Assembly (NCBI RefSeq): GCF_016714285.1 | Contig: NZ_JADJNN010000008.1 | Span: 132,669-196,668 of the forward strand | Direction of reading: 5' to 3' | DNA: 64,000 bases | From: Nannocystis sp. | GTDB taxonomy: Bacteria > Myxococcota_A > Polyangia > Nannocystales > Nannocystaceae | Part shown: one piece after another, positions 1 through 64,000 of the stretch | How the letters are laid out: the number at the start of each line of letters is the position of its first letter | Position numbering within the stretch: the stretch's first letter is position 1 | Position numbers and translations under genes: made by a program | Notes under the pieces: model-generated | The model's database searches: none | The model's input: only the letters and a program-made list of their open reading frames with translations | Told to the model about the DNA's origin: nothing

Positions 1-356
1 GCGTCGGAGGTGTTCATATAGTCCCACCAGCGGCCATAGAGCGCCTCGCGGGTGAGGCCGGGTTTGGCGGCCGTCTCGACGATCTGGTCCATCACGCGGG
101 TGAAGGTGAAGCCGGCGAGCAGGGCCTCATCGGTGACGGCGAGCGAGCGGCGCGGGTCGAGGTCGAAGGTGTCGCCGCAGACCTGCGCGGAGGGATCGGG
201 GGTGGTGAAATCTGAGGGGCCGGCGGGGACCGGTTTGGGGACCGCGATCGGATCTGTCCTTGCGGACATGTCCTCGGGGTCACACGCGGACAGGGCCAGG
301 ATCGCGGGGGCGCACGAGGCTAAAATTAAGGTGAGCCGGAGCGGAGCTGCGTACAC
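1..356 (-). CDS. Partial N-terminal fragment of a hypothetical lipoprotein; it runs off the window start
   Basis: The minus-strand frame reads V/MYAAPLRLTLILASCAPAILALSAC(lipobox)DPEDMSARTDPIAVPKPVPAGPSDFTTPDPSAQVCGDTFDLDPRRSLAVTDEALLAGFTFTRVMDQIVETAAKPGLTREALYGRWWDYMNTSD. Composition is protein-like, with a signal peptide and lipobox. The GTG start near 354-356 is uncertain; an internal ATG lies near 267-269. Confidence 0.4.
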   Translation of the reverse strand, partial: MYAAPLRLTLILASCAPAILALSACDPEDMSARTDPIAVPKPVPAGPSDFTTPDPSAQVCGDTFDLDPRRSLAVTDEALLAGFTFTRVMDQIVETAAKPGLTREALYGRWWDYMNTSD

Positions 357-483
357 GGGGCCAGGATAACCAAGCGCCTAAGTCTCCGCCAGCGCGGGGA
401 TTGCCGGGATCGGGGCGCGCCCTGGAGGCAGCGCGGAGGGACGTGGCCGCGGGGGCGATGCCGTCGCTGTGCGAGCCCGTGGG

Positions 484-1539
484 TCAGCGGGGCTGCTTGC
501 GGGCGGTGCGGGCGGCGAGGCGGGTCTTGACGCGCTCGGCCTTGGCCTCCTCGGCGGCGAGGAGCTCGGCCTCGTCGCTGGCCTGGGCGGCCTCGAACTC
601 GTTCCACAGGCCGGTGAGGAGCTGGTCCTGATCGGTCCACGGGGTGCCGTCGAGGCCCTTGTCGGGCTCGACGCCCAGCATCTTGAGGGTGACGGCCTGG
701 TCCGGGTTGAGGCCGACTTTCTGGGCCCGGCCGCGGAAGAAGCGCTTCATCGTCGCGGCGGTCTCCTCGTACTTGCTGGGGCACAGCTTGCCGCCGCTGA
801 CGGCGCGGTGGACGGTCTCCCACGTGGCCTTGGTGGTGTAGTTGAAGGGCTTGCCCTGCTCGTCCTTGCAGACGATGTTGCCGCCGGCCTTGCGGATCAT
901 GCGGGCGGCGGCGCGGCGGTAGACGAGCACGTCGACGATCGCGTCGCAGAGGATGCGGGGGTCGGCGGTCTTGTCCCAGACCAGGGTGAAGTAGTTGGAG
1001 TTCATCCCGAACAGGCCGTAGGTCTGCCACACCGATGGGTCGGCGGCGTGGGGGTTGCCCTCGTAGGTCTTCTGCATCTTGCGCCACGCGGAGTAGCTGC
1101 CCTCGAGGTCGGGCGAGAGGCGGTGCACGAGGCCCTGCTGCAGGCTCGACTCGCGGGCGGCGACCAGCTGGAGCAGCTTGTGGAACTCGTCGCTGGCCTT
1201 GAGCCGCTTGGCGACGTGGGCGATGACGCGGTGGGTCCGGACCTGCTCGGTGCGGGTGAGCTTGGGGCGCTTGTCGTTGACGCCGTGGACGCAGGCGCAA
1301 GGCAGCAGGCCCTGCACGGCCGCGCGGTCGTCGATGAAGCTGCCTTCAGGATCGCGGTCGACGCGGACCGGCATCAGAGGCGCCGGAGCGCTGATGGCGT
1401 CGTCGAGGTTGTCGGCGGCGATGTGCCGACCGGGCAGCGTCCCATCCGCTTCATCCATCTTCGCACTGGCTCCATCGTCGAAGACATCGGTCAAGAAGCC
1501 GATGCAGTAGGCCAGGGCTGTCAGTTGCACCAATCGCAT
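484..1539 (-). CDS. Hypothetical secreted protein of 351 aa, unknown function
   Basis: The ORF has a hydrophobic N-terminus (MRLVQLTALAYCIGFLTDVF) and a non-biased composition. A GGGAGAG ribosome-binding site sits 7 nt upstream of the ATG at 1539. I did not recognise a family. Confidence 0.6.
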   Translation of the reverse strand: MRLVQLTALAYCIGFLTDVFDDGASAKMDEADGTLPGRHIAADNLDDAISAPAPLMPVRVDRDPEGSFIDDRAAVQGLLPCACVHGVNDKRPKLTRTEQVRTHRVIAHVAKRLKASDEFHKLLQLVAARESSLQQGLVHRLSPDLEGSYSAWRKMQKTYEGNPHAADPSVWQTYGLFGMNSNYFTLVWDKTADPRILCDAIVDVLVYRRAAARMIRKAGGNIVCKDEQGKPFNYTTKATWETVHRAVSGGKLCPSKYEETAATMKRFFRGRAQKVGLNPDQAVTLKMLGVEPDKGLDGTPWTDQDQLLTGLWNEFEAAQASDEAELLAAEEAKAERVKTRLAARTARKQPR

Positions 1540-2110
1540 TCCGGCACTCTCCCTTCGGCGGCAACCGCCGACGTGTTCCAGGACACCAAGGAGAAACCGA
1601 TCCAGTGTCTCCAGTCCATAGCCACGCGAAATTTTTTGCCGATCGCGGAGGGTTTAGATGCGCCCGCAGGGGCCCAAAGACGCGCTTATGCGGGACATTC
1701 CCGCCCGGCTCGCGGGCCCTGTTTCACTGTCAGATTGTGTGTGCGCGCGGGCTCGATCGAATGTGCCAGCCACAAGTTGTGGACCGCGATCGCGGCGCGC
1801 TCGCAAGATGTAGTGGTGTCACTGCCAGCCCCCGCGCGAGCTCGAGAGTCGCGCGCACTGGCAGGGTCGATGTCGCTTGCGGCGTCGTCGCGCGGCGCGA
1901 AACGGCCGCGTGCACGCGTGCTCCGGCGCAGATCAAGCGGGGCGGGTGATCGACGCGGTGGGTCGGCGCGCCTGATCGCTACGCGCGGCGCGCTCGCGGC
2001 GCTCGGGCCGGCGCCGCGGCGCGCCGCAGATGTCCTTGTCGACATGTCCCAAGCGCCAGGCTGTGCGCGGCGTGGACGGTGAGCGAGGCTGGCCTTCGGG
2101 ACAGCTTTGA

Positions 2111-3109
2111 TCACAGCTCGCGGAGGCCGCGGCGGCGCAGCAGCCACAGGAACAGCGGGGCGCCGAGCAGGCTGGTGAGCACGCCCGGCGGGAGGACGAC
2201 GCTGGTGAAGGCGCGGGCGAGGGTGTCGACGAGGAGGACGAGCACGGCGCCGAGCAGGGCGGCGCGCGGCAGCAAGTGGCGGTGACCGGGGCCGCCCTGC
2301 ATGCGCGCGAGGTGGGGGACCAGCAGGCCGACGAAGGCGATGACGCCGCTGATCGCCGTGGCGGCGCCGACCAGGAGGCCGACGGCGAGCACGGTGCGGC
2401 GGCGCAGGCGGACGAGGTCGACGCCGAGCGAGGCGGCGACGTCGTGGCCGAGGTGGAGGGTGTCGAGGTCGCGGCGCAGCGAGGCGGCGAGCGCGAGGCC
2501 GAGGACGCAGGGGGGCAGGGCCCAGGCGAGGTGGATCCAGGTGCGGCCCTCGAAGCTGCCGAGGCTCCACTGCATCACGCGCAGGCCGAGGTCCCAGCGC
2601 TGGGCGCCGAGGGCGAGGCAGAGGGTCGCGATCGCGGCGCAGAGGGTGCCGAGGGCGAAGCCGGAGAGCAGGAGGGTGGCGAGGCTGTGGTTGGCGCGGT
2701 GGAGGGCGAGGAGGATGACGAGGACCAGGCCCGCGCCGGCGGCGGCGAGCAGCGGGGTGACCCACAGGCCGCTGGATTCGGCGCCGAGGAGGAAGCCGAT
2801 GACGGCGGCGAGCATGGCCCCGGCGCTGACGCCGAGGACGCCGGGGTCGGCGAGCGGGTTGCGGAACAGGCCCTGGGTGAGGGCGCCGGCGCAGGCCAGG
2901 GCGGCGCCGACGAGCGCGGCGAGCAGGGCCCGGGGCAGGCGCAGCTGCCAGACGATCGCGTCGCGCAGCGGTGGGAGCGGGTCGCCGAGGCCGAGGTGGG
3001 CGAGCAGGCTGCGCAGGGCCTCGTCGAGGCCGACCTCGCCGGGACCTGTCCCGAGGGCCAGGAGCAGGGCGGCGGGGAGGAGCAGGGCGGTGAGGTGGCG
3101 CAGGCGCAT
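2111..3109 (-). CDS. btuC: ABC transporter permease of the FecCD/BtuC family
   Basis: The motif FRNPLADPGVLGVSAGA and the polytopic hydrophobic profile are typical of the FecCD family. It lies downstream of a BtuF-like binding protein in a riboswitch-controlled B12 locus. Confidence 0.9.
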   Translation of the reverse strand: MRLRHLTALLLPAALLLALGTGPGEVGLDEALRSLLAHLGLGDPLPPLRDAIVWQLRLPRALLAALVGAALACAGALTQGLFRNPLADPGVLGVSAGAMLAAVIGFLLGAESSGLWVTPLLAAAGAGLVLVILLALHRANHSLATLLLSGFALGTLCAAIATLCLALGAQRWDLGLRVMQWSLGSFEGRTWIHLAWALPPCVLGLALAASLRRDLDTLHLGHDVAASLGVDLVRLRRRTVLAVGLLVGAATAISGVIAFVGLLVPHLARMQGGPGHRHLLPRAALLGAVLVLLVDTLARAFTSVVLPPGVLTSLLGAPLFLWLLRRRGLREL

Positions 3110-3181
3110 GGGACTGGCGGGCGAGGACGCGGGCGGGCGGAGTCGTGGGCCAGCGAGCGGGCCGAGGCGGAGGTCAGCGGG

Positions 3182-4087
3182 TCAGCGGGCGAGGACGCGG
3201 GCCTGCAGGAGCTCGGCGCTGACGATCATACCCTCGCCGGTGCCGCCGAGGTCGCGGGCGGGGATGGCGATGATGCGGCCGTCGCGGGCGGCGCGGGTGG
3301 CCGCGATGCCGGGGCCGGCGGCGAAGCGGGCCTCGGCGGCGGGGCAGGCGGGGTCGTCGGCCTCGGCGGCGGGGCAGGCGATGACGATGACCTCGGGGTC
3401 CCAGGCGACGAGGCGCTCCATGGCCACAGGGACATGTCCCGAGAGACCTGCGCTTTCGGGCAGGTTGACGAGGCCCGCGGCGGCGGCGACGTCGGCGAAG
3501 GTCGTGGCGCCGGCGCTGGTGTGGCCGTCGCCCCAGGCGACCGCGGTGGGCGCGGGGTCGGGCCTGTGGGCGGCGAGGGCGGCGAGGCGGCGGTCGAGGT
3601 TGGCGATGCTGGCCTCGGCGGCGGGGCTGGCCTCGACGGCGGCGGCGAGCAGGCGGAGCTGACGGCGGTAGTCGGCGAAGCCGGTGAAGCTGTCGAGCTC
3701 GAGCAGGCGGACGCGGTGGGCGGTGAGGAGGGCCTTGATCTCGGGGGCGCTGAAGCTGGCGATGACGACCAGGTCGGGGTCGCGGGCGAGCAGGCCCTCG
3801 CTGGTGACGGCGAGGCGCGGGAGCTCGGGCGGCCACTGGCCGGCGACGCGGCTGTAGCGGGGGTCATCGGCCATGCTGCTGACGCCGACGACGCGGGCGC
3901 GCGCGGCCGGGCCGAGGCTCCACAGGATCTCGTCGCTCAGCACGGTCTGCGAGACGACGCGGTGGGCCGGGCCGGTGCTGGGGGTCGGGGTCGGGGCGCA
4001 GGCGGCGAGCAGCAGCGCGGCGAGGAGCGGGGCGCGACGATGCTGTCCTGAGGGACAGGTGATCTGGCCGGAGGGACAGGTGGTCAT
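3182..4087 (-). CDS. btuF: Periplasmic cobalamin/siderophore-type ABC substrate-binding lipoprotein, BtuF-like (Peripla_BP_2)
   Basis: The ORF track extends to 4555, but that upstream portion overlaps the neighbouring gene and is compositionally junk. The real start is the ATG at 4085-4087, giving MTTCPSGQITCPSGQHRRAPLLAALLLAACAP with lipobox LAAC, overlapping the upstream gene's stop as ATGA. The sequence RVVSQTVLSDEILWSLG...VVGVS resembles BtuF/FhuD-class binding proteins. Confidence 0.85.
   Translation of the reverse strand: MTTCPSGQITCPSGQHRRAPLLAALLLAACAPTPTPSTGPAHRVVSQTVLSDEILWSLGPAARARVVGVSSMADDPRYSRVAGQWPPELPRLAVTSEGLLARDPDLVVIASFSAPEIKALLTAHRVRLLELDSFTGFADYRRQLRLLAAAVEASPAAEASIANLDRRLAALAAHRPDPAPTAVAWGDGHTSAGATTFADVAAAAGLVNLPESAGLSGHVPVAMERLVAWDPEVIVIACPAAEADDPACPAAEARFAAGPGIAATRAARDGRIIAIPARDLGGTGEGMIVSAELLQARVLAR
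4044..4082. repeat. CTGTCC-tgag-GGACAG palindrome plus two copies of GAGGGACAGGTG with a 21-bp period, at the lipoprotein A / btuF junction
   Basis: The structure can be read directly. It encodes TCPSGQI TCPSGQH at the BtuF N-terminus. Confidence 0.9.
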
Positions 4088-5304
4088 GGGAGCGGGGTGG
4101 CGGCGTAGGGGGCCAGGCCGGTGGCGATCGGTGTGCCGGCGAAGCGCGGGGTCGGCGGGTCGGCGCGCAGGTCCCACGCGCGCATGCCGGCGGCGGTGGG
4201 GGTGACGTCGCCGAACCATAGCGTGTCGCCGACGATCTCGAGGGTGGGGCCGACCGACTGGAGGCCGCGGGCGACCTCGACGATCGGCGCGTCGTCGTCG
4301 AGGCTGGCGCGCAGGAGCAGCACCTGGGACAGGTCGGCGCTGTAGCTGGCGATGTAGGCGTGGCGGTGCTCGGCGTCGAGGTCGAAGGCCTGGGGCAGCT
4401 GGTAGTCGGCGAGGCCGATCGCGGCGAGGCGGGCGGGGTCGACGGCCCAGGTGGAGGTGCGCTGGGCCAGGTCGACGCGCTCGAGGCCGGTGGTGAGGAT
4501 CAGGACGCTGTGGCCGGTGGGGTCGGCGGGGTCGGGGCGCCACTGCCGGGCCCACAGGCCGAGCAGGGGCATGGCTTGCACGCCGGGGCTCGCGGGATCG
4601 AGGTCGTGGAGGCGGCGGCTCGGGAGGTCGATCGGGGCGAGGTGGTCGCGGGTGTCGGTGGGCGCGAGCAGCTGGTTCTGGTCGAGGCGCTGGACGCTGA
4701 CGAAGAGCGTGTCGCCGCAGCGGATCGCCAGGTGGGCCTCGGGGTTGCCGTCGGCGTCGGCGAGCGGTGCGAGGTCGATGTGGCCGGCGAGGCTCGGGCG
4801 CGCGGGGTCGGCGATGTCGACGATCTGCACGCGCGGGGCGCCGAACATGGTGACGTGGGCGAGGTCGCCGACGACGGTGACCGCGTGCGGGTTGCTGCTC
4901 TGGACGCCGGGGACGGCGAGGCTCTGCTGGCCGAGCAGGGCGAGGCTGTCGGGCGCGAGCAGGTCGAGGGCGTCGAAGGTGTAGCGGTGGAGGACGATCA
5001 GGCGGCCGTCGCTGAAGACAGGGAGCGAGTCGGTGGTGGCGAGGGCGAGGTCCTTGTGGAGCTCGCCGGTGGCGAGGTCGAGGATGCTGAGCGCGCCGGT
5101 GCTGAAGTCGGTGGTGGTGATGGCGAGGCGGGTCGGGTCGCTGAGCTCGCCGACGCAGGCCTCGTCGAGCTCGGGTGGGCCCGCGAGCGGGGGGGCGGCC
5201 CCGGTGTCGCTGGTGTCGCTGGCGGCGGAGCTGGCGTCGTCGTCGGGTGGGGCGCAGGCCAACACGAGGCTGGCCGCGAGGACAGGTGCGAGGGGGCGGC
5301 GCAT
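4084..5304 (-). CDS. Lipoprotein paralog A of the B12 locus, 407 aa, possibly a beta-propeller and possibly BtuG-like
   Basis: The real start is MRRPLAPVLAASLVLACAPP with lipobox LVLAC, at the ATG complement 5302-5304. It shares blocks with the next gene, for example HSVLILTTGLERVDLAQRTSTWAVDPARLAAIGL against HTILVLTSGIERVDLAHGTSSWAVDPAVLAAAGI. Repeated Asp-rich loop and strand periodicity suggests a propeller. Confidence 0.7.
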   Translation of the reverse strand: MRRPLAPVLAASLVLACAPPDDDASSAASDTSDTGAAPPLAGPPELDEACVGELSDPTRLAITTTDFSTGALSILDLATGELHKDLALATTDSLPVFSDGRLIVLHRYTFDALDLLAPDSLALLGQQSLAVPGVQSSNPHAVTVVGDLAHVTMFGAPRVQIVDIADPARPSLAGHIDLAPLADADGNPEAHLAIRCGDTLFVSVQRLDQNQLLAPTDTRDHLAPIDLPSRRLHDLDPASPGVQAMPLLGLWARQWRPDPADPTGHSVLILTTGLERVDLAQRTSTWAVDPARLAAIGLADYQLPQAFDLDAEHRHAYIASYSADLSQVLLLRASLDDDAPIVEVARGLQSVGPTLEIVGDTLWFGDVTPTAAGMRAWDLRADPPTPRFAGTPIATGLAPYAATPLP

Positions 5305-5306
5305 GG

Positions 5307-6590
5307 TCAGGGGATCGCGAGCAGGAGGTAGGGGTCGCCGGGGGTGGCGATCGGGTCGGCCTCGACCGGGGGATCCTCGCTGAGATCGAAGCTGCGCAGG
5401 CGGGGGTTGTCGGTGGCGGCGTCGCCGACCCACAGGAGCTCGCCGACGCGCTCGATCGCCTTGTCGCGGGCGGTGAGGCCGGGGATCAGCTTGTGCGCGC
5501 TCGGGGCTTGCTCGCCCAGGCGGACGCGGAAGACGGCGGCGGCCGGGTAGTCGCCGTCGGTGGCGAGGAGGTCGATGCTGGTGGCGTCGGCGGCGACGCT
5601 GAAGCCGATCGGATCGAAGCCGTCGATGCCGGCGGCGGCGAGCACCGCGGGGTCGACCGCCCAGCTGGATGTCCCATGGGCCAGGTCGACGCGCTCGATG
5701 CCGGAGGTGAGGACGAGGATGGTGTGGCCGCTCGGGTCAGCGGGGTCGAGGCGGGCCTGCTTGGGCCAGGGGCCGAGGAGGGCGATCGCCTGCTCACCGG
5801 GGGTGCTCGGGTCGACGTCGATCGGCTCGCCGGTGCCGAGGTTCATGGCGACGAGGTAGCTGAGGTCGACGGGGTTGAAGTTGACGAGGCGCTGGACGCC
5901 GACGAACAGGGCCTCGCCGCAGGTGAAGGCGAGGCCGGGCTCGGGGCTGCCGTCGCGGTCGGCGAAGTCGATCAGGCTGAGGGCGTCGACCTTGGCCTCG
6001 GCGGCCGGGAGGTCGAGGTCGTAGACGGGGAGCTGCGCGCTGGCGAAGGCGGTGAGGTGGGCGCGGCCGTCGGGGCCGAAGGCGAGGGCCTGCGGGTTGG
6101 GGTCGGCGACGCCGTCGACGCTGACCATGAGCGTGGGCTTGGCGGCCCAGGTGTCGCCGTCGAGGATGTCGAGGCTGTTGAAGCCGAAGCGGCCGATGAT
6201 GACCAGCTTGCCGTCGCCCCACGCGAGCGCGGAGTCGGCGGGGGCGGGCGCGATGTCGGGGGTGAGCTTGTTGCTGGCGAGGTCGAGGACGTGGACGCTG
6301 GCGGGGTCCATGAGGTTGTTGGTGAGGATCGCCAGGCGGGTCGCGGTGGTCGGGCCGAGCGCGCAGGGGGCGTCGAGCTCGATGACGGGGGCCGGGTCGC
6401 CGGTGGTGGCGGTGTCGGTCGTGGCGTCGGTGCTCGTCGGTGCGGTGGTGGGCGCGCTGGTCTGGCTGGTTTCACCTGTGCTTTCGGACATGTCTGTTGT
6501 GCCAGCTTCGGCGCTGTCGCCGGTGCCGTGACCGGTGTTGGTGTGGCAGGCGGAGAGGAGGAGGAGGACGGGGAGGGTGGGGCGGAGCAT
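5307..6590 (-). CDS. Lipoprotein paralog B of the B12 locus, 427 aa, possibly a beta-propeller and possibly BtuG-like
   Basis: It starts MLRPTLPVLLLLSACHTNTG with lipobox LLSAC, followed by a Thr/Ser-rich linker. It is a paralog of 4084..5304. Its ATG lies 3 nt after the btuB stop, in the arrangement TGAtccATG. Confidence 0.7.
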   Translation of the reverse strand: MLRPTLPVLLLLSACHTNTGHGTGDSAEAGTTDMSESTGETSQTSAPTTAPTSTDATTDTATTGDPAPVIELDAPCALGPTTATRLAILTNNLMDPASVHVLDLASNKLTPDIAPAPADSALAWGDGKLVIIGRFGFNSLDILDGDTWAAKPTLMVSVDGVADPNPQALAFGPDGRAHLTAFASAQLPVYDLDLPAAEAKVDALSLIDFADRDGSPEPGLAFTCGEALFVGVQRLVNFNPVDLSYLVAMNLGTGEPIDVDPSTPGEQAIALLGPWPKQARLDPADPSGHTILVLTSGIERVDLAHGTSSWAVDPAVLAAAGIDGFDPIGFSVAADATSIDLLATDGDYPAAAVFRVRLGEQAPSAHKLIPGLTARDKAIERVGELLWVGDAATDNPRLRSFDLSEDPPVEADPIATPGDPYLLLAIP

Positions 6591-6593
6591 GGA

Positions 6594-8840
6594 TCAGGTC
6601 TCGTGGCGGGCCGGGGCGTCGAGCTCGACGCGGAGGGTGGTCCACAGGCTGGTGCCGGGGAGCGGGTAGAAGAAGAAGTCGGAGACGGGGACGGTGATCG
6701 CGGGGGCGCCGGCGATCGGCGGGCGCCAGGTGGTGGTGCGGAGGTTGAAGAGGTTGCGCACCTCGGCGGCGAGGTGGACGCGGCGGGCGAGGTGCAGCTC
6801 GACGGCGAGGCCGTGGAGGGCGCGGCTCGGGACCTCGTAGCGGCCGCTCGGGTCGAGGAAGGTGCGGGCCGCGTAGTCGAAGCTGTAGACCAGGCGCGGC
6901 TCGAGATCGGTGCGCCTGGCCTTGAAGACATGTCCGAAAGAACCTTGCGCGAACAGCTCGTGGCGCGGGCGACCGGGCAGGGGCTGGCCGCGCTGGGAGG
7001 GGTCGTCGCCGAGGTTGACGGGGGCGAGCAGGGTGTAGTTGGCGGACAGGCGGATGTCGCCGCGGAGCAGGCGGAGCGCGGCGCTGGTCTCGAAGCCGGA
7101 GACGCGGGCGCGGGCGACGTTCACGGGGCGCAGGCTGGGACCGGCCTGCTGCCACTGGATCAGGCGGTCGCTCCACGTGACGAAGCCAGCGGCGTGGGCG
7201 TAGAGGGATGTGCGGGCGCGGGTGAGGTCGAGGATGAAGCCGCCGTCGAGGCTGCTGCCGCGCTCGGGTCGCAGGCCCTCGTTGCCGACGATGTAGCCGC
7301 GGTCGCCGAACAGCTCGAGCAGGCTCGGGGGACGGAAGTAGCGGCCGCCGGCGAGGCGGAGGGAGAGGCCGTGGACGAGGCCGAGGCGGGCGGCGAGGCG
7401 CGGGCTGGCGCCGAGCTCGAGGTGGTCGGCGCCCTGGTCGTTCTGCTCGCCGCTGCCGGCGGGGACGGCGAAGCGGCTGCGGAGGACGTCGAGGCGGACG
7501 ATCGGCTGGAGGTGGAGACGATCGCCGGCGAGGTGTTGATCGAGCTGGAGGCCGAGGCCGAGGTTGACGCGCTGGCGGTTGCTGTCGCCCTGGGGCGGCG
7601 TGAGCAGGCGCTGGTCGACGCGGCTCCACTCCTGGCGGGCGTCGGCCATGGCGAGCAGCTGGGCGCCGCGCCACAGATCGAGGGTGAGGCGCGGCGAGAG
7701 GTAGAGGTCGAGGTTCCGGGTGCGCTGGTCGTCGACCCCGAGGCCGACCTCGCCGAGCGGGTCGCGGTAGCGGGTGCGCTCGACGGCGAAGCCGGCGACC
7801 AGGTCGACGTGGCCGGGGCGACCGCCGTCGTCGCCGAGCTCGCGGCGCACCCGGGCGACGCTGCGGGCGACCAGAGTGTCCAGCCTGGTGGCACGCGCCT
7901 GCTGGCCGGTGGCGAGGCCGGGGATGCCCTGGTGCTTGTTGAGCAGCAGCTCCTGGACGCTGTAGCGCCACGCGCCGGCGCGGCCGTGAACGGCGAGCTG
8001 GGCGAGCAGGCGGTCGTAGTCGTTGTTCTGGCGCCGCTCGTTGTGGTCGTCGCGGGGGTCTTGCAGGGTCTCGCCGAGGTTGTGGAAGTTGAAGTCCCCG
8101 GTGGCGCCGGCGTGGCCGATGCGGAGGTCGAGGCAGGGGCCGCGGCGGCGCGGGGCGAGCGGGAGGGAGGTGCTGGCGCGGGCCTCGCTAGCGCCGAAGG
8201 AGCCGAGGCCGAGGACGGCGCCGAAGCGGCGGCGGGTCGGGTCGCAGCGCAGGTCGCTGCCGAGATCGAGGGCGCCGCCGATCGCCGCGCCGCCGTACGC
8301 GACCGGGACCAGGCCGCGGTGGATCGTGACGCGGCCGAGGCTGTCGAGCGGGAGGTCGCCGAGGTTGACGACCCCGCCGCTGCCGCCGACCGGGACGCCG
8401 TCGAGGAAGACCGACACCTGCTGGGCTGAGGAGCCGCGCAGCGAGAGGGCGGAGAACTGGCCGAGGCCGCCGAGTGAGCGCACGGTGGCGCCGGCGCTGC
8501 GACCGAGCAGCTCGGGCAGGCCGTCGGCCGGGCGGGCGCCGGTGGGGTTGGCGAGCTCGATGCTGGTGGCGAAGCCGGGGCTGGCGGCGTCCTGCCGGCG
8601 CTGGGCGTCGAGGCCGTCGCCGCGGCCGTGGGCGACGACGGTGCGGTAGGGCGGGCTGGTCTTTGGGACAGGCTGGGTTGGGCTGGTCTTTGGGACAGCG
8701 GGGCTGGTCTTTGGGACAGCGGGGCTGGTCTTTGGGACAGGTGGCGCGAGGGCGCGGAGCTCGCGGGTGGTCAGCAGGGCGGCCGCGCAGGCGCACGCAG
8801 GCGCGAGGCGCACGCAGGCGACACGTATCGCGAGCCGCAC
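6594..8840 (-). CDS. btuB: TonB-dependent outer-membrane receptor, BtuB-like, controlled by a cobalamin riboswitch
   Basis: The plug domain reads SIELANPTGARPADGLPELLGRSAGATVRSLGGLGQFSALSLRGSSAQQVSVFLDGVPVGG...TIHRGLVPVAYGGAAIGGALDLGS and is followed by a long beta-barrel. The N-terminal extension carries the repeat APPVPKTSPAVPKTSPAVPKTSPTQPVPKTSP. The start is GTG. The C-terminus is atypical, ending ...LWTTLRVELDAPARHET. Confidence 0.9.
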   Translation of the reverse strand: MRLAIRVACVRLAPACACAAALLTTRELRALAPPVPKTSPAVPKTSPAVPKTSPTQPVPKTSPPYRTVVAHGRGDGLDAQRRQDAASPGFATSIELANPTGARPADGLPELLGRSAGATVRSLGGLGQFSALSLRGSSAQQVSVFLDGVPVGGSGGVVNLGDLPLDSLGRVTIHRGLVPVAYGGAAIGGALDLGSDLRCDPTRRRFGAVLGLGSFGASEARASTSLPLAPRRRGPCLDLRIGHAGATGDFNFHNLGETLQDPRDDHNERRQNNDYDRLLAQLAVHGRAGAWRYSVQELLLNKHQGIPGLATGQQARATRLDTLVARSVARVRRELGDDGGRPGHVDLVAGFAVERTRYRDPLGEVGLGVDDQRTRNLDLYLSPRLTLDLWRGAQLLAMADARQEWSRVDQRLLTPPQGDSNRQRVNLGLGLQLDQHLAGDRLHLQPIVRLDVLRSRFAVPAGSGEQNDQGADHLELGASPRLAARLGLVHGLSLRLAGGRYFRPPSLLELFGDRGYIVGNEGLRPERGSSLDGGFILDLTRARTSLYAHAAGFVTWSDRLIQWQQAGPSLRPVNVARARVSGFETSAALRLLRGDIRLSANYTLLAPVNLGDDPSQRGQPLPGRPRHELFAQGSFGHVFKARRTDLEPRLVYSFDYAARTFLDPSGRYEVPSRALHGLAVELHLARRVHLAAEVRNLFNLRTTTWRPPIAGAPAITVPVSDFFFYPLPGTSLWTTLRVELDAPARHET
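8652..8740. repeat. In-frame tandem array inside btuB: four copies of GGGCTGGTCTTTGGGACAG, three with a 21-bp period
   Basis: The array can be read directly. It encodes PKTSPAV repeats. Confidence 0.9.
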
Positions 8841-9019
8841 GTAGGCGACGCGAATGAAGCTGCGGCGCCCGTGGGCGCGCGAGGGCGTGGGGATCTTGGG
8901 GACGATGGCGAGTGAACTCCCGTCTCACCGAGGTCGTCCGCGCCGGTGGGCGCAGGGACCTGCCGCCTTGTCAGGGCGGGGGAGCGCAGGGCAGGTCTCC
9001 TGGCTAAAGGGTCATCCTC

Positions 9020-9160
9020 GATCGACGCCTTCCCACGGTCCTGCGGGTGCAGGAGCTCGCAGTGGCTGCGTGTCGATCTCGTCGCCTCTCACAGTGGCGG
9101 GAGCCGCGTCGGTGTTGCACCGACTTCCCTCTTTCGCGTCCTGGGCCCTGGGCCCGGGAC
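9020..9160 (-). promoter_or_regulatory. Cobalamin (AdoCbl) riboswitch in the 5' leader of btuB
   Basis: The minus strand reads gaaagAGGGAAGTCGGTGCAACACCGACGCGGCTCCCGCCACTGTGAGAGGCGACGAGATCGACACGCAGCCACTGCGAGCTCCTGCACCCGCAGGACCGTGGGAAGGCG. This contains the conserved AGGGAA...GGTG.AA...CCCGCCACTGT element, a second GCCACTG B12 box and GGGAAGGC. It ends about 180 nt upstream of the btuB start. Confidence 0.75.
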
Positions 9161-9209
9161 GACCGTGCGCTCGAGTCTGTTTGTCAGGGAACGGCGCACT
9201 TGTCGCTCG

Positions 9210-9223
9210 CAAGCGCGCGCTTG
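9210..9223. promoter_or_regulatory. Perfect 14-bp palindrome CAAGCGCGCGCTTG, a candidate operator in the divergent region
   Basis: The palindrome can be read directly. It lies in the 560-bp non-coding region between the btuB leader and the metzincin gene, flanked by cttgtc repeats. Confidence 0.3.
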
Positions 9224-9398
9224 TCAACGACGCACGCGCGGACTTGCTGGGATTCTCACGCGCGCATGCGTACGGGGACGGAGAAACGTGCTGGCTGGCC
9301 CGTGGGAGCCGACATTAGTGGCATTTCGAGTGAGGATCGGACCCGGGTCGGACCTGTGGCGGGTTGCAATACCCACAAAACAAAAATAAGGTCAGTAG

Positions 9399-11012
9399 AT
9401 GAGAAACGCGCTCTCTGCTTCCTGTATTTTCATCACCGCGTTCGCCACCGGGTGTGGCGACGACAAGGCCGGGGACGAGGCGGGCGGCACGACGGAGGCC
9501 GCGAGCACGAGCGGCGGTGAGGACCCGACGACCGGCGAGCCCTTCGTGCCGTTTCCGGCGCGCGGCGGGATCGTGATCACGGCGGTCGAGGCCAACCCGG
9601 GGGTGGCGGTGCCGATCGGGAAGGAGGGCGCGCCGGTCGGCGGCAAGGACCGCACCTCGTATATCCCGAAGGGCCGCGACACGCTGATCCGGGCCTTCGT
9701 CGACGTGCCCGACGATTGGACCCCGCGGCCGATCGAGGCGCGCCTGATGCTGAGCGGCGGAGGCGTGGACCAGACGCTGCAACAGACAGTGACGATCAGC
9801 GAGGACTCGTTCGTGGGCGACCTGACCTCGACCTTTTACTTCGGCGTGCACGCGGACGTGATCGTGCCGGGGCTCAAGTACCAGATCGAGCTGTGGGAGG
9901 CGGCGCCGGGCCAGGAGGGGCTGCCCGAGGCGCCGACGCCGGTGGCGCTCAAGGACGGGCCGGGCCCGGTCGGGGTGGAGTCGGCCTTCACCGAGATGCG
10001 CGTGGTGTTGGTCCCGATCGACTACAGCTACGAGAGCTGCAACCAGAAGGTCGATGGCGAGGCGCAGCGCAAGGCCTTCGAGGACGCGCTGTTCCAGCAG
10101 AACGGCATCGCGTCGCTCGAGCTCGAGGTGCACGCGCCGTACAAGGTCGACTACGACATGGTCAGCTTCGGCGGCCTGAGCCAGCTGGTCAACGAGATGA
10201 GTCAGCTGCGCACGGTCGAGGCGGCCGACGACAACGTCTACTACTACGCGCTGTTCGACAGCTGCCACGGCTGCATCGGCGACGGCGGGATCCAGGGCGG
10301 GTGCACGGTCGGGCTCGCGGCCGACATCACCGGGCCCGATCCGGGCGACGCCCACTGGCGCGCCGCGGCCGGGCAGCTCATCGGGAACGCGGCCGAGACC
10401 TTCGTCCACGAGATCGGACACACGCAGGGGCGGCAGCACGTGTACTGCGCCGGCGCTGGCGTGCAGGCGCAGGGCACGGATCCGACTTATCCCCACGAGG
10501 ACGGGCGCATCGGCGTGTGGGGCTTTGGCGTCCGCGACTACAAGCTGCGCCATCCGACGGCCAACTCGGACTACATGAGCTACTGCGGGCAGGTCTGGGT
10601 CTCGGACTGGCAGTGGAACGCGACATACAACCGCATCGTGACGCTGAGCCAGTGGGAGAAGTCGGGCGCGGGGCAACCGGCGGGCGCCGGTGGCGGCGTG
10701 CTCATCGCCGCGGTCGACCCCGACGGCAAGCAGATGTGGTGGACCGGCCCCGGCGGGCTGAGCTCGTCGCGCGAGGCGAGCGCGACGCACTCGGTGATCT
10801 TCGAGTTCACGGACGGCGAGGTCGAGGCGCAGGCGCAGGTCAGCGTGCGCCCGCACTACGCGACCCGGAACATCGTCGCCGCGTTGCCGGCGGGCTTCGA
10901 CGAGCGCGAGCTCGTGAGCGTGAAGCTGCGCGACGAGCAGGGTGAGCGCCGCGTGGAGGCGGCGGCGATCCGTCGCCTCCACCACCCGGATCGCCTGCGA
11001 GACGCGCGCTAG
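9399..11012 (+). CDS. Secreted lipoprotein, metzincin-type zinc metalloprotease
   Basis: It starts MRNALSASCIFITAFATGCGDD with lipobox ATGC. The motif HEIGHTQGRQH matches HExxHxxGxxH, and a Met-turn follows at SDYMSY. An unusual AT-rich patch (ccacaaaacaaaaataaggtcagtag) precedes the ATG. Confidence 0.8.
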   Translation: MRNALSASCIFITAFATGCGDDKAGDEAGGTTEAASTSGGEDPTTGEPFVPFPARGGIVITAVEANPGVAVPIGKEGAPVGGKDRTSYIPKGRDTLIRAFVDVPDDWTPRPIEARLMLSGGGVDQTLQQTVTISEDSFVGDLTSTFYFGVHADVIVPGLKYQIELWEAAPGQEGLPEAPTPVALKDGPGPVGVESAFTEMRVVLVPIDYSYESCNQKVDGEAQRKAFEDALFQQNGIASLELEVHAPYKVDYDMVSFGGLSQLVNEMSQLRTVEAADDNVYYYALFDSCHGCIGDGGIQGGCTVGLAADITGPDPGDAHWRAAAGQLIGNAAETFVHEIGHTQGRQHVYCAGAGVQAQGTDPTYPHEDGRIGVWGFGVRDYKLRHPTANSDYMSYCGQVWVSDWQWNATYNRIVTLSQWEKSGAGQPAGAGGGVLIAAVDPDGKQMWWTGPGGLSSSREASATHSVIFEFTDGEVEAQAQVSVRPHYATRNIVAALPAGFDERELVSVKLRDEQGERRVEAAAIRRLHHPDRLRDAR

Positions 11013-11153
11013 GCGGCGATGTCCGCGAAGTCGCGGGATCTCCCCGGGGGCGGTCGCGGCTGCCCCGATCGGGCCCTGATCGGGCCCGTGTCGCCGTGCT
11101 AGGCAGCGCAGGCGACTTGGGATAGCCTCTAGGCCGGAGCTGGAGAAAGCCAG

Positions 11154-11585
11154 ATGCTCGACTTCCCGATCGCAGAGCTCATCACCCCCGAGGAGCAGGT
11201 GGCCGTCGCCCGTGCCGTGGCGATCATGGCCTCGCGCGACAACCAGGTCTCGGACAGCGAGAAGCACTTCGTCGAGGAGCTGATGGGCCAGATGATGCTG
11301 CTCCCCGAGGAGCGCGATCTGGTGCGTCGGGAGTTCTCTACGCCGAACGACTTGATGCAGGTCGCTCGCGCCGTGCAGCACCGCGAGGCTCGCCTCTTCC
11401 TCTTTTACCAGGCGGTCTGCGCGGCGCTCGCCGACAACAAGCTTGTCGATGGCGAGATGGACGCGTTGCTGTCGCTCGCGGACGCCTTCAACTTCCAGAC
11501 CGAGCACGCCAAGGGCTTCATCCGCTGGGTCCGCGACAGCCTCGAGCTGCGTGACCGCGGGCAACAGCTGCTCGTCGAGATGTGA
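11154..11585 (+). CDS. TerB-like (tellurite-resistance TerB family) protein
   Basis: The 143-aa protein carries two D-x4-E type repeats, VSDSEKHFVEEL and LVDGEMDALLSLADAF. A GGAGAAAG ribosome-binding site lies upstream. Confidence 0.55.
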   Translation: MLDFPIAELITPEEQVAVARAVAIMASRDNQVSDSEKHFVEELMGQMMLLPEERDLVRREFSTPNDLMQVARAVQHREARLFLFYQAVCAALADNKLVDGEMDALLSLADAFNFQTEHAKGFIRWVRDSLELRDRGQQLLVEM

Positions 11586-11750
11586 GCCGCGGGGATCGCT
11601 TCCTTGAGCGTTGCGAGGGGCTCGCGGCGCTGGGTTGTGCTCGCGTCGGCTCGGGCGATGGTGCGAGGCGCCGGGATCGGCCCGCAGGGCGGCGAGCGAG
11701 GTTTCCAGGGACTTGCGTTGGCGCGCGCAGGCCCGCATACTCCGCCGCCC

Positions 11751-12311
11751 ATGGCTCGCGTCACCGTCGAAGACTGCCTCGAGAGAATCCCCAATCGCTT
11801 CGCGCTCACCATCCTCGCGGCCCGGCGCGCGCGGGCCCTGCTCGAGAATCGCGGCACGCCGCTGATCGACTGCGAGAACAAGGGGGCCGTCACCGCGCTG
11901 CGGGAGATCGGGGCCGGGTCGGTGCGCTACAACGAGGATGTCGCCGAGGTGATGACCGAGTTCATCGAGGAGCAGCGGCAGAAGCTCAAGCTCACCAGCA
12001 GCGACAACACCTTCCTCGAGGCCGCCGCCTTCAGCGTGATCGAGGGCGAGGAGGCCGATGAGGAGGGCGACGTGATCCCCGAGCTCTCGGCCGACTTCGA
12101 GAAGGTGGGCCTGGCCCCCGTCGAGACGACCGACAGCGACGAGCCGGTCGACGTCGAGGACGCCGACACCGAGGAGGAGGCCCCGGCCGACGACGAGGAG
12201 GCCGACCTGGTCGCCGCCGCCGACATCGACGACGAGGCCGCTGGTCTCGAGGATCTCGACGCTGGCCTCGAGGACGAGGTCGAGCCCGTAGAGGCCGAGG
12301 ACGAGGAATAG
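11751..12311 (+). CDS. rpoZ: DNA-directed RNA polymerase omega subunit with a long acidic C-terminal tail
   Basis: [30 protein letters not shown] matches the RpoZ consensus. The C-terminal ~90 residues are D/E-rich. Confidence 0.85.
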
Positions 12312-12625
12312 TGGGCGCCAGGTCGCGCCGCCGCCTGGTCGGCGTGGCCGGCGGGCTGCTGTTGTGCGGGTGCGTCGACAAGGCGCCGCCGCCCCTGTGG
12401 CCCGCGCCGCCGCCCCCGGCGGTGGCCGAGTTGCTGGGTGATCCAGAGCAGCGGCCGTCGCCTCCTGGGGTCGCGGTGGTCGGGGCGTCTTCGCTGGCGG
12501 GGCCGCCGAGCAAGCTCGACCAGATGCCGGGCAGCAAGGCCAGTGTCCTCGAGCCCCCCAAGGCTCCGAGCGCGGGCCAGGGCGATCCGGCCACGTCGCC
12601 GCGACCGGTGCCGGGCCACCGCTAG
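12311..12625 (+). CDS. Small Pro-rich putative lipoprotein (speculative)
   Basis: A GTG start overlaps the rpoZ stop, followed by MGARSRRRLVGVAGGLLLCGCVDK, a signal-peptide-like segment with a Cys. It fills a gap that would otherwise be a 367-bp intergenic region. The composition is also what GC bias alone would produce. Confidence 0.3.
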   Translation: MGARSRRRLVGVAGGLLLCGCVDKAPPPLWPAPPPPAVAELLGDPEQRPSPPGVAVVGASSLAGPPSKLDQMPGSKASVLEPPKAPSAGQGDPATSPRPVPGHR

Positions 12626-12678
12626 CCGTGGTTTTGCCGCCGCGGTCGGCCGCGCCTGTGCTAAGGCGGGGTCGCGCC

Positions 12679-14199
12679 ATGACTCCGCCGTTTCGAAAGA
12701 TCCTGGTCGCCAATCGCGGTGAGATCGCCCTGCGGGTGTTTCGGACCTGCGCCGAGTACGGCATCCGCACCGTCGCCGTCTACAGCGACGCCGACCGCGA
12801 CGCCCTGCACGCCCAGCAGGCTGACGAGGCGGTGCACATCGGGCCGGCGCCGTCGGCCGAGAGCTACCTGCGCGTCGACAAGATCCTCGCCGCGGCGCGG
12901 GCCACCGGCGCCGAGGCGATCCACCCGGGCTACGGTTTCCTCAGCGAGCGGGCCCACTTCGTCGAGGCGTGCCGCCAGGCGGGTGTGGTCTTCATCGGCC
13001 CCGACGTGCGGGCCATGGAGGTGATGGGCGACAAGATCGGCGCGCGCAAGGCCATGGCTGCGGCCGGCGTGCCGGTGGTGCCCGGGGTGAACGACCTCGA
13101 TTCGATGGCCGCCGTCGAGGCCGCCGCGCGCTCGATCGGCTTCCCGGTGATGCTCAAGGCCTCGGCGGGCGGCGGCGGCAAGGGCATGCGCATCGTCCAC
13201 GAGGCCAGCGAGCTGCGCCGCGCCTACGAGGGCGCCGCGCGCGAGGCGAAGGCCGCCTTCGGCGACGACCGCATGCTGATGGAGCGCGCCGTGCTCGCCG
13301 CGCGTCACGTGGAGATCCAGCTGATGGCCGACCGCCACGGCGGCTGTGTCTACCTCAACGAGCGCGACTGCTCGGTGCAGCGCCGGCACCAGAAGGTCAT
13401 CGAGGAGAGCCCGAGCCCGAGCCCGCAGATGACCCCAGCGGTGCGCGCGGCGATGGGCGAGGTGGCGGTGCGCGCGGCCCGGGCGGTCGACTACTGCGGC
13501 GCTGGCACGGTCGAGTTCCTGTTCGAGGAGCACCCCGAGGGCCCGCGCTTCTACTTCCTCGAGATGAACACTCGCCTGCAGGTCGAGCACCCGGTCACCG
13601 AGGCGACCTGCGGCCGTGACCTGGTGTGGGATCAGATCCGCGTCGCCGCCGGGCAGCCGCTCGGCTACTCGCAGGCCGACGTGGAGCTGCGAGGCCACGC
13701 GATCGAGTGCCGCCTCTACGCCGAGGATCCCCACCGATTTCTGCCGAGCCCGGGCGAGCTCCGGCGCCTGCGCTGGCCGGTGGGCGCCCACATCCGCATC
13801 GACAGCGCGGTCGCCGAGGGCAGCGTTGTGTCCAACTTCTACGACCCGATGATCGCCAAGCTGACGGTGTGGGGACCCGATCGCCCGAGCGCCCTCCGAC
13901 GCATGCGTGAGGCGCTGCGCGAGACGGTCGCGCTGGGCATCGCCACCAACCTCGGGTTTCACCTGCGCGTGCTCGCCGAGCCCGACTTCCTCCGCGGCGA
14001 CTTCTCGACCCGCTACATCGAGCAACATCCAGCGCTGACCGCCGAGCTGCCGATCGCCGAGGCCGAGAGCCAGGCGATCGCGGCGGCGGCGGCGGTGCAC
14101 GCGGCGGCCGCGGTCGGCCGGGGTGGCGTCGCAGCGTCTGGCGCTGTTTCTGCGGCTACTTCGCCGTGGCGTCGCGCCGTTGGCTGGCGTCGGGCGTGA
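12679..14199 (+). CDS. accC: Biotin carboxylase (biotin-dependent carboxylase subunit)
   Basis: MTPPFRKILVANRGEIALRV...GYGFLSE...MLKASAGGGGKGMRIV...EMNTRLQVEHPVTE are the ATP-grasp biotin carboxylase signatures. No BCCP or carboxyltransferase gene is adjacent. Confidence 0.9.
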   Translation: MTPPFRKILVANRGEIALRVFRTCAEYGIRTVAVYSDADRDALHAQQADEAVHIGPAPSAESYLRVDKILAAARATGAEAIHPGYGFLSERAHFVEACRQAGVVFIGPDVRAMEVMGDKIGARKAMAAAGVPVVPGVNDLDSMAAVEAAARSIGFPVMLKASAGGGGKGMRIVHEASELRRAYEGAAREAKAAFGDDRMLMERAVLAARHVEIQLMADRHGGCVYLNERDCSVQRRHQKVIEESPSPSPQMTPAVRAAMGEVAVRAARAVDYCGAGTVEFLFEEHPEGPRFYFLEMNTRLQVEHPVTEATCGRDLVWDQIRVAAGQPLGYSQADVELRGHAIECRLYAEDPHRFLPSPGELRRLRWPVGAHIRIDSAVAEGSVVSNFYDPMIAKLTVWGPDRPSALRRMREALRETVALGIATNLGFHLRVLAEPDFLRGDFSTRYIEQHPALTAELPIAEAESQAIAAAAAVHAAAAVGRGGVAASGAVSAATSPWRRAVGWRRA

Positions 14200-14214
14200 G
14201 CCAGCCGCCGGTGA

Positions 14215-15903
<1,689 letters not shown>

Positions 15904-16062
15904 GGCGCCCGCGGGCGCGGCGGTGGCGATGCCGCGCGGGACCGATCTCCGCGGCGCCACAAATCCCGCAAGTAACGCCGTACTGCCGGGCAAGCCAGGT
16001 GTTTGAGCCTTGGCCCGGTTGTTGCTGCTCTGGTACCGTGGTGGCTCAGCGAGGCGAGTTCC

Positions 16063-17526
<1,464 letters not shown>

Positions 17527-17553
17527 AGTCCCCTCACCAAGAAGGTGCCGCCG

Positions 17554-18216
17554 ATGCAGACCCACTTCGTGTTTCGCCAGATGGAGTCCTCCAACGCCCT
17601 GCGGGGCTACGCAGAGGAGCGCCTGGAGAAGATCAAGCGCTACTTCGCCGACCCGCTGCGGATCAGTTGCACGTTCAGCGTCGACAAGATCATGCACAGC
17701 GCCTCATTCGACGTCACGCTGCGCAACGGCCTCCAGCTCCACGCCTCGGAGGCGACGGAGAACATGTACTCCTCCGTCGACATGGCCCTGGCGAAGATGG
17801 AGCGGCAGGTCCGGCGCTACAAGGCCCGGATCAAGCACCACAAGGCTGATGAAGGCCGCACCGCCAAGGTCAAGCTCGGGGTCATCGCCGCCGAGAGCGT
17901 GACCGACCGGCACATCGAGGAGGACGAGGCGCACCTCCCCGCCGCGAACAACCACGCGGCCACCCACGAGTCCGCCGCGCCGCCCGAGAGCTCGCCGCAC
18001 ATCATCCGCCAGAGCGAGTTCCACGCCGAGCGCATGACGGTCCACGCCGCGATCATGCAGATGAACCTGCTGCACAAGCAGTTCTACGTGTTCACCAACG
18101 CCGCCAGCGGCAGCATCACGATCGTCTACGCGCTCGAGGACGGCAACTTCGGCCTCATCGAGCCGCAGCCCGAGGGCCAACAGGGCCAAGGGCCAGAGGC
18201 CAATAGAGGCCAATAG
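17554..18216 (+). CDS. hpf: Ribosome hibernation promoting factor (long form, sigma-54 modulation protein)
   Basis: MQTHFVFRQMESSNALRGYAEERLEKI is typical of HPF, and an AAGAAGG ribosome-binding site lies upstream. It sits directly downstream of rpoN, as is conserved. Confidence 0.9.
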   Translation: MQTHFVFRQMESSNALRGYAEERLEKIKRYFADPLRISCTFSVDKIMHSASFDVTLRNGLQLHASEATENMYSSVDMALAKMERQVRRYKARIKHHKADEGRTAKVKLGVIAAESVTDRHIEEDEAHLPAANNHAATHESAAPPESSPHIIRQSEFHAERMTVHAAIMQMNLLHKQFYVFTNAASGSITIVYALEDGNFGLIEPQPEGQQGQGPEANRGQ

Positions 18217-18351
18217 AGGGCCACGGCAGGTGCCGCGGCAGGCGCCACGGACGGGCCAGTCGACGCGTGGTAGGACCAGGCCCGTCGCCGCGGGCGCAGC
18301 GGACGCGCGCAGGAGCTTCGATGCGGGGCCCTGGCGTGTCCGCCTGCTGGT

Positions 18352-19410
18352 ATGCTCGCGACGATGCGCCGTGAAGCCTCCATCGAGGTCAGCCGATTGC
18401 TCGAGGCCTCGTCGGAGACCTTGCACCTCACGCTCCTGTCGGACTGGGGCTCGCTCGACCGCAAGATCGCCCACATGCGGATCCAGAAGCCGGGCCTCGC
18501 CCTGTCCGGCTTCGTCAAGCACGTCTACCCCGACCGCATGCAGATCCTCGGTCTGACCGAGATCGACTATCTGTTGTCGACCCCGCGCGAGGTCGTCGAC
18601 GCCGGCCTCGAGGCTTATTTGCAGCGGCCGATCTGCGCTCTGGCGATCACCCGCGGGCTCGACCCGCCGGACTTCCTGATGGACGCGGCGCGCCGCCACG
18701 GCGTGCCGGTGCTGCGCACCTCGCTGATGAGCTCCACCTTCATCTCGCGACTGGTGCGCAGGCTCGAGGAGCTGCTCTCGCCGCGGGCCACGCTGCACGG
18801 GGTGCTCATCGACGTGCTCGGCGTCGGCCTGCTGCTCATCGGCCGCAGCGGGGTCGGCAAGAGCGAGGCGGCGCTCGACCTCATCCTCAAGGGCCATCGC
18901 CTGGTCGCCGACGACATCGTCGAGGTCACGGTACGCGCGCCCGACACGGTGTGGGGCTCGGCGCTGGAGATGCACCAGCACCACATGGAGATCCGCGGGA
19001 TGGGCATCCTCAACATCACCCACCTGTTCGGGGTCGCCGCGGTCCGCGACAACAAGAAGATCGAGGTCGTCGTCGAGCTCAGCGAGATCCAGGAGGACGA
19101 CTACGATCGCCTCGGCACCGAGCAGCAGGTGTGGCCGATCCTCGGCGTCGACGTGCCGCTGGCCCGCATCCCGCTGCGGCCCGGTCGCAACATCGCCTCC
19201 TTGATCGAGGTGGTCGCGCGCAATCAGCTGCTCAAGTACCGCGGCCACGACAGCGCCCGCGAGTTCCAGGAGAAGATCAACGCCCGCATCGCCGCCAGCG
19301 CCCGTGGCGTGGCGATCCGTGGCACTGGCACGATCCCCCCGCGGGCCGACGTCCCGGTCGCCCAGCCGCGCCAGAACTCGCAGGCGATGCCGATCCCGGA
19401 GGTTGAGTAG
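18352..19410 (+). CDS. hprK: HPr kinase/phosphorylase
   Basis: The P-loop reads LIGRSGVGKSEAALDLILKGHRLVADDIVE. Confidence 0.9.
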   Translation: MLATMRREASIEVSRLLEASSETLHLTLLSDWGSLDRKIAHMRIQKPGLALSGFVKHVYPDRMQILGLTEIDYLLSTPREVVDAGLEAYLQRPICALAITRGLDPPDFLMDAARRHGVPVLRTSLMSSTFISRLVRRLEELLSPRATLHGVLIDVLGVGLLLIGRSGVGKSEAALDLILKGHRLVADDIVEVTVRAPDTVWGSALEMHQHHMEIRGMGILNITHLFGVAAVRDNKKIEVVVELSEIQEDDYDRLGTEQQVWPILGVDVPLARIPLRPGRNIASLIEVVARNQLLKYRGHDSAREFQEKINARIAASARGVAIRGTGTIPPRADVPVAQPRQNSQAMPIPEVE

Positions 19411-19412
19411 GG

Positions 19413-20350
19413 TGGAGCTTCTGGTCGTCACGGGCATGAGCGGCGCCGGCAAGTCGACCGCCCTCGCGGCGCTCGAGGACCTCGGATTTTACTGCGCCGA
19501 CAACGTGCCCGTGCCGCTGCTGCCGCAGCTCGCCCAGCTGCTCGCGCAGACCGACGCCGAGCGGCGCACCGCGGTCGGCGTCGACGCCCGCGAGGACTCG
19601 CTGCTGCGCCACTTCTCCGGCGTCCACCAGCAGCTGCTCGCCGCTGGCCACCGCGTCGAGATCCTGTTCCTCGACGCGCCCGACGACGTCCTGCTGCGCC
19701 GCTACTCCGAGACCCGGCGCAAGCACCCGATGGGCGAGCTGCCGGCCGCGATCCAGCGCGAGCGCGAGCTGATGACGGCCTTCCGCGCGCGCACCACCGC
19801 CACGATCGACACCGGCACCCTCCGCGCCCGCGAGCTGCGGCACATGATCCGCGACCGCTACGGCAGCGACGGCGGCCTGCTGCACCTGGTCCTGATGTCC
19901 TTCGGCTTCAAGTCGGGCATCCCGAGCGTCGCCGACATCGTCTTCGATCTCCGCTTCCTGCAAAACCCCTACGACGTGCCCGAGCTGCGCCCCCGCACCG
20001 GCCTCGACGCCCCGGTCGCCCGCTACGTGCTGGATCAGCCCGACGCCCAGACCCTGCTGGATCACCTCGAGGCCCTGCTGCGCTTCGTCGTGCCGCGCAG
20101 CGTGCGCGAGGGCCGCTCCCATCTGACCGTTGCGCTCGGCTGCACCGGCGGGCAGCATCGTTCGGTGGCGATGATCCAAGCCCTCGCCGATCGCCTGCAG
20201 TCGCCGGCTGGTGGTGAGCCGCTGACCCGGCCGCCGCCGCGGATCGTGGTGCGCCACCGTGAGCTGTCCGCGGAGACGGGCAGCGATCACGCGGGCGAGC
20301 CGACGGGCGAGGGGAGGGCAGGGTATGGAGGAGTCACAGACCGTGGCTGA
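19413..20350 (+). CDS. rapZ: RNase adapter protein RapZ (YhbJ) P-loop NTPase
   Basis: The GTG start gives VELLVVTGMSGAGKSTALAALEDLGFYCADNVPVPLL. Confidence 0.9.
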
Positions 20351-20801
20351 TGCGTCTCAGGGGGTGACCGTCGGGGTGGTGCTGGTCGGGCACGGGCGCA
20401 GCGCCAGCGCGCTGCTCGGCGCGGCCGAGGGCATCGTCGGCGACGCGCTCACCGGGGTCGTCGCGGTCGACGCGGGCGCGGGCGAGGACGCCGACCTGCG
20501 CACCCGTATGTGCGCCGCCGTCGTGGCCGCCGACCACGGCGCCGGCGTGCTGCTGATCGCCGACATGTTCGGCGCGAGCCCCTGCGCCTGCGGGATCCGC
20601 ATGGCCGAGGGCCACCCGCTCGCGGTCCTGGCCGGCTTCAACCTGGCGATGCTGCTCAAATTGGCCACCCTCGACCGCCGCACGCACACGCCCGCCGAGC
20701 TCGCTGAGGCCTGCGGCGCCTCGGCCCGCCGGGCGATCACCGTGACCTCCCCGAAGCCTCCGCAACCCCCCCAGCACGCTGCAAGCAAGGAGCCCGCATG
20801 A
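20325..20801 (+). CDS. PTS EIIA component of the mannose/fructose family (phosphoryl-relay only)
   Basis: MEESQTVADASQGVTVGVVLVGHGRSASALLGAAEGIVG is an EIIA-Man fold with the active His. A GGGAGGG ribosome-binding site lies upstream. The gene overlaps the end of rapZ. Confidence 0.8.
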   Translation: MEESQTVADASQGVTVGVVLVGHGRSASALLGAAEGIVGDALTGVVAVDAGAGEDADLRTRMCAAVVAADHGAGVLLIADMFGASPCACGIRMAEGHPLAVLAGFNLAMLLKLATLDRRTHTPAELAEACGASARRAITVTSPKPPQPPQHAASKEPA

Positions 20802-21076
20802 GCAAGCCGCGGATGAACGGCGAATTTGAGATCGTCAACCCGCTCGGACTGCACGCCCGCGCGGCCAGCAAGTTCGCGTCCATGGCCAACAAGTACAAGG
20901 CCGACGTGTGGATCTCGAAGGACGGCACCGAGGTCAACGCCAAGAGCATCCTCGGCGTGCTCATGCTGGCCTGCTCGCAGGGCAGCACGATCGGCCTGCG
21001 CTGCGAGGGCGTCGACGCCGACAAGGCCTACGACGCCCTCTCGAAGCTCATCTCCAGCGGGTTCGGCGAGCTGTGA
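20798..21076 (+). CDS. ptsH: Phosphocarrier protein HPr
   Basis: NPLGLHARAASKFASMAN contains His15 and Ser46 in their usual context. Confidence 0.9.
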   Translation: MSKPRMNGEFEIVNPLGLHARAASKFASMANKYKADVWISKDGTEVNAKSILGVLMLACSQGSTIGLRCEGVDADKAYDALSKLISSGFGEL

Positions 21077-22908
21077 ACGACGGGCCCGACGGCGGCTCGG
21101 GCTTCTCCGGCCTCTACAAGGTGGCCGCGTTGCGCATTCGTCGCGACCTCGAGGGCGCGGCGGCCAGCCCCGGCGTCGGCATCGGCCCGGCCTACGTGGT
21201 CGACCGCCGACGCGTGCACGTGCCGCGCACCAAGATCGAGCGCGAGGAGGTCGAGGCGGAGATCCAGCGCTTCCACGAGGCGCTCCGCAGCTGTCGCCAG
21301 CAGCTCGAGCAGATCAAGGCCCGCCTGCCGCACGGAGAGCACCGCCAGATCCTCAAGGCGCAGCAGATGATGCTGCGCGACCCGGACCTCATCCTCCACA
21401 CCGAGACCATCATCCGCGAGGAGCTGGCCAACGCCGAGTGGGCGCTCACCGCTACCACCGACCAGATCATCGCCACCCTCGAGAACGCCGACGACAAGTA
21501 CTTCCGCGAGCGCGGCAGCGACATCGCCTTCCTCACCGAGAACGTGCTGCAGGCGCTGCTCGGCGACCACCCGGACGAGCTCGACCCCCCGACCGGCAGC
21601 GTCGTCGTCGCCCACGACCTGAGCCCGGCGGACACCGCCCGCCTGCACCGCTGCCACGTCGTCGGCATCATCACCGGGGTCGGCGGCCGCACCTCACACA
21701 GCGCCATCATGGCCCGCTCGCTGCAGATCCCCGCGGTGGTCGGCATCGAGGACATCCTGGCGATCGTCGACTCGGGGGACCTCGTCGTCGTCGACGGCGT
21801 GCACGGACACGTCATCGTCCGCCCCGAGGCAGAGGAGGTCGCCCACCACGCCGGTCAGCGCGACCGCTACAACGCCTTCGAGCAGAAGGTGCGCAAGGAG
21901 CACGCCTTCCCGGCGATCTCCACCGACGGGCTGCACGTCACCGTGCGCGCCAACCTGGCGATCAGCGAGGAGCTGGACCTCGCGCTGCGCTACGGCGCCG
22001 AGGGCGTCGGTCTGTACCGCAGCGAGTACATGTTCATGAACCGCGACGCCCTCCCCACCGAGGAGGAGCACTACCGGACCGCCAAGCTGGTGCTGCACCG
22101 CTGCGCGCCCTACCCGGTGGTGTTTCGCACCTTCGACCTCGGCTCCGACAAGTCGAGCGAGCTGCTGGACTTCGAGCAGGAGAACAACCCGGCGATGGGC
22201 ATGCGCTCGCTGCGGCTGGCGCTGCGCGAGCGCGGCATGTTCCTCGCCCAGCTGCGGGGGCTGCTGCGCGCCGGGGTCCACGGCCCGCTGGCGATCATGC
22301 TGCCGCTGGTCGGCAGCGTCGACGAGCTCGAGGCCGGCCTCGAGGTGATCGAGGAGGCGCGCGACCAGCTCGCCACCGCCGGCATGGCCCACTCGGAGGA
22401 CCTGGCGATCGGCATCATGGTCGAGACCCCGGCCGCCGCGCTGATCGCCGACATCCTGGCCCGCCGCGTCGACTTCATCAGCATCGGCACCAACGACCTC
22501 ATCCAGTACACCCTGGCGATCGACCGCGAGAACGAGGCCGTCGCCTACCTCTACCAGCCGCTGCACCCGGCGATCCTCCGCCTCATCAAGTCGGTCGCCG
22601 AGGCCGGCGCGCGCAACCAGGTGCCCGTCAGCCTGTGCGGTGAGATGGCCGCCGACCCGCGCTACACCTGGGTGCTCATCGGCCTCGGCGTCACCGAGCT
22701 GTCGATGCACCCGAGCGCCATCCCGGTGATCAAGAACATCATCCGCTCGTCGACCTCGGCCGAGATGAAGGCGCTGGCCGAGCGCGCGCTCCAGGCCCAG
22801 TCGGGCCGCGAGGCCGAGGATTTGGTGTTCGCGGCCATGCACGCCCGCTTCCCGGAGCACCTGCTCCACGGCGGCGGCCAGAACAGCGGCGGAGATCCGA
22901 CCCCGTGA
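21073..22908 (+). CDS. ptsI: Phosphoenolpyruvate-protein phosphotransferase, Enzyme I
   Basis: The GTG start overlaps the ptsH stop as GTGA. GGRTSHSAIMARSLQIPAVVG is the phospho-His region, and a PEP-utilising domain follows. Confidence 0.9.
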   Translation: MNDGPDGGSGFSGLYKVAALRIRRDLEGAAASPGVGIGPAYVVDRRRVHVPRTKIEREEVEAEIQRFHEALRSCRQQLEQIKARLPHGEHRQILKAQQMMLRDPDLILHTETIIREELANAEWALTATTDQIIATLENADDKYFRERGSDIAFLTENVLQALLGDHPDELDPPTGSVVVAHDLSPADTARLHRCHVVGIITGVGGRTSHSAIMARSLQIPAVVGIEDILAIVDSGDLVVVDGVHGHVIVRPEAEEVAHHAGQRDRYNAFEQKVRKEHAFPAISTDGLHVTVRANLAISEELDLALRYGAEGVGLYRSEYMFMNRDALPTEEEHYRTAKLVLHRCAPYPVVFRTFDLGSDKSSELLDFEQENNPAMGMRSLRLALRERGMFLAQLRGLLRAGVHGPLAIMLPLVGSVDELEAGLEVIEEARDQLATAGMAHSEDLAIGIMVETPAAALIADILARRVDFISIGTNDLIQYTLAIDRENEAVAYLYQPLHPAILRLIKSVAEAGARNQVPVSLCGEMAADPRYTWVLIGLGVTELSMHPSAIPVIKNIIRSSTSAEMKALAERALQAQSGREAEDLVFAAMHARFPEHLLHGGGQNSGGDPTP

Positions 22909-22933
22909 GCCCGGCCCACGCCACGCCGGGCGC

Positions 22934-23030
22934 CTGTCCCGTGCGCCAGGTGTATGCGGCGGGCGCCGGTCCCGTGCGCCAGGTGTATGCGACCGCCTGT
23001 CCCATGCGCCAGGTGCGAAGGGACCTGTCC
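22934..23030. repeat. Intergenic array of three copies of CTGTCCCRTGCGCCAGGTG plus GGGACCTGTCC, between ptsI and the hydrolase gene
   Basis: The array can be read directly. The period is about 31-32 bp, and it ends about 20 bp before the GTG start at 23051. Confidence 0.85.
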
Positions 23031-23050
23031 TCGCGGTCAGGTAGGCGCGC

Positions 23051-23959
23051 GTGAGGGATCCGGGCTTCTCGCTCAGCCTCCGGGACGCCTCGCGCCTGGT
23101 CGAGCTCTCCTTCGGCCGCGTCTTCCTCCGCGACCACGGCCCGGCCGCCCCCGCCGCGCCCGGTGGGCCGCCGGTGCTGCTGTTGCACGGCCTGCTGGTG
23201 ACCAGCCACAGCTTCACCCGCCTGATCCCCGAGCTCGCCAGCGACCACCGCGTGCTCGCGCCTGACCTGCCTGGCTGCGGCGACAGCGACCGCCCGCCGC
23301 CGGTGCTGTGCGCCGACTACAGCCCGCGCTGGCTGGCCGCCGCGCTGCAGGAGCTGCTCGATCGCCTCGGGCTCGCGCAGGTCGACCTCGTCGGTCACTC
23401 GTGGGGCGGGGCGATCGCCGTCTGCCTCGCCGACGCCGCGCCCGCGCGGGTGCGTCGCCTGGTCCTCGTCGACCCGACCCTGTTCGCCATGCCGGTGCCG
23501 ATCGAGGGCCGCCTGGCGACGGTGCCCCGCATCGGCCCTTACATGTTTCACAACATGTACCGCCGCAACGAGCTGCGCCGCTACCTCGGCCGCGCCTTCT
23601 CCAGCGAGCGGCTGGTCGACGAGGCCGACGTCGACATCTACTGGGACCGGCTCGCGCGCAGCGGCGGGCGCGAGGCGGCCCACGCGATGCTCATGCAACT
23701 GCTCGGCGCCGACACCATGGCGGGCATGCTGCCGCGGATGCGCGCGTTGACTGCTCCGACGCTGGTCGTGTGGGGTGACCGCGACGGCATCGTCCCGCGC
23801 GAGCACGCCGATCGCGTCGCTGCCGCGATCCCCGGGGCGACGCTGCGGTGGCTCGAGGGCTGCGGCCACACGCCGCCCGAGGAGCAGCCCGAGGCCCTCG
23901 CCGCGCTGCTGCGCCAGCACCTGGACGGCGCCGGCGTGGGCGCCTCCGCCCATCCCTGA
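23051..23959 (+). CDS. Alpha/beta-fold hydrolase
   Basis: VLLLHGLLVTSHSF...LVGHSWGGAIAV is the nucleophile elbow GHSWG. The start is GTG. Confidence 0.8.
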   Translation: MRDPGFSLSLRDASRLVELSFGRVFLRDHGPAAPAAPGGPPVLLLHGLLVTSHSFTRLIPELASDHRVLAPDLPGCGDSDRPPPVLCADYSPRWLAAALQELLDRLGLAQVDLVGHSWGGAIAVCLADAAPARVRRLVLVDPTLFAMPVPIEGRLATVPRIGPYMFHNMYRRNELRRYLGRAFSSERLVDEADVDIYWDRLARSGGREAAHAMLMQLLGADTMAGMLPRMRALTAPTLVVWGDRDGIVPREHADRVAAAIPGATLRWLEGCGHTPPEEQPEALAALLRQHLDGAGVGASAHP

Positions 23960-23973
23960 TACCCTCGCTCGCG

Positions 23974-26900
23974 GTGCGTCTCGCCCGACCGACGTCGCCT
24001 CGCCGGGCCCGGCCAACGCCGCGCTGGCTGTGGCTGTGCTCGGCGCTGTGGCTGCTGCTCTGCTGCCTGTCCCCGGGGACAGCCGCCGCCAACAGCCGCG
24101 ACCTGAAGTGGAAGACGCTGACCACCGAGCACTTCCAGATCCACTACTACGCCGGCGCCGAGGCGGCCGCGGATCGGGCCGCGATGGTGCTCGAGCGGGC
24201 CCACGCGCGCCTCAGCGTCGGCCTCGGCCACAGCCCGAGGATCCGTACCCACGTCGTGATGACCGACGCCACCGACTCGGCCAACGGCCGGGCCACCGTG
24301 TTCAGCTTCCCGCGCATCGACGCCAACGTCACAGCCCCCGACTCGCTGTCCGTGCTCGAGAGCTACGACGACTGGCTCGACGCCCTGCTCAGCCACGAGT
24401 ACACGCACATCGTCCACAACGACACGATCCACGGGCTGCCGCGGGTGCTCAACACGATCCTCGGCTTCGGCGTGATCGGCCGGGTCTGGCCGCCGAACGG
24501 CCTCCAGCCGCGCTGGGTGCTCGAGGGCCTGGCGACCTACGAGGAGTCGCGCCTGACCAGCCAGGGCCGCCACCGATCGACGCAGTTCGACATGATGCTG
24601 CGCATGGCCGTGCTCGAGCAGGGCTTCCCGACGCTCGACCGCATCTCCGCGCCGGCCACGATCTTCCCGCAGACGACCACCGTCTACCTCTACGGCCTGC
24701 ACTTGATCCACTACCTCGGCACCCGCTACGGCCACGACAAGCTGCGCGAGCTCAGCCACCGCTACGGCGGCCGGGCGATCCCCTACAGCCTGAACCGCAC
24801 CGTGCAGGAGGTCTATGGCGTCGACTTCCAGCAGCTCTGGCAGGACTTCCAGCTCGACATCACCCGGCGCTTCGAGGCCCAGGCGCGGGCGATCCGCGGG
24901 CGAGGGATCCGCGAGGGTCGACGCCTCACCTTCTCCACCGCCAGCGAGGCCTCGAGCTTCAGCCGCCACCCGACCTGGTCGCCCGACGATCAGTACCTCT
25001 ACTTCTACGAGGACGACGGCCACAGCAACCCTGGCGTGCGCCGGATCGCCGCGCGCGGCGGACAGATCCGCGAGGGCATCGGCGTCGGTCGCCAGGGCAT
25101 GACCCGCGGCATCGAGCGCGTCATCGAGGCCCAGGGTTCGTGCACGCCGAACCTCGTGCCGGGCTCCGGCGGCGACATCGTGTTCGAGCAGGGCAACCTG
25201 CACGACCTCCGCTACAGCTGGAACGAGCTGTTCCTGTGGCACCCCGCCGACCCCGACGCCCAGGCCGCCCGTCAGAGCCCGGGCGAGCTCATCCAGCTGA
25301 CCTCCGGCCTGCGGGCGCGCGACCCCCACGTCAGCCCCGACGGCCGCAGCGTCGTGTTCATCCGCAACGACATCGCCCAGTCGCGGCTCGCCTTCCTCGA
25401 TCTCCCGACCCGCGAGGTCCGCGAGCTTGCCCCGGCTGGCCGCGTCGAGCAGCTGTACAGCCCGCGCTTCTCGCCGGACAGCCGCAGGGTCGCCTTCTCG
25501 GCGCACCGCGACGGCTATCGCGACATCTACATCCACGATCGTGACACCGGCGCCCGCGAGCGGGTCACCGCCGACCGCTTCCTCGACATGTCGCCGACCT
25601 GGACCCCCGACGGCCGTTACCTGCTGTTCGCCAGCGACCGCGACGATGTCTTCAACATCTACGCCTATGACCTCGAGGCCGGCCGGGTGCAGCAGGTGAC
25701 CAACGTGATCGGCGGCGCCTTCGACCCGGTGGTCAGCAACGACGGCCAGCGCCTGGCCTACGTCGGCTTCTCCTCCACCGGCTACGACCTGTGGGTGATG
25801 AAGCTCGACCCGGCCGAGTTCTTCACGCCGCTGCCGATCTCCGAGGACCTGCCGCAGGCCGACGACCCGACCCCCGAGTTGCCGGCCCTGCACCGCCGGG
25901 CGCCCTCGCTGCGCGCCCGTCGCTACCAGCCGATCCGCACCTTCTTCCCGCGGGTCTTGCTGCCGGCCTCGTTCGACTTCGGCAACAGCGGTCAGGGCGT
26001 CGACCTCGGCCTCAAGCTCGACATCGCCGACGTCGTCGGCTTCCACAGCCTGAGCGCCAGCTTCCGCGACTACCTCCGCTACCGCGAGCCGGTCGGCGCC
26101 GTGAGCTACAGCTACAGCCAGCTGCTCCCGACCTTCAGCCTCGCCTTCGTCCGCGACCTGAGGGTCTACGACGACCGCGGTGTCCGCTACAACTACGACC
26201 ACGCGTCGCGCGACGGCGTCTTCGAGCCCTACCTGCTCACCGGCTACCGCGAGCGCCAGACGGTGGTGCGCGCCTCGGTGTCGGTGCCGATCGTCCGCCA
26301 CGCGATCCACAGCGCCAGCGCAGCCGCGACCTACGAGTTCTCGCGGCTGCGCGACCTCAACGAGGATCGCGAGGCGATCGACCCCAACGCGCCGACCTCG
26401 GTGCCGCCCGCGGTCGGCGATGTCGGCAGCCTGAGCCTGTCGCTGCGCTACGACAACCTGCGCAGCGTCACCTACGGCTACGCCAGCGAGACCGGCCGCC
26501 ACGCCGCGTTCAACCTGTCGATCGTCGACCGTCACCTCGGCGGCCAGTACGGCGACATCAAGGCGTCGGCGAGCTACGGCGAGCGGATCCGCATGCCCTG
26601 GCGCGGTCATCAGGTGCTCGCGCTGCGCCTCGGCGGCGGCGCCTCGGCCGGCGGCCTCGGTCGCCTCGGGGCCTTCCGCCTCTATGGCACGCCGCTGCCG
26701 AACCGCGTGATCCAGGACTTCCTGCTGCGCAGCCCCTTCGCCGAGGCCGGCACGCTCCGCGGCTTCGTCCCCGCGGGCACCGCGGGCGCCTACTACCTCG
26801 TGCTCAACGTCGACTACCGGATCCCGCTCGCCGACGTCGAGCGCGGCATGGGCTCGCTGCCGCTGTTCATGCGCCGCGTCACCGCGATCCCCTTCCTCGA

Positions 26901-27087
26901 CTACGGCGGCGCCTGGTCCGGGAGGCTCACCCGCGACCTGCTCAAGGTCGGCGCCGGCGCGTCGCTGGTGTTCTCGTTTCGCCTCGGCTACCGCGAGACC
27001 ATCGACCTGTTCCTGACCTACGCCCACGGCTTCGATCCCACGATCGGCGGCGATCTGCTGCGCGTGCTGGTCGCCCGCAGCTTTTAG
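23974..27087 (+). CDS. Large outer-membrane protein, paralog 1: zincin-like HExxH domain, TolB/PD40 beta-propeller repeats and a C-terminal beta-barrel
   Basis: The GTG start gives the signal peptide MRLARPTSPRRARPTPRWLWLCSALWLLLCCLSPGTAAA. The zincin motif is LSHEYTHIVHND...WVLEGLATYEE. PD40 repeats include SPDGRSVVF, SPDSRRVAFSAHRDGYRDIYIHD and WTPDGRYLLFASDRDDVFNIYAY. The ~400-aa C-terminus has amphipathic strands and ends ...LLRVLVARSF, with a terminal Phe. Confidence 0.75.
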   Translation: MRLARPTSPRRARPTPRWLWLCSALWLLLCCLSPGTAAANSRDLKWKTLTTEHFQIHYYAGAEAAADRAAMVLERAHARLSVGLGHSPRIRTHVVMTDATDSANGRATVFSFPRIDANVTAPDSLSVLESYDDWLDALLSHEYTHIVHNDTIHGLPRVLNTILGFGVIGRVWPPNGLQPRWVLEGLATYEESRLTSQGRHRSTQFDMMLRMAVLEQGFPTLDRISAPATIFPQTTTVYLYGLHLIHYLGTRYGHDKLRELSHRYGGRAIPYSLNRTVQEVYGVDFQQLWQDFQLDITRRFEAQARAIRGRGIREGRRLTFSTASEASSFSRHPTWSPDDQYLYFYEDDGHSNPGVRRIAARGGQIREGIGVGRQGMTRGIERVIEAQGSCTPNLVPGSGGDIVFEQGNLHDLRYSWNELFLWHPADPDAQAARQSPGELIQLTSGLRARDPHVSPDGRSVVFIRNDIAQSRLAFLDLPTREVRELAPAGRVEQLYSPRFSPDSRRVAFSAHRDGYRDIYIHDRDTGARERVTADRFLDMSPTWTPDGRYLLFASDRDDVFNIYAYDLEAGRVQQVTNVIGGAFDPVVSNDGQRLAYVGFSSTGYDLWVMKLDPAEFFTPLPISEDLPQADDPTPELPALHRRAPSLRARRYQPIRTFFPRVLLPASFDFGNSGQGVDLGLKLDIADVVGFHSLSASFRDYLRYREPVGAVSYSYSQLLPTFSLAFVRDLRVYDDRGVRYNYDHASRDGVFEPYLLTGYRERQTVVRASVSVPIVRHAIHSASAAATYEFSRLRDLNEDREAIDPNAPTSVPPAVGDVGSLSLSLRYDNLRSVTYGYASETGRHAAFNLSIVDRHLGGQYGDIKASASYGERIRMPWRGHQVLALRLGGGASAGGLGRLGAFRLYGTPLPNRVIQDFLLRSPFAEAGTLRGFVPAGTAGAYYLVLNVDYRIPLADVERGMGSLPLFMRRVTAIPFLDYGGAWSGRLTRDLLKVGAGASLVFSFRLGYRETIDLFLTYAHGFDPTIGGDLLRVLVARSF

Positions 27088-27196
27088 GCGCCCGCCGCAG
27101 GCCCAGGGAGGGCCGAGGAGCAGCGTGCGGCTCGCTGCCGGGGGCGACCCGCCGGGGCCGTACCGGGCCCGCCGGGCGTGTTAAGCTGGCGCCCGC

Positions 27197-30100
27197 GTGC
27201 CCGTCCTCCGCCTCGCACTCGCGTTCCTGGCGCTGCTGCTCGGGCTGGCGCCGCGCGAGGCGGCCGGCAACAGCCGCGACCTGAAGTGGCGCACGCTGCA
27301 GACCGAGCACTTCAACATTCACTACTACCAGGGCAGCGAGGACGCGGCCTCACGCGCCGGGATGCTGCTCGAGCGGGCCCACGCGCGGCTCACCGTCGGC
27401 CTCGGGCACGCGTCGTTCCTGCGCACCCACGTGACGCTCGTCGACAGCACGGACGAGGCCAACGGGGTCGCCAACGCGGTGCCGTTCCCGCGGCTGCAGG
27501 CCAACCTCACCGCGCCGAATTCGATGTCGGTGCTCGAGAGCTACGACGACTGGCTCGACATCCTCCTGACCCACGAGTACACGCACGTGGTCCACCTGGA
27601 CACGGTGCACGGCATCCCGCGCCTGGTGAACGCGGTGGTCGGCTTCGGCGTGCTCGGCAAGGTGTGGTCGCCGAACCTGATCCAGCCGCGCTGGATGGTC
27701 GAGGGCCTGGCCAGCTACGAGGAGTCGCACCTGACCTCGATGGGCCGCCACCGTTCGACGCAGTTCGACATGATGCTGCGCATGGCGGTGCTCGAGCACG
27801 GCTTCCTCCCGCTCGACCGCGTCTCGAGCGGGGCCAACGTGTTCCCGCACGGCACCTCGGCCTATCTCTACGGCCTGCACTTCATGCACTACATCGCCGC
27901 CCGCTTCGGCGAGGACAAGCTGCGCGAGCTGAGCCACGTGTTCGGCGGCCAGGCGATCCCCTTCGCGATCAACCGCGCGATCGAGAAGGTGCTCGGCGTC
28001 GACTGGCATCAGCTGTGGCAGGAGTTCCAGCTCGACCTGACCCGCCGCTTCGAGGGCCAGGCCCGGGCGATCCGCGCCCGCGGCATCCGCGAGGGCCGGC
28101 GCCTGACCTACCAGACCAGCAGCTCCGCCTCCGGCCAGTTCAACCGCCACCCCTTCTGGTCGGCCGACGACCAGCACGTCTACTTCTATCAGGACGACGG
28201 CCACAGCAACCCCGGCATCCGCCGCATCCGATCGACCGGTGGTCGCATCCGTGAGGGCATCGGCGTCGGCCGCCAGGGCATGAACCTCGACATCGAGCGC
28301 GTGGTCGAGGTCCAGGACGCGGCCTCTGGATCGTTCATCCTCGGCACCCAGGAGATGGTCTACGAGGTCTCGCACCAGTACGACTTCCGCTACTCGTGGA
28401 ACGACCTGGTGCTGTGGCGGGGCGGCGACCGCAACAACGTCGAGTCGCTCACCCGCGGCGCCCGCAGCCGCGACCCGCACGTCGCTCCGGACGGCCGCAC
28501 GGTCGTGTTCTCGCGCAACGACGCGGCCCAGTCGCGGCTCGCCTTCCTCGACCTGAACACGCGGGTGATCAGCGAGGTCACGCTGGGCGACGATCGCATC
28601 GCCCAGGTGTTCTCGCCGCGCTGGGCCCCCGACAGCCGGCGCGTCGCCTTCTCCGGCTGGCGCGAGGGCGGCTATCGCGACATCTACGTCTACGACCGCG
28701 AGTCGCAGCAGACCACGCGGATCACCGCTGACCGCTTCCTCGACACCGAGCCCTGCTGGACCCCGGACGGCGCGTACATCCTGTTCGCCAGCGATCGCGA
28801 CGACGTGTTCAACATCTACGCCTACGAGGTGGAGAGCGCGCGGGTGCAGCAGGTCACCAACGTGATCGGCGGCGCCTTCGAGCCGGTGGTCAGCAACGAC
28901 GGCCAGCGCGTGGTGTACATCGGCTTCTCCGCGCAGGGCTACGACCTGTGGGTGATGAAGCTCGACCCGGCCGAGTTCTTCGCGCCGCTGCCGGTGACCG
29001 ACGACTTGCCGGCCATCGACGATCCGACGCCAGCGCTGACGCCCGGCCAGGAGCGGCCGCTGTCGCCGCGGAGCCGGCGCTACCAGCCGATCCGCACCAT
29101 GTTCCCGCGGACCCTGCTGCCGGCCGTGGCCGACATCAGCTCGTCGCTGTTCGGCACCGAGATCGGCGCGACCTTTCAGGTCACGGACGTGCTCGGCTTC
29201 CACGCCCTCACCGCGCGCGGCGGCTACACGACGGCCTTCCACGCGCCGGTCGGGTCGGTGGCCTACAACTACAGCCAGCTGCTGCCGAGCTTCGGCGTCG
29301 GCTTCGGCCGCGCCTTCGCCCAGCGCAACGGCTTCCAGCGCTACAACTACGACAGCCCCGAGGGCGAGTCCGGCTACCGGGTGAGCGGCTACCGCGAGCA
29401 GGTGACGCGCTTCAACGCCAGCATGAGCGTGCCGGTGATCCGCCACCCGATCCATAACGCGAGCGCGCGGGTCGAGTACAACTACAGCCACTTCAAGAAC
29501 CTCGACGCCGCCGATCCGGTCGACCCCAACGCGCCGGCCTCCCAGCAGCCCGAGGTCGGCGGCCTCGGTCAGGTCGACCTCGCGTTCAACTACGACAACC
29601 TGCGCACGGTGAAGTTCGGCTACGGCAGCGAGACGGGCCGCTCCGCCGGCGCGCGCCTGTCGATCGTCGACCAGCACCTGGGCGGCCGCCTCGGCGACCT
29701 GCAGGTCAGCGGCAGCTACGCGGAGGTCATCCGCATGCCGTGGCGCGGGCACCAGAACCTCGCGCTGCGGATCGTCGGCGGGGCCTCGGCGGGCGGTCTG
29801 GCTCGCCGCGGGGCCTACTACGTCGGCGGCTACTCGCAGCAGGAGGACGTGATCCGCACGCTGCTGGTGCGCGACCCTTACAGCGAGGCGGGCGTGCTGC
29901 GCGGCTTCCAGCCCGGCGCCTTCGCGGGCCGCTACTACGCCGTCCTGAACGGCGAGTACCGCATCCCGATCGCCGACGTCGAGCGCGGCGTCGGCACGCT
30001 GCCGCTGTTCATGCGCCGCATCACCGCGATCCCCTTCGCCGACCTCGGCGGGGCGTGGAGCGATCGCTTCACCCGTCAGGCGCTCAAGTGGGGCGTCGGC

Positions 30101-30229
30101 GCGTCGCTCGTGCTGTCGTTCAAGGTCGGCTACCTCGACAGCATCGACCTGTTCCTGCAGTACGCCCACGGCTTCGACACCAAGTACGGCCTCGACACCT
30201 TCCGGGCGATGGTCGCGCGCAGCTTCTAG
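27197..30229 (+). CDS. Large outer-membrane protein, paralog 2, with the same HExxH, PD40 and beta-barrel architecture
   Basis: MPVLRLALAFLALLLGLAPREAAGNSRDLKWRTLQTEHFNIHYY is collinear with paralog 1. The zincin motif is LTHEYTHVVHLD. The C-terminus reads ...FRAMVARSF. Confidence 0.8.
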   Translation: MPVLRLALAFLALLLGLAPREAAGNSRDLKWRTLQTEHFNIHYYQGSEDAASRAGMLLERAHARLTVGLGHASFLRTHVTLVDSTDEANGVANAVPFPRLQANLTAPNSMSVLESYDDWLDILLTHEYTHVVHLDTVHGIPRLVNAVVGFGVLGKVWSPNLIQPRWMVEGLASYEESHLTSMGRHRSTQFDMMLRMAVLEHGFLPLDRVSSGANVFPHGTSAYLYGLHFMHYIAARFGEDKLRELSHVFGGQAIPFAINRAIEKVLGVDWHQLWQEFQLDLTRRFEGQARAIRARGIREGRRLTYQTSSSASGQFNRHPFWSADDQHVYFYQDDGHSNPGIRRIRSTGGRIREGIGVGRQGMNLDIERVVEVQDAASGSFILGTQEMVYEVSHQYDFRYSWNDLVLWRGGDRNNVESLTRGARSRDPHVAPDGRTVVFSRNDAAQSRLAFLDLNTRVISEVTLGDDRIAQVFSPRWAPDSRRVAFSGWREGGYRDIYVYDRESQQTTRITADRFLDTEPCWTPDGAYILFASDRDDVFNIYAYEVESARVQQVTNVIGGAFEPVVSNDGQRVVYIGFSAQGYDLWVMKLDPAEFFAPLPVTDDLPAIDDPTPALTPGQERPLSPRSRRYQPIRTMFPRTLLPAVADISSSLFGTEIGATFQVTDVLGFHALTARGGYTTAFHAPVGSVAYNYSQLLPSFGVGFGRAFAQRNGFQRYNYDSPEGESGYRVSGYREQVTRFNASMSVPVIRHPIHNASARVEYNYSHFKNLDAADPVDPNAPASQQPEVGGLGQVDLAFNYDNLRTVKFGYGSETGRSAGARLSIVDQHLGGRLGDLQVSGSYAEVIRMPWRGHQNLALRIVGGASAGGLARRGAYYVGGYSQQEDVIRTLLVRDPYSEAGVLRGFQPGAFAGRYYAVLNGEYRIPIADVERGVGTLPLFMRRITAIPFADLGGAWSDRFTRQALKWGVGASLVLSFKVGYLDSIDLFLQYAHGFDTKYGLDTFRAMVARSF

Positions 30230-30318
30230 CGCGGCCGCGACGCGCCTCATGAGGCGCCGGCGCTGCCTTGCCGGATCGGCGATCTGGCGCACGCTTGTGG
30301 GTCGGAAGAGAGGTACCC

Positions 30319-30786
30319 ATGACCAGCACCACTCCGATGCCTGCCGCCGCCGACTTCATGAGCCGTACGGTTCACACGCTGCGGCCCGAGGCCGAGATCA
30401 GCGACGCCGTCGGCGTGCTGACCCGCTACCTTTGTTCTGGCGCCCCGGTGCTCGACGCAGAGGGCGGCATCCTCGGCGTGCTCACCCACGAGGGCTGCAT
30501 GCAGGCCCTGTCCGGCGCGGTGTTCAACGGCGAGGAGCCTGGCCGCGTCGCCGATCACATGGCCCGCGAATTTGCGGTCGTCGAGCCCACGGCCGACCTG
30601 TTCCGTGTGGTCTCGATGTTCAGCAACCAATGCGGGCGGCGCGTGCTGGTCATCGACGGCGGGCGCGTCGTCGGCATCGTGACCCGCTCCGACACCTTGC
30701 GCGCGCTTCATCAGCTGCGCCAGCCTCGCACCAGCGACATCACGATCGAGTCGGTGGCGCTCGGCTGGTCCGCGCTTACGCCCTGA
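30319..30786 (+). CDS. CBS domain pair protein
   Basis: The protein has two CBS motifs, and a GGAAGAGAGG ribosome-binding site lies upstream. Confidence 0.8.
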   Translation: MTSTTPMPAAADFMSRTVHTLRPEAEISDAVGVLTRYLCSGAPVLDAEGGILGVLTHEGCMQALSGAVFNGEEPGRVADHMAREFAVVEPTADLFRVVSMFSNQCGRRVLVIDGGRVVGIVTRSDTLRALHQLRQPRTSDITIESVALGWSALTP

Positions 30787-30891
30787 TCGCCCGGTATCGC
30801 GTGGCCGACGCACGAACACCCCGCGCCAGAGACCTGGGCGGGGTGCCGAACGGGGAGCGCCCCCGGGGAGTATGCGAGCGACCGGCGGCGA

Positions 30892-32208
30892 TCAGCCGGC
30901 GCTGCAGTAGAACTCGACGTCCGCGGCCTTCTCCATCTTGAGCTTGTCGCACGCGGTGCCGCACAGGCGGATGCCGGTGTAGAGGCCCATGCCGTCGTCC
31001 TCGTAGACCCAGCCGTTCTCGGTGTTGCAGTCCATGACGTGGGGGATCTCCATCATGGCGATCTTCACCTTGGTCTCGTCGGGGAAGCCCGGCTGCGACT
31101 CGAGCGGGATGAAGCACGACAGGGCGTCGGCCGCGATCGCGTCGAGGGCGGCCTTGAGCTGGATCTGGTTGACCGCGTTGTAGAACTTCTCGTTCGGGTC
31201 GTCCTTGGGCTTGCCGCCGTCGACCGCGAGCTCATTGAGCTTCTGGTAGGTGTTGGTGGCGTTGGGGTTGCCGTCCTGGGCGTTGTCGCTGACGACGTCC
31301 TTGGTGTCGATGCCGACGACGTAGGTCGCGATGTTGTCGTTGGCCAGGGCGTTCTGGACGATGGTGTGCAGGTTCTGGTCGTAGCTCTCGAACAGCGGCG
31401 GGGGCTGGGCCCCCATCGCGCAGTTGGCCGCGCCGTCGGTGACGAGCAAGATCGCGGCGGGCACCTGCGGGTCGAGGGTCTTGAGGTGGTTGAGCGCCGC
31501 GGTGATGCCGGACGCGGTCGGCGTGCCGCCCTTGAGCAAGGTGTCGCCGGCCTGCGGGATGCCGTTGAGGATCGCGTCCTTGTTCTTCGCCGCGACCGGG
31601 ATCTCGACGTTGGCGTTGACGACGCAGGCGGAGGCGTCGTACTTCTGCTGGGCGGCGGTCGACGGGAACAGGTTGGCGCCGAAGTTGATCGAGTCGTTGT
31701 AGTCGGTGACGACCAGCTGAACGACCTGGTAGAGGCTGTTCCAGCGGGTGATCTTCGGCGTGTTGGGGTCGGCGTCGTGGTCCCACAGACCGGACGGGTT
31801 GGCGACCATCGAGCCCGACTTGTCGAGCACGAGCATGATGTTCGGCGGGATCGGCATGAGCGTGGCCTTGATCTCCTCGCAGGGCGGACCCCCGGTGCTC
31901 GAGCCGCTCGGATCGGTGGTTGCGGTCAGCTCGGTGGTGCTACCGACCGGGCTCGTCGTGCTCGCGTCGGTGGTGGGCGTGTCGGTGGTGGCCGTGTCGG
32001 TGGCGCCGCCGCTGCCGCCGGTGGCATCGGTGGCGCTGCCAGTGGGGGCGGCCTCGGTCGTGTCCCCGGTGGTCAGGGGCACCGTGGTCAGCGAGGTCGC
32101 GGTCTGGGTGGTCGTCTGGGACTCGGTGCCGGACCCGTTGTCGCCGCACGCCAGGGTTAGAAGAGAGGTCGCAAGGATCAGGGAAACCGACGCGATTCGC
32201 ATGGCCAT
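30892..32208 (-). CDS. Secreted lipoprotein with a von Willebrand factor A (vWA) domain
   Basis: It starts MAMRIASVSLILATSLLTLACGDNG with a lipobox, followed by a Thr-rich linker. The MIDAS motif is VLDKSGSM, with LLVTDGAAN downstream. Its C-terminus (Cys pairs) is homologous to that of the 62444..63739 protein. Confidence 0.75.
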   Translation of the reverse strand: MAMRIASVSLILATSLLTLACGDNGSGTESQTTTQTATSLTTVPLTTGDTTEAAPTGSATDATGGSGGATDTATTDTPTTDASTTSPVGSTTELTATTDPSGSSTGGPPCEEIKATLMPIPPNIMLVLDKSGSMVANPSGLWDHDADPNTPKITRWNSLYQVVQLVVTDYNDSINFGANLFPSTAAQQKYDASACVVNANVEIPVAAKNKDAILNGIPQAGDTLLKGGTPTASGITAALNHLKTLDPQVPAAILLVTDGAANCAMGAQPPPLFESYDQNLHTIVQNALANDNIATYVVGIDTKDVVSDNAQDGNPNATNTYQKLNELAVDGGKPKDDPNEKFYNAVNQIQLKAALDAIAADALSCFIPLESQPGFPDETKVKIAMMEIPHVMDCNTENGWVYEDDGMGLYTGIRLCGTACDKLKMEKAADVEFYCSAG

Positions 32209-32350
32209 ACTCCGTAAAGCTCGTGTCTGTAGAACCCCGCGACTATACAGCACCGCTATCGCCGCGGCGGGCCAAAGTTCGGCCCCAGAACGCCGCTGTG
32301 CGGGGTCGCTGTGGCCGCCGCTGCGGCCCTCGCATCGCGGTGACGGGACT

Positions 32351-32806
32351 TCAGCTCGGTGCGGCCGAGGTGTGATCGTGGACGATGCGCCAGCCCGCGT
32401 CGGTGCGCAATAATGCCAGGCTGAAGACCCCTCCACGGGTCTCGTGCGAGGGCTCGAGTGTGAGGCGCCAGCGGCCGAGGACGACGGCGCCGCCCGGGCC
32501 GAGGGCGCGGACGTCGAGGATCGCGAACTCGAGCCGGCCCATCGTCTGTCGGTCCGCGCCGTAGCGGGCCTGGTAGCGGGCCCGCGTCTCGGCGAGGCCG
32601 CGACGGATCTGGCCGCCCGAGGTGAACACGAGATCGGGGCCCGGATCGTAGCCGCGCAAGAAGCCCTCGAGATCGCCGCGGTTCCACGCGTCCTGCTGCG
32701 CGCGCAACAACTCGAGGATCGCGGCCCGGTCGCGTTGCCAGTCGGACCCTCGCGTGGCGTGGGCGCAGGCCAGGCCTGCGGCGAGCACGAACGCGAGGCC
32801 TCGCAT
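32351..32806 (-). CDS. Secreted NTF2-like (SnoaL/DUF4440-like) protein
   Basis: MRGLAFVLAAGLACAHA is a signal peptide, and the 150-aa alpha+beta composition is typical of NTF2-like proteins. Confidence 0.55.
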   Translation of the reverse strand: MRGLAFVLAAGLACAHATRGSDWQRDRAAILELLRAQQDAWNRGDLEGFLRGYDPGPDLVFTSGGQIRRGLAETRARYQARYGADRQTMGRLEFAILDVRALGPGGAVVLGRWRLTLEPSHETRGGVFSLALLRTDAGWRIVHDHTSAAPS

Positions 32807-32928
32807 GGCCGGCGAGGATACCGCCTGGGCGGCCGAATGCCGGGGTCTGTGCCGAGGTGTGCTGCATGTCACACGCGCGGAGACAGGCTGCGGGGGCCCT
32901 CCTACCCTGGTATAGCTAGGTCCCCGCG

Positions 32929-35613
32929 ATGGCTGTGCCGCTCGCTACACGGATCCTCTCTCGCATCGTCGCGGTGCCGCTGCAGCGGCCCCTGTTGGTG
33001 CTCACGGTTTCGGGCGTGCTGGTCGCTGTCGCGGCTTACATCGCCTCGGGGCTCGGGGTCAGCACCTCGCGCTTCGGGCTGGTGTCGGCCGAGAACCCGG
33101 ACCAGGCGCGGATGCTCCGCTTCTATGAGCGCTTCGGCAATCCGGACGCGCCGGTGCTGTTGATCTCGGGCGGCACGCCGGAGCAGCGGCAGGCGCTGAT
33201 CGATCCGCTGACGACGCGGCTCGAGCAAGATCCAGGGCTCGCGGGTCGCGTGCTCGCGCGGGTCGGCCCGGAGGAGGTCGCCGAGGTGCTGTTGCTGCAG
33301 CAGCCCGAGGCGTTGGCCGAGGTCGCAGCGGGACTGCCGAAAGGGTTGCCGCTCGCCGATCTGATCGAGGGCGGCGCGCCGGCGTGGTTCGCGGCGATCG
33401 AGCAGCAGATCCAGGCCGGGCTCGACGGCAGCGCGCCGGCGCAGGCGCCCGCGAAGGTGGCCGAGGGCCTGCGCGGGCTGGTGAGCATGGCGAGCAGCTT
33501 CGACGCCTATCTCGCTGGCGAGGACGTCATGGCTCGCCTCGCGGGCCAGGCCCCGGCGGTGCGCGGCCGGGACGCGCGCGGCTACCTGACCACCGTCGAC
33601 GGCGAGCACCACGTCGTCACCATGTTCCCGCGCTTCGCCGGCGACGAGGTCTCGGACGTGGCGCCGACGGTGCAGCGCATCGAGGCGATCAAGACCGAGG
33701 TGTTGGCGGAGGCGCCGGCGGGCGTGACGATCAAGCTCACGGGTCTGCCGGCGATGATCGTCGACGAGCAGAAGATGTTGCAGCGGGGCATGCTCAAGTC
33801 GAGCGTCGCGTCGGCGCTGGCGATCGTGCTGCTGTGCCTGGTGATGCTGCGTTCGTTGCGGCAGATGTTCATCGCCCAGGTGCCGCTCATCTACGGCGTG
33901 GCGCTGACGCTGGCCTACGTGCGCCTGGCGTACAGCAACCTGAACCTGATCACCTCGAGCTTCGTCGCGGTGCTGCTCGGGCTCGGCATCGATTTCGCGG
34001 TCCACGTGATCTACCGCTTCAACGAGGAGCGCCGGGCCGGGGCCGACAATCGCGCGGCGATCGAGGCCTCGGTGGTCCAGACCGGACCGGCGATCGTGGT
34101 CGGCGCGCTGGTCACCGCGGTCGCGTTCCTGTCGACGCTGCTCACCGAATTCACCGCCTACGCGGAGCTCGGCCTCATCACCGTGATCGGCCTGGTGTGC
34201 ATGGTCCTGACCTCGCTGCTGGTGCTGCCGGCGCTGCTGCTGCGCCGCGCCGGTATGGGCGTCGCCAAGGTGCAGAAGGAGCCGCCGGGCTTCGCGGCGC
34301 TGACCCGCTTCATCGCCAGGTTCCGCGTTCCGCTGCTCCTGCTCGGCCTGGCCGGCGGGGTCGCGGGGGCGATCGGGCTGCCGCGGATCGGCTTCAACTC
34401 GCGCTACTTCGACTTCCTGCCGCCGGGCACCGAGAGCGCCCAGGCGATCGACGTGCTCGAGCACGACCCGCTGATGAGCCCGGTCTACGCCGAAGTGACG
34501 GCGCCCGACGTCGCCACGGCGCAGGCGATGGCGACCCGGCTGCGGGCCCTGCCGGAGGTCGGCGGCGTGCAGACGGCGAGCGACCTGCTGCCGGTGCTCG
34601 ACGAGGCCCGACTCAAGGCCCTGCGCGGCGGCCTCGCGGCGCTCGACCGGGCGCCCGACTTCGCCAAGCTGGCGGCCGTACGGACCACGCCGGAGCAGCT
34701 CGCGCCGAAGGTCGGCGCCATCGTCGACGCGCTCGACGAGGTCCGCTTCGGGGTCGACCAGGCTGGGCAGCCGACCGCCGACGTCGACGCCGCGATCGCG
34801 GCGTTCCGCGGGCTCAAGCAGCGGCTCACGTCGCTCGACGAGGCCGGCAAGCAGCGGCTCGCCGACGTCGGTCCGCGGCTCGCCGGGCCGCTCGGACGGG
34901 CGGTGACGACGGCCCGCGCGGTCGCCGAGCGCGGCAGCTACGCCGCCTCGGACCTGCCGCTGCTGTTCCGCGAGCGCTTCGTCGCCCGCGACGGCTCGGC
35001 GCTGGCGCTCTACGTGATCCCGTCGGGCTCGGCCTGGGACGGCGCGAACGGCCGGGCCTTCCACGCGGCGGTCGCCGCCGTGGACCCCGACGTGTCGGGC
35101 CTGGCGATCAACATCAACTTGCACGAGACGATGATCGTCACCGGCTTCCGCCAGGCGGCCGGACTGTCGGCGGTGCTCATCTTCCTCATCGTCGTGGTCC
35201 AGCTCCGCGGCCTGCGCGACGCGGCGCTGGCCCTGATGCCGACCGCGCTCGGCTGGCTGTGGATGCTCGGCGTGATGGCGGCGATCGGGCTCAACTTCAA
35301 CGTCGCCAACATCGTCGCGCTGCCGCTGGTGATCGGCATCGGCACGGCCTTCGGCGTGCACCTGATGAACCGCGCGCAGGGCAGCGCCGCGGCCCACGGG
35401 GTCGCTCGCCTCGAGGATCTGATCCGCGGGACCGGCGGGGCCGTGGTGCTCTCGGCGCTGACGACGATCGCCAGCTTCGCCGCGCTGATGCTCGGCGACT
35501 ACGGCGGGCAGAGCCTGTTCGGCCTGACGATGGTCATCGGCATCAGCGCCTGCCTGCTCGCCAGCCTCATCGTCCTGCCGGCCCTGCTCGCGGTGCTCGG
35601 GCGCGCGAAGTGA
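32929..35613 (+). CDS. RND-superfamily MMPL-type transporter
   Basis: The 894-aa protein has two 6-TM bundles separated by large periplasmic loops, the MMPL topology. Confidence 0.85.
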   Translation: MAVPLATRILSRIVAVPLQRPLLVLTVSGVLVAVAAYIASGLGVSTSRFGLVSAENPDQARMLRFYERFGNPDAPVLLISGGTPEQRQALIDPLTTRLEQDPGLAGRVLARVGPEEVAEVLLLQQPEALAEVAAGLPKGLPLADLIEGGAPAWFAAIEQQIQAGLDGSAPAQAPAKVAEGLRGLVSMASSFDAYLAGEDVMARLAGQAPAVRGRDARGYLTTVDGEHHVVTMFPRFAGDEVSDVAPTVQRIEAIKTEVLAEAPAGVTIKLTGLPAMIVDEQKMLQRGMLKSSVASALAIVLLCLVMLRSLRQMFIAQVPLIYGVALTLAYVRLAYSNLNLITSSFVAVLLGLGIDFAVHVIYRFNEERRAGADNRAAIEASVVQTGPAIVVGALVTAVAFLSTLLTEFTAYAELGLITVIGLVCMVLTSLLVLPALLLRRAGMGVAKVQKEPPGFAALTRFIARFRVPLLLLGLAGGVAGAIGLPRIGFNSRYFDFLPPGTESAQAIDVLEHDPLMSPVYAEVTAPDVATAQAMATRLRALPEVGGVQTASDLLPVLDEARLKALRGGLAALDRAPDFAKLAAVRTTPEQLAPKVGAIVDALDEVRFGVDQAGQPTADVDAAIAAFRGLKQRLTSLDEAGKQRLADVGPRLAGPLGRAVTTARAVAERGSYAASDLPLLFRERFVARDGSALALYVIPSGSAWDGANGRAFHAAVAAVDPDVSGLAININLHETMIVTGFRQAAGLSAVLIFLIVVVQLRGLRDAALALMPTALGWLWMLGVMAAIGLNFNVANIVALPLVIGIGTAFGVHLMNRAQGSAAAHGVARLEDLIRGTGGAVVLSALTTIASFAALMLGDYGGQSLFGLTMVIGISACLLASLIVLPALLAVLGRAK

Positions 35614-35620
35614 GGCGGGC

Positions 35621-36124
35621 TCAGGCGCCCAGCAGCTCGCGCGTGGCCGCGATGATGCGATCGATGCTGCCGGCGAGGGTGTGACCGTCGTCGACGAGCT
35701 CGAGGCGGACCTCGGGGTACTCGGCGGCGAAGTCCTCGCTGACCCGCGCCGGCACGACCTCGTCGCCGCGCCCGTGGATGATGATCGTCGGCGCCGGCGG
35801 GTAGAGGCGCATGCGGTCGGCCGGCGGCTCGAAGCGCAGCAGCGCCGGGGCGCACAGCAAGAGGCCGCGGACCCGCCCGCCGGCCTCGACGTGCTGGATC
35901 GCGGCGCACAGCGCCGCGATCCCGCCGTAGCTCGAGCCGACCACGACGGCGTCGTCGTGGGCGCGCAGCACCGGAAGCAGGGTGGCGACCCGGGCCGCGA
36001 GGTCCTGGCCCTGACAGTCCGGTGAGATCGGGGCGAGGCCGGCGGCGAGCAGGGCCTGGTACTTGCGCCCGTGCGGGCTGCTCTCGAGTCCGTGGCAGAA
36101 AATGACAGGCACCTGGACAGGCAT
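35621..36124 (-). CDS. Small alpha/beta hydrolase (esterase, YqiA-like)
   Basis: MPVQVPVIFCHGLESSPHG...VVVGSSYGGIAA...IIIHGRGDEVVP carries the catalytic triad context. The start codon is embedded in the GGACAGG motif. Confidence 0.7.
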   Translation of the reverse strand: MPVQVPVIFCHGLESSPHGRKYQALLAAGLAPISPDCQGQDLAARVATLLPVLRAHDDAVVVGSSYGGIAALCAAIQHVEAGGRVRGLLLCAPALLRFEPPADRMRLYPPAPTIIIHGRGDEVVPARVSEDFAAEYPEVRLELVDDGHTLAGSIDRIIAATRELLGA

Positions 36125-36202
36125 GCGCGCCCCAGTGTGCCGGAGATCGGGCGCGCCGGGTGCTGACCCGCGGGCGCCGGACTTGTTACTGTGGGCGCTG
36201 CG

Positions 36203-38341
36203 ATGGACCCGTCCGAGCCCACGCCCGCGAAGCCGCGGCCCGAGGTCGACCTGCAGGCGACGGGCTACTTCAAGGCGCTGCCGACGAGCTCGCGGGTGGC
36301 GGGGCTGTGGTCGCAGCTGGGCCTGCTGATCGGCGACCGCCTGGCCCTCGTGATCCGCGACGACCACGTGTTCCTCATCCTGATGGCGGCGGTGGTCGGC
36401 GTCACCAGCGGGGCGGCGGCGGGCGCCCTGCTCGCGTGGATCGGCTACGCCTTCGAGCTGTTCCCGCGCGACGAGGGCGGCGACCCGCTGCTGCGCTGGG
36501 CCGTGGTGGTCGGCGTACCCGTGCTCGGCGGGCTGCTCGCGGGCGGGCTGCACTTGCTGCTGCGCCGGGTGATCCGCCAGCCGACGGTGCTCGGGATCCC
36601 GGCGGTGATCGAGGCGATCGCCCGCGGCGGCGGTCGCATCGGCGGGCGCCAGGCGGTGGTCGTGGGGGTCGGCACCGGCATCACGATCGGCAGCGGTGGA
36701 TCGTGCGGGCACGAGGGGCCCTCGGTCGCGATCGGGGCCGCGGTCGGATCGGTGCTGGCGCGCTTCTTCGGCCTGCGGATGCGCTGGCACCTGTCGATGG
36801 TCGGGGCCGGCTGCGCGGGCGGCCTGGCGGCGGCCTTCAACGCGCCGCTGGCGGGGGTCATCTTCACCGTCGAGATCGTGTTCGGCGGGGCGATCGGCGG
36901 CAACGTGGGCACGATGTCGGTGTTCGTGCCGCTGATCGTCGCGGCGGTCGCGGGGACCCTGACCTCGCACGCGATCCGCGGCGAGCACCTGACCTTCCAC
37001 GCGGTCCAGCACGGCGACGGCATGCTCGCCGAGATGCTGTTCTTCGTGGCCCTCGCGGCGATCGCCGGGGTGGTCGGCACGGCCTTCGGGCGGGCCATGA
37101 TCGTGACCACCCGCTGGTTCGATCAGCTGCGCGCGCCGCTGTGGGTCAAGCCGGCGATCGGTGCGCTCGGCGTCGGCTTGCTGGCGGCGCTGGTGTCGAA
37201 CGAGCTGCTCGGCGCGGGCCACTCGACGCTGGCGCGCGCGCTCGACGGCAGCCTCGGCTGGAAGCTGGCGCTGACCCTCGGCGGGCTCAAGCTGGTGACC
37301 ACCGCGATGACGGTCGGCAGCGGCGGCTTCGGCGGGGTGTTCATGCCGTCGCTGTACGTGGGGGCGTGCCTGGGCACGGTGGTCGCGGTGATCGCCGAGG
37401 CGGCGCTGGGGCCCGGGGTCGAGAGCGCGGGGGTCTACGCGCTGGTCGGGATGGGGGCGATCTTCGCGGCGACGATGCACGCGCCGCTGACCCCGATCGT
37501 GATGATCTTCGAGCTGACGCAGGACTACGCGGTGATCCTGCCGCTGATGTTGGGCTGCATCCTGGCGGTGTTCGTGGCCCGCCGGACCTACCCGCTCAGC
37601 TTCTTCAAGGACACGCTGCGCAGCCGCGGGGTGATCCTCGGGCACGAGGCGGAGGTCGAGGTGATGAAGCGCGGCCACGTCGCCGACCTGATGCTGCCGG
37701 CCCCGGCCGTGCTCGCGTCGGCGGCCGACCTCGAGACGATCCGCAAGGCCAGCCTCGAGGCCGACATGCGCGCGACCTTCGTGGTCGACGACGGCGGCGC
37801 GGTGATCGGCTTCATCAACGGCAACCAGCTGGCGCGCCGCATGCTGACCGGCGAGCTGCACGCGGGCTCGACCGCGATCGACGTGATGGGCACCGCCGGC
37901 CTGCCGTACCTGTACACCAGCGACACCCTCGCCGGCGCCATGCTGGCCTCGGCTCGCTCGGGCATGGAGGTGCTGCCGGTGGTCGACGACGAGCGCCACC
38001 TGCTCGGCGTGCTGCGGCGCGGCGACCTGCTCGCGCACTACAGCGACAAGGTGCTCGGCGAGCAAGAGGAGGCGGTGCACCTGCACGGCGAGGGCGCGCC
38101 GGGCCACGAGGTCGGGCTCGGCAAGGGCATCATCCTCGAGCACCTGGTGGTCAGCCGGCGCTGGGCCGGGCGCAGCCTCGCGGCGCTCGACCTGCGCGGC
38201 GAGACCGGGGTCACCGTGCTCGAGTGGTTGCGTGGCGACGCGGTGCTGCCGGTCGACCCGAACGCGGCGCTGCGCGAGGGCGACGTGCTCGCGGCGGTGG
38301 GGACGCGCGAGCAATTTCTCAAGGCGCGGCGGCTGCGGTGA
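36203..38341 (+). CDS. ClC-family chloride channel/transporter with C-terminal CBS pair and TrkA-C domains
   Basis: GSGGSCGHEGPSV is the ClC GxEGP selectivity motif. About 10 TM helices are followed by CBS and RCK_C regions. Confidence 0.85.
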   Translation: MDPSEPTPAKPRPEVDLQATGYFKALPTSSRVAGLWSQLGLLIGDRLALVIRDDHVFLILMAAVVGVTSGAAAGALLAWIGYAFELFPRDEGGDPLLRWAVVVGVPVLGGLLAGGLHLLLRRVIRQPTVLGIPAVIEAIARGGGRIGGRQAVVVGVGTGITIGSGGSCGHEGPSVAIGAAVGSVLARFFGLRMRWHLSMVGAGCAGGLAAAFNAPLAGVIFTVEIVFGGAIGGNVGTMSVFVPLIVAAVAGTLTSHAIRGEHLTFHAVQHGDGMLAEMLFFVALAAIAGVVGTAFGRAMIVTTRWFDQLRAPLWVKPAIGALGVGLLAALVSNELLGAGHSTLARALDGSLGWKLALTLGGLKLVTTAMTVGSGGFGGVFMPSLYVGACLGTVVAVIAEAALGPGVESAGVYALVGMGAIFAATMHAPLTPIVMIFELTQDYAVILPLMLGCILAVFVARRTYPLSFFKDTLRSRGVILGHEAEVEVMKRGHVADLMLPAPAVLASAADLETIRKASLEADMRATFVVDDGGAVIGFINGNQLARRMLTGELHAGSTAIDVMGTAGLPYLYTSDTLAGAMLASARSGMEVLPVVDDERHLLGVLRRGDLLAHYSDKVLGEQEEAVHLHGEGAPGHEVGLGKGIILEHLVVSRRWAGRSLAALDLRGETGVTVLEWLRGDAVLPVDPNAALREGDVLAAVGTREQFLKARRLR

Positions 38342-38345
38342 GGCT

Positions 38346-38975
38346 TCAGCGGGCGCGCGCGCAGCCGAGGAGACCGGGGCGCACGACGATCGGGAGGTCG
38401 AGCGGCTGCTCGCGCAGCTCGCTGACATCGAAGCCCGCGGCGATCAGGTCGGGCCGCGGGTCGCGGGTCGGATCGCAGCCGCCGAGGCACAGCTGCCAGG
38501 CTGGACGGAGCAGGCGCTGAGCCAGGCGCAGCGGGCCGCGGGCGGCGGCGATGTGCTCGGCCAGCAGCAGCGGCGCGCCGGGTCGCAGCAGGCGGCGGGC
38601 CTCGGCCAGCAGCGCCGGGACGCGGCGGGCCGAACACAGCACGAAGGTGATCACGACGGCGTCGAAGGACGCGTCGGGCAGCGGCAGCGGGCGCGCGCCG
38701 GACTGCACGATCACGGTGGAGGGGCGGCCCCATTCGGCCAGGCGGGCGCGAGCGTGGGCGGCGAGGCCCTCGCTCGGCTCGACCGCGACGAGCGAGGTGA
38801 CAGCGGCGGGGTAGTGCGGGAGGTTGGCGCCGGTGCCGAAGCCGATCTCGATCACGCGGCCCGAAGCGGGGGCGAGCAGCTCGCCGCGCAGCGGATCGAC
38901 GCCTCGCATCCCGCGATCGAGGATCCGCGCCAGGAGCTGGCGCTCGTACCACACGCCGAATCGTCCCCGGGCCAT
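38346..38975 (-). CDS. Class I SAM-dependent methyltransferase
   Basis: VIEIGFGTGANL is motif I, and the fold pattern matches Methyltransf_11. Confidence 0.8.
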   Translation of the reverse strand: MARGRFGVWYERQLLARILDRGMRGVDPLRGELLAPASGRVIEIGFGTGANLPHYPAAVTSLVAVEPSEGLAAHARARLAEWGRPSTVIVQSGARPLPLPDASFDAVVITFVLCSARRVPALLAEARRLLRPGAPLLLAEHIAAARGPLRLAQRLLRPAWQLCLGGCDPTRDPRPDLIAAGFDVSELREQPLDLPIVVRPGLLGCARAR

Positions 38976-38989
38976 GCGCGAGGCTACGG

Positions 38990-39304
38990 CTAGGCGCGCG
39001 TGACGTGCAAGGCCGCGGCGCGCAGGCCCACGGCCAGGAGCACGAGGCCGGTGCCGGCGATCGCCCAGTCGAGGCCAGTGGTGCTGCCGGCCGCGCTGCC
39101 GGCCGCGATCGCGGGCAGGAAGCCGAGCAAGGCGAGCGCTCCGCCGAGGCCGGCGCCCACGTGGAGCAGGACGTCGCTCGGTCGGCGCAGGCGAGTGGAG
39201 GGCAGGGCGCCGAAGCGACGGCGCCGGAGCCAGCGCAGGCCGAGCACCAGCGCGGCGATCAGCGCGAGCTGGGCCGCGAGCCAGAGGGCGATGTGACCGA
39301 TCAA
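38990..39304 (-). CDS. Small hydrophobic protein (speculative)
   Basis: The 104-aa ORF has three hydrophobic stretches. The composition is also what GC bias alone would produce. Confidence 0.25.
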   Translation of the reverse strand: MIGHIALWLAAQLALIAALVLGLRWLRRRRFGALPSTRLRRPSDVLLHVGAGLGGALALLGFLPAIAAGSAAGSTTGLDWAIAGTGLVLLAVGLRAAALHVTRA

Positions 39305-39516
39305 CGCGGCGGAGCTGCCAGTCGAGCGCGGGGCGCTGTGGGTCGCACCGACCAGCGCAGCGAGGCCGAGCAGGACGAGCAGGGCGAGCGACAGCCGCAG
39401 CTGACGCAGACGCTCGCGCAGGGCGGCGTGGCTCCCAGGTTGCTGCGCTGCGGCGGTCAGGGCGTGAGCATAACGCCAGGATGGTCAAGCGCGGCCCCCG
39501 GTGGTAAAGCGCGGAC

Positions 39517-42324
39517 GTGAGCACCCCCGCGAAGCCTCAAGGCGGCCCTGGCAGCGTCTTCCTGATCGACGGCAGCAACTTCATGTTCCGGGCCTTCCAC
39601 GCCCTGCCGTCGCTGACCTCGCCCGCGGGCGTCCCGGTCAACGCGCTGCACGGCTTTGTCCGCATGATCCAGGCGCTGCGCAAGGAGTTCGCGCCGGAGG
39701 TGTTCGTCGCGGTGTTCGACCATAGCGGGCCGACCTTCCGCAACGCGCTGTTCCCCGACTACAAGGCCCACCGTCCGCCGCCGCCCGAGGACCTGATCCC
39801 GCAGATGCCGCTGGTACGCGGGGCCACCACGGCGCTCGGGCTGCCGGCGATCGAGGCCGTCAACTACGAGGCCGACGACATCATAGCGACCTACACGATG
39901 CAGGCGCAGAAGCTCGGGCGTCGCGTCGTCATCCTGTCGTCCGACAAGGACCTGATGCAGCTGGTCGACGACGGCAGCGAGACGCGCCCGCCGGTGCTGC
40001 TCTACGACACGATGAAGCAGAAGCTGCTCGGGTCGGCGGAGGTGCTGGAGAAGTGGGGCGTGCCGCCGGCCCAGCTCGGCGACCTGCTCGCGCTGACCGG
40101 CGACAGCTCTGACAACATCCCCGGGGTGCCCGGCATCGGCCCCAAGACGGCGGCTGGGCTGCTCGCCGAGTTCGGGTCACTCGAGGCGCTCCTGGCCGCG
40201 GCCGGATCGATCAAGCAGGCCAAGCGCCGCGAGGTGCTGCAGGCCAGCGTCGCCGCGGCCCGCCTCAGCCGCAAGCTCGTGGAGCTGGTGCGCGACGTGC
40301 CGGACCTGCCGCCGCTCGAGAGCCTGGTCGACCATGGTCCGAACGCCGAGGTGATGGACGCCTTCTTCGCGCCGCTTGGGGTGCGCTCGCTGTCGGGTCG
40401 CTCGGCGCGGGCCGTCGCGGCGCAGGCGGGTCGCGGCCCCGAGGGCCCGCTCGAGCTGCGGCCCGGCGCGCCGCTGGTCCTCGATCGCACGCGGCTGCGG
40501 CTGTTCCGCGCCGCCGACGAGGCCGCGCTGAAGGTGTGGATCGCCGCGGCCCTGGCGAAGGCGAGCGAGCTGGCGCTGCAGGTCACGGTCGACGTCGGCG
40601 ACGCGACCCAGGCGCATCTGGTCGGTCTGGCGATCGCTCCGCACGCGGCCGCGGCCGATGAATCGGGCGACGAGATGTGGCCCGCCTACATCCCGGTCGG
40701 GCACACCGGCGACGCGCTGCTGGCCGGGCAGTTCACGCGCGAGCGGGCGCTGGAGCTGCTGCGGCCGCTGTTGACGGCGCTGCCGGTGTGGGCCCACGCG
40801 GCCAAGTTCCAGGCGATCGTGCTGCGCCGCTTCGGCGTCGAACTGCCGCGGCTCGCGGGCGACCCCAAGCTGGCCTCGTACACGCTCGACCCGGCGCGCG
40901 CGAGCCACAGCCTCGCCGAGCTGGCCAAGGACCTGTTCGCCTACACCACGCTCACGCACGAGTCGGTGCTCGGCAAGGGCAAGAAGGCGGTGTCCTTTGC
41001 CGGCGCGCAGATCGATCAGGCGGCCGCGTACGCGTGCGAGCGGGCGCTGCTCACCGGCCAGCTCGGGCGCCACCTGCGGGCCTCGCTCGACGCGGCCGGG
41101 CCCGCGATCGCGGCCCTCTTCGACCAGCTCGAGATGCCGCTGTCGCGGGTGCTGGAGAAGCTCGAGGAGCGCGGGGTCGCGGTCGACATCAAGGTGCTGG
41201 CGGCCCAGGGCAAGGCGATCGGCGCCGAGATCGACAAGCTGCGCGCCGAGATAGAGGCCGAGGCCGGCCACCCGCTGAACCCCGACTCGCCGCTCCAGCT
41301 GCAGAAGTTCCTGTTCGAGGAGCGCGGGCTCGAGGCGACCAAGAAGACGAAGACGGGCTACAGCACGGACGCCGCGGTGCTCGAGGAGCTGGCGCAGCTC
41401 GACCCGATCGTCGGGCCGATCCTCGAGTACCGGACCCTCACCAAGCTGAAGGGCACCTACATCGACACGCTGCCGCAGGCCGTCAACCCGCGCACCGGTC
41501 GGCTGCACACCAGCTTCCGCCAGGCGGTGGCGCAGACCGGGCGGCTCTCGAGCAAGGACCCGAACCTGCAGAACATCCCGGTCCGCACCGAGATCGGCCG
41601 GCGGATCCGCGAGGCCTTCGTCGCCGGACCGGGCAAGGTCCTGGTCGCGCTCGACTACTCGCAGATCGAGCTGCGGATCCTGGCGCATCTCTCGGGCGAC
41701 AAGAACTTCGTCTCGGCCTTCCGCGATGGCGTCGACGTCCACCGGCGCACCGCCGCCGAGGTGTTCGCGGTGCCCGAGGCCGAGGTCACGCCGGAGCAGC
41801 GGCGCGTGGCCAAGGCGGTCAACTTCGGCGTGATCTACGGGCAGACGGCGTTTGGCCTGTCGCGCTCGCTCGGCATCCCGCGCGGCAAGGCGGGCAGCTA
41901 CATCAAGGCGTATCTCGAGAAGATCCCCGGCATCACGCGCTACCTTGACGAGCTGGTCGACATCGCCGACCAGCGCGGCTACGCCGAGACCATCTTCGGG
42001 CGGCGGCGGCGGATCCCGGAGCTGGCCCGCAAGGGCGCGTCGCGCAACTACGGCGAGCGGATCGCCCGCAACACGCCGATCCAGGGCAGCGCGGCCGACA
42101 TCATGAAGCGGGCGATGATCGCGGTCGAGGCCAGGCTCGGCGAGGTGACGTGGGCGCAGATGCTGCTCACGGTCCACGACGAGCTGATCTTCGAGTGCGA
42201 GGCGGCCCGCGCCGACGAGCTCGTGGCGATCGCGCGGCCGCTGATGGAGCAGGCCGCCGAGCTCAGCGTGCCGCTCCACGTCGACGCGGGGCGCGGCACG
42301 AGCTGGGCGGCCTGCAAGGGCTGA
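39517..42324 (+). CDS. polA: DNA polymerase I
   Basis: The 5'-3' exonuclease N-terminus reads FLIDGSNFMFRAFHAL, and the polymerase motifs are DYSQIELRILAHLS and the A/B/C motifs. The start is GTG. Confidence 0.95.
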   Translation: MSTPAKPQGGPGSVFLIDGSNFMFRAFHALPSLTSPAGVPVNALHGFVRMIQALRKEFAPEVFVAVFDHSGPTFRNALFPDYKAHRPPPPEDLIPQMPLVRGATTALGLPAIEAVNYEADDIIATYTMQAQKLGRRVVILSSDKDLMQLVDDGSETRPPVLLYDTMKQKLLGSAEVLEKWGVPPAQLGDLLALTGDSSDNIPGVPGIGPKTAAGLLAEFGSLEALLAAAGSIKQAKRREVLQASVAAARLSRKLVELVRDVPDLPPLESLVDHGPNAEVMDAFFAPLGVRSLSGRSARAVAAQAGRGPEGPLELRPGAPLVLDRTRLRLFRAADEAALKVWIAAALAKASELALQVTVDVGDATQAHLVGLAIAPHAAAADESGDEMWPAYIPVGHTGDALLAGQFTRERALELLRPLLTALPVWAHAAKFQAIVLRRFGVELPRLAGDPKLASYTLDPARASHSLAELAKDLFAYTTLTHESVLGKGKKAVSFAGAQIDQAAAYACERALLTGQLGRHLRASLDAAGPAIAALFDQLEMPLSRVLEKLEERGVAVDIKVLAAQGKAIGAEIDKLRAEIEAEAGHPLNPDSPLQLQKFLFEERGLEATKKTKTGYSTDAAVLEELAQLDPIVGPILEYRTLTKLKGTYIDTLPQAVNPRTGRLHTSFRQAVAQTGRLSSKDPNLQNIPVRTEIGRRIREAFVAGPGKVLVALDYSQIELRILAHLSGDKNFVSAFRDGVDVHRRTAAEVFAVPEAEVTPEQRRVAKAVNFGVIYGQTAFGLSRSLGIPRGKAGSYIKAYLEKIPGITRYLDELVDIADQRGYAETIFGRRRRIPELARKGASRNYGERIARNTPIQGSAADIMKRAMIAVEARLGEVTWAQMLLTVHDELIFECEAARADELVAIARPLMEQAAELSVPLHVDAGRGTSWAACKG

Positions 42325-42332
42325 TCAGGAGA

Positions 42333-42890
42333 TCACAGGCCGCAGTCGGCGCCGCAGCTGCCCATCACGCACATGTACGCCGCGAGGACGACCGGGTTCA
42401 TGAACGGGTCGACCATGCACTCGCCCAGGCAGGTCATTGGATCGCCGCCCATGCCGACGCACTCGAACACGCAGGCGCAGTCCTGATCGGCCTGGCAGGC
42501 CGTGGCCTGGTCGCAGCAGTTGGCCTTGGTGCAGCTGGTGCAGGGGTCGTCCTGGGGGTCGGGCATGCACTGGTCGATGTTGCCGGTGCTGCCGCCGCCG
42601 GTGCTGCCGGGGTCGGTGTCGGGGCCGCTGGTGGTGACCGGGTCGGTGCCCGCCGAGGTGCTGTCGCCGCTGGTGGACTGACCCTCGCTGACGCCCGACG
42701 TGCTCGCCGATTCGCCGGTGGTGGTCGGCACGTCGGTGGTGCTGGAGGCCGAGGCGCTGGTGGTGCTCGCAGCTTCGGTGGCGCCGCTGCTCGAGCCGGC
42801 GCTGCTGGTGTCGCCGGAGTCGCCGCAGGCGCCGAGGCAGACCAGAGCAGCGAGGGTGGAGGCTAATCGGTAGGAAGATAGAACATGCAT
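42333..42890 (-). CDS. Cys-rich secreted lipoprotein
   Basis: MHVLSSYRLASTLAALVCLGACGDSGD has a lipobox, followed by a Ser/Thr linker and a C-terminus with about 16 Cys. Confidence 0.6.
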   Translation of the reverse strand: MHVLSSYRLASTLAALVCLGACGDSGDTSSAGSSSGATEAASTTSASASSTTDVPTTTGESASTSGVSEGQSTSGDSTSAGTDPVTTSGPDTDPGSTGGGSTGNIDQCMPDPQDDPCTSCTKANCCDQATACQADQDCACVFECVGMGGDPMTCLGECMVDPFMNPVVLAAYMCVMGSCGADCGL

Positions 42891-42953
42891 GCGGCGAGTG
42901 TACGGGTCCGGACCCGCCCAGACCACTGCCACGATCGCAGGCCGGTGCCAGCG

Positions 42954-44258
42954 TCACGCCTCGCGCGCCCACTCGCTCTCGAGCGCGGCCCAGTCGACCT
43001 CGGCCTGGAGGCGCGCCAGCACGGCGTAGAGTCCGAAGCGCAGGCGAAACAGGAACAACATGCGACCGGGGAGGCGAAGGTTGATGATGGCCCGCTTGTC
43101 CCGCATGACGCCGGGGCCGGCGAGGCCCGCGTCGGGCGCGATGCGCCGCTTGCCTGGCGCCAGCAGCGGGGCGAAGAAGGCGCGCAGCAGCTGGCGCACG
43201 TGATCGCGACCGTGCCTGTCCTTTGGGGCATGTCCGCCGATCGCCGCGATCGCGGCCAGGAGCTCCGGCTCGTCGTCGTCGCGGGTCGCCGCGGCCAGGC
43301 GAGCGAAGCCTCGCCGCATCGCGGGGTCGAAGCGGCGGACGCAGCCGAAGTCGTAGACGACGATGCGGCCGTCGGGGAGGAAGGCGAAGTTGCCGGGGTG
43401 GGGGTCGGCGTGGAACAGGCCGTCGCGGTAGAAGCTGCGCAGCCAGAAGCGGAACAGGGCCGCGCCGGCGGCGTCGCGCTCGGCCTGCGTGGGTGCGCCG
43501 GCGAGGAAGTCGGCGAGTGAGCGCCCGGGCGTCCAGCGGGTGACGAGCACCGACGCGGCGCACAGCTCGGTGATCACCTCGGGCACCACGATCACCGGGT
43601 CACCGGCGAAGGCGCGGGCGAAGTGCCGCTGCTGCTCCGCCTCGCCCAGGAAGTCGCACTCGCCGAGGAAGGCCTCGCGCGCCTCCTCGATGCAGTCGCG
43701 GATCGACGCGGCGCCGGAGACCGCGGCGAACAGCTTGCCGACGCCGGCGGCGCGGAAGTCGGCCGCGATCGCGGCCTCGATGCCGGGGTGGCGCACCTTG
43801 ATAGCGACCTCGCGGCCGTCAGGGAGCCGCCCGCGGTGGACCTGGCCGATGCTGGCGACGGCGATCGGGGCCCGCTCCATGCCCGCGAGCAGCAGGTCGG
43901 CGCGCTCGCCCAGGGCCTCGCGGAGGCGGGCCTCGACCGCGGAGAACTCGGTGCAGGGCGCGGCGGTCTGCAGCAGCGAGAGCATGCCCTGCAGCTCGGG
44001 CGGCAGGCTGGCGTCGACGTAGCCGAGCATCTGCCCGGCCTTCATCGCCACGCCCTTGAGCCCGCCGAGGCGGGCGACCAGCTCGGCGATCGCCTCGGGG
44101 TCGAGGTCGTCGCCCCGGCGCCCGCGCAGCAGCGCCGAGCCGAGGCCCACCGCGCTGCGGCCGGTCCGCCACATGCGCCCGATCGTCGAGGTCGGCACCG
44201 CCTCCGCCTGTCCAAGCATCCGCGCCCGCAACTCCGCCGTGAAATTTTCGCTGGTCAT
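42954..44258 (-). CDS. ABC1/UbiB-family atypical kinase
   Basis: AASIGQVHRGRLPDGREVAIKVRHPGI and DPHPGNFAFLPDGRIVVYDFG are the ABC1 kinase signatures. A GGAGG ribosome-binding site lies 6 nt upstream of the ATG. Confidence 0.85.
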   Translation of the reverse strand: MTSENFTAELRARMLGQAEAVPTSTIGRMWRTGRSAVGLGSALLRGRRGDDLDPEAIAELVARLGGLKGVAMKAGQMLGYVDASLPPELQGMLSLLQTAAPCTEFSAVEARLREALGERADLLLAGMERAPIAVASIGQVHRGRLPDGREVAIKVRHPGIEAAIAADFRAAGVGKLFAAVSGAASIRDCIEEAREAFLGECDFLGEAEQQRHFARAFAGDPVIVVPEVITELCAASVLVTRWTPGRSLADFLAGAPTQAERDAAGAALFRFWLRSFYRDGLFHADPHPGNFAFLPDGRIVVYDFGCVRRFDPAMRRGFARLAAATRDDDEPELLAAIAAIGGHAPKDRHGRDHVRQLLRAFFAPLLAPGKRRIAPDAGLAGPGVMRDKRAIINLRLPGRMLFLFRLRFGLYAVLARLQAEVDWAALESEWAREA

Positions 44259-44283
44259 GCGTCCTCCTGATGTTCCCAAGATG

Positions 44284-44298
44284 TGATAGTCACTATCA
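44284..44298. promoter_or_regulatory. Candidate TetR operator: inverted repeat TGATAGT-c-ACTATCA
   Basis: This is a perfect 7-bp inverted repeat in the 41-bp divergent region between the kinase and the TetR gene. It abuts the TetR start. Confidence 0.5.
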
Positions 44299-44299
44299 T

Positions 44300-44920
44300 G
44301 TGAGAGTGACTACCAAAAGTCCAGACGAGAAACCGGCGGCGAAGATCGACGGTCGGGCGCGGCGGCGGCTGGAGTCGATGGCGCGGATCCAGGCCGTGGC
44401 GCTCGATCTCTTCGAGGCGCAGGGCTTCGAGCAGGTCTCGATCGAGGCGATCGCCCGCGCGGCGGAGGTCGGCCCGGCGACCATCTACCGCAACTTCGGC
44501 AGCAAGGAGCGCCTGGTCCTGTGGGACGAGTACGACCCGATGCTGCTCGAGGCGATCGCGGCCGAGCTGGCCGAGCACGAGGTGCTCGCGGCGGTGCAGC
44601 GGGCGCTGGTCGGGTCGCTCGCCGCGATCTACCGCGACGAGCGGGCCCGCATCCTGCGCCGGGGTCGGCTCATCCGCGCGACGCCGGCGCTGCAGGTGGT
44701 CGCGGCCGCCGACGCGGTCATGCTGCGGCTGGCGCTCGAGCAGGTGCTGCTGGCGTCGCGCCGCGCCGCCGACCCGCTGGCGGCGCGGGTGTTCGCGGGG
44801 GCGATCGTCGCCACGATCGTGGCCGGGGTCGATCGCTGGCTCGACGGCGAGGGCCGCGAGCCGCTCGCGCGCTGCTTTCAGCGGACCATCGCCCACCTGC
44901 GTCGACTCGCCCTCGCCTGA
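44300..44920 (+). CDS. TetR-family transcriptional regulator
   Basis: The HTH region reads RRRLESMARIQAVALDLFEAQGFEQVSIEAIARAAEVGPATIYRNFGSKE. The start is ambiguous: GTG at 44300 or 44306, or an upstream ATG at 44270. Confidence 0.85.
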   Translation: MRVTTKSPDEKPAAKIDGRARRRLESMARIQAVALDLFEAQGFEQVSIEAIARAAEVGPATIYRNFGSKERLVLWDEYDPMLLEAIAAELAEHEVLAAVQRALVGSLAAIYRDERARILRRGRLIRATPALQVVAAADAVMLRLALEQVLLASRRAADPLAARVFAGAIVATIVAGVDRWLDGEGREPLARCFQRTIAHLRRLALA

Positions 44921-45023
44921 GCGCAGGCGTGGTCGATGGCGAGGGCCCGGGCCGCGACTCCGCCCATCGCCCGCGTTCGCTGTTCTGCGGGCACGCACGG
45001 GCACGTGGCCGCGCCACTGGCAG

Positions 45024-45599
45024 ATGCGCCGCGCTCCTGATAGAGCGCTCTGCATGATGATGGAGATGTTCGGCGGCGTGTTCGTGATGATGCTGTTCGC
45101 CTACAGCCTCGTGCCCCTGTTCCCCTTCGTGTACGTGCTGCTGCGCTGGCGGCAGGCGCGAGAGGGCGGCGCCCCGGATCCGCAGCTCGGGCTCAAGGTG
45201 GCGGTCTACTACTTCATGACGATCGGCCTGCACGTCGTGCTGATGGCGCTGGCGCTCGGGCTCTACGGGCTCATCGTCGATCGCGCCCCGGAGAGCATGA
45301 TGCGCGCGGCGGCCGGTCTGCTGCTCGGCGGCGGGATCGTGTACGGCCTGCACCGGGCGATCCTCAGCCGCGTGGTCGATGCGGCGCGGCGGGCCAACGT
45401 GGCCCGCGTGTTCGCGGGGCTCAACGTGGTGCTCTGCGGGCTCATCGGCATGGGCGCGTTGATCGGCACCAGCGTGCTGCTGCTGCAGGAGCACGTGCCG
45501 GAGGAGGCCTTCAAGGTCGCCGGTGTGGTGATGGTCGTGTACCTCGGCGCGTGGGCGCAGCAGGCCCGCGTCCTGATCGGGATGAGCGAGGCCGCCTGA
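45024..45599 (+). CDS. Hypothetical integral membrane protein
   Basis: The protein has 4-5 TM helices and a non-GC-biased composition rich in F, Y and M. The alternative start MMMEMF is at 45054. Confidence 0.5.
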   Translation: MRRAPDRALCMMMEMFGGVFVMMLFAYSLVPLFPFVYVLLRWRQAREGGAPDPQLGLKVAVYYFMTIGLHVVLMALALGLYGLIVDRAPESMMRAAAGLLLGGGIVYGLHRAILSRVVDAARRANVARVFAGLNVVLCGLIGMGALIGTSVLLLQEHVPEEAFKVAGVVMVVYLGAWAQQARVLIGMSEAA

Positions 45600-45666
45600 T
45601 CGCGCGCGACGCGGGCGAGGTCCAGCGGGCTCGCAAATTCCTCGCGCGCCCGCTAGCTTCGGGCGC

Positions 45667-46929
45667 GTGAGAAGCCCGCAGGACCTGCCCGTCACCGTCG
45701 AGGCCGCCGCCGCCGTGTTGTCGCGGGTGGCGATCCCGGACGCGCTGCTCGAGGTGGCGCAGATCCTCCACGACGCCGGGCACGAGGCGGTGCTGGTCGG
45801 CGGGGCCGTGCGTGACGCGTTGCTCGGGCGCACGCACGGCGACTGGGACCTGGCCGCGAGCGCCACGCCGGCCGAGGTGCAGGCGTTGTTTCGCCGGACG
45901 ATCCCCACCGGCATCGAACACGGCACCGTCACTGTCGTGCACGGCCGCGGCGACCTGCGCCTGCACATCGAGATCACGACCTTCCGCGGCGAGGGCAGCT
46001 ACGAGGACGGCAGGCGCCCGAGCGAGGTCCGCTTCCTGCGCGCGCTGGCCGACGACCTGGCCCGCCGCGACTTCACGATCAACGCCTTCGCCTGGAACCC
46101 GATCACGCGGGTGTTCACCGACTGCTTCGCCGGCCTCGCCGACCTGCGCCGCGGGCTGCTGCGTGCGGTCGGCGATCCGGCGGCCCGCTTCGGCGAGGAC
46201 GGGCTGCGGGCGATGCGGGCGGTGCGGCTGTGCGCGACCCTCGAGATGCGCCTCGAGGAGGGCACGGCTGCGGCGATCGGCGGGGCGCTCGAGATCCTCG
46301 ACCGGGTCAGCCGCGAGCGGGTGCACGTCGAGCTGTTCAAGCTGCTGGCCGCGCGCCGGCCCTCGCTGGGCCTCGAGCCGATGTACGAGACCGGCATCTG
46401 GCCGCGCGTGCTCGGGCCGGTGTCGCGGGTCGAGGCCGACGCTGCGATCTCGGCGATCGAGCTGATGCGGCCCGACCCCGTGGTCCGCCTGGCGCGGCTG
46501 CTGTGGCCGCTGCGCGAGCAGCGGGGGCAGATCGAGGCGATCGTCGACGGGCTCAAGCCGAGCCGCGACGAGCGGGCGCGGCTGCTCTCGCTGACCGACC
46601 CGGCGATCGCGCCGCTCGGCCGCCTGCGCGACCCGCTGGCGATCCGGCGGCTCGCCGCGGCGCTCGGCCGGCGTCACCTCGCCGACGCCACCGACCTGCT
46701 GGCGCGCGAGTGGGCCCAGCTGGTCACGATCGAGGAGGCGGTCCGCGGCGCGGCGCTGGCGGTCGGCGAGCTGGCGATCGGCGGCAAGGAGCTGGTCGCG
46801 GCCGGCATCGCCGCGCCGGGGCCCGGGCTCGGCAAGCTGCTCGCGGCGCTGCTCGACTGGGTGCTCGAGGAGCCGGCGCGCAACACCGCGGACCTGCTGC
46901 TGGCTCGGGCCCGCGCGCTCGCGGCGTGA
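45667..46929 (+). CDS. CCA tRNA nucleotidyltransferase / poly(A) polymerase family protein
   Basis: The PolyA_pol head domain reads LVGGAVRDALLG...DWDLA...RDFTINA. The start is GTG. Confidence 0.8.
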   Translation: MRSPQDLPVTVEAAAAVLSRVAIPDALLEVAQILHDAGHEAVLVGGAVRDALLGRTHGDWDLAASATPAEVQALFRRTIPTGIEHGTVTVVHGRGDLRLHIEITTFRGEGSYEDGRRPSEVRFLRALADDLARRDFTINAFAWNPITRVFTDCFAGLADLRRGLLRAVGDPAARFGEDGLRAMRAVRLCATLEMRLEEGTAAAIGGALEILDRVSRERVHVELFKLLAARRPSLGLEPMYETGIWPRVLGPVSRVEADAAISAIELMRPDPVVRLARLLWPLREQRGQIEAIVDGLKPSRDERARLLSLTDPAIAPLGRLRDPLAIRRLAAALGRRHLADATDLLAREWAQLVTIEEAVRGAALAVGELAIGGKELVAAGIAAPGPGLGKLLAALLDWVLEEPARNTADLLLARARALAA

Positions 46930-46934
46930 CAGTC

Positions 46935-47080
46935 GACGAGCGCTGCTGCGAGGTGTCCCCAAGGCCCGCGTGCGAGCGGCGGCATTCGACCCTCGACGCT
47001 CGCTGCTGCGAGGTGTGCCCGGGGTGTGCGCTCGCGGCGTGACATGTCGGTTGGGACATGTCCGCCGGGACATGGCCTTC
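46935..47080. repeat. Two copies of a ~60-bp direct repeat plus two copies of GACATGTC in the convergent intergenic region between cca and the ATP-grasp gene
   Basis: cgctgctgcgaggtgtSccc and cgcggcgtgacaKtcg each occur twice about 60 bp apart. They are followed by gtgacatgtcggttgggacatgtccgccgggacatgg. Confidence 0.7.
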
Positions 47081-47092
47081 GGCGCAGGCGTG

Positions 47093-48856
47093 TCAGCTGC
47101 CCTCGAGGTGGGCGCGCTGGACGATGCGGGCGTCGAGGGTGAGGTAGCCGCGCGGCGGGCCGATCAGGCGCAGGGGGCTGAGCTCGACGCTGATCAGGCG
47201 GCCGGATGTCCCCGGGGACAGGTCGCGGTCGAAGTGCTGGACGAGGGCGTCGAGGCGCAGCAGCAGGGCGGCGAGCTCGGCGACGCCGGGGTCGCTGGCG
47301 CGGCGCAGGGCGGGCACGCGGGCGAGCACGGCGTGGGCGAGCAGGCGGGCGTCGGCGGGGGCGAGCGGGGCGAGGGCGAAGCAGGGCTCGGCCGGCGGCG
47401 ACAGGCCGAGGGCGCGGCCGAAGATCGCCATCTCGCCGGTGTGCAGGCGGATCGCGCCGCAGTGCAGCTCGAGGCCCTCGGGGGCCTGCTCGGCGACCAG
47501 CACGCCGTCGAGGTGGGCGGTCGGCGCGTGGGTCTCGACGTTGTGGACGATCGTCGCGTAGGCGCGGCGGACCGCGGCGCTGGTGGTGAGGCCGAGGACC
47601 ACCGCGCCGAGCTCCTGCTTGCGCCGCAGGTCGGGGCTGACGGCCTTGAGCACGACGGGGTAGCCGATCGTGTCGGCGTACTGGGCCGCGCCGCTGGCCG
47701 AGCTGGCGACCGCCTGGCGCGTGATCTCGACGCCGAAGCCGCGGAGCACGACCTTGCTCTCGTGCTCCGAGAGCACCTGACCGGCGCCGCGCAGGACCTC
47801 CTCGGCGCGGGCGATCGCGGCGGGGTCCTGCTGCGGGGCTGCGAGCTCGGGCGCGGCGGCCAGGAGGGCGCGGGTCTGCCGGCGCCGCAGCAGCGCGGCC
47901 TGGGCGAGGAAGGCGGCCGTCGGCGCGGCGAGGCCTGGGCCTGGCAGCGGCGCCTCCATGCCGACGGCGGCGCCGAGGGTCGGCAGGGCGCGGCGGGCCT
48001 GGGCCCAGCGGGCGAGCAGGCCCGGATCGTGGCTGTCCTCGGGGACAGGTGCAGGCGGCGCACACAGCAGGGCCAGCAGCTGCGGGCTCGGGAACAGCGG
48101 GCCGGTGAAGCGCTCGAGCGCGTGGGCGGCGACGGCGGCGGCGAGGCTGGGGTCGCGGGGGAGGTCGAGGCGGGCCGGCGGGAGCCCGAGCGGGACGATC
48201 GCGTGCTCGGCCGCGTCGCCGGCCGCGCGGGCCCAGCGGGCCCAGCCCGGGTGCAGGCTGGCCGCGGCGACGAAGCCGAGCGCGCGGGTGCCCGCGAGCT
48301 GCGGGTCGGCGAGCCACAGCGGCCACCACGGCGGGGTCGGGCAGGCGGCCATGCGCACGCCCGCGGGCAAGGCTGGCGCTTGGGACAGGTGATCTGTCCG
48401 CGGGGACAGGTCGGTGGAGGCTGGCGCTTGGGACAGGTGAGCTGGCGCTTGGGACAGGTCGTCGGAGGCGGGGTCGGAGGCGAGGGCGGCGAGCAGGGCG
48501 GCGAGCTCGGCGGGGGCGGTGGCGCAGGCGACGGTGTCGCCGGTGGGGCCGATCTGCAGGCGGGCGTCGGGGCCGAGGAGCAGGGTGTCGGGGAGGGCGG
48601 GGAGCGAGCCGGGCTCGGCGGGGCCGGTGACGACCAGGAGGGCAGGGGGGCGCTCGCGGAGGGCGCGGAGCAGGGCGGGGCCGAGGCTGTGGACGACGAC
48701 GACGAGGGCGCCGTGGTCGCGCACGCGGCGGGCGAGCTCCGCGTCGCGCAGCAGCTCGCCGGGCAGGCGCACGTGCGGGGCGGCGGCCTCGGCGATGAGC
48801 GTCGCCGTCGCGGCGGGCGCGAGCAGGGCCTGGAGCGCTGTCGCCGGCGGCGTCAC
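47093..48856 (-). CDS. Protein with a C-terminal ATP-grasp domain (acetate-CoA ligase ADP-forming beta-like); the N-terminal region is unassigned
   Basis: The C-terminal VLSEHESKVVLRGFGVEITRQ...YPVVLKAVSPDL is ATP-grasp_5-like. The in-frame repeat DDLSQAPAHLSQAPASTDLSPRTDHLSQAPA comes from a 21-bp tandem array. Confidence 0.55.
   Translation of the reverse strand: MTPPATALQALLAPAATATLIAEAAAPHVRLPGELLRDAELARRVRDHGALVVVVHSLGPALLRALRERPPALLVVTGPAEPGSLPALPDTLLLGPDARLQIGPTGDTVACATAPAELAALLAALASDPASDDLSQAPAHLSQAPASTDLSPRTDHLSQAPALPAGVRMAACPTPPWWPLWLADPQLAGTRALGFVAAASLHPGWARWARAAGDAAEHAIVPLGLPPARLDLPRDPSLAAAVAAHALERFTGPLFPSPQLLALLCAPPAPVPEDSHDPGLLARWAQARRALPTLGAAVGMEAPLPGPGLAAPTAAFLAQAALLRRRQTRALLAAAPELAAPQQDPAAIARAEEVLRGAGQVLSEHESKVVLRGFGVEITRQAVASSASGAAQYADTIGYPVVLKAVSPDLRRKQELGAVVLGLTTSAAVRRAYATIVHNVETHAPTAHLDGVLVAEQAPEGLELHCGAIRLHTGEMAIFGRALGLSPPAEPCFALAPLAPADARLLAHAVLARVPALRRASDPGVAELAALLLRLDALVQHFDRDLSPGTSGRLISVELSPLRLIGPPRGYLTLDARIVQRAHLEGS
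48376..48462. repeat. In-frame tandem array of four 21-bp units (CTTGGGACAGGTGA core) inside the ATP-grasp gene
   Basis: The sequence cttgggacaggtgatctgtccgcggggacaggtcggtggaggctggcgcttgggacaggtgagctggcgcttgggacaggtcgtcgg encodes HLSQAPA repeats. Confidence 0.9.
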
Positions 48857-48868
48857 TCCTCAGCCCCT

Positions 48869-49681
48869 CTAGGCCAGGACGGGCTTCCACAGGTCGCTGT
48901 GGAGCTGCTTGATCGCCTCGGGCCAGGGGCCGGGGACGACCCAGTCGGCGGCCGACCAGCTGGCGTTGAACTGGCCGTCGGCGCCGGGGAAGTACATCAC
49001 GCGCGCCCCGGGGCCGCGCTGGCGCAGCACCTCCGGCAACCCGCTGGCCGCGTTGCTGAGCCACAGCAAGGTGCCGCTGTCGTGGTGCTCGAGGTACTCG
49101 GCGGGGGCCTGGCGCGCGCCGAGCGAGCCGAGCTGGGCGCGGGTGCTGGCGTCGAGGTCGTGGCTGGCGAAGAAGCGGAGCGGGCCGCGGCCGGCGTGGC
49201 CGTCGAGGCGGGCGACCCAGTCCGGGAGGTCGACGAGGCTGGCCTCGTTGTCGTACTCGGCGTCGATGATCGAGGGCAGCTCGTACCAGGGCAGGGTGCC
49301 GGCGACGATCGAGGTGACGGCGGCGAGGTTGTCCCACTCGATCGCGGGGTCCTGCAGCCAGGTGGTCTCGGTGGGGCCGCCCGCGAGGCCCTCGGCGGCG
49401 GCCAGGCCCTCCTCGGTGTGCGGCACGAACACGACCAGCGGCCGCAGGCGCTCCTGCAGCGGGCGCATGCCGGCGGGGCCGCAGAAGGTCAGGAGGTCGG
49501 CGCCGTAGCGGCTGACCGCGCCGATGACGAACTGGTCCGCGCGACCGGCGTCGCCCGGGCAGACGGCGGTGATCGAGGCGCCGCGATCGCTGGCGATGTC
49601 GCGGGCCAGACACAGCGCGGCGGCGCTGCCGGGGTGGATCCCCTGAGGAGTTCGCTGCGCGTAGACCAGGATGTGAGCCAT
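48869..49681 (-). CDS. ETF-like (electron-transfer-flavoprotein N-terminal-domain-like) protein
   Basis: MAHILVYAQRTPQGIHPGSAAALCLARDIASDRGASITAVCPGDAG...GADLLTF is a weak resemblance to an ETF alpha/beta Rossmann domain. The start overlaps the upstream stop as TAATG. Confidence 0.45.
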   Translation of the reverse strand: MAHILVYAQRTPQGIHPGSAAALCLARDIASDRGASITAVCPGDAGRADQFVIGAVSRYGADLLTFCGPAGMRPLQERLRPLVVFVPHTEEGLAAAEGLAGGPTETTWLQDPAIEWDNLAAVTSIVAGTLPWYELPSIIDAEYDNEASLVDLPDWVARLDGHAGRGPLRFFASHDLDASTRAQLGSLGARQAPAEYLEHHDSGTLLWLSNAASGLPEVLRQRGPGARVMYFPGADGQFNASWSAADWVVPGPWPEAIKQLHSDLWKPVLA

Positions 49682-50193
49682 TACTCTAGACCGTGTTTGC
49701 GCTTGATGAGCTCGAGCTGCCGGGCGTACTCGATCTCGAAGGTGCTGGTGTTCTCGCTGAGGTGCTTGAGGTGGCGGCGGACCTCGCGGTCGATGTCGTC
49801 GTCGGCCTGCATGTGCCTGCGCAGCAGCTCCTTGAGCTTCTTGCGGATCGCGGTGTCCTCCGCATAGACCTCGCTGACGAAGCTCGAGCGCATGAACAGC
49901 TCGAGGAGCTGGCTGCAGATCCAGGTGACCGACTCGTCGCCGATGCCGAAGTCCTGCTCCTCGGCGATCGTGCGCTTGGTCTTGAACAGATCGGAGTAGG
50001 GCAGGTGGCGCCGCTCGAGCTCGTCCTTGGCCCGGTTGGTGATCTCGCGGTCCTTGCGGAGGTACTCCTTGAGGATCGACTCCACGTCGCGCTTGAACTC
50101 GTCGCGGTCGCTGACCTCGAGGTCCCCGGAGTCCACGAGTGTCTTGTTCACGGCTTCGACGATGGTGTTGATCTTCGCTGGAAAGAGGCGCAT
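49681..50193 (-). CDS. DUF507-family protein
   Basis: MRLFPAKINTIVEAVNKTLVDSGDLEVSDRDEFKRDVESILKEYLRKD is K/E-rich and its GC is lower than its surroundings. An alternative start at 50258 with a strong SD would overlap the NUDIX start. Confidence 0.65.
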   Translation of the reverse strand: MRLFPAKINTIVEAVNKTLVDSGDLEVSDRDEFKRDVESILKEYLRKDREITNRAKDELERRHLPYSDLFKTKRTIAEEQDFGIGDESVTWICSQLLELFMRSSFVSEVYAEDTAIRKKLKELLRRHMQADDDIDREVRRHLKHLSENTSTFEIEYARQLELIKRKHGLE

Positions 50194-50256
50194 GGGGATG
50201 GCCCGCAGGATAGGCGCTGCTTTTCCGAGCGTCCAGCTTGGGCTACTGAGCTCCGA

Positions 50257-50755
50257 CATGCCCACGCTCCCCTCCCAGCCCCGCCTCGTCGTCGTCGCCG
50301 GGCTCGTCTGGATCGGCCCCGGTCGGCTGCTCGTGCAGCGTCGGCCCGCGAGCGCCAGCCACGGCGCCGGCCGCCTGGAACTCCCCGGCGGAAAGGTGGA
50401 ACACGGCGAGGCGCCGCGCGCCGCATTGACCCGCGAACTCACGGAAGAGTGGGGCCCGGACGCCCGCCTCCTCACGCCGCTCGCTGTCGCCGAGGTGCTC
50501 CACCACGTGTATCCGCCGCCAGGCCCGGAGGTCCTGCTTGTGGTCTATCACGTCGACGCGTCGGCGTGGGGCGAGCGCTGGCCGAGCCTCGTGCGCGCCG
50601 CCGACGGAGCCAGCGTCCACGCCTTCGATCGCACGGCGCTGCCGCTCGCCGAGTTTCTCGCGGCGGATCGTGGTTTCCTGGCCGAGCTGGCCGCGGGCAA
50701 GCACACGCCGGCGTTCGTGGCCGGAGCCGAAAAACCGAGGCAGACGGGCCCCTAG
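50257..50755 (+). CDS. NUDIX hydrolase (MutT-like)
   Basis: The Nudix box reads GGKVEHGEAPRAALTRELTEEWG. Confidence 0.85.
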
Positions 50756-50874
50756 ACGCCTGGAGATCGGTCCCGCGCGGGTCCGGCGGCGGCGAGGCGA
50801 GACGCCGCGCGCTCACCGCGAGCGCCGCGGTCGCGCGAGGGCGCGCCCGTGCGAGGCCCGCGGGCGCGCCTGGC

Positions 50875-51414
50875 TCAAGGGACAGCCTGGTAGGTGGCGA
50901 CCAGGACGATGAAGCCGAGCAGCAGCGGGAGGTAGATGGCGAGGTAGATCCGGCCGAATCTCTTGCGGTCCCCGCGGAGCTTGTCGGCGGTCCGACGCAC
51001 CAGATCGTCGGCGTCGATCGTGGCGACCAGGCGCCCGCGCTCGGGCTCAGCGATGCCGAGGTCCTGAAGCAGCGGCGCGAGCAGCTGCTCACGCATGCGA
51101 TCGAGGGCGGCGATGCTGGCCCGGCGCAGCGGTCCGTCGGCGCCGTGCAGGTTGCGGACCAGCAGCGGCGGGTCGTAGTAGTTGAAGGCGACCAGGCTCG
51201 AGAGGCCGGTGGCGATCGCGGCGAGGTTGACGGTGATGTAGAAGGGGGCGTCCTTGCCCTCGATGATGAGGATCTCGAGGTACCAGGCGGCGAAGGCCAG
51301 CCCGCCCAGGCGTGCGCCCAGGATCCACGCTCGCCGACGCCGCAGCTCGCGGCGCTGGGCGGCGATCAGGGCGCTGACTTCGGGCTCCGGGATCGTGGAT
51401 GGCGCTTCGGACAT
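50875..51414 (-). CDS. Hypothetical membrane protein
   Basis: MSEAPSTIPEPEVSALIAAQRRELRRRRAWILGARLGGLAFAAWYLEILII has 2-3 TM helices. Three 14-bp tandem repeats lie immediately upstream of the ATG. Confidence 0.5.
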   Translation of the reverse strand: MSEAPSTIPEPEVSALIAAQRRELRRRRAWILGARLGGLAFAAWYLEILIIEGKDAPFYITVNLAAIATGLSSLVAFNYYDPPLLVRNLHGADGPLRRASIAALDRMREQLLAPLLQDLGIAEPERGRLVATIDADDLVRRTADKLRGDRKRFGRIYLAIYLPLLLGFIVLVATYQAVP

Positions 51415-51472
51415 GGTGGAAAGGACAGGGTGGAAAGGACAGGGTGGAAAGGACAGGCCGGCGATCACGTGA
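51415..51472. repeat. Three copies of the 14-bp tandem repeat GGTGGAAAGGACAG abutting a start codon, followed by the perfect palindrome GATCACGTGATC that contains the glk stop
   Basis: Both elements can be read directly. Confidence 0.85.
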
Positions 51473-52442
51473 TCAGGCCGGCGGCCGCGAGCGCGGCGCC
51501 CCGTAGGCCGACCTCGGGGTCGAGCACGAGGGCGACGGGGATCCGGCGCAGCAGGCCCGACATGCGGCCCTTGGCGAGGAAGCCGGCGAGGAAGCCGGCG
51601 CGCAGGCGCGGGCGCAGGCGCAGGCTGACACCGCCGGCGAGGTAGAGGCCGCCGCCCGGCAAGGTCTTGAGCGCGAGGTTGCCGGCCTCGGCGCCGTAGA
51701 GGCCGGCGAAGAGGTCGACGGCGCGGACACAGGCCGGGTCGTCGCCGCCGACGCCGAGCGTGCCGATGACGGCGGCGGGGTCGCCCTGGGCCATGTGCTC
51801 GCGCGTCGCGGGCAGCTCGGGGGCGTGGCCGCGGGCGACCAGAAATTCGTAGAGGGCGACCAGACCGGGGCCGGACAGGACGCGCTCGTAAGAAACGTGG
51901 GCGTGGCGGGCGAGGAGGTGGCGCAGGAGGTCGATCTCGAGGTCGTCGCGCGGGGCGAGGTCGGCGTGGCCGCCCTCGCCGCTGATGATGCGGGCGCCGC
52001 CCGGGCCGGGGACGAGGATCGCCTCGCCGAGGCCAGTGCCAGCGCCGAGGACGGCGACGACGCCGTGGGGGTCGCGCTCGCCGGGCTGGAACCAGTCGAG
52101 CTGATCGTCGGCGAGCGTGCCGACGCCGAGAGCGACGCCGTGAAAGTCGTTGATGAGGGCGACAGGCAGGCCGAGCGCGCGCGAGAGGTCGTCGGCGTCG
52201 AGCTGCCACCCGAGGTTGGTGAGCTCGCAACGCGTGGCGAGCACCGGGCCGGCGACCGCGAACACGGCGGCGCGCACCGACTCACGCCCGGCGCTGAGAA
52301 AGTCACGCACGATCGGCAGGAGGCCGGGACCCTGGCTCGGGTAGCGGGCGGCGCGGAGCATGGTCGGCGGTTGGCCGCGCTGCTGCGCGTAGATCGCGAG
52401 CGATGTCTTGGTGCCGCCGATGTCCCCGGCCAAAACCTGCAT
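51465..52442 (-). CDS. glk: Glucokinase (Glk family)
   Basis: MQVLAGDIGGTKTSLAIY matches the Glk N-terminal ATP-binding motif. The stop codon lies inside the palindrome GATCACGTGATC. Confidence 0.85.
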   Translation of the reverse strand: MQVLAGDIGGTKTSLAIYAQQRGQPPTMLRAARYPSQGPGLLPIVRDFLSAGRESVRAAVFAVAGPVLATRCELTNLGWQLDADDLSRALGLPVALINDFHGVALGVGTLADDQLDWFQPGERDPHGVVAVLGAGTGLGEAILVPGPGGARIISGEGGHADLAPRDDLEIDLLRHLLARHAHVSYERVLSGPGLVALYEFLVARGHAPELPATREHMAQGDPAAVIGTLGVGGDDPACVRAVDLFAGLYGAEAGNLALKTLPGGGLYLAGGVSLRLRPRLRAGFLAGFLAKGRMSGLLRRIPVALVLDPEVGLRGAALAAAGLIT

Positions 52443-52562
52443 GCGGGTGCTTACATCGATCTCGGGCGAGGGGGCAAGGCATCGCCGGTGCGGAGGCCCG
52501 ATCGCCACACTGGCGCCGCAGGTTGTTCGCGGATACCTCTTCGCGTGACCGAGAGTTGTGTG

Positions 52563-53648
52563 TCAGGCGAGCCCGGGGCCCGCGACTGGCAGCATGCGGC
52601 GCCCGTGCGGCGCCGTCTCGCGGATCAGGGCCGCCGCGCTGCGGACCCACGCGGGGTGCGCGTTGAGGCTCGGCACCAGGCGCAGCGCCTCGCCGCCGGC
52701 CGCCTTGAAGTCGGCCTCGGCGCGGATGCCGATCTCCTCGAGGGTCTCCAGGCAGTCGGCCACGAAGGCCGGGCAAAACACGGCCACGCGCTTGACCCCG
52801 CGGCGCGCCAGCTCGGGCAGCACGATGTCCGTGTAGGGACGGATCCACACCGCGCGGCCGAGCCGCGACTGGAAGCTCAGCGAGGTGCTCGCTGGATCGA
52901 GGCCGAGGCGGGCCGTGAGCGCCGCCGCGGTCGCGTGGCACTGCGCGCGGTAGCAGTGGCGGTTGGCGGCGACGATCTGCGCGCAGCAGTCGTCGCGGCG
53001 CAGGCAGTGCTGGCCCGACACGTCGCTCTTGTGCATGTGCCGCTCGGGCAGGCCGTGGAAGCTGTAGAGCACGTGATCGGGGCGCAGCTCCGCGAGCACC
53101 GGGGCGCCGACCTCGGCGAAGGCGTTGATGAAGCCGGGGTCGTCGTAGAAGGGCGGCACGACGCTGAGGTAGGGCGTGTTCCACAGCCCGGCGGCCTCGC
53201 GATACACCGCCTCCACCGTCGAGCCGGTCGAGCTCGCGGCGTACTGCGGATACAGCGGAAACACGACGATGCGATCGCAGCCGCGGTCACGCAGCGCGGT
53301 GAGGCCGGCGCGGATCGACGGGTTGCCGTAGCGCATCGCCAGCTCGACCTGCAGGTCCGGCAGCGCGGCGCGGACCTGCTCGCACAGCGCCCGGCTGTGC
53401 GAGAGCAGCGGCGAACCATCGGGGCCCCAGATCTTGCGGTAGGCCTCGGCCGAGCGCGCCGGGCGTCTGGGCAGGATGATGAGGTTCAGCAGCAGCCAGC
53501 GGCCGATCGCCGAGATGTCGAGCACGCGTGGGTCCGACAGGAACTCACGCAGGTAGCGGCGCACCTCCGGCGCCTGCGGGGCGTCGGGGGTGCCGAGGTT
53601 GACGAGGAGGACGCCGACAGTCGAGCTGGGCATGGCGAGGCGCGCCAT
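52563..53648 (-). CDS. hemH: Ferrochelatase
   Basis: GVLLVNLGTPDAPQAPEVRRYLREFLSDPRV is the HemH N-terminal signature. The alternative ATG start is at 53633. Confidence 0.9.
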   Translation of the reverse strand: MARLAMPSSTVGVLLVNLGTPDAPQAPEVRRYLREFLSDPRVLDISAIGRWLLLNLIILPRRPARSAEAYRKIWGPDGSPLLSHSRALCEQVRAALPDLQVELAMRYGNPSIRAGLTALRDRGCDRIVVFPLYPQYAASSTGSTVEAVYREAAGLWNTPYLSVVPPFYDDPGFINAFAEVGAPVLAELRPDHVLYSFHGLPERHMHKSDVSGQHCLRRDDCCAQIVAANRHCYRAQCHATAAALTARLGLDPASTSLSFQSRLGRAVWIRPYTDIVLPELARRGVKRVAVFCPAFVADCLETLEEIGIRAEADFKAAGGEALRLVPSLNAHPAWVRSAAALIRETAPHGRRMLPVAGPGLA

Positions 53649-53725
53649 GGTGGACCTGCGCGGCCGGCCCTGCAACCATCGCGCGCGGCTTGACCGCGGC
53701 CCGCGCGGCCTGCCACCGTGCGCGC

Positions 53726-54463
53726 GTGGCGGACCTGATCCCGCTCGCCCCTGGCGACGTGCACGTGTGGCTGACGACCCCGGAGTCGATCACCGACCCG
53801 GCGCTGCTCGCAAGCTACGCCGGGTGGATGAACGCCGACGAGACGGCCCGTCACGCCCGCTTCCTGTTCGACCGGCACCGCCACCAGTTCCTGGTCGCCC
53901 GCGCCCTCGTGCGCAGCACCCTGTCCCGCTACGCCGCCGTCGAGCGCCCCGACTGGCGCTTCGTCAAGAACCAGTGGGGCCGCCCGGACATCGACCCGGA
54001 GCACGGCCTCGGCGACCTGCGCTTCAACCTCTCGCACACCGACGGCCTGGTCGCGGTGGCGGTCGCCCGCGGCCCCGAGCTCGGCGTCGACGTCGAGGAC
54101 ACCTGGCGTCGCTCGCACACCGACCAGATCGCCGAGCACTTCTTCGCCCCGGCCGAGGTCCAGGCCCTGCGCGCGCTGCCTGCAGATCGCCAGCACGGCC
54201 GCTTCTTCGAGCTGTGGACGCTCAAGGAGGCGTACATCAAGGCCCGCGGCATGGGCCTGGCGATCTCGCTGCACGCCTTCGCCTACGCGCTCGACGACGC
54301 CGCGATCGGCCTGACGATCGACCCCAGCCTCGGCGACGACGCGAGCGGCTGGCAGCTGTTCCTGCACGCGCCGACGGAGCGCCACAAGCTCGCGCTCGCG
54401 GTGCGCGACCCCGGTGGTACGCCGGCGCAGCTGCAGATGCGCTGGGTCGTGCCCGGGCCCTGA
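53726..54463 (+). CDS. 4'-phosphopantetheinyl transferase (Sfp/EntD type)
   Basis: GVDVEDTWRR...FFELWTLKEAYIKARG are PPTase motifs 2 and 3. The start is ambiguous: TTG at 53690 or GTG at 53726. Confidence 0.8.
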   Translation: MADLIPLAPGDVHVWLTTPESITDPALLASYAGWMNADETARHARFLFDRHRHQFLVARALVRSTLSRYAAVERPDWRFVKNQWGRPDIDPEHGLGDLRFNLSHTDGLVAVAVARGPELGVDVEDTWRRSHTDQIAEHFFAPAEVQALRALPADRQHGRFFELWTLKEAYIKARGMGLAISLHAFAYALDDAAIGLTIDPSLGDDASGWQLFLHAPTERHKLALAVRDPGGTPAQLQMRWVVPGP

Positions 54464-54465
54464 GC

Positions 54466-54650
54466 GACTCGCCGGCCAGCGCCGCGGCGATCGCCGCGAC
54501 CAGAGCGGAGCGACTCGCCGGCCAGCGCCGCGGCGATCGCCGCGACGAGAGCGGAGCGACTCGCCGGCCAGCGCCGCGGCGATCGCTGTGGCCAGGCGCC
54601 GGGCCTGAGCTACTCGCCGGCCAGCTCCGAGGCGATCGCCGCGGCCACGC
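54466..54650. repeat. Tandem ~46-bp direct repeats: three copies plus the glgB 3' end as a fourth. Each carries the palindrome GCGGCGATCGCCGC.
   Basis: The unit gactcgccggccagcgccgcggcgatcgccgcgaccagagcggagc occurs three times in the convergent intergenic region. A fourth, degenerate copy is the glgB C-terminal coding end. Confidence 0.85.
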
Positions 54651-57063
54651 GGGCGACCCGCGCGGCGGCCTCGGCGGCCTCACGTGCCGCTTCAGCCGTT
54701 GCCTCCGCGGCCTCGGCCTCGCGCGCCAGATCTTCGGCCGCGGCCGCCGTCTCGCGGGCGATTCGCTCGGCCCGGTGGCGCTCGGCCGCGACGCGCAGCT
54801 CGCCCGCCTCCGGCCCGCGCAGCAGCAGGCAAGTCAGCGGGGGCAGGGTGATGCGCAGCGAGAAGGGCCGATCGTGGGCTGGCTCGGGCTCGGCCTCGAA
54901 GCTGTCTGCCAGCGACACGATCGCCGTCTGTTCATCGCCGCTGTAGGCCGCCGCGTCGCTGCGATCGATCAGGGTCCAGCGCCCCTCGGCGGGCACGCCG
55001 ATGCGCTGCTCCGTCCACGTCACCGGGGTGAAGTTCAGGGCCACGAGCATCACCGGTCCGCGGCTCGGCAGGCGCATGTACACCGCCAGGCTGCGCTGGC
55101 GATCGTCGACCACCATCCACTCGAAGCCCGCGGGATCGTGGTCGAGCTCGTGCAGCGCCGGGTCGGCGCGGTAGAGCTGGGCCACGCGACGCAGCCAGCG
55201 CAGCGCGCCCGCGTGCGCCGGCGATCGGAGCAGCTCCCAGTCGAGCTCGCGCTCGTGGCTCCACTCGCGCACCTGGCCGAACTCGCCGCCCATGAACAGC
55301 AGCTTGCGGCCCGGCGTGCTGAACATGTACCCGAGCAGCAGGCGCAGGCCGGCGAACTTCGCGGGCGTGTCCCCGTACATCTTGCGGATCAGCGAGCCCT
55401 TGCCGTGCACGACCTCGTCGTGCGACAGCGGCAGCATGTAGCGCTCGTTGTACGCGTACCACATGCGAAAGGTCAGCTCGTTGTGGTGCTGCGCGCGCGT
55501 GACGGGGTCGCGGCCGAGGTAGCGCAGGCTGTCGTGCATCCAGCCCATGTCCCACTTGAGATCGAAGCCGAGGCCGCCGCGCTCGACCGGGCCGGTGACC
55601 AGCGGCCACGCCGTCGACTCCTCCGCGATCGTGATCACGCCCGGGTGGCGCGCGTGGATCGTCTGGTTCAGCGCCCGCAGGAAGGCGACCGCCTCGAGGT
55701 TCTCGCGCCCGCCGTGCGCGTTCGGCTGCCACTGGCCGGGCTGACGCGAGTAGTCGAGGTAGAGCATCGAGGCCACCGCGTCGACCCGGATCGCGTCGAC
55801 GTGATAGCGCTCGATCCACATGGACGCGGAGCTGAGCAGGAAGGCCCGCACCTCGTGGCGCCCGTGGTTGAAGATCAGCGTGTTCCAGTCCGGGTGCACG
55901 CCGCGGCTCGGGTCGCGGTGCTCGTAGAGATAGGTGCCGTCGAAGCGGTGCAGCCCGTGCGCGTCGCCCGGGAAGTGGCCCGGCACCCAGTCGAGGATCA
56001 CCCCGATCTCGGCGCGGTGCAGCTCGTCGATCAGGTACATCAGCGCCTGCGGCCCGCCGTAGCGGGCGCTCGGGGCGAAGTAGCCGCTGGTCTGGTAGCC
56101 CCACGATCCGTAGAAGGGGTGCTCGGTGAGCGGCATGAACTCGACGTGGGTGAAGCCCAGCGCCCGCACGTGCGCGACCAGCTTCGCCGCGATCTCGCGG
56201 TAGCCGAGCCACGCGCCCTCGGGCCCGCGCAGCCACGAGCCGAGGTGCAGCTCGTAGACCGAGATCGGCGCGTGTCGACCTTGCCGCGCGGCCCGCTCGC
56301 GCAGCCACGCGTCGTCGCGCCAGGCGTACTCGAGGTCGGCGATCCGCGAGGCCGTGTGCGGCGGCAGCTCCGTGGCCAGCGCGCAGGGGTCGGCCTTGTC
56401 GAGCACCTCGCCGCGCATCCCGATCACACGGTACTTGTAGAGCATCCCGACCGCCGCCTCGGCGACGCGCCCGATCCACAGCCCGCCGCCGCCGCGCGCG
56501 AGCGGGTGGCGGAAGGGGTCCCAGTCGTTCCACTCGCCGATCACGCTGACGTGGCGCGCGTTCGGGGCCCACACCGCGAACTGCACGCCGCCCTCGGCGA
56601 GCAGCTGCGCGCCGAGCTTTTCATACAACCGCAGGTGCGTGCCCTCGGCGAGGTAGTGCAGGTCGTCGGCGCTGATGCTGGGGTCTTGGGTCGGCCGCGC
56701 GAGGTAAAGCCGCGGATCTGCGGGCGCCTCGGGCACCTCGGGTACCTCGTCGGGCAGATACAAGATGGCGTCCGCGCTGGCCGCGAGCACCTCGGCGGGG
56801 CTGTCCTTCGGGACAGGTACATCGTCGCCGAGGTACACGATCGCCTCGGTCTGCACGGCCACCTCATCGCCCGAGACGTCGACTGTCACCGCGGCCTCGG
56901 CCTCCGCCTCGGCCTGCTCCGGCCTGGCCTTCGGGACAGGTGCATCGTCGGGCAGGTACAGGATCGAGTCGGCGTTGCTGGCCAGCACCGCCGCTGCCCT
57001 GGGCTTCGCCCGCGCCGTGCCCTGCTTCGTCTCCCTCGATGGTTGCCGCGGACGCTTGCTCAT
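54610..57063 (-). CDS. glgB: 1,4-alpha-glucan branching enzyme with a ~130-aa N-terminal extension
   Basis: The GH13 branching-enzyme core reads HVEFMPLTEHPFYGSWGYQ...ILDWVPGHF. The N-terminal extension carries the repeats ILYLPDDAPVPK...VYLGDDVPVPK...ILYLPDEVPEVPE. Confidence 0.9.
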   Translation of the reverse strand: MSKRPRQPSRETKQGTARAKPRAAAVLASNADSILYLPDDAPVPKARPEQAEAEAEAAVTVDVSGDEVAVQTEAIVYLGDDVPVPKDSPAEVLAASADAILYLPDEVPEVPEAPADPRLYLARPTQDPSISADDLHYLAEGTHLRLYEKLGAQLLAEGGVQFAVWAPNARHVSVIGEWNDWDPFRHPLARGGGGLWIGRVAEAAVGMLYKYRVIGMRGEVLDKADPCALATELPPHTASRIADLEYAWRDDAWLRERAARQGRHAPISVYELHLGSWLRGPEGAWLGYREIAAKLVAHVRALGFTHVEFMPLTEHPFYGSWGYQTSGYFAPSARYGGPQALMYLIDELHRAEIGVILDWVPGHFPGDAHGLHRFDGTYLYEHRDPSRGVHPDWNTLIFNHGRHEVRAFLLSSASMWIERYHVDAIRVDAVASMLYLDYSRQPGQWQPNAHGGRENLEAVAFLRALNQTIHARHPGVITIAEESTAWPLVTGPVERGGLGFDLKWDMGWMHDSLRYLGRDPVTRAQHHNELTFRMWYAYNERYMLPLSHDEVVHGKGSLIRKMYGDTPAKFAGLRLLLGYMFSTPGRKLLFMGGEFGQVREWSHERELDWELLRSPAHAGALRWLRRVAQLYRADPALHELDHDPAGFEWMVVDDRQRSLAVYMRLPSRGPVMLVALNFTPVTWTEQRIGVPAEGRWTLIDRSDAAAYSGDEQTAIVSLADSFEAEPEPAHDRPFSLRITLPPLTCLLLRGPEAGELRVAAERHRAERIARETAAAAEDLAREAEAAEATAEAAREAAEAAARVARVAAAIASELAGE

Positions 57064-57205
57064 GCCACCTCGTCGGACGCGCTTTTACCGGGGAGCCGCC
57101 GCGAAGAGAACCCTGACGCGTGAATTTTCGGTCACGGCCTCGCCGCGGTCTGCGGACGGGCGCCCCCAACGGCGCCGGCAGCTGTGCCCCATCGGTGTGG
57201 GCGGC

Positions 57206-59308
57206 TCAGGTCGCCGCGGTGATCCACAGCACCACCAGCGAACGCGGCGCCATCTCGTAGTGCGTCTGTCCAGCGTTCAGCGGCAGCGCGACGGTCTCGG
57301 CCACCCGCGTGTCGATCAGCCGCGCCCACGCCGACGCGACCGGCGGCAGGGCGAAGTGCAACGGTTTGGCCGATCCGTTGATCAACACGAGGAAGCTCTC
57401 GCCGTGCAGCGTCGCGCCCGGACCGATCGCGTCGCCGATCGCGTCGCCGCCGAGCAGCATCCCGAGCGCCTTGCCCGTCGACCAGTCCTCCGGGCGCAGC
57501 TCCCCGCCCTCGGGTCGCAACCAGCACAGGTCGCGCAGGCGACTGCCCGGCAGGCCCGCGCCGGTGAAGAAGTGGCCGCGGCGCAGCACCGCCGCCTGGC
57601 GCAGGCGCAGCGCGTGGCGGAAGAACGCCAGGGTCTCCGCGTCGGCCGCGGCCCAGTCGATCCACGACACCCGGTTGTCCTGACAGTAGGCGTTGTTGTT
57701 GCCGCCCTGGCTGCGACCCAGCTCGTCGCCCGCGCACAGCATCGGCACGCCGAGCGACACCGCCAGGGTCGCCGCGAAGTTGCGGACCATCCGCGCCCGC
57801 GTGGCGGCGATGTCCGGATCGTCGCTCGGACCCTCGACGCCCCAGTGGGCCGCCAGCTCGTCGTCGCGGCCGTCGCGGTTGCCCTCGCCGTTGGCCTCGT
57901 TGCGCTTGCGCGTGTACGAGACCAGGTCGCGCAGGGTGAAGCCGTCGTGACAGGTCACGTAGTTGATGCTCGTGTGCGGCCCGCGTCCGGGTCGCTGGAA
58001 CAGGTCGGACGATCCGCTGAGGCGGTACGCCAGCTCGCCGAGCTGGCCCGGATCGCCGCGCCAGAACCGGCGCACGCCGTCGCGGTAGCGGTCGTTCCAC
58101 TCGCGCCACGGCGGCGGGAAGCCGCCGAGCTGGTAGCCCCCGGGGCCTGTGTCCCACGGCTCGGCGATCAGCTTCACCCCGCGCAGGACCGGGTCCTGAT
58201 GCAGCGCCGCCAGGAAGGCGCTGGCCCGCTCGACCTCCGCGCCGCGCCGCGACAGCGCCGGCGCCAGGTCGAAGCGAAACCCGTCGACGTGCATCTCGGT
58301 CACCCAGTAGCGCAGGCTGTCGAGCACCAGCTGCAGCGTCTGCGGGTGGCGCAGGTTCAGGGTGTTGCCGCAGCCGGTGAAGTCGATCGTCCGCCGCGGG
58401 TCGTCGGGGTCGAGCAGGTAGTAGCTGCGGTTGTCGAGCCCGCGCAGCGACAGCATCGGACCGTTCGCCCCGCCCTCGCAGCTGTGGTTGTAGACCACGT
58501 CGAGCAGCACCTCGATGCCCGCGGCGTGCAGCGCCTTCACCATCGCCTTGAACTCATGCACGGCTGCCCCGGGCCGGCGGTCGTGGGCGTAGCGGGCGCT
58601 CGGGGCGAAGAAGCCGAGCGTGCTGTAGCCCCAGTAGTTGACCCGCCCGCGCTGCTGCAGGTGCGGCTCGTCGAAGATCTCGTGCACCGGCAACAACTCC
58701 ACCGCCGTCACCCCGAGCGATCGCAGGTGCTCGATCACCGGCGTCGTCGCCAGCCCCATGTAGCTCCCGCGCAGCCGCGGTGGCACGCCGGGGTGCAGCT
58801 GCGTCATGCCCTTCACGTGCAGCTCGTAGATCAGCGTCTCGCTCCACGGCCGTCGCGGCGGCCGGTCGTCGCCCCAGTCGAAGTCGTCGGCCAGCGCGAC
58901 GCACTTCGGGGCCATCGCCGCGTTGCAGCGCTCCAGCAGCGTCGGCTCGGGGCCACCCGCCAGCACCGGCGGCGCCTCGCTCGGCCAGGCGATCGCCCGC
59001 GCGTAGGGATCGACCAGCAGCCGCTGCGGGTCGTGCAGCAGCCCCGCCTCCGGCGCGAAGGTCCCGTGCGCCTTGAGCCCGTACAGCTGGCCGGCCACCA
59101 GCCCCGGCAGAAACCCGTGGTGCACGTGCCCGCTGCGCCCCGGCAGGGCGATCGTCGCCGAGGGTGCCGCGTCGACCCCGGTGAACAGGCACACGTCGAT
59201 CCGCGAGGCCGTCGACGAGTAGACGGCGACGTTGATCCCACCCGCCTCACAGTGCGCCCCCAGCGGCTGGTCTGCGCCCGGCAGCGCCCTCAACACAGGT
59301 CCTGACAT
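57206..59308 (-). CDS. glgX: Glycogen debranching enzyme
   Basis: MSGPVLRALPGADQPLGAH...VLLDVVYNHS...GFRFDLA are the GH13 GlgX/TreX signatures. Confidence 0.9.
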   Translation of the reverse strand: MSGPVLRALPGADQPLGAHCEAGGINVAVYSSTASRIDVCLFTGVDAAPSATIALPGRSGHVHHGFLPGLVAGQLYGLKAHGTFAPEAGLLHDPQRLLVDPYARAIAWPSEAPPVLAGGPEPTLLERCNAAMAPKCVALADDFDWGDDRPPRRPWSETLIYELHVKGMTQLHPGVPPRLRGSYMGLATTPVIEHLRSLGVTAVELLPVHEIFDEPHLQQRGRVNYWGYSTLGFFAPSARYAHDRRPGAAVHEFKAMVKALHAAGIEVLLDVVYNHSCEGGANGPMLSLRGLDNRSYYLLDPDDPRRTIDFTGCGNTLNLRHPQTLQLVLDSLRYWVTEMHVDGFRFDLAPALSRRGAEVERASAFLAALHQDPVLRGVKLIAEPWDTGPGGYQLGGFPPPWREWNDRYRDGVRRFWRGDPGQLGELAYRLSGSSDLFQRPGRGPHTSINYVTCHDGFTLRDLVSYTRKRNEANGEGNRDGRDDELAAHWGVEGPSDDPDIAATRARMVRNFAATLAVSLGVPMLCAGDELGRSQGGNNNAYCQDNRVSWIDWAAADAETLAFFRHALRLRQAAVLRRGHFFTGAGLPGSRLRDLCWLRPEGGELRPEDWSTGKALGMLLGGDAIGDAIGPGATLHGESFLVLINGSAKPLHFALPPVASAWARLIDTRVAETVALPLNAGQTHYEMAPRSLVVLWITAAT

Positions 59309-59418
59309 CGTGGCGAGCACTGTATCGTCGGCGCAGCGCCGCCGCGCGTGAGCGCCGCGACGCCGCCGACCCCCGCTTTTTGCTTGCGGGCCATGGCCCA
59401 GCTGATACCTCCGTCGCC

Positions 59419-61047
59419 ATGAACGCCTCGCCCTCACCCGCGCGCCGGATCGTCGGCGTCACCGTGCCGCTGTTCTCGCTGCGCAGCGCCAGCTCGTGGG
59501 GCATCGGCGAGATCGGCGACCTGCCGGCGCTCGCCCGCCTGCTCGCGCCCGCCGGCGTCGGCCTGATCCAGCTGCTCCCGATCAACGAGATCGCCGGCGG
59601 CAACACCTCGCCCTACGGCGCCCTCTCGGCCTTCGGCATCGACCCGATGTACATCAGCCTCACCGCCGTCGATGACCTGCGCGCGCTCGCCAACGTCGAG
59701 GCGCTCGGCCACGACGGCGCGCGCCGCCTCGACGCCCTGCGCGCCGCCCCCGGCGTCGACTACGAGGCCGTCCGCGAGCTCAAGCGCCACGCCCTGATCG
59801 CCGGCCTCAAGCGCTTTCATCACCACGAGCTGCGGGCCCACACCCCGACCCCGCGGGCCCGCAGCTTCCACGCCTTCGTCGCCGCCCACCGCGGCTGGCT
59901 CGACGCCTACGCCCTCTACCGCGCGATCAAGGACGACCAGCACGGCAAGCCGTGGTGGGAGTGGCCGGCCCCGCTGCGCGAGCGCGAGGCCGCGGCGCTG
60001 CGCCAGGAGGAGGCCCGCCTCGGCGACGCGGTCCTCTACTTCAAGTACGTCCAGTGGCTCGCGCACAGCCAGTGGGCCGACGCCCGCGCCGCGCTGCGCC
60101 ACCAGGGCGTCGAGATCATGGGCGACCTCCCCTTCATGGTCGACCGCGACTCCGCCGACGTCTGGGCCGAGCGCCGCGAGTTTCGCCTCGACATGTCGGT
60201 CGGCTGCCCCGCCGATCAGTTCGACGAGGACGGCCAGGACTGGGGCCTGCCGCCCTACTACTGGGGCGTCATGGCCGGCAACGACTTCGCCTGGCTGCGC
60301 CGCCGCGCCCGCTACAGCGGCGAGCTCTACGACCGCTTCCGCGTCGACCACCTGGTCGGCTTCTTCCGCACCGCGATGCGCCCCTACGACGCCCGCCGCG
60401 ACGCCAAGGGCAAGCTGGTCCCCGCCCGCTTCGACCCGCCCGACGAGCACAGCCAGCGCCTCCACGGCGAGCGCGTGGTCGGGGCCATGATCGCCGCGGC
60501 CGCGGAGACCGGCGCCCGCCTGGTCGCCGAGGACCTCGGCTCCGTCCCCGGGTACGTCGGCCCCGCGCTCGCCAAGCTCGGCGCCCCCGGCTACCGCGTG
60601 CTCATCTGGGAGAAGGACGGCGAGGTCTTCCGCGACCCCGCCAGCTACCCCGCCCGCAGCGTCGCCTGCTTCGGCACCCACGACACCGCCCCGGTCGCCG
60701 CGTGGTGGACCCACCTCTCGGAGCCCGAGCGCGCCGCGGCGCTCCAGCTACCTGTCCTTCGCGACATGTCCCCGGCGCCAGGCAAGCGCTTCACCGTCGA
60801 CCTGCACGCCGCGCTCTTGCGCCTGATCTGCGGCGCCGGCTCCGAGCTGGTGCTGCTGCTCCTGCAGGACCTGCTCGGCACCCGCGACCGCATCAACGTC
60901 CCCGGCACCGTCAAGCCGAGCAACTGGACCTACCGCCTGCCCAAGCCGATCGAGGCGATGGCCAGCGACCGCAGCGTCCGTGCTGCCCTGACCCGCCTCG
61001 GCGCCGCCATCGACGCCACCCACCGCGACCGCCCGCGCCCACACTAG
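59419..61047 (+). CDS. malQ: 4-alpha-glucanotransferase (amylomaltase)
   Basis: VTVPLFSLRSASSWGIGEIGDLP...LPINE matches the GH77 N-terminus. Confidence 0.9.
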   Translation: MNASPSPARRIVGVTVPLFSLRSASSWGIGEIGDLPALARLLAPAGVGLIQLLPINEIAGGNTSPYGALSAFGIDPMYISLTAVDDLRALANVEALGHDGARRLDALRAAPGVDYEAVRELKRHALIAGLKRFHHHELRAHTPTPRARSFHAFVAAHRGWLDAYALYRAIKDDQHGKPWWEWPAPLREREAAALRQEEARLGDAVLYFKYVQWLAHSQWADARAALRHQGVEIMGDLPFMVDRDSADVWAERREFRLDMSVGCPADQFDEDGQDWGLPPYYWGVMAGNDFAWLRRRARYSGELYDRFRVDHLVGFFRTAMRPYDARRDAKGKLVPARFDPPDEHSQRLHGERVVGAMIAAAAETGARLVAEDLGSVPGYVGPALAKLGAPGYRVLIWEKDGEVFRDPASYPARSVACFGTHDTAPVAAWWTHLSEPERAAALQLPVLRDMSPAPGKRFTVDLHAALLRLICGAGSELVLLLLQDLLGTRDRINVPGTVKPSNWTYRLPKPIEAMASDRSVRAALTRLGAAIDATHRDRPRPH

Positions 61048-61084
61048 GCGCGGGGGTCGACTGCGCCGCTCACACGAACGCGAA

Positions 61085-62008
61085 TCAGCCCGGCAGCACG
61101 CAGATGCCGACGTTCTCGTAGCCCGGGAACGCCATCATGTAGAAGGGCACGCACTCCTCCGCGCCGGTGCAGGTCATCTCGTCGAGCGCGCAGAAGGGGG
61201 CGCAACAGCCGTACTCCATCGTCACGCAGCCCTCCTGAGTGGCCGCCTCGGCACAGTTGAGGCCGGGCAAGCAGGCGTTGGCGAAGCTGCACGCATCGCC
61301 GTCCATGCCGCCGTTCTTCGGGTCGGGCGTGAAGCAGAACCCCGGCGGTCCCGACATGCTGTCGCCGTAGCACGCGCCCTGACCGGGGCAGTCCTGCAGC
61401 AAGGGATCGCAGAGCGACAGGCAGATCGGCAGGGTCCCCTCGTTCGCGTCGGCGAAGCACAGGCCGTCGCCATTCGACGTGTTGGGACAGTCCAGATCCT
61501 TCGAGCAGTACTCGACGCAGGCGCCGTTCTTCAGCTCGGCGTCGACGCTGAGGCAGATGAGCCCCTTCGCGCAGTTGTCGATGCCGCTGAACATGTCCAT
61601 TCCCTCGACGGCGCAGTCGTCACCGGCCTGGCCCGTTCCCATCACTGGCACGCACTTGTTGGCGTTCCACGCGTCGCCGGGGATCTTGCCGTAGGACGTA
61701 CACTTCGATCCTTCCGGGCAGTCCTGCTGGATCGCGTCGCACTCGACGTTAACTCCGCCCGTCGGATCGTCCGTGGTCGACGCGTCCGTGGTCGGCGTGT
61801 CCGTGGTCGGCGTGTCCGTGGTCGGTGTGTCGGTGGTGGTGCCCGCGTCGCCTGTGGTGCCCGGATCGCTGGTCGGGGTGCTGGTGGCGCCGTCTGTGGC
61901 GCCGCCGCTCGACCCCTCCGACGCCGTCATCCCCTTGTCGTCGCCGCACGCAGCCGCGACCAGACAGACCAACCCAAACGCGCGTAAATGCCCAATTTTA
62001 TTCATCAT
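61085..62008 (-). CDS. Cys-rich repeat secreted lipoprotein
   Basis: MMNKIGHLRAFGLVCLVAAACGDD has a lipobox, followed by a (TDTPT)n linker and about 40 Cys in repeated CxxGxxC modules. Confidence 0.65.
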   Translation of the reverse strand: MMNKIGHLRAFGLVCLVAAACGDDKGMTASEGSSGGATDGATSTPTSDPGTTGDAGTTTDTPTTDTPTTDTPTTDASTTDDPTGGVNVECDAIQQDCPEGSKCTSYGKIPGDAWNANKCVPVMGTGQAGDDCAVEGMDMFSGIDNCAKGLICLSVDAELKNGACVEYCSKDLDCPNTSNGDGLCFADANEGTLPICLSLCDPLLQDCPGQGACYGDSMSGPPGFCFTPDPKNGGMDGDACSFANACLPGLNCAEAATQEGCVTMEYGCCAPFCALDEMTCTGAEECVPFYMMAFPGYENVGICVLPG

Positions 62009-62094
62009 CCCAATCCCTTTCGCCGGCCCTCAGATCATCACGCCGGACCCCGCCGCGTCAACCCACCTGTCCTTCGTGCCAGCCGCGGCCCCCG

Positions 62095-62160
62095 TGTCCC
62101 CCATGACCCCCATGACCCCCATGACCCCCATGACCCATGACCCCATGACCGCATGACCAA
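62095..62160. repeat. Tandem 9-bp microsatellite (ATGACCCCC)x4 plus three degenerate copies, in a divergent promoter region
   Basis: The sequence reads cccccatgacccccatgacccccatgacccccatgacccatgaccccatgaccgcatgacc. It lies between the divergent lipoprotein genes. Confidence 0.85.
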
Positions 62161-62443
62161 AGTGACAGGCCCCGACGACTCGCCCGACCGCCCCGCAGCT
62201 CAGTCGTCCGATCCCTGAAGCCCACGACCGGCATCCCGTCCAGCCGCGATCTCCCGGCCCTTCCGAGGTCCACGGCCATCATTCCTCGCATCTTCGTTTC
62301 ACATGCAGATATTTACGTAGTTCATCGCACGATGCTGGGCCTCACTGCGCTCCGCCCATGCACCCGTCCCGCTGGAAGCCAGCGTGAAGCCCTCTTGAAG
62401 TGGGCGAGCGACTGACGTATGCGCGGTGCTGGAGTCTCCGCCC

Positions 62444-63739
62444 ATGTCGCTCGCGCACCGCCTCCCGCTCATCCTCACCGCACCGCTCCTCCTCCTCGCC
62501 TGCGCCGACGGCGGTGATTCGAGCCACTCCGGCGGCCAGGGCAGCAGCCCCACGGTCGCCACCTCGGTCACCACCGTCAGCGGCAGCGCCAGCGCCAGCG
62601 ACACCAGCGACAGCGCCCCCGAGCCGACCGGCGGCAGCGGCAGCGCCGAGGCCGGTGAGACCGGTCCAGCGACCACCGCTCCGATGACCGGCGAGGCCAC
62701 CAGCGACGACCCCGGCAGCACCAGCGCGGTCACCAGCGCCAGCAGCACCACAAGTCCGGTGACGACCGTCGACCCCGACACGGGCGGCAGCACGGGCGAC
62801 TGCGCCGAGATCGCCGAGAAGGCGATGAACAAGAAGCAGCCCGCCGACATCATCTTCGTGATCGACAACTCGGGCAGCATGCAGATCGAGGCCGCCAGCG
62901 TAAAGGCCAACATGAACGCCTTCTCGACCAAGATCATCAACAGCGGCATCGACGTGCACGTGGTCCTGATCTCGGCCATCAGCGGCAGCACCGGCATGTG
63001 CATCGATAAGCCGCTCGGCAGCGGCGGCTGCCCGGCCAAGGACACCAACCTGCCCAAGTTCCTCCACATCAACGACGAGGTCGGGAGCAACAACCCGCTG
63101 CAGAAGCTGCTCGACCACCACCCCGACTGGAAGGACCAGATGCGGGTCGACGCCAGCAAGCACATCGTCGTCGTCTCCGACGACGACAGCGACCTCGCGG
63201 CCAACGCCTTCGACACCGCCTTCAAGGCGCTGGACCCCAGCTACAAGGACTACAAGTTCCACGCGATCGTCGGCGCGAAGGACTCCGGCGACGTGCTGTG
63301 GTGCGTCAGTGACCCGGTCTGCTGCGCCTTCACGGCCGCGGCCGGCAAGGTCTACCTCGAGCTCATCAACAAGACCGACGGCGTATACGGCGACCTGTGC
63401 AAGCAGGACTTCACCCCCGTGTTCAACACGCTCTCGACCGAGGTGATCCAGAACGCGGGCCTGGCCTGCGAGTGGGCGATCCCCAAGCCGATGAACGAGG
63501 ACGTGATCGACTACGACAAGGTCAACGTCGACTTCAACGACGGCATGGGCAACGTGCTCCCGATCGGCAAGGTCGACAGCCCGGCCGCCTGCGCCGACGT
63601 GGTCGACGGCTGGTACTACGACGACCCGAACATGCCGACCAAGATCCTCGTGTGCCCGCAGACCTGCGCCAAGATCCAGCTCGCGCCGATGGCCAGCATG
63701 GCGATCAAGTTCGGCTGCGAGACGATCATCGCCCAGTGA
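62444..63739 (+). CDS. Secreted lipoprotein with a vWA domain, paralog of 30892..32208
   Basis: MSLAHRLPLILTAPLLLLACADGG has a lipobox. The MIDAS motif is IIFVIDNSGSM. The C-terminus WYYDDPNMPTKILVCPQTCAKIQ...FGCETIIAQ is homologous to the 30892 protein. Confidence 0.7.
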   Translation: MSLAHRLPLILTAPLLLLACADGGDSSHSGGQGSSPTVATSVTTVSGSASASDTSDSAPEPTGGSGSAEAGETGPATTAPMTGEATSDDPGSTSAVTSASSTTSPVTTVDPDTGGSTGDCAEIAEKAMNKKQPADIIFVIDNSGSMQIEAASVKANMNAFSTKIINSGIDVHVVLISAISGSTGMCIDKPLGSGGCPAKDTNLPKFLHINDEVGSNNPLQKLLDHHPDWKDQMRVDASKHIVVVSDDDSDLAANAFDTAFKALDPSYKDYKFHAIVGAKDSGDVLWCVSDPVCCAFTAAAGKVYLELINKTDGVYGDLCKQDFTPVFNTLSTEVIQNAGLACEWAIPKPMNEDVIDYDKVNVDFNDGMGNVLPIGKVDSPAACADVVDGWYYDDPNMPTKILVCPQTCAKIQLAPMASMAIKFGCETIIAQ

Positions 63740-63808
63740 CCGGGCGCCCGCGTGGGGCCGGACGAAGCGCGACCGCGGCGAGGGACTGCGCCTCGCACCG
63801 CGGCGAGG

Positions 63809-64000
63809 CGCCTCCCGCTCACAGGCCCACGAACTGCTGCATCGGCACGCCGACGCGCTGGGCCCACGCGTCCTCGTTGTGCATCGCCCCGGGCTCGTAG
63901 ACGTACCAGAGGTCGTCGCCCTCGCTGTAGCCGAGCCCGGTCAGGACGTCGCGCAGCTGGGCGTTCTCGCAGTAATTGTCGGCCGCGCCCGGGTCGTCGT
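63809..64000 (-). CDS. Partial C-terminal fragment of an esterase-like protein; it continues beyond the window end
   Basis: The minus frame reads ...DDPGAADNYCENAQLRDVLTGLGYSEGDDLWYVYEPGAMHNEDAWAQRVGVPMQQFVGL*. The assignment is weak. Confidence 0.35.

Follow-up and report, generated by a model that had tools for sequence, protein, structure and literature searches.

The operon

The window analysed here is a stretch of 64,000 nucleotides from Nannocystis sp. (contig NZ_JADJNN010000008.1). On one strand, it carries a cobalamin riboswitch followed by genes for a TonB-dependent receptor, two lipoproteins that we refer to as A and B, a BtuF-like substrate-binding protein and a BtuC-like permease, in that order (Table 1). 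A preliminary description of this DNA had placed a lipoprotein pair between btuB and btuF, and the flanking genes bear this out: the upstream neighbor is a TonB-dependent receptor and the downstream one a Peripla_BP_2 protein. The tight coupling that it claimed can also be read from the sequence: the receptor stop and the A start are joined by TGAtccATG (a 3-nt spacer), and the B stop and the btuF-like start overlap by 4 nt (ATGA). The junction between A and B reads TGAccATG, with a 2-nt spacer. The nearest named relatives are Nannocystis and Nannocystaceae, and the label "Myxococcota-like" given to this genome was therefore right.

Table 1. Features of the operon from its head onward, with positions in the window
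Feature	Positions	Strand	Evidence and remarks
Cobalamin riboswitch aptamer, operon head	8973..9182	(-)	Rfam RF00174, 98.4 bits vs gathering score 31.5; model covered full-length
TonB-dependent outer-membrane receptor, presumed corrinoid transporter	6594..8840	(-)	Pfam Plug 4.5e-12 and TonB_dep_Rec_b-barrel 2.8e-29
Predicted propeller lipoprotein A, 427 aa	5307..6590	(-)	ATG start; adjoins receptor; more divergent paralog
Predicted propeller lipoprotein B, 406 aa	4084..5304	(-)	ATG at 5304
BtuF-like substrate-binding lipoprotein	3182..4087	(-)	Pfam Peripla_BP_2 5.9e-15; lipobox LLAAC
BtuC-like ABC permease	2111..3109	(-)	Pfam FecCD 3.5e-83

The receptor scores below cut-off with the NCBIfam TonB-B12 and BtuB models, and its similarity to the PDB entries for BtuB of E. 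coli (E 1e-8) and BtuB1 of B. thetaiotaomicron (E 2e-5) is limited to the plug region. PAVPKTS repeats at the beginning of the ORF leave the receptor's start codon uncertain. The best NCBIfam match of the permease is the vitamin B12 permease BtuC (1.3e-68, under the curated cut-off), and the BtuF-like protein begins with MTTCPSGQITCPSGQHRRAPLLAALLLAAC.

Two acidic, paralogous lipoproteins

A begins with MLRPTLPVLLLLSAC (lipobox LLSAC) and B with MRRPLAPVLAASLVLAC (lipobox LVLAC). The mechanical ORF for B reaches back to a GTG at 5433, but we set its start at the ATG at 5304 because this gives a normal signal peptide. In both proteins the lipobox cysteine is followed by a disordered linker rich in Asp, Ser and Thr (about 55 residues in A and about 30 in B, with pLDDT below 50). 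Once mature, the two propellers are strongly acidic, with net charges of -30 and -25. BLASTP aligns A with B at 38% identity across 359 residues (E 2e-66), which as a sequence match puts their paralogy far above chance. These are thus the tandem paralogous lipoproteins described earlier, two minus-strand ORFs each with a lipobox and cysteine, and the shared blocks then pointed out, GH(T/S)(I/V)L(V/I)LT(S/T)G(I/L)ERVDLA and TS(S/T)WAVDPA.LAA.G, lie inside the BLASTP alignment. Scans with Pfam and NCBIfam models returned nothing usable for either protein (at most an LVIVD repeat at E 0.12 and Mucin at E 0.037).

The gene is indeed duplicated here, and the duplication is limited to one clade of Nannocystaceae; where this clade has the tandem pair, relatives carry an LIC_13355-like lipoprotein. 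In our tree, A falls within a "position 1" clade, and B groups with the single-copy form from related genomes. A retains all of the residues that are invariant across the family.

Predicted structures and their relation to BtuG

AlphaFold2 predicted an all-beta structure for A (pLDDT 87.3) and a still more confident model for B (pLDDT 92.1), and both are predicted to be seven-bladed propellers. When the model of B was compared with the PDB using Foldseek, the top 16 matches were all BtuG1, BtuG2 or BtuG3 or the apo BtuG2 entry 3dsm (E 3e-12 to 1e-9). For A, the first-ranked match was the archaeal S-layer propeller 1l0q, and BtuG filled every rank from 2 to 17; the single-domain BtuG chains reached 0.67-0.74 in target-normalised TM-score. 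BamB and TolB propellers also appeared in these searches, as weaker fold matches. The propeller fold proposed in the preliminary description is therefore what the models predict, and BtuG is their nearest neighbor among solved structures. HmuY, which the same description had also named for comparison, did not appear among the 50-60 best matches listed in each of three structure searches.

This structural likeness is accompanied by very little similarity in sequence. Identity to BtuG is only 9-17%, and the BtuG model PF16819 (DUF5074) found no match in A or B at E ≤ 1, whereas BT1954, BVU2056 and BT1490 score 49-74 bits with it against a cut-off of 27.2. Among more distant family members, 5 of 61 match PF16819, all below threshold (best E 3.9e-4); it shares with NHL, also at 5/61 and always below threshold, the place of most frequently matched propeller family in Pfam. 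Among PDB sequences, searching with a profile picked up only marginal, blade-level matches, to YncE and BtuG1 (E ~1e-3). With match states taken from the first sequence, hhalign produced a collinear, full-length alignment to BtuG (probability 91.8%, E 7e-7; 97.8% in global mode), in a comparison that covered the BtuG alignment alone among propeller families. The default hhalign run matched the blades out of register, implying that some of the signal comes from the general resemblance of one propeller blade to another, and we set that run aside as evidence of orthology. The lipobox cysteine aligns with Cys32 of BtuG2; 40 of 44 close and 47 of 61 broad family members retain it. The best reading of these comparisons is that the A/B family is distinct from BtuG and at most distantly related to it.

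A family found in many phyla

A word-indexed homology search gave 79 relatives, almost all from Nannocystaceae, which would have implied a clade-specific family; an exhaustive profile search overturned that picture, finding 4139 clusters of family members (50% identity). The loci counted below are from Nannocystaceae, Eisenbacteria, Latescibacterota, Gemmatimonadota, Krumholzibacteriia, Binatia and others; the family is present in Myxococcota and at least five further phyla outside Bacteroidota. The Myxococcota setting proposed for these proteins thus holds insofar as they are present in Nannocystaceae, but the family is not special to that phylum. It is a family outside Bacteroidota that is BtuG-like in predicted structure and that no curated model covers.

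To describe its genomic context we sampled 79 loci, one species-representative genome each, found with the closer family alignment rather than the broad one, and counted the 65 that had at least 2.7 kb of upstream DNA. A receptor gene lies directly upstream of the family gene in 62 of these 65 loci, and a same-strand cobalamin riboswitch lies upstream in 59. Outside the myxobacteria, 13 loci had upstream DNA of sufficient length, and Rfam matched the riboswitch in all 13. The riboswitch is absent altogether from five of the 65 loci (L027, L028, L031, L077 and L078), which counts against a BtuG-like role. Across phyla, it is nonetheless near-universal for the family gene to be paired with both receptor and cobalamin riboswitch, and the homologs do occur in the B12 settings in which the preliminary description expected them.

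This context also bears on whether the propellers might be lactonase, SMP-30 or YVTN-type enzymes whose task is to modify or remodel an imported substrate, corrinoid or otherwise. We weighed this reading and ranked it low, as improbable: no protein in the window matches the enzyme families in Pfam or NCBIfam, a specific test of A and B against lactonase PF10282 found neither a family-model match nor an enzymatic context, and lactonases rank below BtuG in both structure searches. Strict adjacency to a receptor, together with the surface-sorting domains described below, suits capture better than metabolism.

A candidate ligand-binding face

The family-invariant residues (D66, D92, R107, D111, N138, D183, D185, E189, R206 and G273) are all in D-to-A or B-to-C loops, which puts them all on one face of the predicted propeller. 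We compared this face with the B12-contact residues listed for BtuG2 (PMC13616437), using an alignment whose low identity limits how closely single positions can be read. In it, the BtuG2 contacts F58, S131 and Q219 align with the conserved positions F67, N138 and Q243, W194 aligns with an aromatic column, and E175 aligns with the near-invariant E189; N107, Q93, S195, Y196, Y239, Y316 and Y335 have no conserved aligned partner. Conversely, D92, R107, D183 and D185 are strictly invariant here but have no conserved BtuG counterpart, and the binding chemistry would therefore differ. The conserved LADADGNPE loop might hold a metal instead of contacting the corrin, which would count against a BtuG-like role. 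A strongly negative surface that attracts B12 has been described for BtuG2 (PMC10404256).

We also considered whether the propellers serve the receptor in some way other than ligand capture, either by assembling or stabilising the barrel or by binding some other ligand that is imported alongside, for instance a metal chelate. The presence of BamB and TolB among the fold matches could be taken to point this way, as could the fact that the receptor is no close relative of characterised BtuB proteins, which match its plug region alone. Such a role is hard to square with a cobalamin riboswitch at 59 of 65 loci across phyla and with a conserved acidic face that aligns in part with the B12 site of BtuG2, and we regard it, including its BamB/TolB-like version, as highly improbable.

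Surface display and a model for corrinoid capture

Some non-myxobacterial members of the family have a type IX secretion sorting domain in place of the lipid anchor. Homologues from Eisenbacteria, Latescibacterota, Gemmatimonadota and Krumholzibacteriia combine a type I signal peptide with a C-terminal type A sorting domain of this system, which scores 24.9-34.0 bits with TIGR04183 (cut-off 23). Type IX sorting domains direct cargo across the outer membrane, and their occurrence on these homologues argues for a cell-surface (or secreted) location for the family.

For A and B themselves, one could instead picture propellers in the periplasm, held on the inner leaflet of the outer membrane or on the inner membrane and acting as a chaperone or relay from the receptor to the BtuF-like protein rather than as an external lid. 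Nothing in the sequence fixes their topology, we know of no signal for surface export of lipoproteins in Myxococcota, and the BtuF-like protein is itself a lipoprotein, making a lipid-tethered periplasmic relay conceivable. The export signal of Bacteroidota lipoproteins has been described as exclusive to Bacteroidetes, and because it is phylum-specific, sequence cannot show whether Myxococcota lipoproteins reach the outer leaflet (PMC6143338). On the other side stand the sorting domains found above the curated cut-off in homologues from four other phyla, the nearest solved structures, which are surface lids, and the long disordered acidic tether, which suits outward reach from the membrane. 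On balance we consider a periplasmic relay rather unlikely.

We think it probable that A and B assist the riboswitch-controlled receptor by capturing corrinoids, and that they work like Bacteroides BtuG. Under B12 scarcity, the riboswitch would permit expression of the operon. After export, the two acidic seven-bladed propellers would receive a lipid on the N-terminal cysteine, and the flexible acidic linker would tether them to the outer membrane. We infer that corrinoid would be bound on the propeller face formed by the D-to-A and B-to-C loops of blades 1-5. At least one propeller, exposed at the cell surface, would then dock as a lid onto the receptor from outside the cell and pass the corrinoid over, and the BtuF-like lipoprotein and BtuC-like permease would move it onward. 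A and B may also divide these tasks between them.

Comparison with known systems

BtuG of B. thetaiotaomicron (BT1490/BT1954/BT2095; PF16819) shares with A and B the seven-bladed propeller (predicted in our case, with BtuG as the best match among PDB structures), an N-terminal lipoprotein signal, strong acidity, and a gene directly 3′ of a TonB-dependent transporter for B12 (presumed here) within an operon that has a cobalamin riboswitch; both families commonly have paralogs. The proposed parallel to BtuG beside BtuB thus fits the position of the pair, directly downstream of the receptor in a riboswitch-headed operon. Unlike BtuG, A and B occur as two tandem copies in one operon and are about 40-60 residues longer, and their family is found in non-Bacteroidota phyla, has some type IX-sorted members, and has the motifs TTTDF and LADADGNPE as well as the invariants D92 and R107, all of which are missing from BtuG.

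XusB (DUF4374), a xenosiderophore-binding lipoprotein of Bacteroides, and other non-SusD lids resemble A and B less in structure than BtuG does, and XusB has a siderophore ligand and an iron context whereas A and B have a B12 context; lids of the XusB type are reported as essentially restricted to Bacteroidota (bioRxiv 10.1101/2023.03.17.533168). BtuK1, a B12-binding propeller lipoprotein of B. thetaiotaomicron (PDB 9s6c), is also a weaker structural match than BtuG, and BtuK differs from A and B in having an N-terminal PKD domain and in not being a BtuB-adjacent lid. The YVTN-type propellers YncE of E. coli (3vgz; profile match E 1e-3) and 1l0q have a blade sequence pattern in common with A and B but, unlike them, have no lipid anchor, partner transporter gene or B12 context.

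Implications

BtuG is the model for the way in which gut Bacteroides outcompete others for vitamin B12. The preliminary description held that BtuG-type proteins were undescribed outside Bacteroidetes, in agreement with the literature that we searched, where BtuG and BtuB/BtuG-type pairs are described as confined to Bacteroidota, as transporter lids overall essentially are (PMC6143338; bioRxiv 10.1101/2023.03.17.533168); the preprint poses the question of why lids are bound to that phylum (bioRxiv 10.1101/2023.03.17.533168). We lean, if only somewhat, toward the broader view that the 4139 clusters make up a large unnamed family of corrinoid-capturing propellers, lipid-anchored or type IX-displayed, that partner cobalamin-riboswitch-controlled transporters across phyla. 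If so, the transporter-plus-lid design for B12 would not be a Bacteroidota speciality, lid-assisted scavenging would reach far past the gut into soil, sediment and marine phyla, and genome annotation would gain a new marker of corrinoid uptake. Myxobacteria would need a route that puts lipoproteins on the outer surface, raising a testable question about lipoprotein display in this group, and the Nannocystaceae pair could be a two-component relay or lids that differ in corrinoid preference. The proposal can be put to a direct test in Nannocystis exedens (DSM 71, L005), which grows in culture and has this locus too.

Two propeller lipoproteins in a riboswitch-controlled operon

The operon genes and the cobalamin riboswitch all lie on the minus strand of the window, and every detail that the preliminary description had given for the operon (coordinates, junctions, signal peptides and the paralogy of A and B, the two tandem lipoproteins encoded between the receptor and the btuF-like gene) was borne out. 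TGAtccATG joins the receptor gene to A and TGAccATG joins A to B; B and the btuF-like gene overlap at ATGA. Across 359 residues, A and B share 38% identity (E 2e-66), with the previously quoted shared blocks present in their alignment, and a lipobox cysteine ends each signal peptide (LLSAC in A, LVLAC in B), followed by a low-complexity Asp/Ser/Thr linker of ~55 residues in A and ~30 in B. The mature propellers are strongly acidic, with net charges of -30 and -25, and each has exactly two cysteines, at equivalent positions.

Features of the operon and its flanks in the window
Feature	Position	Strand	Evidence
Cobalamin riboswitch	8973-9182	minus	RF00174, 98.4 bits, full-length
TonB-dependent receptor	6594-8840	minus	Plug 4.5e-12, barrel 2.8e-29
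ORF A, 427 aa	5307-6590	minus	
ORF B, 406 aa counted from ATG at 5304	4084-5304	minus	
Periplasmic binding protein (BtuF-like)	3182-4087	minus	Peripla_BP_2, 5.9e-15
Permease	2111-3109	minus	FecCD 3.5e-83; best NCBIfam match BtuC, 1.3e-68
351-aa ORF	484-1539	minus	
537-aa predicted lipoprotein	9399-11012	plus	

A two-sequence profile detected no ABC ATPase (btuD-like) gene in any part of the 64-kb window. Such a gene is also missing from all two-propeller loci, whereas in single-propeller loci of Nannocystaceae the last genes are those for the binding protein, the permease and the ATPase (comparison of homologous loci L005-L017 and L022 with L002, L003, L020, L021, L023 and L024). TCPSGQ occurs as an unusual duplicated segment ahead of the lipobox (LLAAC) of the BtuF-like protein, which suggests either that this protein is lipid-anchored rather than free in the periplasm or that its start codon lies further downstream. 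The 537-aa predicted lipoprotein, encoded divergently from the riboswitch, has the N-terminus ...FATGCGDD and a HEIGH zinc-metalloprotease-like motif in its translation; its positional counterpart in Nannocystis radixulma (L001 4310-5962) matches no Pfam family. The 351-aa ORF, ~570 nt downstream of the permease, matches nothing in Pfam at E ≤ 0.1, and a 350-aa gene located equivalently in L001 (13702-14754) gave no Pfam hit.

Structural similarity to BtuG

At E ≤ 0.01, Pfam and NCBIfam gave no match for either A or B. AlphaFold2, fed with a 44-sequence alignment, gave confident all-beta models (B, pLDDT 92.1 and pTM 0.88; A, pLDDT 87.3) in which the signal peptides and linkers are disordered and the strands of both proteins form seven four-stranded blades, in agreement with the propeller fold that had been proposed. 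The suggested likeness to BtuG, the Bacteroides surface lipoprotein that captures B12 in partnership with BtuB, also held, as BtuG dominates the top Foldseek matches of both models in the PDB. For B, the best 16 are B. thetaiotaomicron BtuG1, BtuG2 or BtuG3 or apo BtuG2 (3dsm), at E 3e-12 to 1e-9 and with target-normalised TM-scores of 0.62-0.73 for the single-domain chains; lactonase-like propellers rank behind these, from E 2e-9. For A, the archaeal S-layer YVTN propeller 1l0q ranks first, and ranks 2-17 are all BtuG.

At the sequence level the relationship is more distant. PF16819 (DUF5074) is the Pfam family of the BtuG proteins, of which BT1954, BVU2056 and BT1490 score 49-74 bits; A and B have no match to that model and by sequence fall outside the BtuG family. 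Among 61 diverse members of the A/B family, five gave sub-threshold matches to PF16819 and five to NHL, and no propeller family exceeded that number. Profile-profile comparison of the family with BtuG (sequences from Table S2 of PMC6143338) gave a blade-shifted match under default settings; defining the match states by the first sequence made the best alignment collinear, pairing B 3-382 with BtuG2 18-347 at 91.8% probability and E 7e-7 (97.8% in global mode). In it, the lipobox cysteines coincide, as do the near-invariant pairs E189/E175, D226/D204 and G373/G339. We regard distant homology between the two families as probable but unproven.

A predicted conserved face

D92, R107 and P399 are invariant in both close and broad family alignments, and D66, D111, N138, P139, D183, D185, G186, E189, D226, G273 and G373 are nearly so. 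On the model's strand map, the B-to-C loops contain D66, R107, D111, R206 and G273, and the D-to-A loops contain D92, N138, D183, D185, E189 and Q243; from the propeller's topology, we infer that these loops share one face. BtuG2 contacts B12 through blades 1-4, on one negatively charged face (PMC10404256), with residues including E55, F58, Q93, N107, S131, W194, S195, Y196, Q219 and Y239 (PMC13616437). In the collinear alignment, F58 corresponds to F67 (Phe/Tyr in 56 of 61 members), S131 to N138 (59 of 61), Q219 to Q243 and W194 to an aromatic column, and N107 and Q93 align beside the invariant R107 and D92. The putative binding face seems to be the same as in BtuG2, but much of its chemistry is particular to the A/B family. 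The signature LADADGNPE may resemble acidic metal-binding loops.

Homologues in B12-uptake loci of many phyla

A word-indexed search found 79 relatives, nearly all from Nannocystaceae; an exhaustive profile search found 4139 clusters at E ≤ 1e-3 (2099 at ≤ 1e-10 and 524 at ≤ 1e-30), most matching over their full length. Taking one genome per species returned 79 loci, from Nannocystis species, Paraliomyxa, Enhygromyxa and other Myxococcota, and also from Candidatus Eisenbacteria, Krumholzibacteriia, Latescibacterota, Gemmatimonadota, Binatia, Methylomirabilota and Deferrisomatales. ORFs were called in each and searched with profiles of the window's operon proteins, and riboswitches were sought with an nhmmer model built from 18 Rfam-verified examples.

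Homologues are clearly not confined to non-B12 contexts, a possibility that had been raised against the BtuG-like reading: of the 65 loci in which 2.7 kb or more precedes the first propeller gene, 62 encode a TonB-dependent receptor immediately upstream of the propeller and 58 a same-strand cobalamin riboswitch by nhmmer, to which Rfam adds one (L026). In L030, Rfam identified a riboswitch in divergent orientation. Five loci have none by either method: L027, L028 (Enhygromyxa salina), L031, L077 and L078. They usually keep the upstream receptor, and may be differently regulated or have a riboswitch beyond the fetched flank. In agreement, independent checks with Rfam detected the riboswitch in all 13 non-myxobacterial loci with enough upstream DNA, and in 4/4 loci from an exact protein look-up, one of these relatives being 31% identical.

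Transporter-lid homologues with conserved proximity are virtually all from Bacteroidota according to a 2023 preprint, which asks why lids go with that phylum (10.1101/2023.03.17.533168), and a 2026 review covers the spread of BtuJ and BtuH, but not of BtuG, beyond it (PMC13616437). Full-text searching of open-access papers and bioRxiv found no description of such a BtuG-like family.

Predicted surface display

The homologues from Myxococcota, 'Deltaproteobacteria' bins, Deferrisomatales and Binatia have a lipobox cysteine, a Gly/Ser/Asp-rich linker and no C-terminal extension. Those from Eisenbacteria, Latescibacterota, Gemmatimonadota and Krumholzibacteriia have an ordinary signal peptide and a C-terminal extension of ~105 residues matching both FlgD_ig and TIGR04183, the type A sorting domain of type IX secretion; for TIGR04183, three of the four proteins examined reach 24.9-34.0 bits (curated cut-off 23) and the fourth 22.9. 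Type IX sorting domains send cargo across the outer membrane to the cell surface, and their presence on homologues gives the strongest indirect support to the idea that the family acts outside the cell, like BtuG, rather than in the periplasm.

Origin of the duplication

Thirteen loci out of 79 have tandem propellers, and each of these is from Nannocystis or Nannocystaceae. Other Nannocystaceae have a single propeller and, in the second propeller's place, a ~243-residue protein (L002 9209-9943, L003 9221-9949) that matches the LIC_13355 lipoprotein family weakly, below the cut-off (E 1e-6 to 1e-13). This LIC_13355-like protein, ~243-350 aa long across loci, is absent from the window; at several loci from distant phyla (L053, L062, L076, L080, L030 and L026) it directly follows its own cobalamin riboswitch, and it may represent a further B12-uptake accessory protein that has gone unrecognised.

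A neighbour-joining tree places the copies next to the receptor (A type) in one clade and the second copies (B type) in a separate one that groups with the single-copy Nannocystaceae genes. We infer from this that A is the duplicate that diverged, and that B corresponds to the ancestral single gene. The two proteins are probably both functional, since each retains all family-invariant residues. We speculate that they serve as alternative lids, or as a lid and a tethered scavenger in place of the LIC_13355-like protein.

A dispersed 16-nt motif

The near-palindromic 16-nt motif CTGTCCCNNNGGNCAG occurs 30 times in the window with at most one mismatch, compared with a mean of 0.83 copies (maximum 4) in shuffled sequence. 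Sites lie at 2089-2104, 3046-3061, 4043-4079, 8656-8740, 22934-24082, 47206-48457 (with a cluster at 48373-48457), 50870 and 56801-56939. Four copies with 21-27 nt spacing at the 5′ end of the receptor ORF code for PAVPKTS repeats, and two at the start of the btuF-like gene code for TCPSGQ twice. The motif could be a dispersed repeat or a regulator's binding site, and the true start codons may lie downstream of these repeats.

Follow-up and report, generated by a model that had tools for sequence, protein, structure and literature searches.

A dispersed palindromic motif of Nannocystis as a probable seed of in-frame minisatellite arrays in unrelated genes

Three genes of a Nannocystis sp. genome carry in-frame tandem arrays built on one short DNA palindrome, which recurs across the 64-kb window (the whole stretch of 64,000 nucleotides analysed here) and is essentially confined to Nannocystis. 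We favour, with a probability of about 0.6, an explanation in which a dispersed, REP-like palindrome specific to the genus seeds amplification by strand slippage, the products then being filtered by reading frame and by what the protein tolerates. The arrays in btuB, btuF and an ATP-grasp gene had been described in an earlier note on this DNA. Their existence, their in-frame position and the peptides given for them were confirmed, with boundaries refined as follows.

6594–8813, minus strand: btuB, encoding a TonB-dependent receptor with Plug and barrel domains
8653–8740, minus strand: btuB array (Tandem Repeats Finder: period 21, 3.9 copies, score 122), with four units of CTGTCCCAAAGACCAG at 8725–8740, 8704–8719, 8683–8698 and 8656–8671, spaced 21, 21 and 27 bp
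8973–9182, minus strand: cobalamin riboswitch upstream of btuB (Rfam), listed for context and outside the repeat system
3182–4087, minus strand: btuF, encoding a Peripla_BP_2 lipoprotein, with the array at the extreme start of the gene
4043–4082, minus strand: btuF array (1.9 copies by Tandem Repeats Finder), encoding MTTCPSGQITCPSGQH, with units CTGTCCCTCCGGCCAG at 4064–4079 and CTGTCCCTCAGGACAG at 4043–4058, 21 bp apart
47093–48856, minus strand: ATP-grasp_5 gene, host of the third array
48372–48459, minus strand: ATP-grasp array (four units by Tandem Repeats Finder, of two alternating types), with units at 48442–48457, 48421–48436, 48394–48409 and 48373–48388, spaced 21, 27 and 21 bp

The btuB array encodes PVPKTSPA-VPKTSPA-VPKTSPTQ-PVPKTSP, with the signal peptide on one side and the TonB-box region (YRTVV) on the other. 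In btuF, whose ATG overlaps the stop codon of the upstream gene and whose product had no match in an exact-protein look-up, the array spans codons 3–15 (TCPSGQI TCPSGQH) and precedes the lipoprotein signal peptide. The ATP-grasp array encodes DLSQAPA-HLSQAPA-STDLSPRTD-HLSQAPA. Units are 21 bp apart in all three arrays, bar one 27-bp unit each in btuB and the ATP-grasp gene, and every spacing is divisible by 3. None of the arrays falls within a Pfam domain. AlphaFold modelling of the ATP-grasp protein (mean pLDDT 86, pTM 0.85) gave residues 132–154, which correspond to the array, as the sole internal segment with pLDDT below 50, and the array is predicted from this model to be a disordered loop. 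The same arrays are present in independent assemblies, namely the metagenome-assembled genome (MAG) GCA_016717175.1 and three Logan SRA assemblies; thus, they are not the assembly artefact that the earlier note had considered.

A core common to every unit had also been proposed. The heptamer GGGACAG is indeed found in 10 of 10 units of the three arrays, whereas the extended core TGGGACAG is found in 7 of 10, with the btuF units carrying AGGGACAG and one ATP-grasp unit carrying GGGGACAG in its place. TGGGACAGG occurs 7 times in the window against 0.47 expected, a count reached in none of 100 shuffles. The core common to the units forms one arm, the left, of a larger 16–20 bp palindromic motif, R-C-CTGTCCC-NNN-GG(A/C)CAG-(G/C)-(T/C), the 20-mer form of which is ACCTGTCCCGAAGGACAGGT. 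The sequence flanking the core is specific to each locus, as had been claimed, each array having its own spacer and loop. Allowing at most one mismatch, CTGTCCC-N5-CCAG has 27 matches in the 64-kb window compared with 2.2 expected (0 of 100 shuffles reach 27); among them are two non-coding arrays, with 14-bp and 33-bp units, and some 12 copies that stand alone. The window tally is five direct arrays and two or three inverted pairs. Copies outside the three coding arrays are as follows.

254–293: variant copies of the motif (CTGTCCTTGCGGACATGTCC) at the N-terminus of a lipoprotein-like gene truncated by the window edge
2044–2059 (plus strand) and 2089–2104 (minus strand): inverted pair, starting 7 nt past the stop codon of the FecCD permease gene
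3046–3061, plus strand: solitary antisense copy at about codons 17–21 of the FecCD gene, identical in L095, L100 and L101
5270–5285, minus strand: solitary copy with one mismatch, within the signal peptide of the lipoprotein gene at 4084–5310
22927–23040, plus strand: non-coding array 5′ of an alpha/beta-hydrolase gene, with three 33-bp units, each containing CTGTCCC-N5-CCAG, and a degenerate fourth (23025–23040)
24067–24082: perfect palindrome CTGTCCCCGGGGACAG, encoding LSPGT at the signal-peptide end of a PD40/peptidase-like gene
48033–48048: solitary perfect palindrome deeper in the ATP-grasp gene
50870–50885, minus strand: solitary copy CTGTCCCTTGAGCCAG, the loop of which provides the TGA stop of a 179-aa membrane-protein gene (50875–51414)
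51409–51457, minus strand: non-coding 14-bp array, 3.5 copies of CCTGTCCTTTCCAC, abutting the ATG (51414) of the 179-aa gene
56801–56816 and 56924–56939, minus strand: two solitary copies in the N-terminal region of a glycogen-branching-type gene, before the CBM_48 domain
62067–62082, plus strand: solitary intergenic copy CTGTCCTTCGTGCCAG, beside a 9-bp tandem array

The annotated start of the lipoprotein-like gene in the MAG falls approximately at the 254–293 copy (the mapping is approximate). The PD40/peptidase-like gene probably starts at a GTG at 23974, and the start codon of the 179-aa gene falls in an ATGTCC variant of the core. At the site matching the 5270–5285 copy, the orthologues in L101 and L102 have two copies.

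Most window clusters are inside open reading frames (ORFs), and in the sampled loci about half of the arrays are in long ORFs. Many copies directly follow the signal peptides of exported proteins. Of the five genes in the operon running from btuB to btuC, four have a cluster at the start, and a cluster also lies just past the final stop codon. Across the window, 6 of 13 clusters lie at most 130 nt from a start codon, compared with a background of 20% (permutation p ~0.03), and in loci selected for arrays the distribution within ORFs is roughly flat, with no strong 5′ bias seen. Genes hosting arrays encode TonB-dependent receptors, kinases, glycogen enzymes and the ATP-grasp enzyme.

We extended the analysis of the motif to other genomes. 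When 185,579 species genomes were scanned, 42 of the 80 loci listed were from Nannocystis or Nannocystaceae. In those Nannocystis loci, additional independent clusters number about 1.2 per 10 kb, whereas the loci of other taxa have almost none. Motif density in Nannocystis is about one cluster per 5–10 kb, in both coding and non-coding DNA, with an estimated total of at least 1,000 clusters per genome; beyond the window, density and orientation were computed on loci chosen for having two direct copies. The palindromic form holds generally, as the right-arm C and A are present at the fixed spacing in 94% and 86%, respectively, of all CTGTCCC heptamers in sampled Nannocystis-like loci. No published account of the motif was found in the literature on the core sequence or on palindromic and tandem repeats of Nannocystis and myxobacteria.

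Comparison of copy number across relatives, a check proposed in the earlier note, revealed length polymorphism at all three sites. The ATP-grasp array has four units in the window, three and a truncated unit (about 3.5) in a 99.6%-identical MAG, seven in two independent assemblies of about 95% identity, two in another assembly of about 94–95% identity, and none in more distant Nannocystis orthologues. Orthologues have 0, 1, 3, 4 or 5 or more copies at the btuB site, and 0, 1 or 2 at the btuF site. The btuB range draws in part on a metagenome scan for btuB relatives that yielded 10 loci, 5 of them informative. The arrays are therefore length-variable, rather than being identical and conserved at the protein level in all relatives. 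In a 22-kb comparison at 99.6% identity, indels of at least 3 bp occur at just two sites, one of which is the ATP-grasp array, and in the comparisons at 95% identity the alignment breaks at this array. The btuB array has one small indel, flanked by a CCAGCC direct repeat. All array variants preserve the frame except a 10-bp deletion in the btuB array of MAG GCA_016717175.1 (99.2% identical), which frameshifts the signal peptide and may be an assembly error, because the same MAG has a poly-C homopolymer artefact nearby. The motif is retained at the btuB site in genomes of just 67–82% protein-level identity. With these features (head-to-tail, in frame, polymorphic in copy number, and in disordered or extra-domain segments), the arrays can be classed as coding minisatellites, or VNTRs.

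The 21-bp period emphasized in the earlier note is the main spacing of the three arrays, but two of their units are 27 bp and other arrays have units of 27–54 bp, so it is not a property of the process. Periods of 21, 27, 36, 39, 42, 45 and 54 bp are found in the sampled Nannocystis loci, and the overall range is 14–54 bp when the non-coding arrays of the window are included; on this spectrum, we rejected an intrinsic, two-turn period of 21 bp. Of 21 arrays whose period is not divisible by 3, 18 have no spanning ORF, whereas those with multiple-of-3 periods divide into 26 with an ORF and 22 without. The ORF classes come from a crude GC3-based gene caller that covers just 68% of the sampled DNA, and the 'no ORF' numbers are therefore upper bounds. 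Because the 21-bp period is not intrinsic and non-coding periods depart from multiples of 3, frame preservation is a survivorship filter.

The motif acts at the DNA level, as shown by its use in three frames, by a rare codon that is kept and by the arrays in non-coding DNA. The core is read as PVP in btuB, as CP in btuF and as LS in the ATP-grasp gene, which supports the earlier proposal that the arrays are independent local expansions around one DNA core; across loci, the frames are used 30 (PVP), 24 (LS) and 1 (CP) times. The first proline of PVP is CCT in all intact btuB-site copies of five other species-level genomes, although CCT makes up just 3.4% of the proline codons in the window, and at this site the loop triplet varies (K to S or P) while the arms are fixed. 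Selection on PVPxxS or LSxGT peptides as ordinary low-complexity linkers, with the DNA core as a by-product, could draw on the fact that PVPK(A/T)S is recognizable at the same BtuB position in many orthologues and that myxobacterial proteomes, especially those of Nannocystaceae, are unusually rich in low-complexity regions (PMC6821194). However, such selection does not sit well with three unrelated peptides from three frames, with a palindromic DNA sequence, or with non-coding arrays of the same motif whose periods do not divide by 3. The evidence from frames and codons largely refutes this explanation, which we regard as very improbable. Also hard to credit, and the least probable of the explanations considered, is that the arrays are operators for a regulator of these genes, such as a B12-responsive repressor. 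Two arrays do lie in the riboswitch-controlled btuB–btuF operon, the motif is palindromic and 21 bp is about two helical turns, yet the same motif is found in unrelated genes and in the many clusters estimated per genome, the spacing varies (periods of 14–54 bp) and orthologous sites have anything from 0 to 7 copies. This distribution largely refutes the operator explanation.

A cis-acting RNA element, either a hairpin or a protein-binding site on mRNA, could affect processing, stability, translation start or partial termination, with the arrays being multiplied signals. Consistent with this idea are a sense-strand bias of about 3:1, the position of clusters on or close to the cistron boundaries of the btuB operon, which the riboswitch controls, copies that run over a stop codon or directly adjoin a start codon, UUCG-type loops in several copies and the good folding of the 33-bp non-coding array (z = −2.9). 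Against it, about a quarter of oriented copies are antisense, Rfam matched nothing in the whole window besides the riboswitch, and the coding arrays fold like shuffled sequences or marginally better (z from 0.03 to −2.7, with 0.03 for the ATP-grasp sense strand). Compensatory covariation is also lacking, with the mismatched CTGTCC..GGCCAG occurring five times in the window and the compensated CTGGCC..GGCCAG not at all. We rejected a simple hairpin model because covariation is absent and fold energies are unremarkable, and consider an RNA element in the wider sense unlikely. The short, palindromic, high-copy and lineage-specific character of the motif would equally suit a classical REP/REPIN family moved by a RAYT-type (IS200/IS605-like Y1) transposase, with the coding arrays as intragenic REP clusters. 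However, the position-matrix consensus has neither GTAG nor CGTC at either end, its 16–20 bp fall below typical REP length, and a large share of copies is intragenic, whereas REPs are mainly extragenic. Of neighbouring copies, 149 pairs are head-to-tail against 27 inverted ones, for which no spacing is favoured; this appears to differ from REPIN doublets and BIME alternation, albeit in loci pre-selected on direct pairs. Moreover, no transposase-like Pfam match is listed for the called genes of the roughly 44 kb of the MAG matching the window, several of these genes having no Pfam match of any kind. A classical REP family is likewise an unlikely explanation. It is more doubtful still that a nuclease or recombinase recognizes the core and duplicates it to programme length variation in exported or N-terminal regions, as the earlier note had in part envisaged. 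One core is central to many independent arrays, length changes fast, many copies lie just past the signal peptides of exported proteins and the 10-bp btuB change puts a signal peptide out of frame, all of which fit that model. However, that change is possibly an assembly error, no candidate enzyme was found, arrays are also present in cytoplasmic enzymes and non-coding DNA, unit sizes range widely, and the species of L100, L103, L104 and L107 has exactly one btuB copy in four assemblies. Slippage between adjacent direct copies is enough to account for the arrays, and the CCAGCC repeat flanking the btuB indel is in keeping with this, so the site-directed duplication or insertion suggested earlier is not needed. 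When the btuF–btuC spacer was aligned with and without a copy, no insertion footprint or target-site duplication was definable, the divergence being too high and the close MAG having the poly-C artefact. The functional cassette role put forward in the earlier note is not supported; length does vary, but the arrays are in disordered or extra-domain segments. We also rejected a CRISPR array, as each array has spacers that are nearly alike and is translated in frame; no cas-type Pfam family was present among the neighbouring genes that had matches, several neighbours having none.

In the amplification model that we favour, arrival of a second copy next to an existing one, or a first local duplication, would create 16-bp direct repeats that drive the gain and loss of whole units by slipped-strand mispairing or unequal recombination. 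Of these processes, slippage is probably what amplifies the arrays. The product would be a minisatellite with a unit length fixed by the local spacing, within the 14–54 bp observed. Inside genes, selection would let only multiple-of-3 units persist, and surviving arrays would sit where extra disordered peptide is tolerated, that is, behind signal peptides, at protein N-termini and in loops between domains, while shunning the cysteine-encoding frame. Such a filter explains why the three window arrays all have 21-bp or 27-bp units and are in frame. The palindrome itself would be recognized as DNA by a putative protein, in REP-like fashion, rather than as an RNA hairpin.

Some observations sit less easily with this model. 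Persistence at the btuB site, proximity to start codons and sense bias hint at a role in cis, which would not be expected of a repeat that is purely neutral or selfish, although the tolerance of N-termini to insertions and a C-rich strand suited to Pro/Ser linkers could give rise to the same patterns. In some clusters, for example L024, the spacers between motif copies are unrelated, pointing either to great age of the arrays or to several separate arrivals of the motif, for which slippage alone would be insufficient. A more speculative possibility, which we consider unlikely overall, is that the palindrome is a functional cis-element of a putative Nannocystis protein that actively makes and maintains the in-frame arrays. 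Candidate readers would be a transposase or nickase of a tag-less REP type, or else a nucleoid factor or RNA-binding protein active at cistron 5′ ends. If such a protein drives the arrays, it would be a lineage-specific engine for low-complexity linkers in Nannocystaceae and for length variation in exported proteins such as BtuB; if a dedicated binding or mobilizing protein exists, the REP concept would extend to a tag-less, largely intragenic family.

The closest known systems each share some of these features. REP and BIME elements also come in tandemly reiterated clusters and in clusters within genes (Di Nocera et al. 2013, PMC3733652). Like the Nannocystis motif, they are short, GC-rich, imperfect palindromes that are lineage-specific, high-copy and clustered at gene ends, with some copies that give stop codons or lie in the N-termini of ORFs; their clusters likewise arise by tandem reiteration with flanking DNA, and the encoded peptides are tolerated. 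The Nannocystis motif differs in being tag-less (no GTAG or CGTC), 16–20 bp long, mostly head-to-tail in the loci sampled and far more intragenic.

Rickettsia palindromic elements, of about 100–150 bp, which are also cited in PMC3733652, are single in-frame insertions in protein genes. They too are palindromic repeats placed in frame in ORFs at positions that the fold tolerates, whereas Nannocystis has hypervariable tandem arrays with 14–54 bp units around a 16-bp core. Families of minisatellites that have a core in common are exemplified by the human Jeffreys core and mycobacterial MIRU-VNTR. As in Nannocystis, these have many loci, each with its own unit sequence and length around one core, and a copy number that is polymorphic among close relatives, and MIRUs additionally share the position at cistron boundaries and the preservation of reading frames. 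Unlike those minisatellites, the Nannocystis core is a palindrome of one myxobacterial genus, and many of its arrays form translated linkers inside ordinary enzymes and transporters. HIP1 of cyanobacteria is an 8-mer, and the DNA uptake sequences of Neisseria and Haemophilus are non-palindromic. Both resemble the Nannocystis motif in being short, lineage-specific and abundant in coding DNA, where they are read in several frames with preferences and at tolerant protein sites; to our knowledge, neither seeds tandem arrays. Simple-sequence contingency loci share repeat-mediated length change near the 5′ ends of surface-protein genes, but the Nannocystis units are 14–54 bp and the surviving coding arrays keep the frame, the sole frameshift (the 10-bp btuB deletion) being possibly an assembly error.

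If the favoured model is correct, linkers in unrelated proteins have repeatedly gained translated minisatellites from a single palindromic motif, which would be a concrete DNA-level source for part of the low-complexity content reported in the proteomes of Nannocystaceae and other myxobacteria (PMC6821194). The arrays are also ready VNTR markers with which Nannocystis strains and metagenome bins can be typed. Around them, annotation of start codons and reading frames is fragile: in a close MAG, one of the genes is called frameshifted and two are called fused.

The window has a G+C content of 72%, and its nearest relatives are genomes of Nannocystis (Myxococcota). Tandem Repeats Finder, together with gene and domain calls, places three in-frame coding arrays where the earlier note had put them and in the host genes that it had named.

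Coding arrays of the window, their host genes and the associated riboswitch
3182-4087, minus strand: Peripla_BP_2 lipoprotein gene (btuF), its ATG overlapping the upstream gene's stop codon
4043-4082, minus strand: btuF array (Tandem Repeats Finder: period 21, 1.9 copies)
6594-8813, minus strand: TonB-dependent receptor gene (btuB), 130 nt downstream of the cobalamin riboswitch
8653-8740, minus strand: btuB array (Tandem Repeats Finder: period 21, 3.9 copies, score 122)
8973-9182, minus strand: cobalamin riboswitch RF00174 (98 bits), immediately upstream of btuB
47093-48856, minus strand: ATP-grasp_5 gene, acetate-CoA ligase family
48372-48459, minus strand: ATP-grasp array (Tandem Repeats Finder: period 21, 48-bp super-unit)

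The position of the riboswitch supports both the assignment of the receptor gene as btuB and an operon under B12 control that comprises btuB, two unknown genes, btuF and btuC. The arrays encode PVPKTSPA x4 in BtuB, TCPSGQ(I/H) x2 in BtuF and DLSQAPA / HLSQAPA / STDLSPRTD / HLSQAPA in the ATP-grasp protein. The core proposed as common to all units is present in shortened form, with GGGACAG in 10 of 10 units but TGGGACAG in only 7, and the proposed 21-bp period describes most units but not one 27-bp unit in each of the btuB and ATP-grasp arrays. A second, unrelated tandem repeat (8784-8851, minus strand; 17- and 27-bp units, CGCAGGCGCACGCAGG...) spans the btuB start and signal-peptide region and encodes repeated ACVRLA.

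On the sense strand the units read CTGTCCCAAAGACCAG in btuB, CTGTCCCTCCGGCCAG and CTGTCCCTCAGGACAG in btuF, and CTGTCCCAAGCGCCAG and CTGTCCCCGCGGACAG in the ATP-grasp gene. In all three genes they take the form CTGTCCC-N3-GG(A/C)CAG, an imperfect 16-bp palindrome (CTGTCC-N4-GGACAG), and the previously described core is one arm of this longer element. With up to one mismatch, CTGTCCC-N5-CCAG has 27 matches in the window versus 2.2 expected, a number attained in none of 100 shuffles; perfect CTGTCC-N4-GGACAG is found at five sites versus, on our own estimate, about 0.01 by base composition. When every CTGTCCC heptamer of Nannocystis-like DNA is entered into a position matrix, the consensus lengthens to R-C-CTGTCCC-NNN-GG(A/C)CAG-(C/G)-(C/T), the right-arm C and A standing at fixed spacing in 94% and 86% of the heptamers. 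The window also carries about a dozen solitary motif copies and two non-coding arrays.

Non-coding motif arrays of the window
22927-23040: 33-bp array, three units and a degenerate fourth copy
51409-51457: 14-bp array, 3.5 units, adjoining a start codon

The start ATG at 51414 appears to fall within a core variant, ATGTCC (CACC ATG TCC ...), as does that of the gene at ~254-293, whose annotated start is placed only approximately. Variants of the form ATGTCC..GGACAT are likewise frequent at other Nannocystis loci.

The shared element is a DNA-level motif rather than a peptide motif. Translation of the core gives P-V-P in btuB, C-P in btuF and L-S in the ATP-grasp gene; among the loci sampled, the PVP frame is used 30 times, LS 24 times and CP once, with the motif in sense orientation in 55 cases and antisense in 16. 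The first Pro of the PVP frame is encoded by CCT, which accounts for only 3.4% of Pro codons in the window's genes. CCT is found in every intact btuB-site copy of five other genomes (compared loci L100, with its relatives L103, L104 and L107; L101, L102 and L106), in which the three loop bases and the encoded amino acid vary. BtuB of genomes L100-L104, L106 and L107 is 67-75% identical to that of the window.

We scanned one genome per species, covering 185,579 bacterial and archaeal species, for two motif units 0-30 bp apart. At least 94 loci matched, with about ten expected by chance on our estimate for equal base frequencies. Among the matches listed, 42 of the 80 named loci come from ten Nannocystis or Nannocystaceae assemblies, the others being scattered taxa and unrelated tandem repeats. 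Further independent motif clusters occur at ~1.2 per 10 kb in the Nannocystis loci and are essentially lacking in the loci from other taxa. The motif is a Nannocystis feature, a single palindrome dispersed through the genus. The window holds ~15 clusters in 64 kb, a density that, extrapolated, would give more than 1,000 per 12-Mb genome.

The 21-bp period has no special status: units in Nannocystis are spaced at 21 (8 cases), 27 (13), 36 (13), 39 (11), 42 (8), 45 (7) and 54 (3) bp, with only a thin scatter of other values. Spacer sequence differs array by array, and the arrays are independent, each with locus-specific units built on the motif. Periods of 14, 22, 26, 29, 34, 35, 37 and 38 bp are found in non-coding arrays. 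Where the spacing is not a multiple of three, 18 of 21 arrays have no spanning high-GC3 ORF, versus 22 without and 26 with an ORF among multiple-of-three arrays. Frame preservation therefore reflects a filter on which arrays persist in genes; it is not inherent in the process that generates them. In some Nannocystis clusters, at the compared loci L024 (155-380) and L091 (7560-7860), the 11-38 bp spacers between the five to seven motif copies are unrelated in part or in full, L024 being the clearest case, and all spacings are multiples of three; such clusters are either very old arrays or the result of repeated independent arrivals.

None of the three arrays or of the solitary copies within genes falls in a Pfam domain. 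The BtuB array is N-terminal to the Plug domain, the BtuF array is ahead of residue 46, the ATP-grasp array occupies residues ~132-161 (domain, 355-579), and the copies in a glycogen-branching-type protein precede its CBM_48 domain. The ATP-grasp protein was modelled with AlphaFold2 (44 orthologues; mean pLDDT 86.3, pTM 0.85), and pLDDT drops below 50 in just one internal segment, the array at residues 132-154. Elsewhere among Nannocystis genomes, arrays make up linkers of unrelated proteins, lying for example C-terminal to the kinase domain in a Ser/Thr kinase and between the TonB_C and Plug domains in a TonB-dependent receptor. Within genes, arrays have persisted only where the units are whole codons and the segment is disordered. 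In the externally annotated 40 kb of the window, 6 of 13 clusters lie no more than 130 nt from a start codon, versus a background of 20% (permutation p ~0.03), and a seventh, at ~254-293, apparently coincides with another annotated start. Several clusters lie directly at the signal peptides of exported proteins, one motif copy provides a stop codon and one array adjoins an ATG. This placement, seen in small samples, could reflect insertion tolerance or a 5'-end signal.

Comparison with close relatives and orthologues bears out the length variation anticipated at the three loci. We aligned a metagenome-assembled genome (MAG) contig (GCA_016717175.1, JADKFZ010000004.1) to two stretches of the window, with identities of 99.2% over 1-18809 and 99.6% over 37093-58847. 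Indels of at least 3 bp occur at only two sites in the latter stretch, a 9-bp repeat at ~56742 and the ATP-grasp array, which is shorter by one 21-bp unit (7 residues) in the MAG. The 9-bp repeat (56721-56749, CGGGCACCT x3.2), in the N-terminal region of the glycogen-branching-type gene, has one unit more in the MAG. The ATP-grasp array has seven units in two independent SRA assemblies ~95% identical to the window and two in a third, and is an alignment break point in these comparisons. Across protein orthologues the linker ranges from 0 to ~12 units, with none in more distant Nannocystis species. A subset of orthologues (P0146-P0150) carries another motif-encoded array, PVPADSRxxAxS x 3-10, in a different loop of this protein, which shows independent seeding at a second site. 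The btuB site has 0, 1, 3, 4 or 5+ copies, a single one being kept by one species in four assemblies (L100, L103, L104, L107), and the btuF N-terminus has two in the window, one in L101 and none in L100. Copy number changes quickly, with whole units both gained and lost.

The btuB array of the MAG lacks 10 bp (CCAGCCCAAC; window ~8677-8686 versus ~10111 in L095, the MAG locus) between CCAGCC direct repeats, and this deletion parts the signal peptide, out of frame, from the rest of BtuB, whose annotated start is MRLRGRPADH...CPKDQPR x3. A poly-C run replaces the btuF-btuC spacer of the MAG (window 3115-3154 versus L095 ~15652-15675) and is probably a consensus or assembly artefact, which reduces trust in the other small indels of this MAG. 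We therefore treat the btuB deletion as a possible assembly error; it is either that or a real frameshift. A 17+2 bp MAG insertion just upstream of the btuF start (window 4126-4134 versus L095 14653-14680) merges the lipoprotein gene and btuF into a single 713-aa ORF call, and a 10-bp repeat region at 18192-18223 (AGAGGCCAAT / TATTGGCCTC) differs from the MAG by 13 bp of indels.

The motif is not a conserved RNA hairpin: the frequent CTGTCC..GGCCAG form has a mismatch in the would-be stem, the compensated CTGGCC..GGCCAG was not seen, the folds of the coding arrays are at best slightly better than those of shuffles, and Rfam has no family at the arrays. Nor are the arrays operator arrays or iterons, given their variable spacing and unrelated host genes, or CRISPR arrays, as the spacers of any one array repeat each other and are translated. 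Related phenomena include Rickettsia palindromic elements, MIRU-VNTRs, shared-core minisatellite families and HIP1. REP families come closest among described phenomena; documented for them are intragenic copies, N-terminal positions, provision of stop codons and tandem reiteration that includes flanking DNA (PMC3733652). The motif is probably not a classical REP, in that it has no GTAG or CGTC tag, many copies are intragenic, and neighbouring copies are mostly head-to-tail, although in a biased sample. No description of the motif was found in the searchable literature.

Conservation of the arm sequence without structural compensation suggests that the DNA is recognized sequence-specifically by a protein. 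Units would be gained and lost as the 16-bp direct repeats undergo slipped-strand mispairing or recombine unequally, and the palindrome may assist amplification or contraction by stalling replication. Myxobacteria are reported to be the bacteria whose proteins are most enriched in low-complexity sequence, Enhygromyxa salina of the Nannocystaceae ranking first (PMC6821194); the motif offers a DNA-level source for part of this enrichment in Nannocystis.

The window contains other tandem repeats. An intergenic 9-bp array (62089-62158, CCCCCATGA x8) adjoins a solitary motif copy at 62067, and a 15-bp repeat at 61768-61837 (CGTCCGTGGTCGGCG x4.7) lacks the motif. The top-scoring repeat of the window (54462-54666; 46-bp unit x4.3, score 247) covers the 3' end of the glycogen-branching-type gene and the convergent spacer.

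Follow-up and report, generated by a model that had tools for sequence, protein, structure and literature searches.

The analysed DNA, a 64-kb stretch of a Nannocystis genome that is hereafter called the window, carries on its minus strand a full-length cobalamin riboswitch that precedes five genes. Taking the lines of evidence together, we consider it probable that a class-I-type cobalamin riboswitch heads a corrinoid-uptake operon, that it would act as an OFF switch through a kissing loop, that the receptor gene starts at an AUC codon and that the two lipoproteins encoded behind the receptor are β-propellers of the BtuG type. The riboswitch itself is ordinary and routine. The interesting part would be the occurrence of BtuG-like lipoproteins outside the Bacteroidota.

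Searching the whole window with all 4227 Rfam families (cmscan) revealed RF00174 (Cobalamin) as the sole family reaching its gathering threshold, with a single match of 98.4 bits (E = 2.4e-23). The gathering score of this family is 31.5 bits and the match is therefore far beyond chance; it covered model positions 1-189 of 189 and was untruncated. The original prediction had recognised a cobalamin riboswitch from the leader motifs AGGGAAGTCGGTGCAACACCGACGCGGCTCCCGCCACTGTGA, GCAGCCACTGCGAGC and GTGGGAAGGCG, which are all present as written on the minus strand, and had proposed a covariance-model search and the P1-P6 fold as checks. Both checks turned out in its favour, the score being about three times the gathering threshold and the leader showing a multi-helix fold backed by covariation across 30 homologous copies. 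The span predicted for the element, 9020-9160, comprises the conserved core, but the full aptamer occupies 8973-9182 and the regulatory hairpin reaches to 8907. An open reading frame at 9012-9227 (71 aa, TTG start), described earlier as antisense, does exist but lies on the minus strand like the riboswitch and is thus not antisense to it. Three longer open reading frames on the plus strand also overlap the riboswitch region; these are junk frames of a kind common in a genome of 70-77% GC. The features of the locus are listed in Table 1.

Table 1. Features of the riboswitch-controlled locus in the window (all on the minus strand)
Feature	Position	Strand	Remarks
Cobalamin riboswitch aptamer (RF00174)	8973..9182	-	Peripheral extension including GGGAAGGC and the second GCCACUG; 30 conserved copies show covariation
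Aptamer loop L5, CUCCCG	9098..9103	-	Within GCGGCUCCCGCCACUGU (B12 box); alignment structure line <<______>>
Linker from aptamer to regulatory hairpin (J1/13 equivalent)	8930..8972	-	Sequence and length differ among loci
Regulatory hairpin (P13 equivalent), GGUGAG-A-CGGGAG-UUCA-CUCGCC	8907..8929	-	Loop CGGGAG at 8917-8922
AUC, putative non-canonical start codon of the receptor	8904..8906	-	Directly 3' of the regulatory hairpin
TonB-dependent receptor (BtuB-like)	6594..8906	-	770 aa from AUC; syntenic in 30 loci
21-bp tandem repeat, 3.9 copies	8653..8740	-	Encodes (P)AVPKTS repeats
Lipoprotein A, BtuG-like seven-bladed β-propeller (predicted)	5307..6590	-	Lipobox LLSAC; disordered tether of ~60 aa
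Lipoprotein B, paralogue of A	4084..5304	-	38% identity to A; lipobox LVLAC; ancestral-type copy
Periplasmic binding protein (Peripla_BP_2; BtuF-like by context)	3182..4087	-	PF01497, E = 1.9e-14; predicted lipobox LLAAC
FecCD-family ABC permease (BtuC-like)	2111..3109	-	PF01032, E = 3.5e-83

Conservation of the riboswitch was assessed in the 30 homologous copies. In an alignment that was fitted to the covariance model, which favours the pairing result, 94.5% of the cells were paired and 23 pairs showed compensatory changes on both sides, whereas slid partners gave at most 48% paired cells and at most 10 compensatory pairs and none of 500 shuffles matched the real alignment. Rfam cobalamin matches of 93.6-125.1 bits were obtained in all five of five homologous loci. 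Using a 137-position core covariance model for the related loci, the riboswitch was found to precede this operon in 28 of the 33 loci holding a relative of the lipoproteins; four of the five loci without a match are contigs of 1.6-3.2 kb. In two loci (L037 and L039, HR30, Binatia) the gene of another secreted propeller is located between the riboswitch and the TonB-dependent receptor (TBDR). The riboswitch is of the class-I type and would probably sense adenosyl-corrinoids; selectivity for AdoCbl would follow from the class-I-type architecture.

The riboswitch is followed by the genes of the TBDR, lipoprotein A, lipoprotein B, the periplasmic binding protein and the FecCD permease, in this order. 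The receptor and lipoprotein A genes are separated by 3 nt and the two lipoprotein genes by 2 nt, and the stop codon of lipoprotein B overlaps the ATG of the binding protein (ATGA). Synteny among the related loci was followed by tblastn, since gene maps based on GC3 proved too noisy. The assignment as a B12 uptake locus is functionally well supported because the riboswitch lies upstream of the same TBDR operon in most of these loci. The labels BtuB, BtuC and BtuF given to the proteins earlier stand as functional names by context but not as statements of orthology. The receptor contains the domains PF07715 (Plug) and PF00593 (TonB_dep_Rec_b-barrel) and thus fits a plug and 22-strand barrel TBDR, but it scored below the cutoffs of both BtuB equivalogs (71.7 bits versus 599.7 for TIGR01779 and 50.9 versus 836 for NF007926). 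Among solved structures its plug is closest to 9gbc, followed by E. coli BtuB and B. thetaiotaomicron BtuB1, and the likeness to solved BtuB structures is confined to this plug domain. The best NCBIfam match of the permease was BtuC (NF003001), at 231.5 bits below the cutoff of 334. The nearest solved relatives of the binding protein are the haem-binding proteins PhuT (2r79) and HutB, and no BtuF chain was found among its solved relatives at E ≤ 0.001. Searching for an open reading frame with Walker A and LSGGQ motifs revealed no BtuD ATPase in either the window or the Nannocystis-type loci; the Paraliomyxa-type sister loci L022-L025 and L029 keep an ATPase gene after the permease. Copies of TGTCCC-N3-GNCCAG are strongly over-represented in the operon. 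An operator or REP-like role of this motif was considered and set aside, since none of the related loci keeps it at the equivalent positions, which places it outside the conserved mechanism.

The original prediction had passed over the two lipoprotein genes between the receptor and the binding protein. Their confident AlphaFold2 models (pLDDT 87.2 for lipoprotein A and 91.8 for lipoprotein B) are seven-bladed propellers, and the top structural matches were the cobalamin-bound BtuG1, BtuG2 and BtuG3 (Foldseek, E = 5.5e-12). BtuG ranked first with two structure-comparison algorithms and for both paralogues. Searching 177,635 PDB sequences with a profile of the diverse family (A5) gave BtuG proteins or their homologues as all of the top 12 matches (E = 4.6e-8); NirF and YncE followed at E-values more than four orders of magnitude higher. 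Alignment of the same profile with BtuG3 (hhalign) gave a probability of 96% (E = 4.4e-9), which was still 92% (E = 5.7e-7) after the 16 most BtuG-like members had been dropped. The link in sequence is a two-step one through distant members, because the narrow profile built from Nannocystaceae only (A1) was not significantly similar to BtuG (hmmsearch E > 10; hhalign probability 0.12%); in the PDB sequences A1 gave just faint propeller matches at E of about 0.1. Lipoproteins A and B matched no Pfam or NCBIfam family. The Pfam family of BtuG (PF16819, DUF5074) did not match them even at E ≤ 1, while BtuG3 itself reached 72.7 bits against a gathering score of 27.2, and six of 46 members of the broader lipoprotein family matched DUF5074 weakly (best E = 1.3e-5).

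The lipobox cysteine is invariant in 40 homologues and aligns with that of BtuG3. Conserved acidic and polar residues (D92, D119, R134, D138, N165, D211, D213, E217, and D250) are located in the N-terminal half of the protein; in BtuG2, the corrinoid is contacted by hydrogen-bonding residues of blades 1-4 (PMC10404256). The lipoprotein gene adjoins the TBDR gene in about 30 loci, which come from several phyla and include Myxococcota, Eisenbacteria and unclassified MAGs; in one of them (L027) the order is reversed. Distant members of the family have T9SS sorting tails and are therefore presumably exported to the surface. The family comprises about 1,950 clusters at 50% identity, has no Pfam or NCBIfam model dedicated to it and is annotated as 'hypothetical' where checked; a literature search for BtuG-like proteins outside the Bacteroidota or in myxobacteria found none. 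Lipoproteins A and B look like distant relatives of BtuG, and they may bind B12 and be exposed on the cell surface.

The L5 sequence is unchanged in all Nannocystaceae copies and complements the loop of the hairpin that follows the aptamer. The six bases of this loop constitute both a Shine-Dalgarno-like sequence and the complement of L5. The hairpin GGUGAG-ACGGGAGUNNA-CUCGCC is the same, or nearly so, in the window and in 21 loci despite variable linkers: depending on the locus, ~22 to 151 nt separate the aptamer core from the hairpin that adjoins the start codon, and in the window the distance amounts to 43 nt from the end of the Rfam aptamer or 59 nt from the end of the core model. The leader copies of CGGGAG lie in a loop closed by a stem of 5 bp or more in 41 of 42 cases, compared with 18% in the background, and the stems presenting this loop have at least seven different sequences. 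In the Binatia loci L037 and L039, L5 reads CCCCCG and the loop CGGGGAG, a compensatory replacement of a U:A by a C:G pair; the covariation consists of this one event, and L5 and the loop are otherwise invariant. Many sister loci have two hairpins with a CGGGAG loop as well as an L5-like decoy. A scan of positions 8600-9450 for promoters and terminators found no U-tract terminator and no promoter, the TTGACA at 9222-9227 having no convincing -10 partner. The minimum free energy fold of the window leader contains an alternative hairpin between the 3' strand of the aptamer, GACCUGCC, and GGCAGGUC; it is missing from the sister leaders and was rejected as a conserved switch. The L5-L13 kissing loop is a published translational design that matches the platform of this leader (PMC5028336). 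From this complementarity and its conservation we infer that the leader probably uses kissing-loop repression, in which L5 would dock onto the hairpin loop.

Inspection of the receptor frame revealed an in-frame TGA 21 nt upstream of the AUC and an open frame of 770 codons from the AUC into the TBDR, with GGGAG located 10 nt before the AUC. Twenty loci have ATC at this place, and in 17 of them it is followed by an open frame of 706-808 codons; in sister loci the signal peptides start at the ATC codon. The closest relative (L003) has the same ATC-GTC-CCC as the window. Within the first 75 codons no canonical start (ATG, GTG, or TTG) was found in L003, L010 and L018, and in L010, L016 and L018 the signal peptide ends before any such codon occurs. 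The same position is occupied by TTG in L023 and L025 and by AUG in L005. Translation of the receptor thus probably starts at the conserved AUC behind the hairpin. The (P)AVPKTS repeats, which are specific to this genome, are located between the signal peptide of the receptor and the mature PPYRTVV N-terminus.

According to the mechanism proposed here, at high intracellular cobalamin the ligand-bound aptamer would dock L5 onto the CGGGAG loop, and ribosome loading would be blocked because the receptor gene has its Shine-Dalgarno-like sequence in this very loop. The receptor would be translated from the weak AUC directly 3' of the hairpin. The downstream genes would probably follow by translational coupling, as suggested by the short gaps and the ATGA overlap. 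The two lipid-anchored propellers may capture corrinoids and pass them to the receptor, and the ATPase for the permease would be encoded elsewhere in the genome.

Several other explanations were weighed against this reading, of which the one on the translational start is the least easily dismissed, although we regard it as improbable. It holds that the true start is the canonical GTG at 8840, giving a receptor of 748 aa, that the ATC is kept for RNA structure and that the open frame upstream is incidental. The GTG start would yield MRLAIRVACVRLAPACACAAALL, which would make a plausible signal peptide; DNA of 75% GC contains few stop codons, and in model bacteria AUC initiates translation very weakly. 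However, the GTG is not preceded by any Shine-Dalgarno-like sequence, which the AUC is, the closest relative and three further loci offer no canonical start where this explanation needs one, and the frame is kept though the lengths and sequences of the peptides differ greatly. That regulation is mainly transcriptional, by Rho-dependent or intrinsic termination or by mRNA decay, with the hairpin as a mere structural element around the ribosome-binding site and start codon, appears rather unlikely to us. A classic U-tract terminator does follow the aptamer in L037 and L039, the window leader can form the alternative hairpin described above, and in E. coli btuB translational and transcriptional effects are coupled. 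Kissing-loop switches are moreover weakened by long linkers (PMC5028336). Against this, the window leader has no terminator-like site, the alternative hairpin is not kept in the sister leaders, and what is conserved is a loop that displays CGGGAG, complementary to an invariant L5 and with one compensatory change.

A further explanation accepts the riboswitch but takes the propellers for outer-membrane lipoproteins facing the periplasm, or for enzymes or scaffolds of the YncE/lactonase type, that merely share the operon. We judge this to be unlikely. Both paralogues are placed next to BtuG by two algorithms, the closest profile matches in the PDB are BtuG throughout, with NirF and YncE far behind, and distant members bear the T9SS tails. 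Moreover, a gene directly after a TBDR under cobalamin riboswitch control, as found here in several phyla, is the defining genomic signature of BtuG (PMC6143338, PMC10404256). It is very unlikely, finally, that the operon imports another tetrapyrrole such as haem, or only incomplete corrinoids such as cobinamide, with the riboswitch tying this uptake to the B12 status. The relationship of the binding protein to PhuT and HutB would fit such a role, as would the strongest NCBIfam match of the receptor, the N-terminal part of the siderophore receptor MxcH. Cobalamin riboswitches, however, overwhelmingly govern corrinoid transport or biosynthesis or B12-independent isozymes. In addition, among solved TBDRs the plug matches the BtuB proteins of E. 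coli and B. thetaiotaomicron, the best match of the permease is BtuC, and the lipoproteins are similar to proteins that bind corrinoids. Since BtuG binds cobinamide and diverse corrinoids (PMC10404256), an uptake of incomplete corrinoids would also agree with the BtuG-type reading favoured here.

Taken alone, the riboswitch identifies the operon as one for B12 uptake and would set right the mis-called receptor start. Beyond this we incline, with some reserve, to the view that BtuG-type capped receptors occur outside the Bacteroidota, in Myxococcota, Candidatus Eisenbacteria, Binatia and other uncultured groups, that in the Nannocystis clade the propeller has given rise, by duplication, to two specialised paralogues and that an AUC start is set within the kissing-loop platform. 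If the propellers are truly corrinoid-capturing partners, the strategy would be much older and more widespread than the gut Bacteroidetes, lipoprotein capping would extend to soil and sediment predators like Nannocystis and to several uncultured phyla, and about 2,000 clusters of proteins, 'hypothetical' where checked, would gain a testable function. The conserved AUC, if it is used, would provide a rare natural example of initiation at a very weak codon beside a riboswitch-controlled ribosome-binding site and a systematic source of wrong gene starts in the automated annotation of these genomes.

Comparison with known systems revealed both shared and deviating features. Like the BtuB/BtuF/BtuCD system of E. 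coli, the locus combines a riboswitch-controlled TBDR with a cluster-A Peripla_BP_2 binding protein and a FecCD permease, but all of its proteins stay below the equivalog cutoffs of NCBIfam, the binding protein is predicted to be a lipoprotein and is closer to haem-binding proteins, and the locus has no BtuD. Non-AUG initiation is known from infC and pcnB of E. coli, which start at AUU. These genes share with the receptor a conserved weak AUH start at a normal Shine-Dalgarno distance, whereas here the putative start is AUC, belongs to an outer-membrane receptor gene and is embedded in the expression platform of a riboswitch. In the XusAB system of Bacteroides, the propeller lipoprotein XusB caps a TBDT for xenosiderophores. 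XusB scored below BtuG and showed no sequence-profile link to the lipoproteins, and XusAB is not under cobalamin riboswitch control.

Class-I switches with an L5-L13 kissing loop include the E. coli btuB leader and the env8 and Thermoanaerobacter structures (Polaski et al., 2016, PMC5028336). The leader shares with them the full RF00174 architecture, the B12 box and the peripheral extension, the position upstream of a TonB-dependent B12 receptor and a hairpin loop that bears the putative ribosome-binding site and complements L5. It differs from them in the long and highly variable linkers of the window and its sister loci (~22-151 nt), in the sister loci with two CGGGAG-loop hairpins and an L5-like decoy, and in the probable start at AUC instead of AUG or GUG.

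The closest parallel is provided by the BtuB-BtuG loci for B12 uptake in Bacteroides (Wexler et al., 2018, PMC6143338; Abellon-Ruiz et al., 2023, PMC10404256). Common to both are a cobalamin riboswitch, a TBDR, an adjacent seven-bladed propeller lipoprotein and then BtuF- and BtuC-type genes, and the best structural matches of the lipoproteins are BtuG1, BtuG2 and BtuG3, with a link at the level of sequence profiles. In contrast to Bacteroides, the identity of the lipoproteins to BtuG is only 9-16% and they give no DUF5074 match, there are two tandem paralogues instead of one with a tether of ~60 aa rich in Thr, Ser and Asp, the phylum lacks the lipoprotein export signal system of the Bacteroidota, and the locus has no accessory genes BtuH, BtuJ or BtuK. 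BtuG and lipoprotein-capped TBDTs have been described as exclusive to Bacteroidetes and as an adaptation to competition in the gut (PMC6143338, PMC10404256), whereas the present locus belongs to the phylum Myxococcota and has relatives in Eisenbacteria, Binatia and others.

Among 4227 Rfam families scanned over the whole window, only the cobalamin riboswitch family RF00174 gave a match at its gathering threshold, with a score more than three times that threshold. The match takes in the B12 box (GCGGCUCCCGCCACUGU) and a peripheral extension (second GCCACUG, GGGAAGGC). The sequence quoted in the original prediction was the exact minus-strand reading of 9020-9160, an interval that covers the core of the aptamer but not its full extent. 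The junk ORF at 9012-9227, described there as antisense, is real, but its strand is that of the riboswitch. RF00174 was also present upstream of the TonB-dependent receptor in all five loci obtained via homologues of the operon's lipoproteins (93.6-125.1 bits). One genome per species was scanned, which yielded 33 loci with a lipoprotein relative; these were searched with a covariance model of the riboswitch core. In 28 loci the model found a same-strand copy, with the lipoprotein gene 2.3-5.2 kb downstream of it (1.7 kb in locus L027). Four of the five misses were contigs of 1.6-3.2 kb and the fifth was a Verrucomicrobiales locus that also has no receptor. Both the pairing and the both-side changes in 30 aligned copies favoured the riboswitch fold: standard pairs occupied 94.5% of cells (slid controls, at most 48%) and both-side changes occurred at 23 of 40 pairs (slid controls, at most 10). 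It is virtually certain that the element is a cobalamin riboswitch, a call that is itself routine and that any Rfam-based pipeline would make. A second riboswitch core was seen in L029, a 'Deltaproteobacteria' MAG (15625-15761, minus strand, 72.2 bits), on the opposite strand and downstream of the uptake operon.

Features of the riboswitch-headed operon and its surroundings (window positions unless a locus is named)
Feature	Position	Strand	Remarks
351-aa protein	484-1539	minus	conserved downstream of operon
FecCD permease	2111-3109	minus	
Peripla_BP_2 binding protein	3182-4087	minus	own lipobox
Lipoprotein B	4084-5304	minus	begins 2 nt past lipoprotein A stop
Lipoprotein A	5307-6590	minus	begins 3 nt past receptor stop
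TonB-dependent receptor (Plug + barrel)	6594-8906	minus	
21-bp tandem repeat	8653-8740	minus	3.9 copies, 91% matches, inside receptor gene
Element GGUGAG...CUCGCC-AUC	8929-8904	minus	
Cobalamin aptamer RF00174	8973-9182	minus	98.4 bits, gathering score 31.5, E 2.4e-23, model 1-189 of 189
537-aa predicted lipoprotein	9399-11012	plus	divergent gene
Motif copies	8725, 8704, 8683, 8656, 5285, 4079, 4058, 2104; also 56939	minus	
Motif copy	3046	plus	
462-aa secreted protein	L037 4785-6509; L039 4800-6524		NHL/SGL-like repeats, Cys-rich tail, ahead of receptor-lipoprotein pair

The proposed B12 uptake locus was borne out, as the riboswitch heads an operon of receptor, two lipoproteins, binding protein and permease, and a riboswitch is present in 28 of the 33 loci. 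We regard the assignment as a B12-uptake operon as highly probable. The window has a GC content of 70-77%, and its other genes are housekeeping genes (biotin carboxylase, CTP synthase, rpoN, ptsI and others). Lipoprotein B is 38% identical to lipoprotein A (E 3e-66), and A itself shares 99% identity with a protein of a Nannocystis sp. MAG. The ATG of the binding protein overlaps the stop of lipoprotein B (ATGA, 4084-4087, minus strand), which suggests translational coupling. The N-terminus of the binding protein, MTTCPSGQITCPSGQHRRAPLLAALLLAAC (3990-4087, minus strand), ends in a lipobox, so that a lipoprotein rather than a soluble periplasmic protein is predicted. The labels BtuB, BtuF and BtuC are reasonable functional names by context, but the comparisons of the receptor, permease and binding protein do not demonstrate orthology. 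The receptor scored below the BtuB equivalog cutoff (71.7 versus 599.7 bits); the only solved TonB-dependent receptors that it matched at E <= 1e-3, besides the unnamed 9gbc, were BtuB proteins. BtuC was the top NCBIfam model for the permease, with a score under the cutoff, and the closest solved relatives of the binding protein were haem binders.

No ABC ATPase was found anywhere in the 64-kb window. A BtuD-like ATPase directly follows the permease in Paraliomyxa-type loci (L022-L025) and in L029, at about 13.6-14.8 kb. It is absent after the permease from every Nannocystis-type locus, including window positions 1540-2110, where about 570 nt of non-coding-looking sequence lie beyond the permease. 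The ATPase has been lost from the operon, or relocated outside it, in the Nannocystis clade. The 351-aa protein encoded further downstream is conserved there in Nannocystaceae (56-70% identity), matched nothing in Pfam or NCBIfam and is probably a separate transcription unit. On the other side, the 537-aa predicted lipoprotein carries a HEIGH zinc-metalloprotease-like motif and gave only a sub-threshold match, to Reprolysin_5. Its gene occupies the same position in all Nannocystis-type loci (48-63% identity) and has an intergenic region in common with the riboswitch promoter.

Lipoproteins A and B matched no Pfam or NCBIfam model. Their 64 close homologues were almost all from Nannocystaceae or other Myxococcales, all named ones were 'hypothetical', and the lipobox cysteine and two other cysteines were invariant. 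AF2 models of A (pLDDT 87.2, pTM 0.83) and B (91.8, 0.88) showed an all-beta propeller after a disordered N-terminal tether. Foldseek against 350,542 PDB chains returned as top matches almost entirely cobalamin-bound BtuG1, BtuG2 and BtuG3 of Bacteroides thetaiotaomicron (E from 5.5e-12; target-normalised TM 0.66-0.73). With a narrow, Nannocystaceae-only profile, no similarity to BtuG was seen by PDB sequence search or hhalign. The family is large (1,947 matches at E <= 1e-3, of which 106 reached E <= 1e-30, among 1.84 billion representatives), and a diverse profile took in distant members too, all of which matched the narrow profile at E <= 5e-27. The 12 best PDB matches of the diverse profile were BtuG proteins or homologues only; the match to BtuG3 (E 4.6e-8) spanned positions 11-360 of the 383 in the profile, and the next match was NirF (0.003). 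An hhalign comparison with BtuG3 covered 297 columns at 96% probability (E 4.4e-9) and brought the lipobox cysteines into register. Without the 16 most BtuG3-like members it gave 92% and E 5.7e-7, and the signal waned gradually as diversity dropped. BtuG3 is a member of Pfam DUF5074, a model that neither lipoprotein matched. None of the intermediate family members was from Bacteroidota; their sources were metagenomes and MAGs of uncultured 'Deltaproteobacteria' and Spirochaetota. In place of the lipobox, distant members (P0117, P0121 and others in the diverse profile) often carried FlgD_ig (15 of 46) and T9SS Por_Secre_tail (7 of 46) domains; the latter points to export of the propeller by type IX secretion in some lineages.

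In about 30 loci the lipoprotein gene lies directly behind that of a homologous receptor, except that L027 has the two in reverse order. In most of these loci, Candidatus Eisenbacteria included, the riboswitch directly precedes that receptor. The gene between riboswitch and receptor in L037 and L039 (HR30, Binatia) encodes the 462-aa secreted protein, another propeller of a different kind under the control of B12. The lipoprotein of single-copy loci resembles B, which indicates that A arose by duplication within the Nannocystis clade. The description that fits A and B best is that of distant, BtuG-like members of a wider family of propellers devoted to receptors under cobalamin-riboswitch control. 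We infer B12 binding and surface exposure, and moderately favour a BtuG-like role in corrinoid capture.

The element GGUGAG-A-CGGGAG-UNNA-CUCGCC-AUC, which the original prediction did not mention, was common to the window and 21 loci. It forms a hairpin that abuts the receptor start, with CGGGAG exposed in the loop, at a very variable distance from the aptamer (about 22-151 nt). CGGGAG is Shine-Dalgarno-like and is complementary at every base to CUCCCG, the aptamer loop L5 (9103-9098), a loop that does not vary within Nannocystaceae. A flanking stem of at least 5 bp was found for 41 of 42 leader copies of CGGGAG versus 67 of 370 copies (18%) in other parts of these loci. The stems vary by locus (GGUGAG/CUCGCC, GGUCCA/UGGACC, GAGGUCG/CGACCUC, GCCCA/UGGGC, UCAGA/UCUGG, UGAGA/UCUCA), indicating that the selected feature is the hexamer in the loop. 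In L037 and L039, L5 reads CCCCCG and the loop of the start-codon-ending hairpin CGGGGAG, a change from U:A to C:G. The window leader has no U-tract terminator and has the same anatomy as a published system in which a cobalamin-dependent L5-L13 kissing loop occludes the ribosome-binding site (PMC5028336). Ligand-dependent kissing between L5 and the hairpin loop would thus block the ribosome-binding site of the receptor. Such translational control is probable; a single instance of loop-loop covariation and a long linker keep us from rating it higher.

The expression platform is elaborated in other loci. About 26-120 nt past the aptamer core, sister loci (L009-L020, L006) mostly have at least one extra CGGGAG-loop hairpin nearer the aptamer, for example GGUCCA-CGGGAGGA-UGGACC, and L009-L014 have two. 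An L5-like GGGCUCCCGCC(U)CCC segment stands ahead of the RBS hairpin in L015-L017, L019 and L020. The window and L003 have a single CGGGAG hairpin only. These additions may represent decoys or relays. L037 and L039 carry a classic U-tract terminator after the riboswitch. In the minimum-free-energy fold, at 8950-8995 (minus strand), the aptamer 3' strand (GGAGACCUGCC) pairs with downstream GGCAGGUCC, a possible ligand-free alternative structure that is not conserved in sister leaders.

The receptor frame is closed by a TGA in the 5' stem of the hairpin, 21 nt before the AUC, and no canonical start lies between them in the window. Read from the AUC in the window, the frame stays open for 770 codons and leads into the receptor; the corresponding length is 706-808 codons in 17 of 20 ATC loci, the other three having a frameshifted receptor. 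Peptides starting at the AUC are signal peptides, such as (M)ARASRPSLFTASLALALVPGGVDA and (M)TRRRPYPPLFSALAGLLGAATAAAPAAA. ATG, GTG and TTG are absent from the first 75 codons in L003 (the closest relative), L010 and L018, and from the region before the end of the hydrophobic core in L002, L016, L017 and L020. The same position is TTG in Paraliomyxa-type L023 and L025, ATC-TTG in L022 and L024 and canonical AUG in distant L005. This pattern makes initiation at this position, with AUC in the Nannocystis clade, fairly likely. A possible alternative in the window is GTG 8840, which has no Shine-Dalgarno sequence ahead of it. The scattered receptor lengths given by gene callers in related loci (625-750 aa) are what would be expected from a start that such programs do not recognise. 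An apparent frameshift splits the receptor gene of Nannocystis punicea (CP114040; L001/L010) and of N. pusilla (L011): separate Plug and barrel ORFs were called in L001, and tblastn gave two pieces in all three loci. The split reflects either a pseudogene or an error of assembly in these isolate genomes.

The operon (2089-8740) was strongly enriched in the motif CTGTCC(C/T)-N3-5-G(G/A)(C/T)CAG. Its strict form had nine matches against 0.07 expected, eight of them in the operon; sites fall in signal-peptide regions and immediately past the permease stop, and a glgB-like gene has one. Related loci had no copies at the corresponding positions (motif density there 0.027 per kb), so the motif is specific to this genome. 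The 21-bp tandem repeat encodes (P)AVPKTS repeats, a Pro-rich linker that follows the signal peptide, precedes the conserved mature N-terminus PPYRTVV and is absent from related loci.

BtuG homologues were reported 'exclusively' in Bacteroidetes (Wexler et al., 2018; PMC6143338), and the literature that defines BtuG, Abellon-Ruiz et al. (2023; PMC10404256) included, restricts it and lipoprotein-capped TonB transporters in general to that phylum. The homologues outside Bacteroidota that a September 2026 review takes up are those of BtuH and BtuJ alone. Full-text literature searches found nothing relevant on BtuG in Myxococcota, on Nannocystis and cobalamin or on BtuG homologues. The operon is a new variant of the BtuBG-type B12 uptake system of Bacteroides. 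It belongs to another phylum and has a conserved, putative kissing-loop platform and a probable AUC start.
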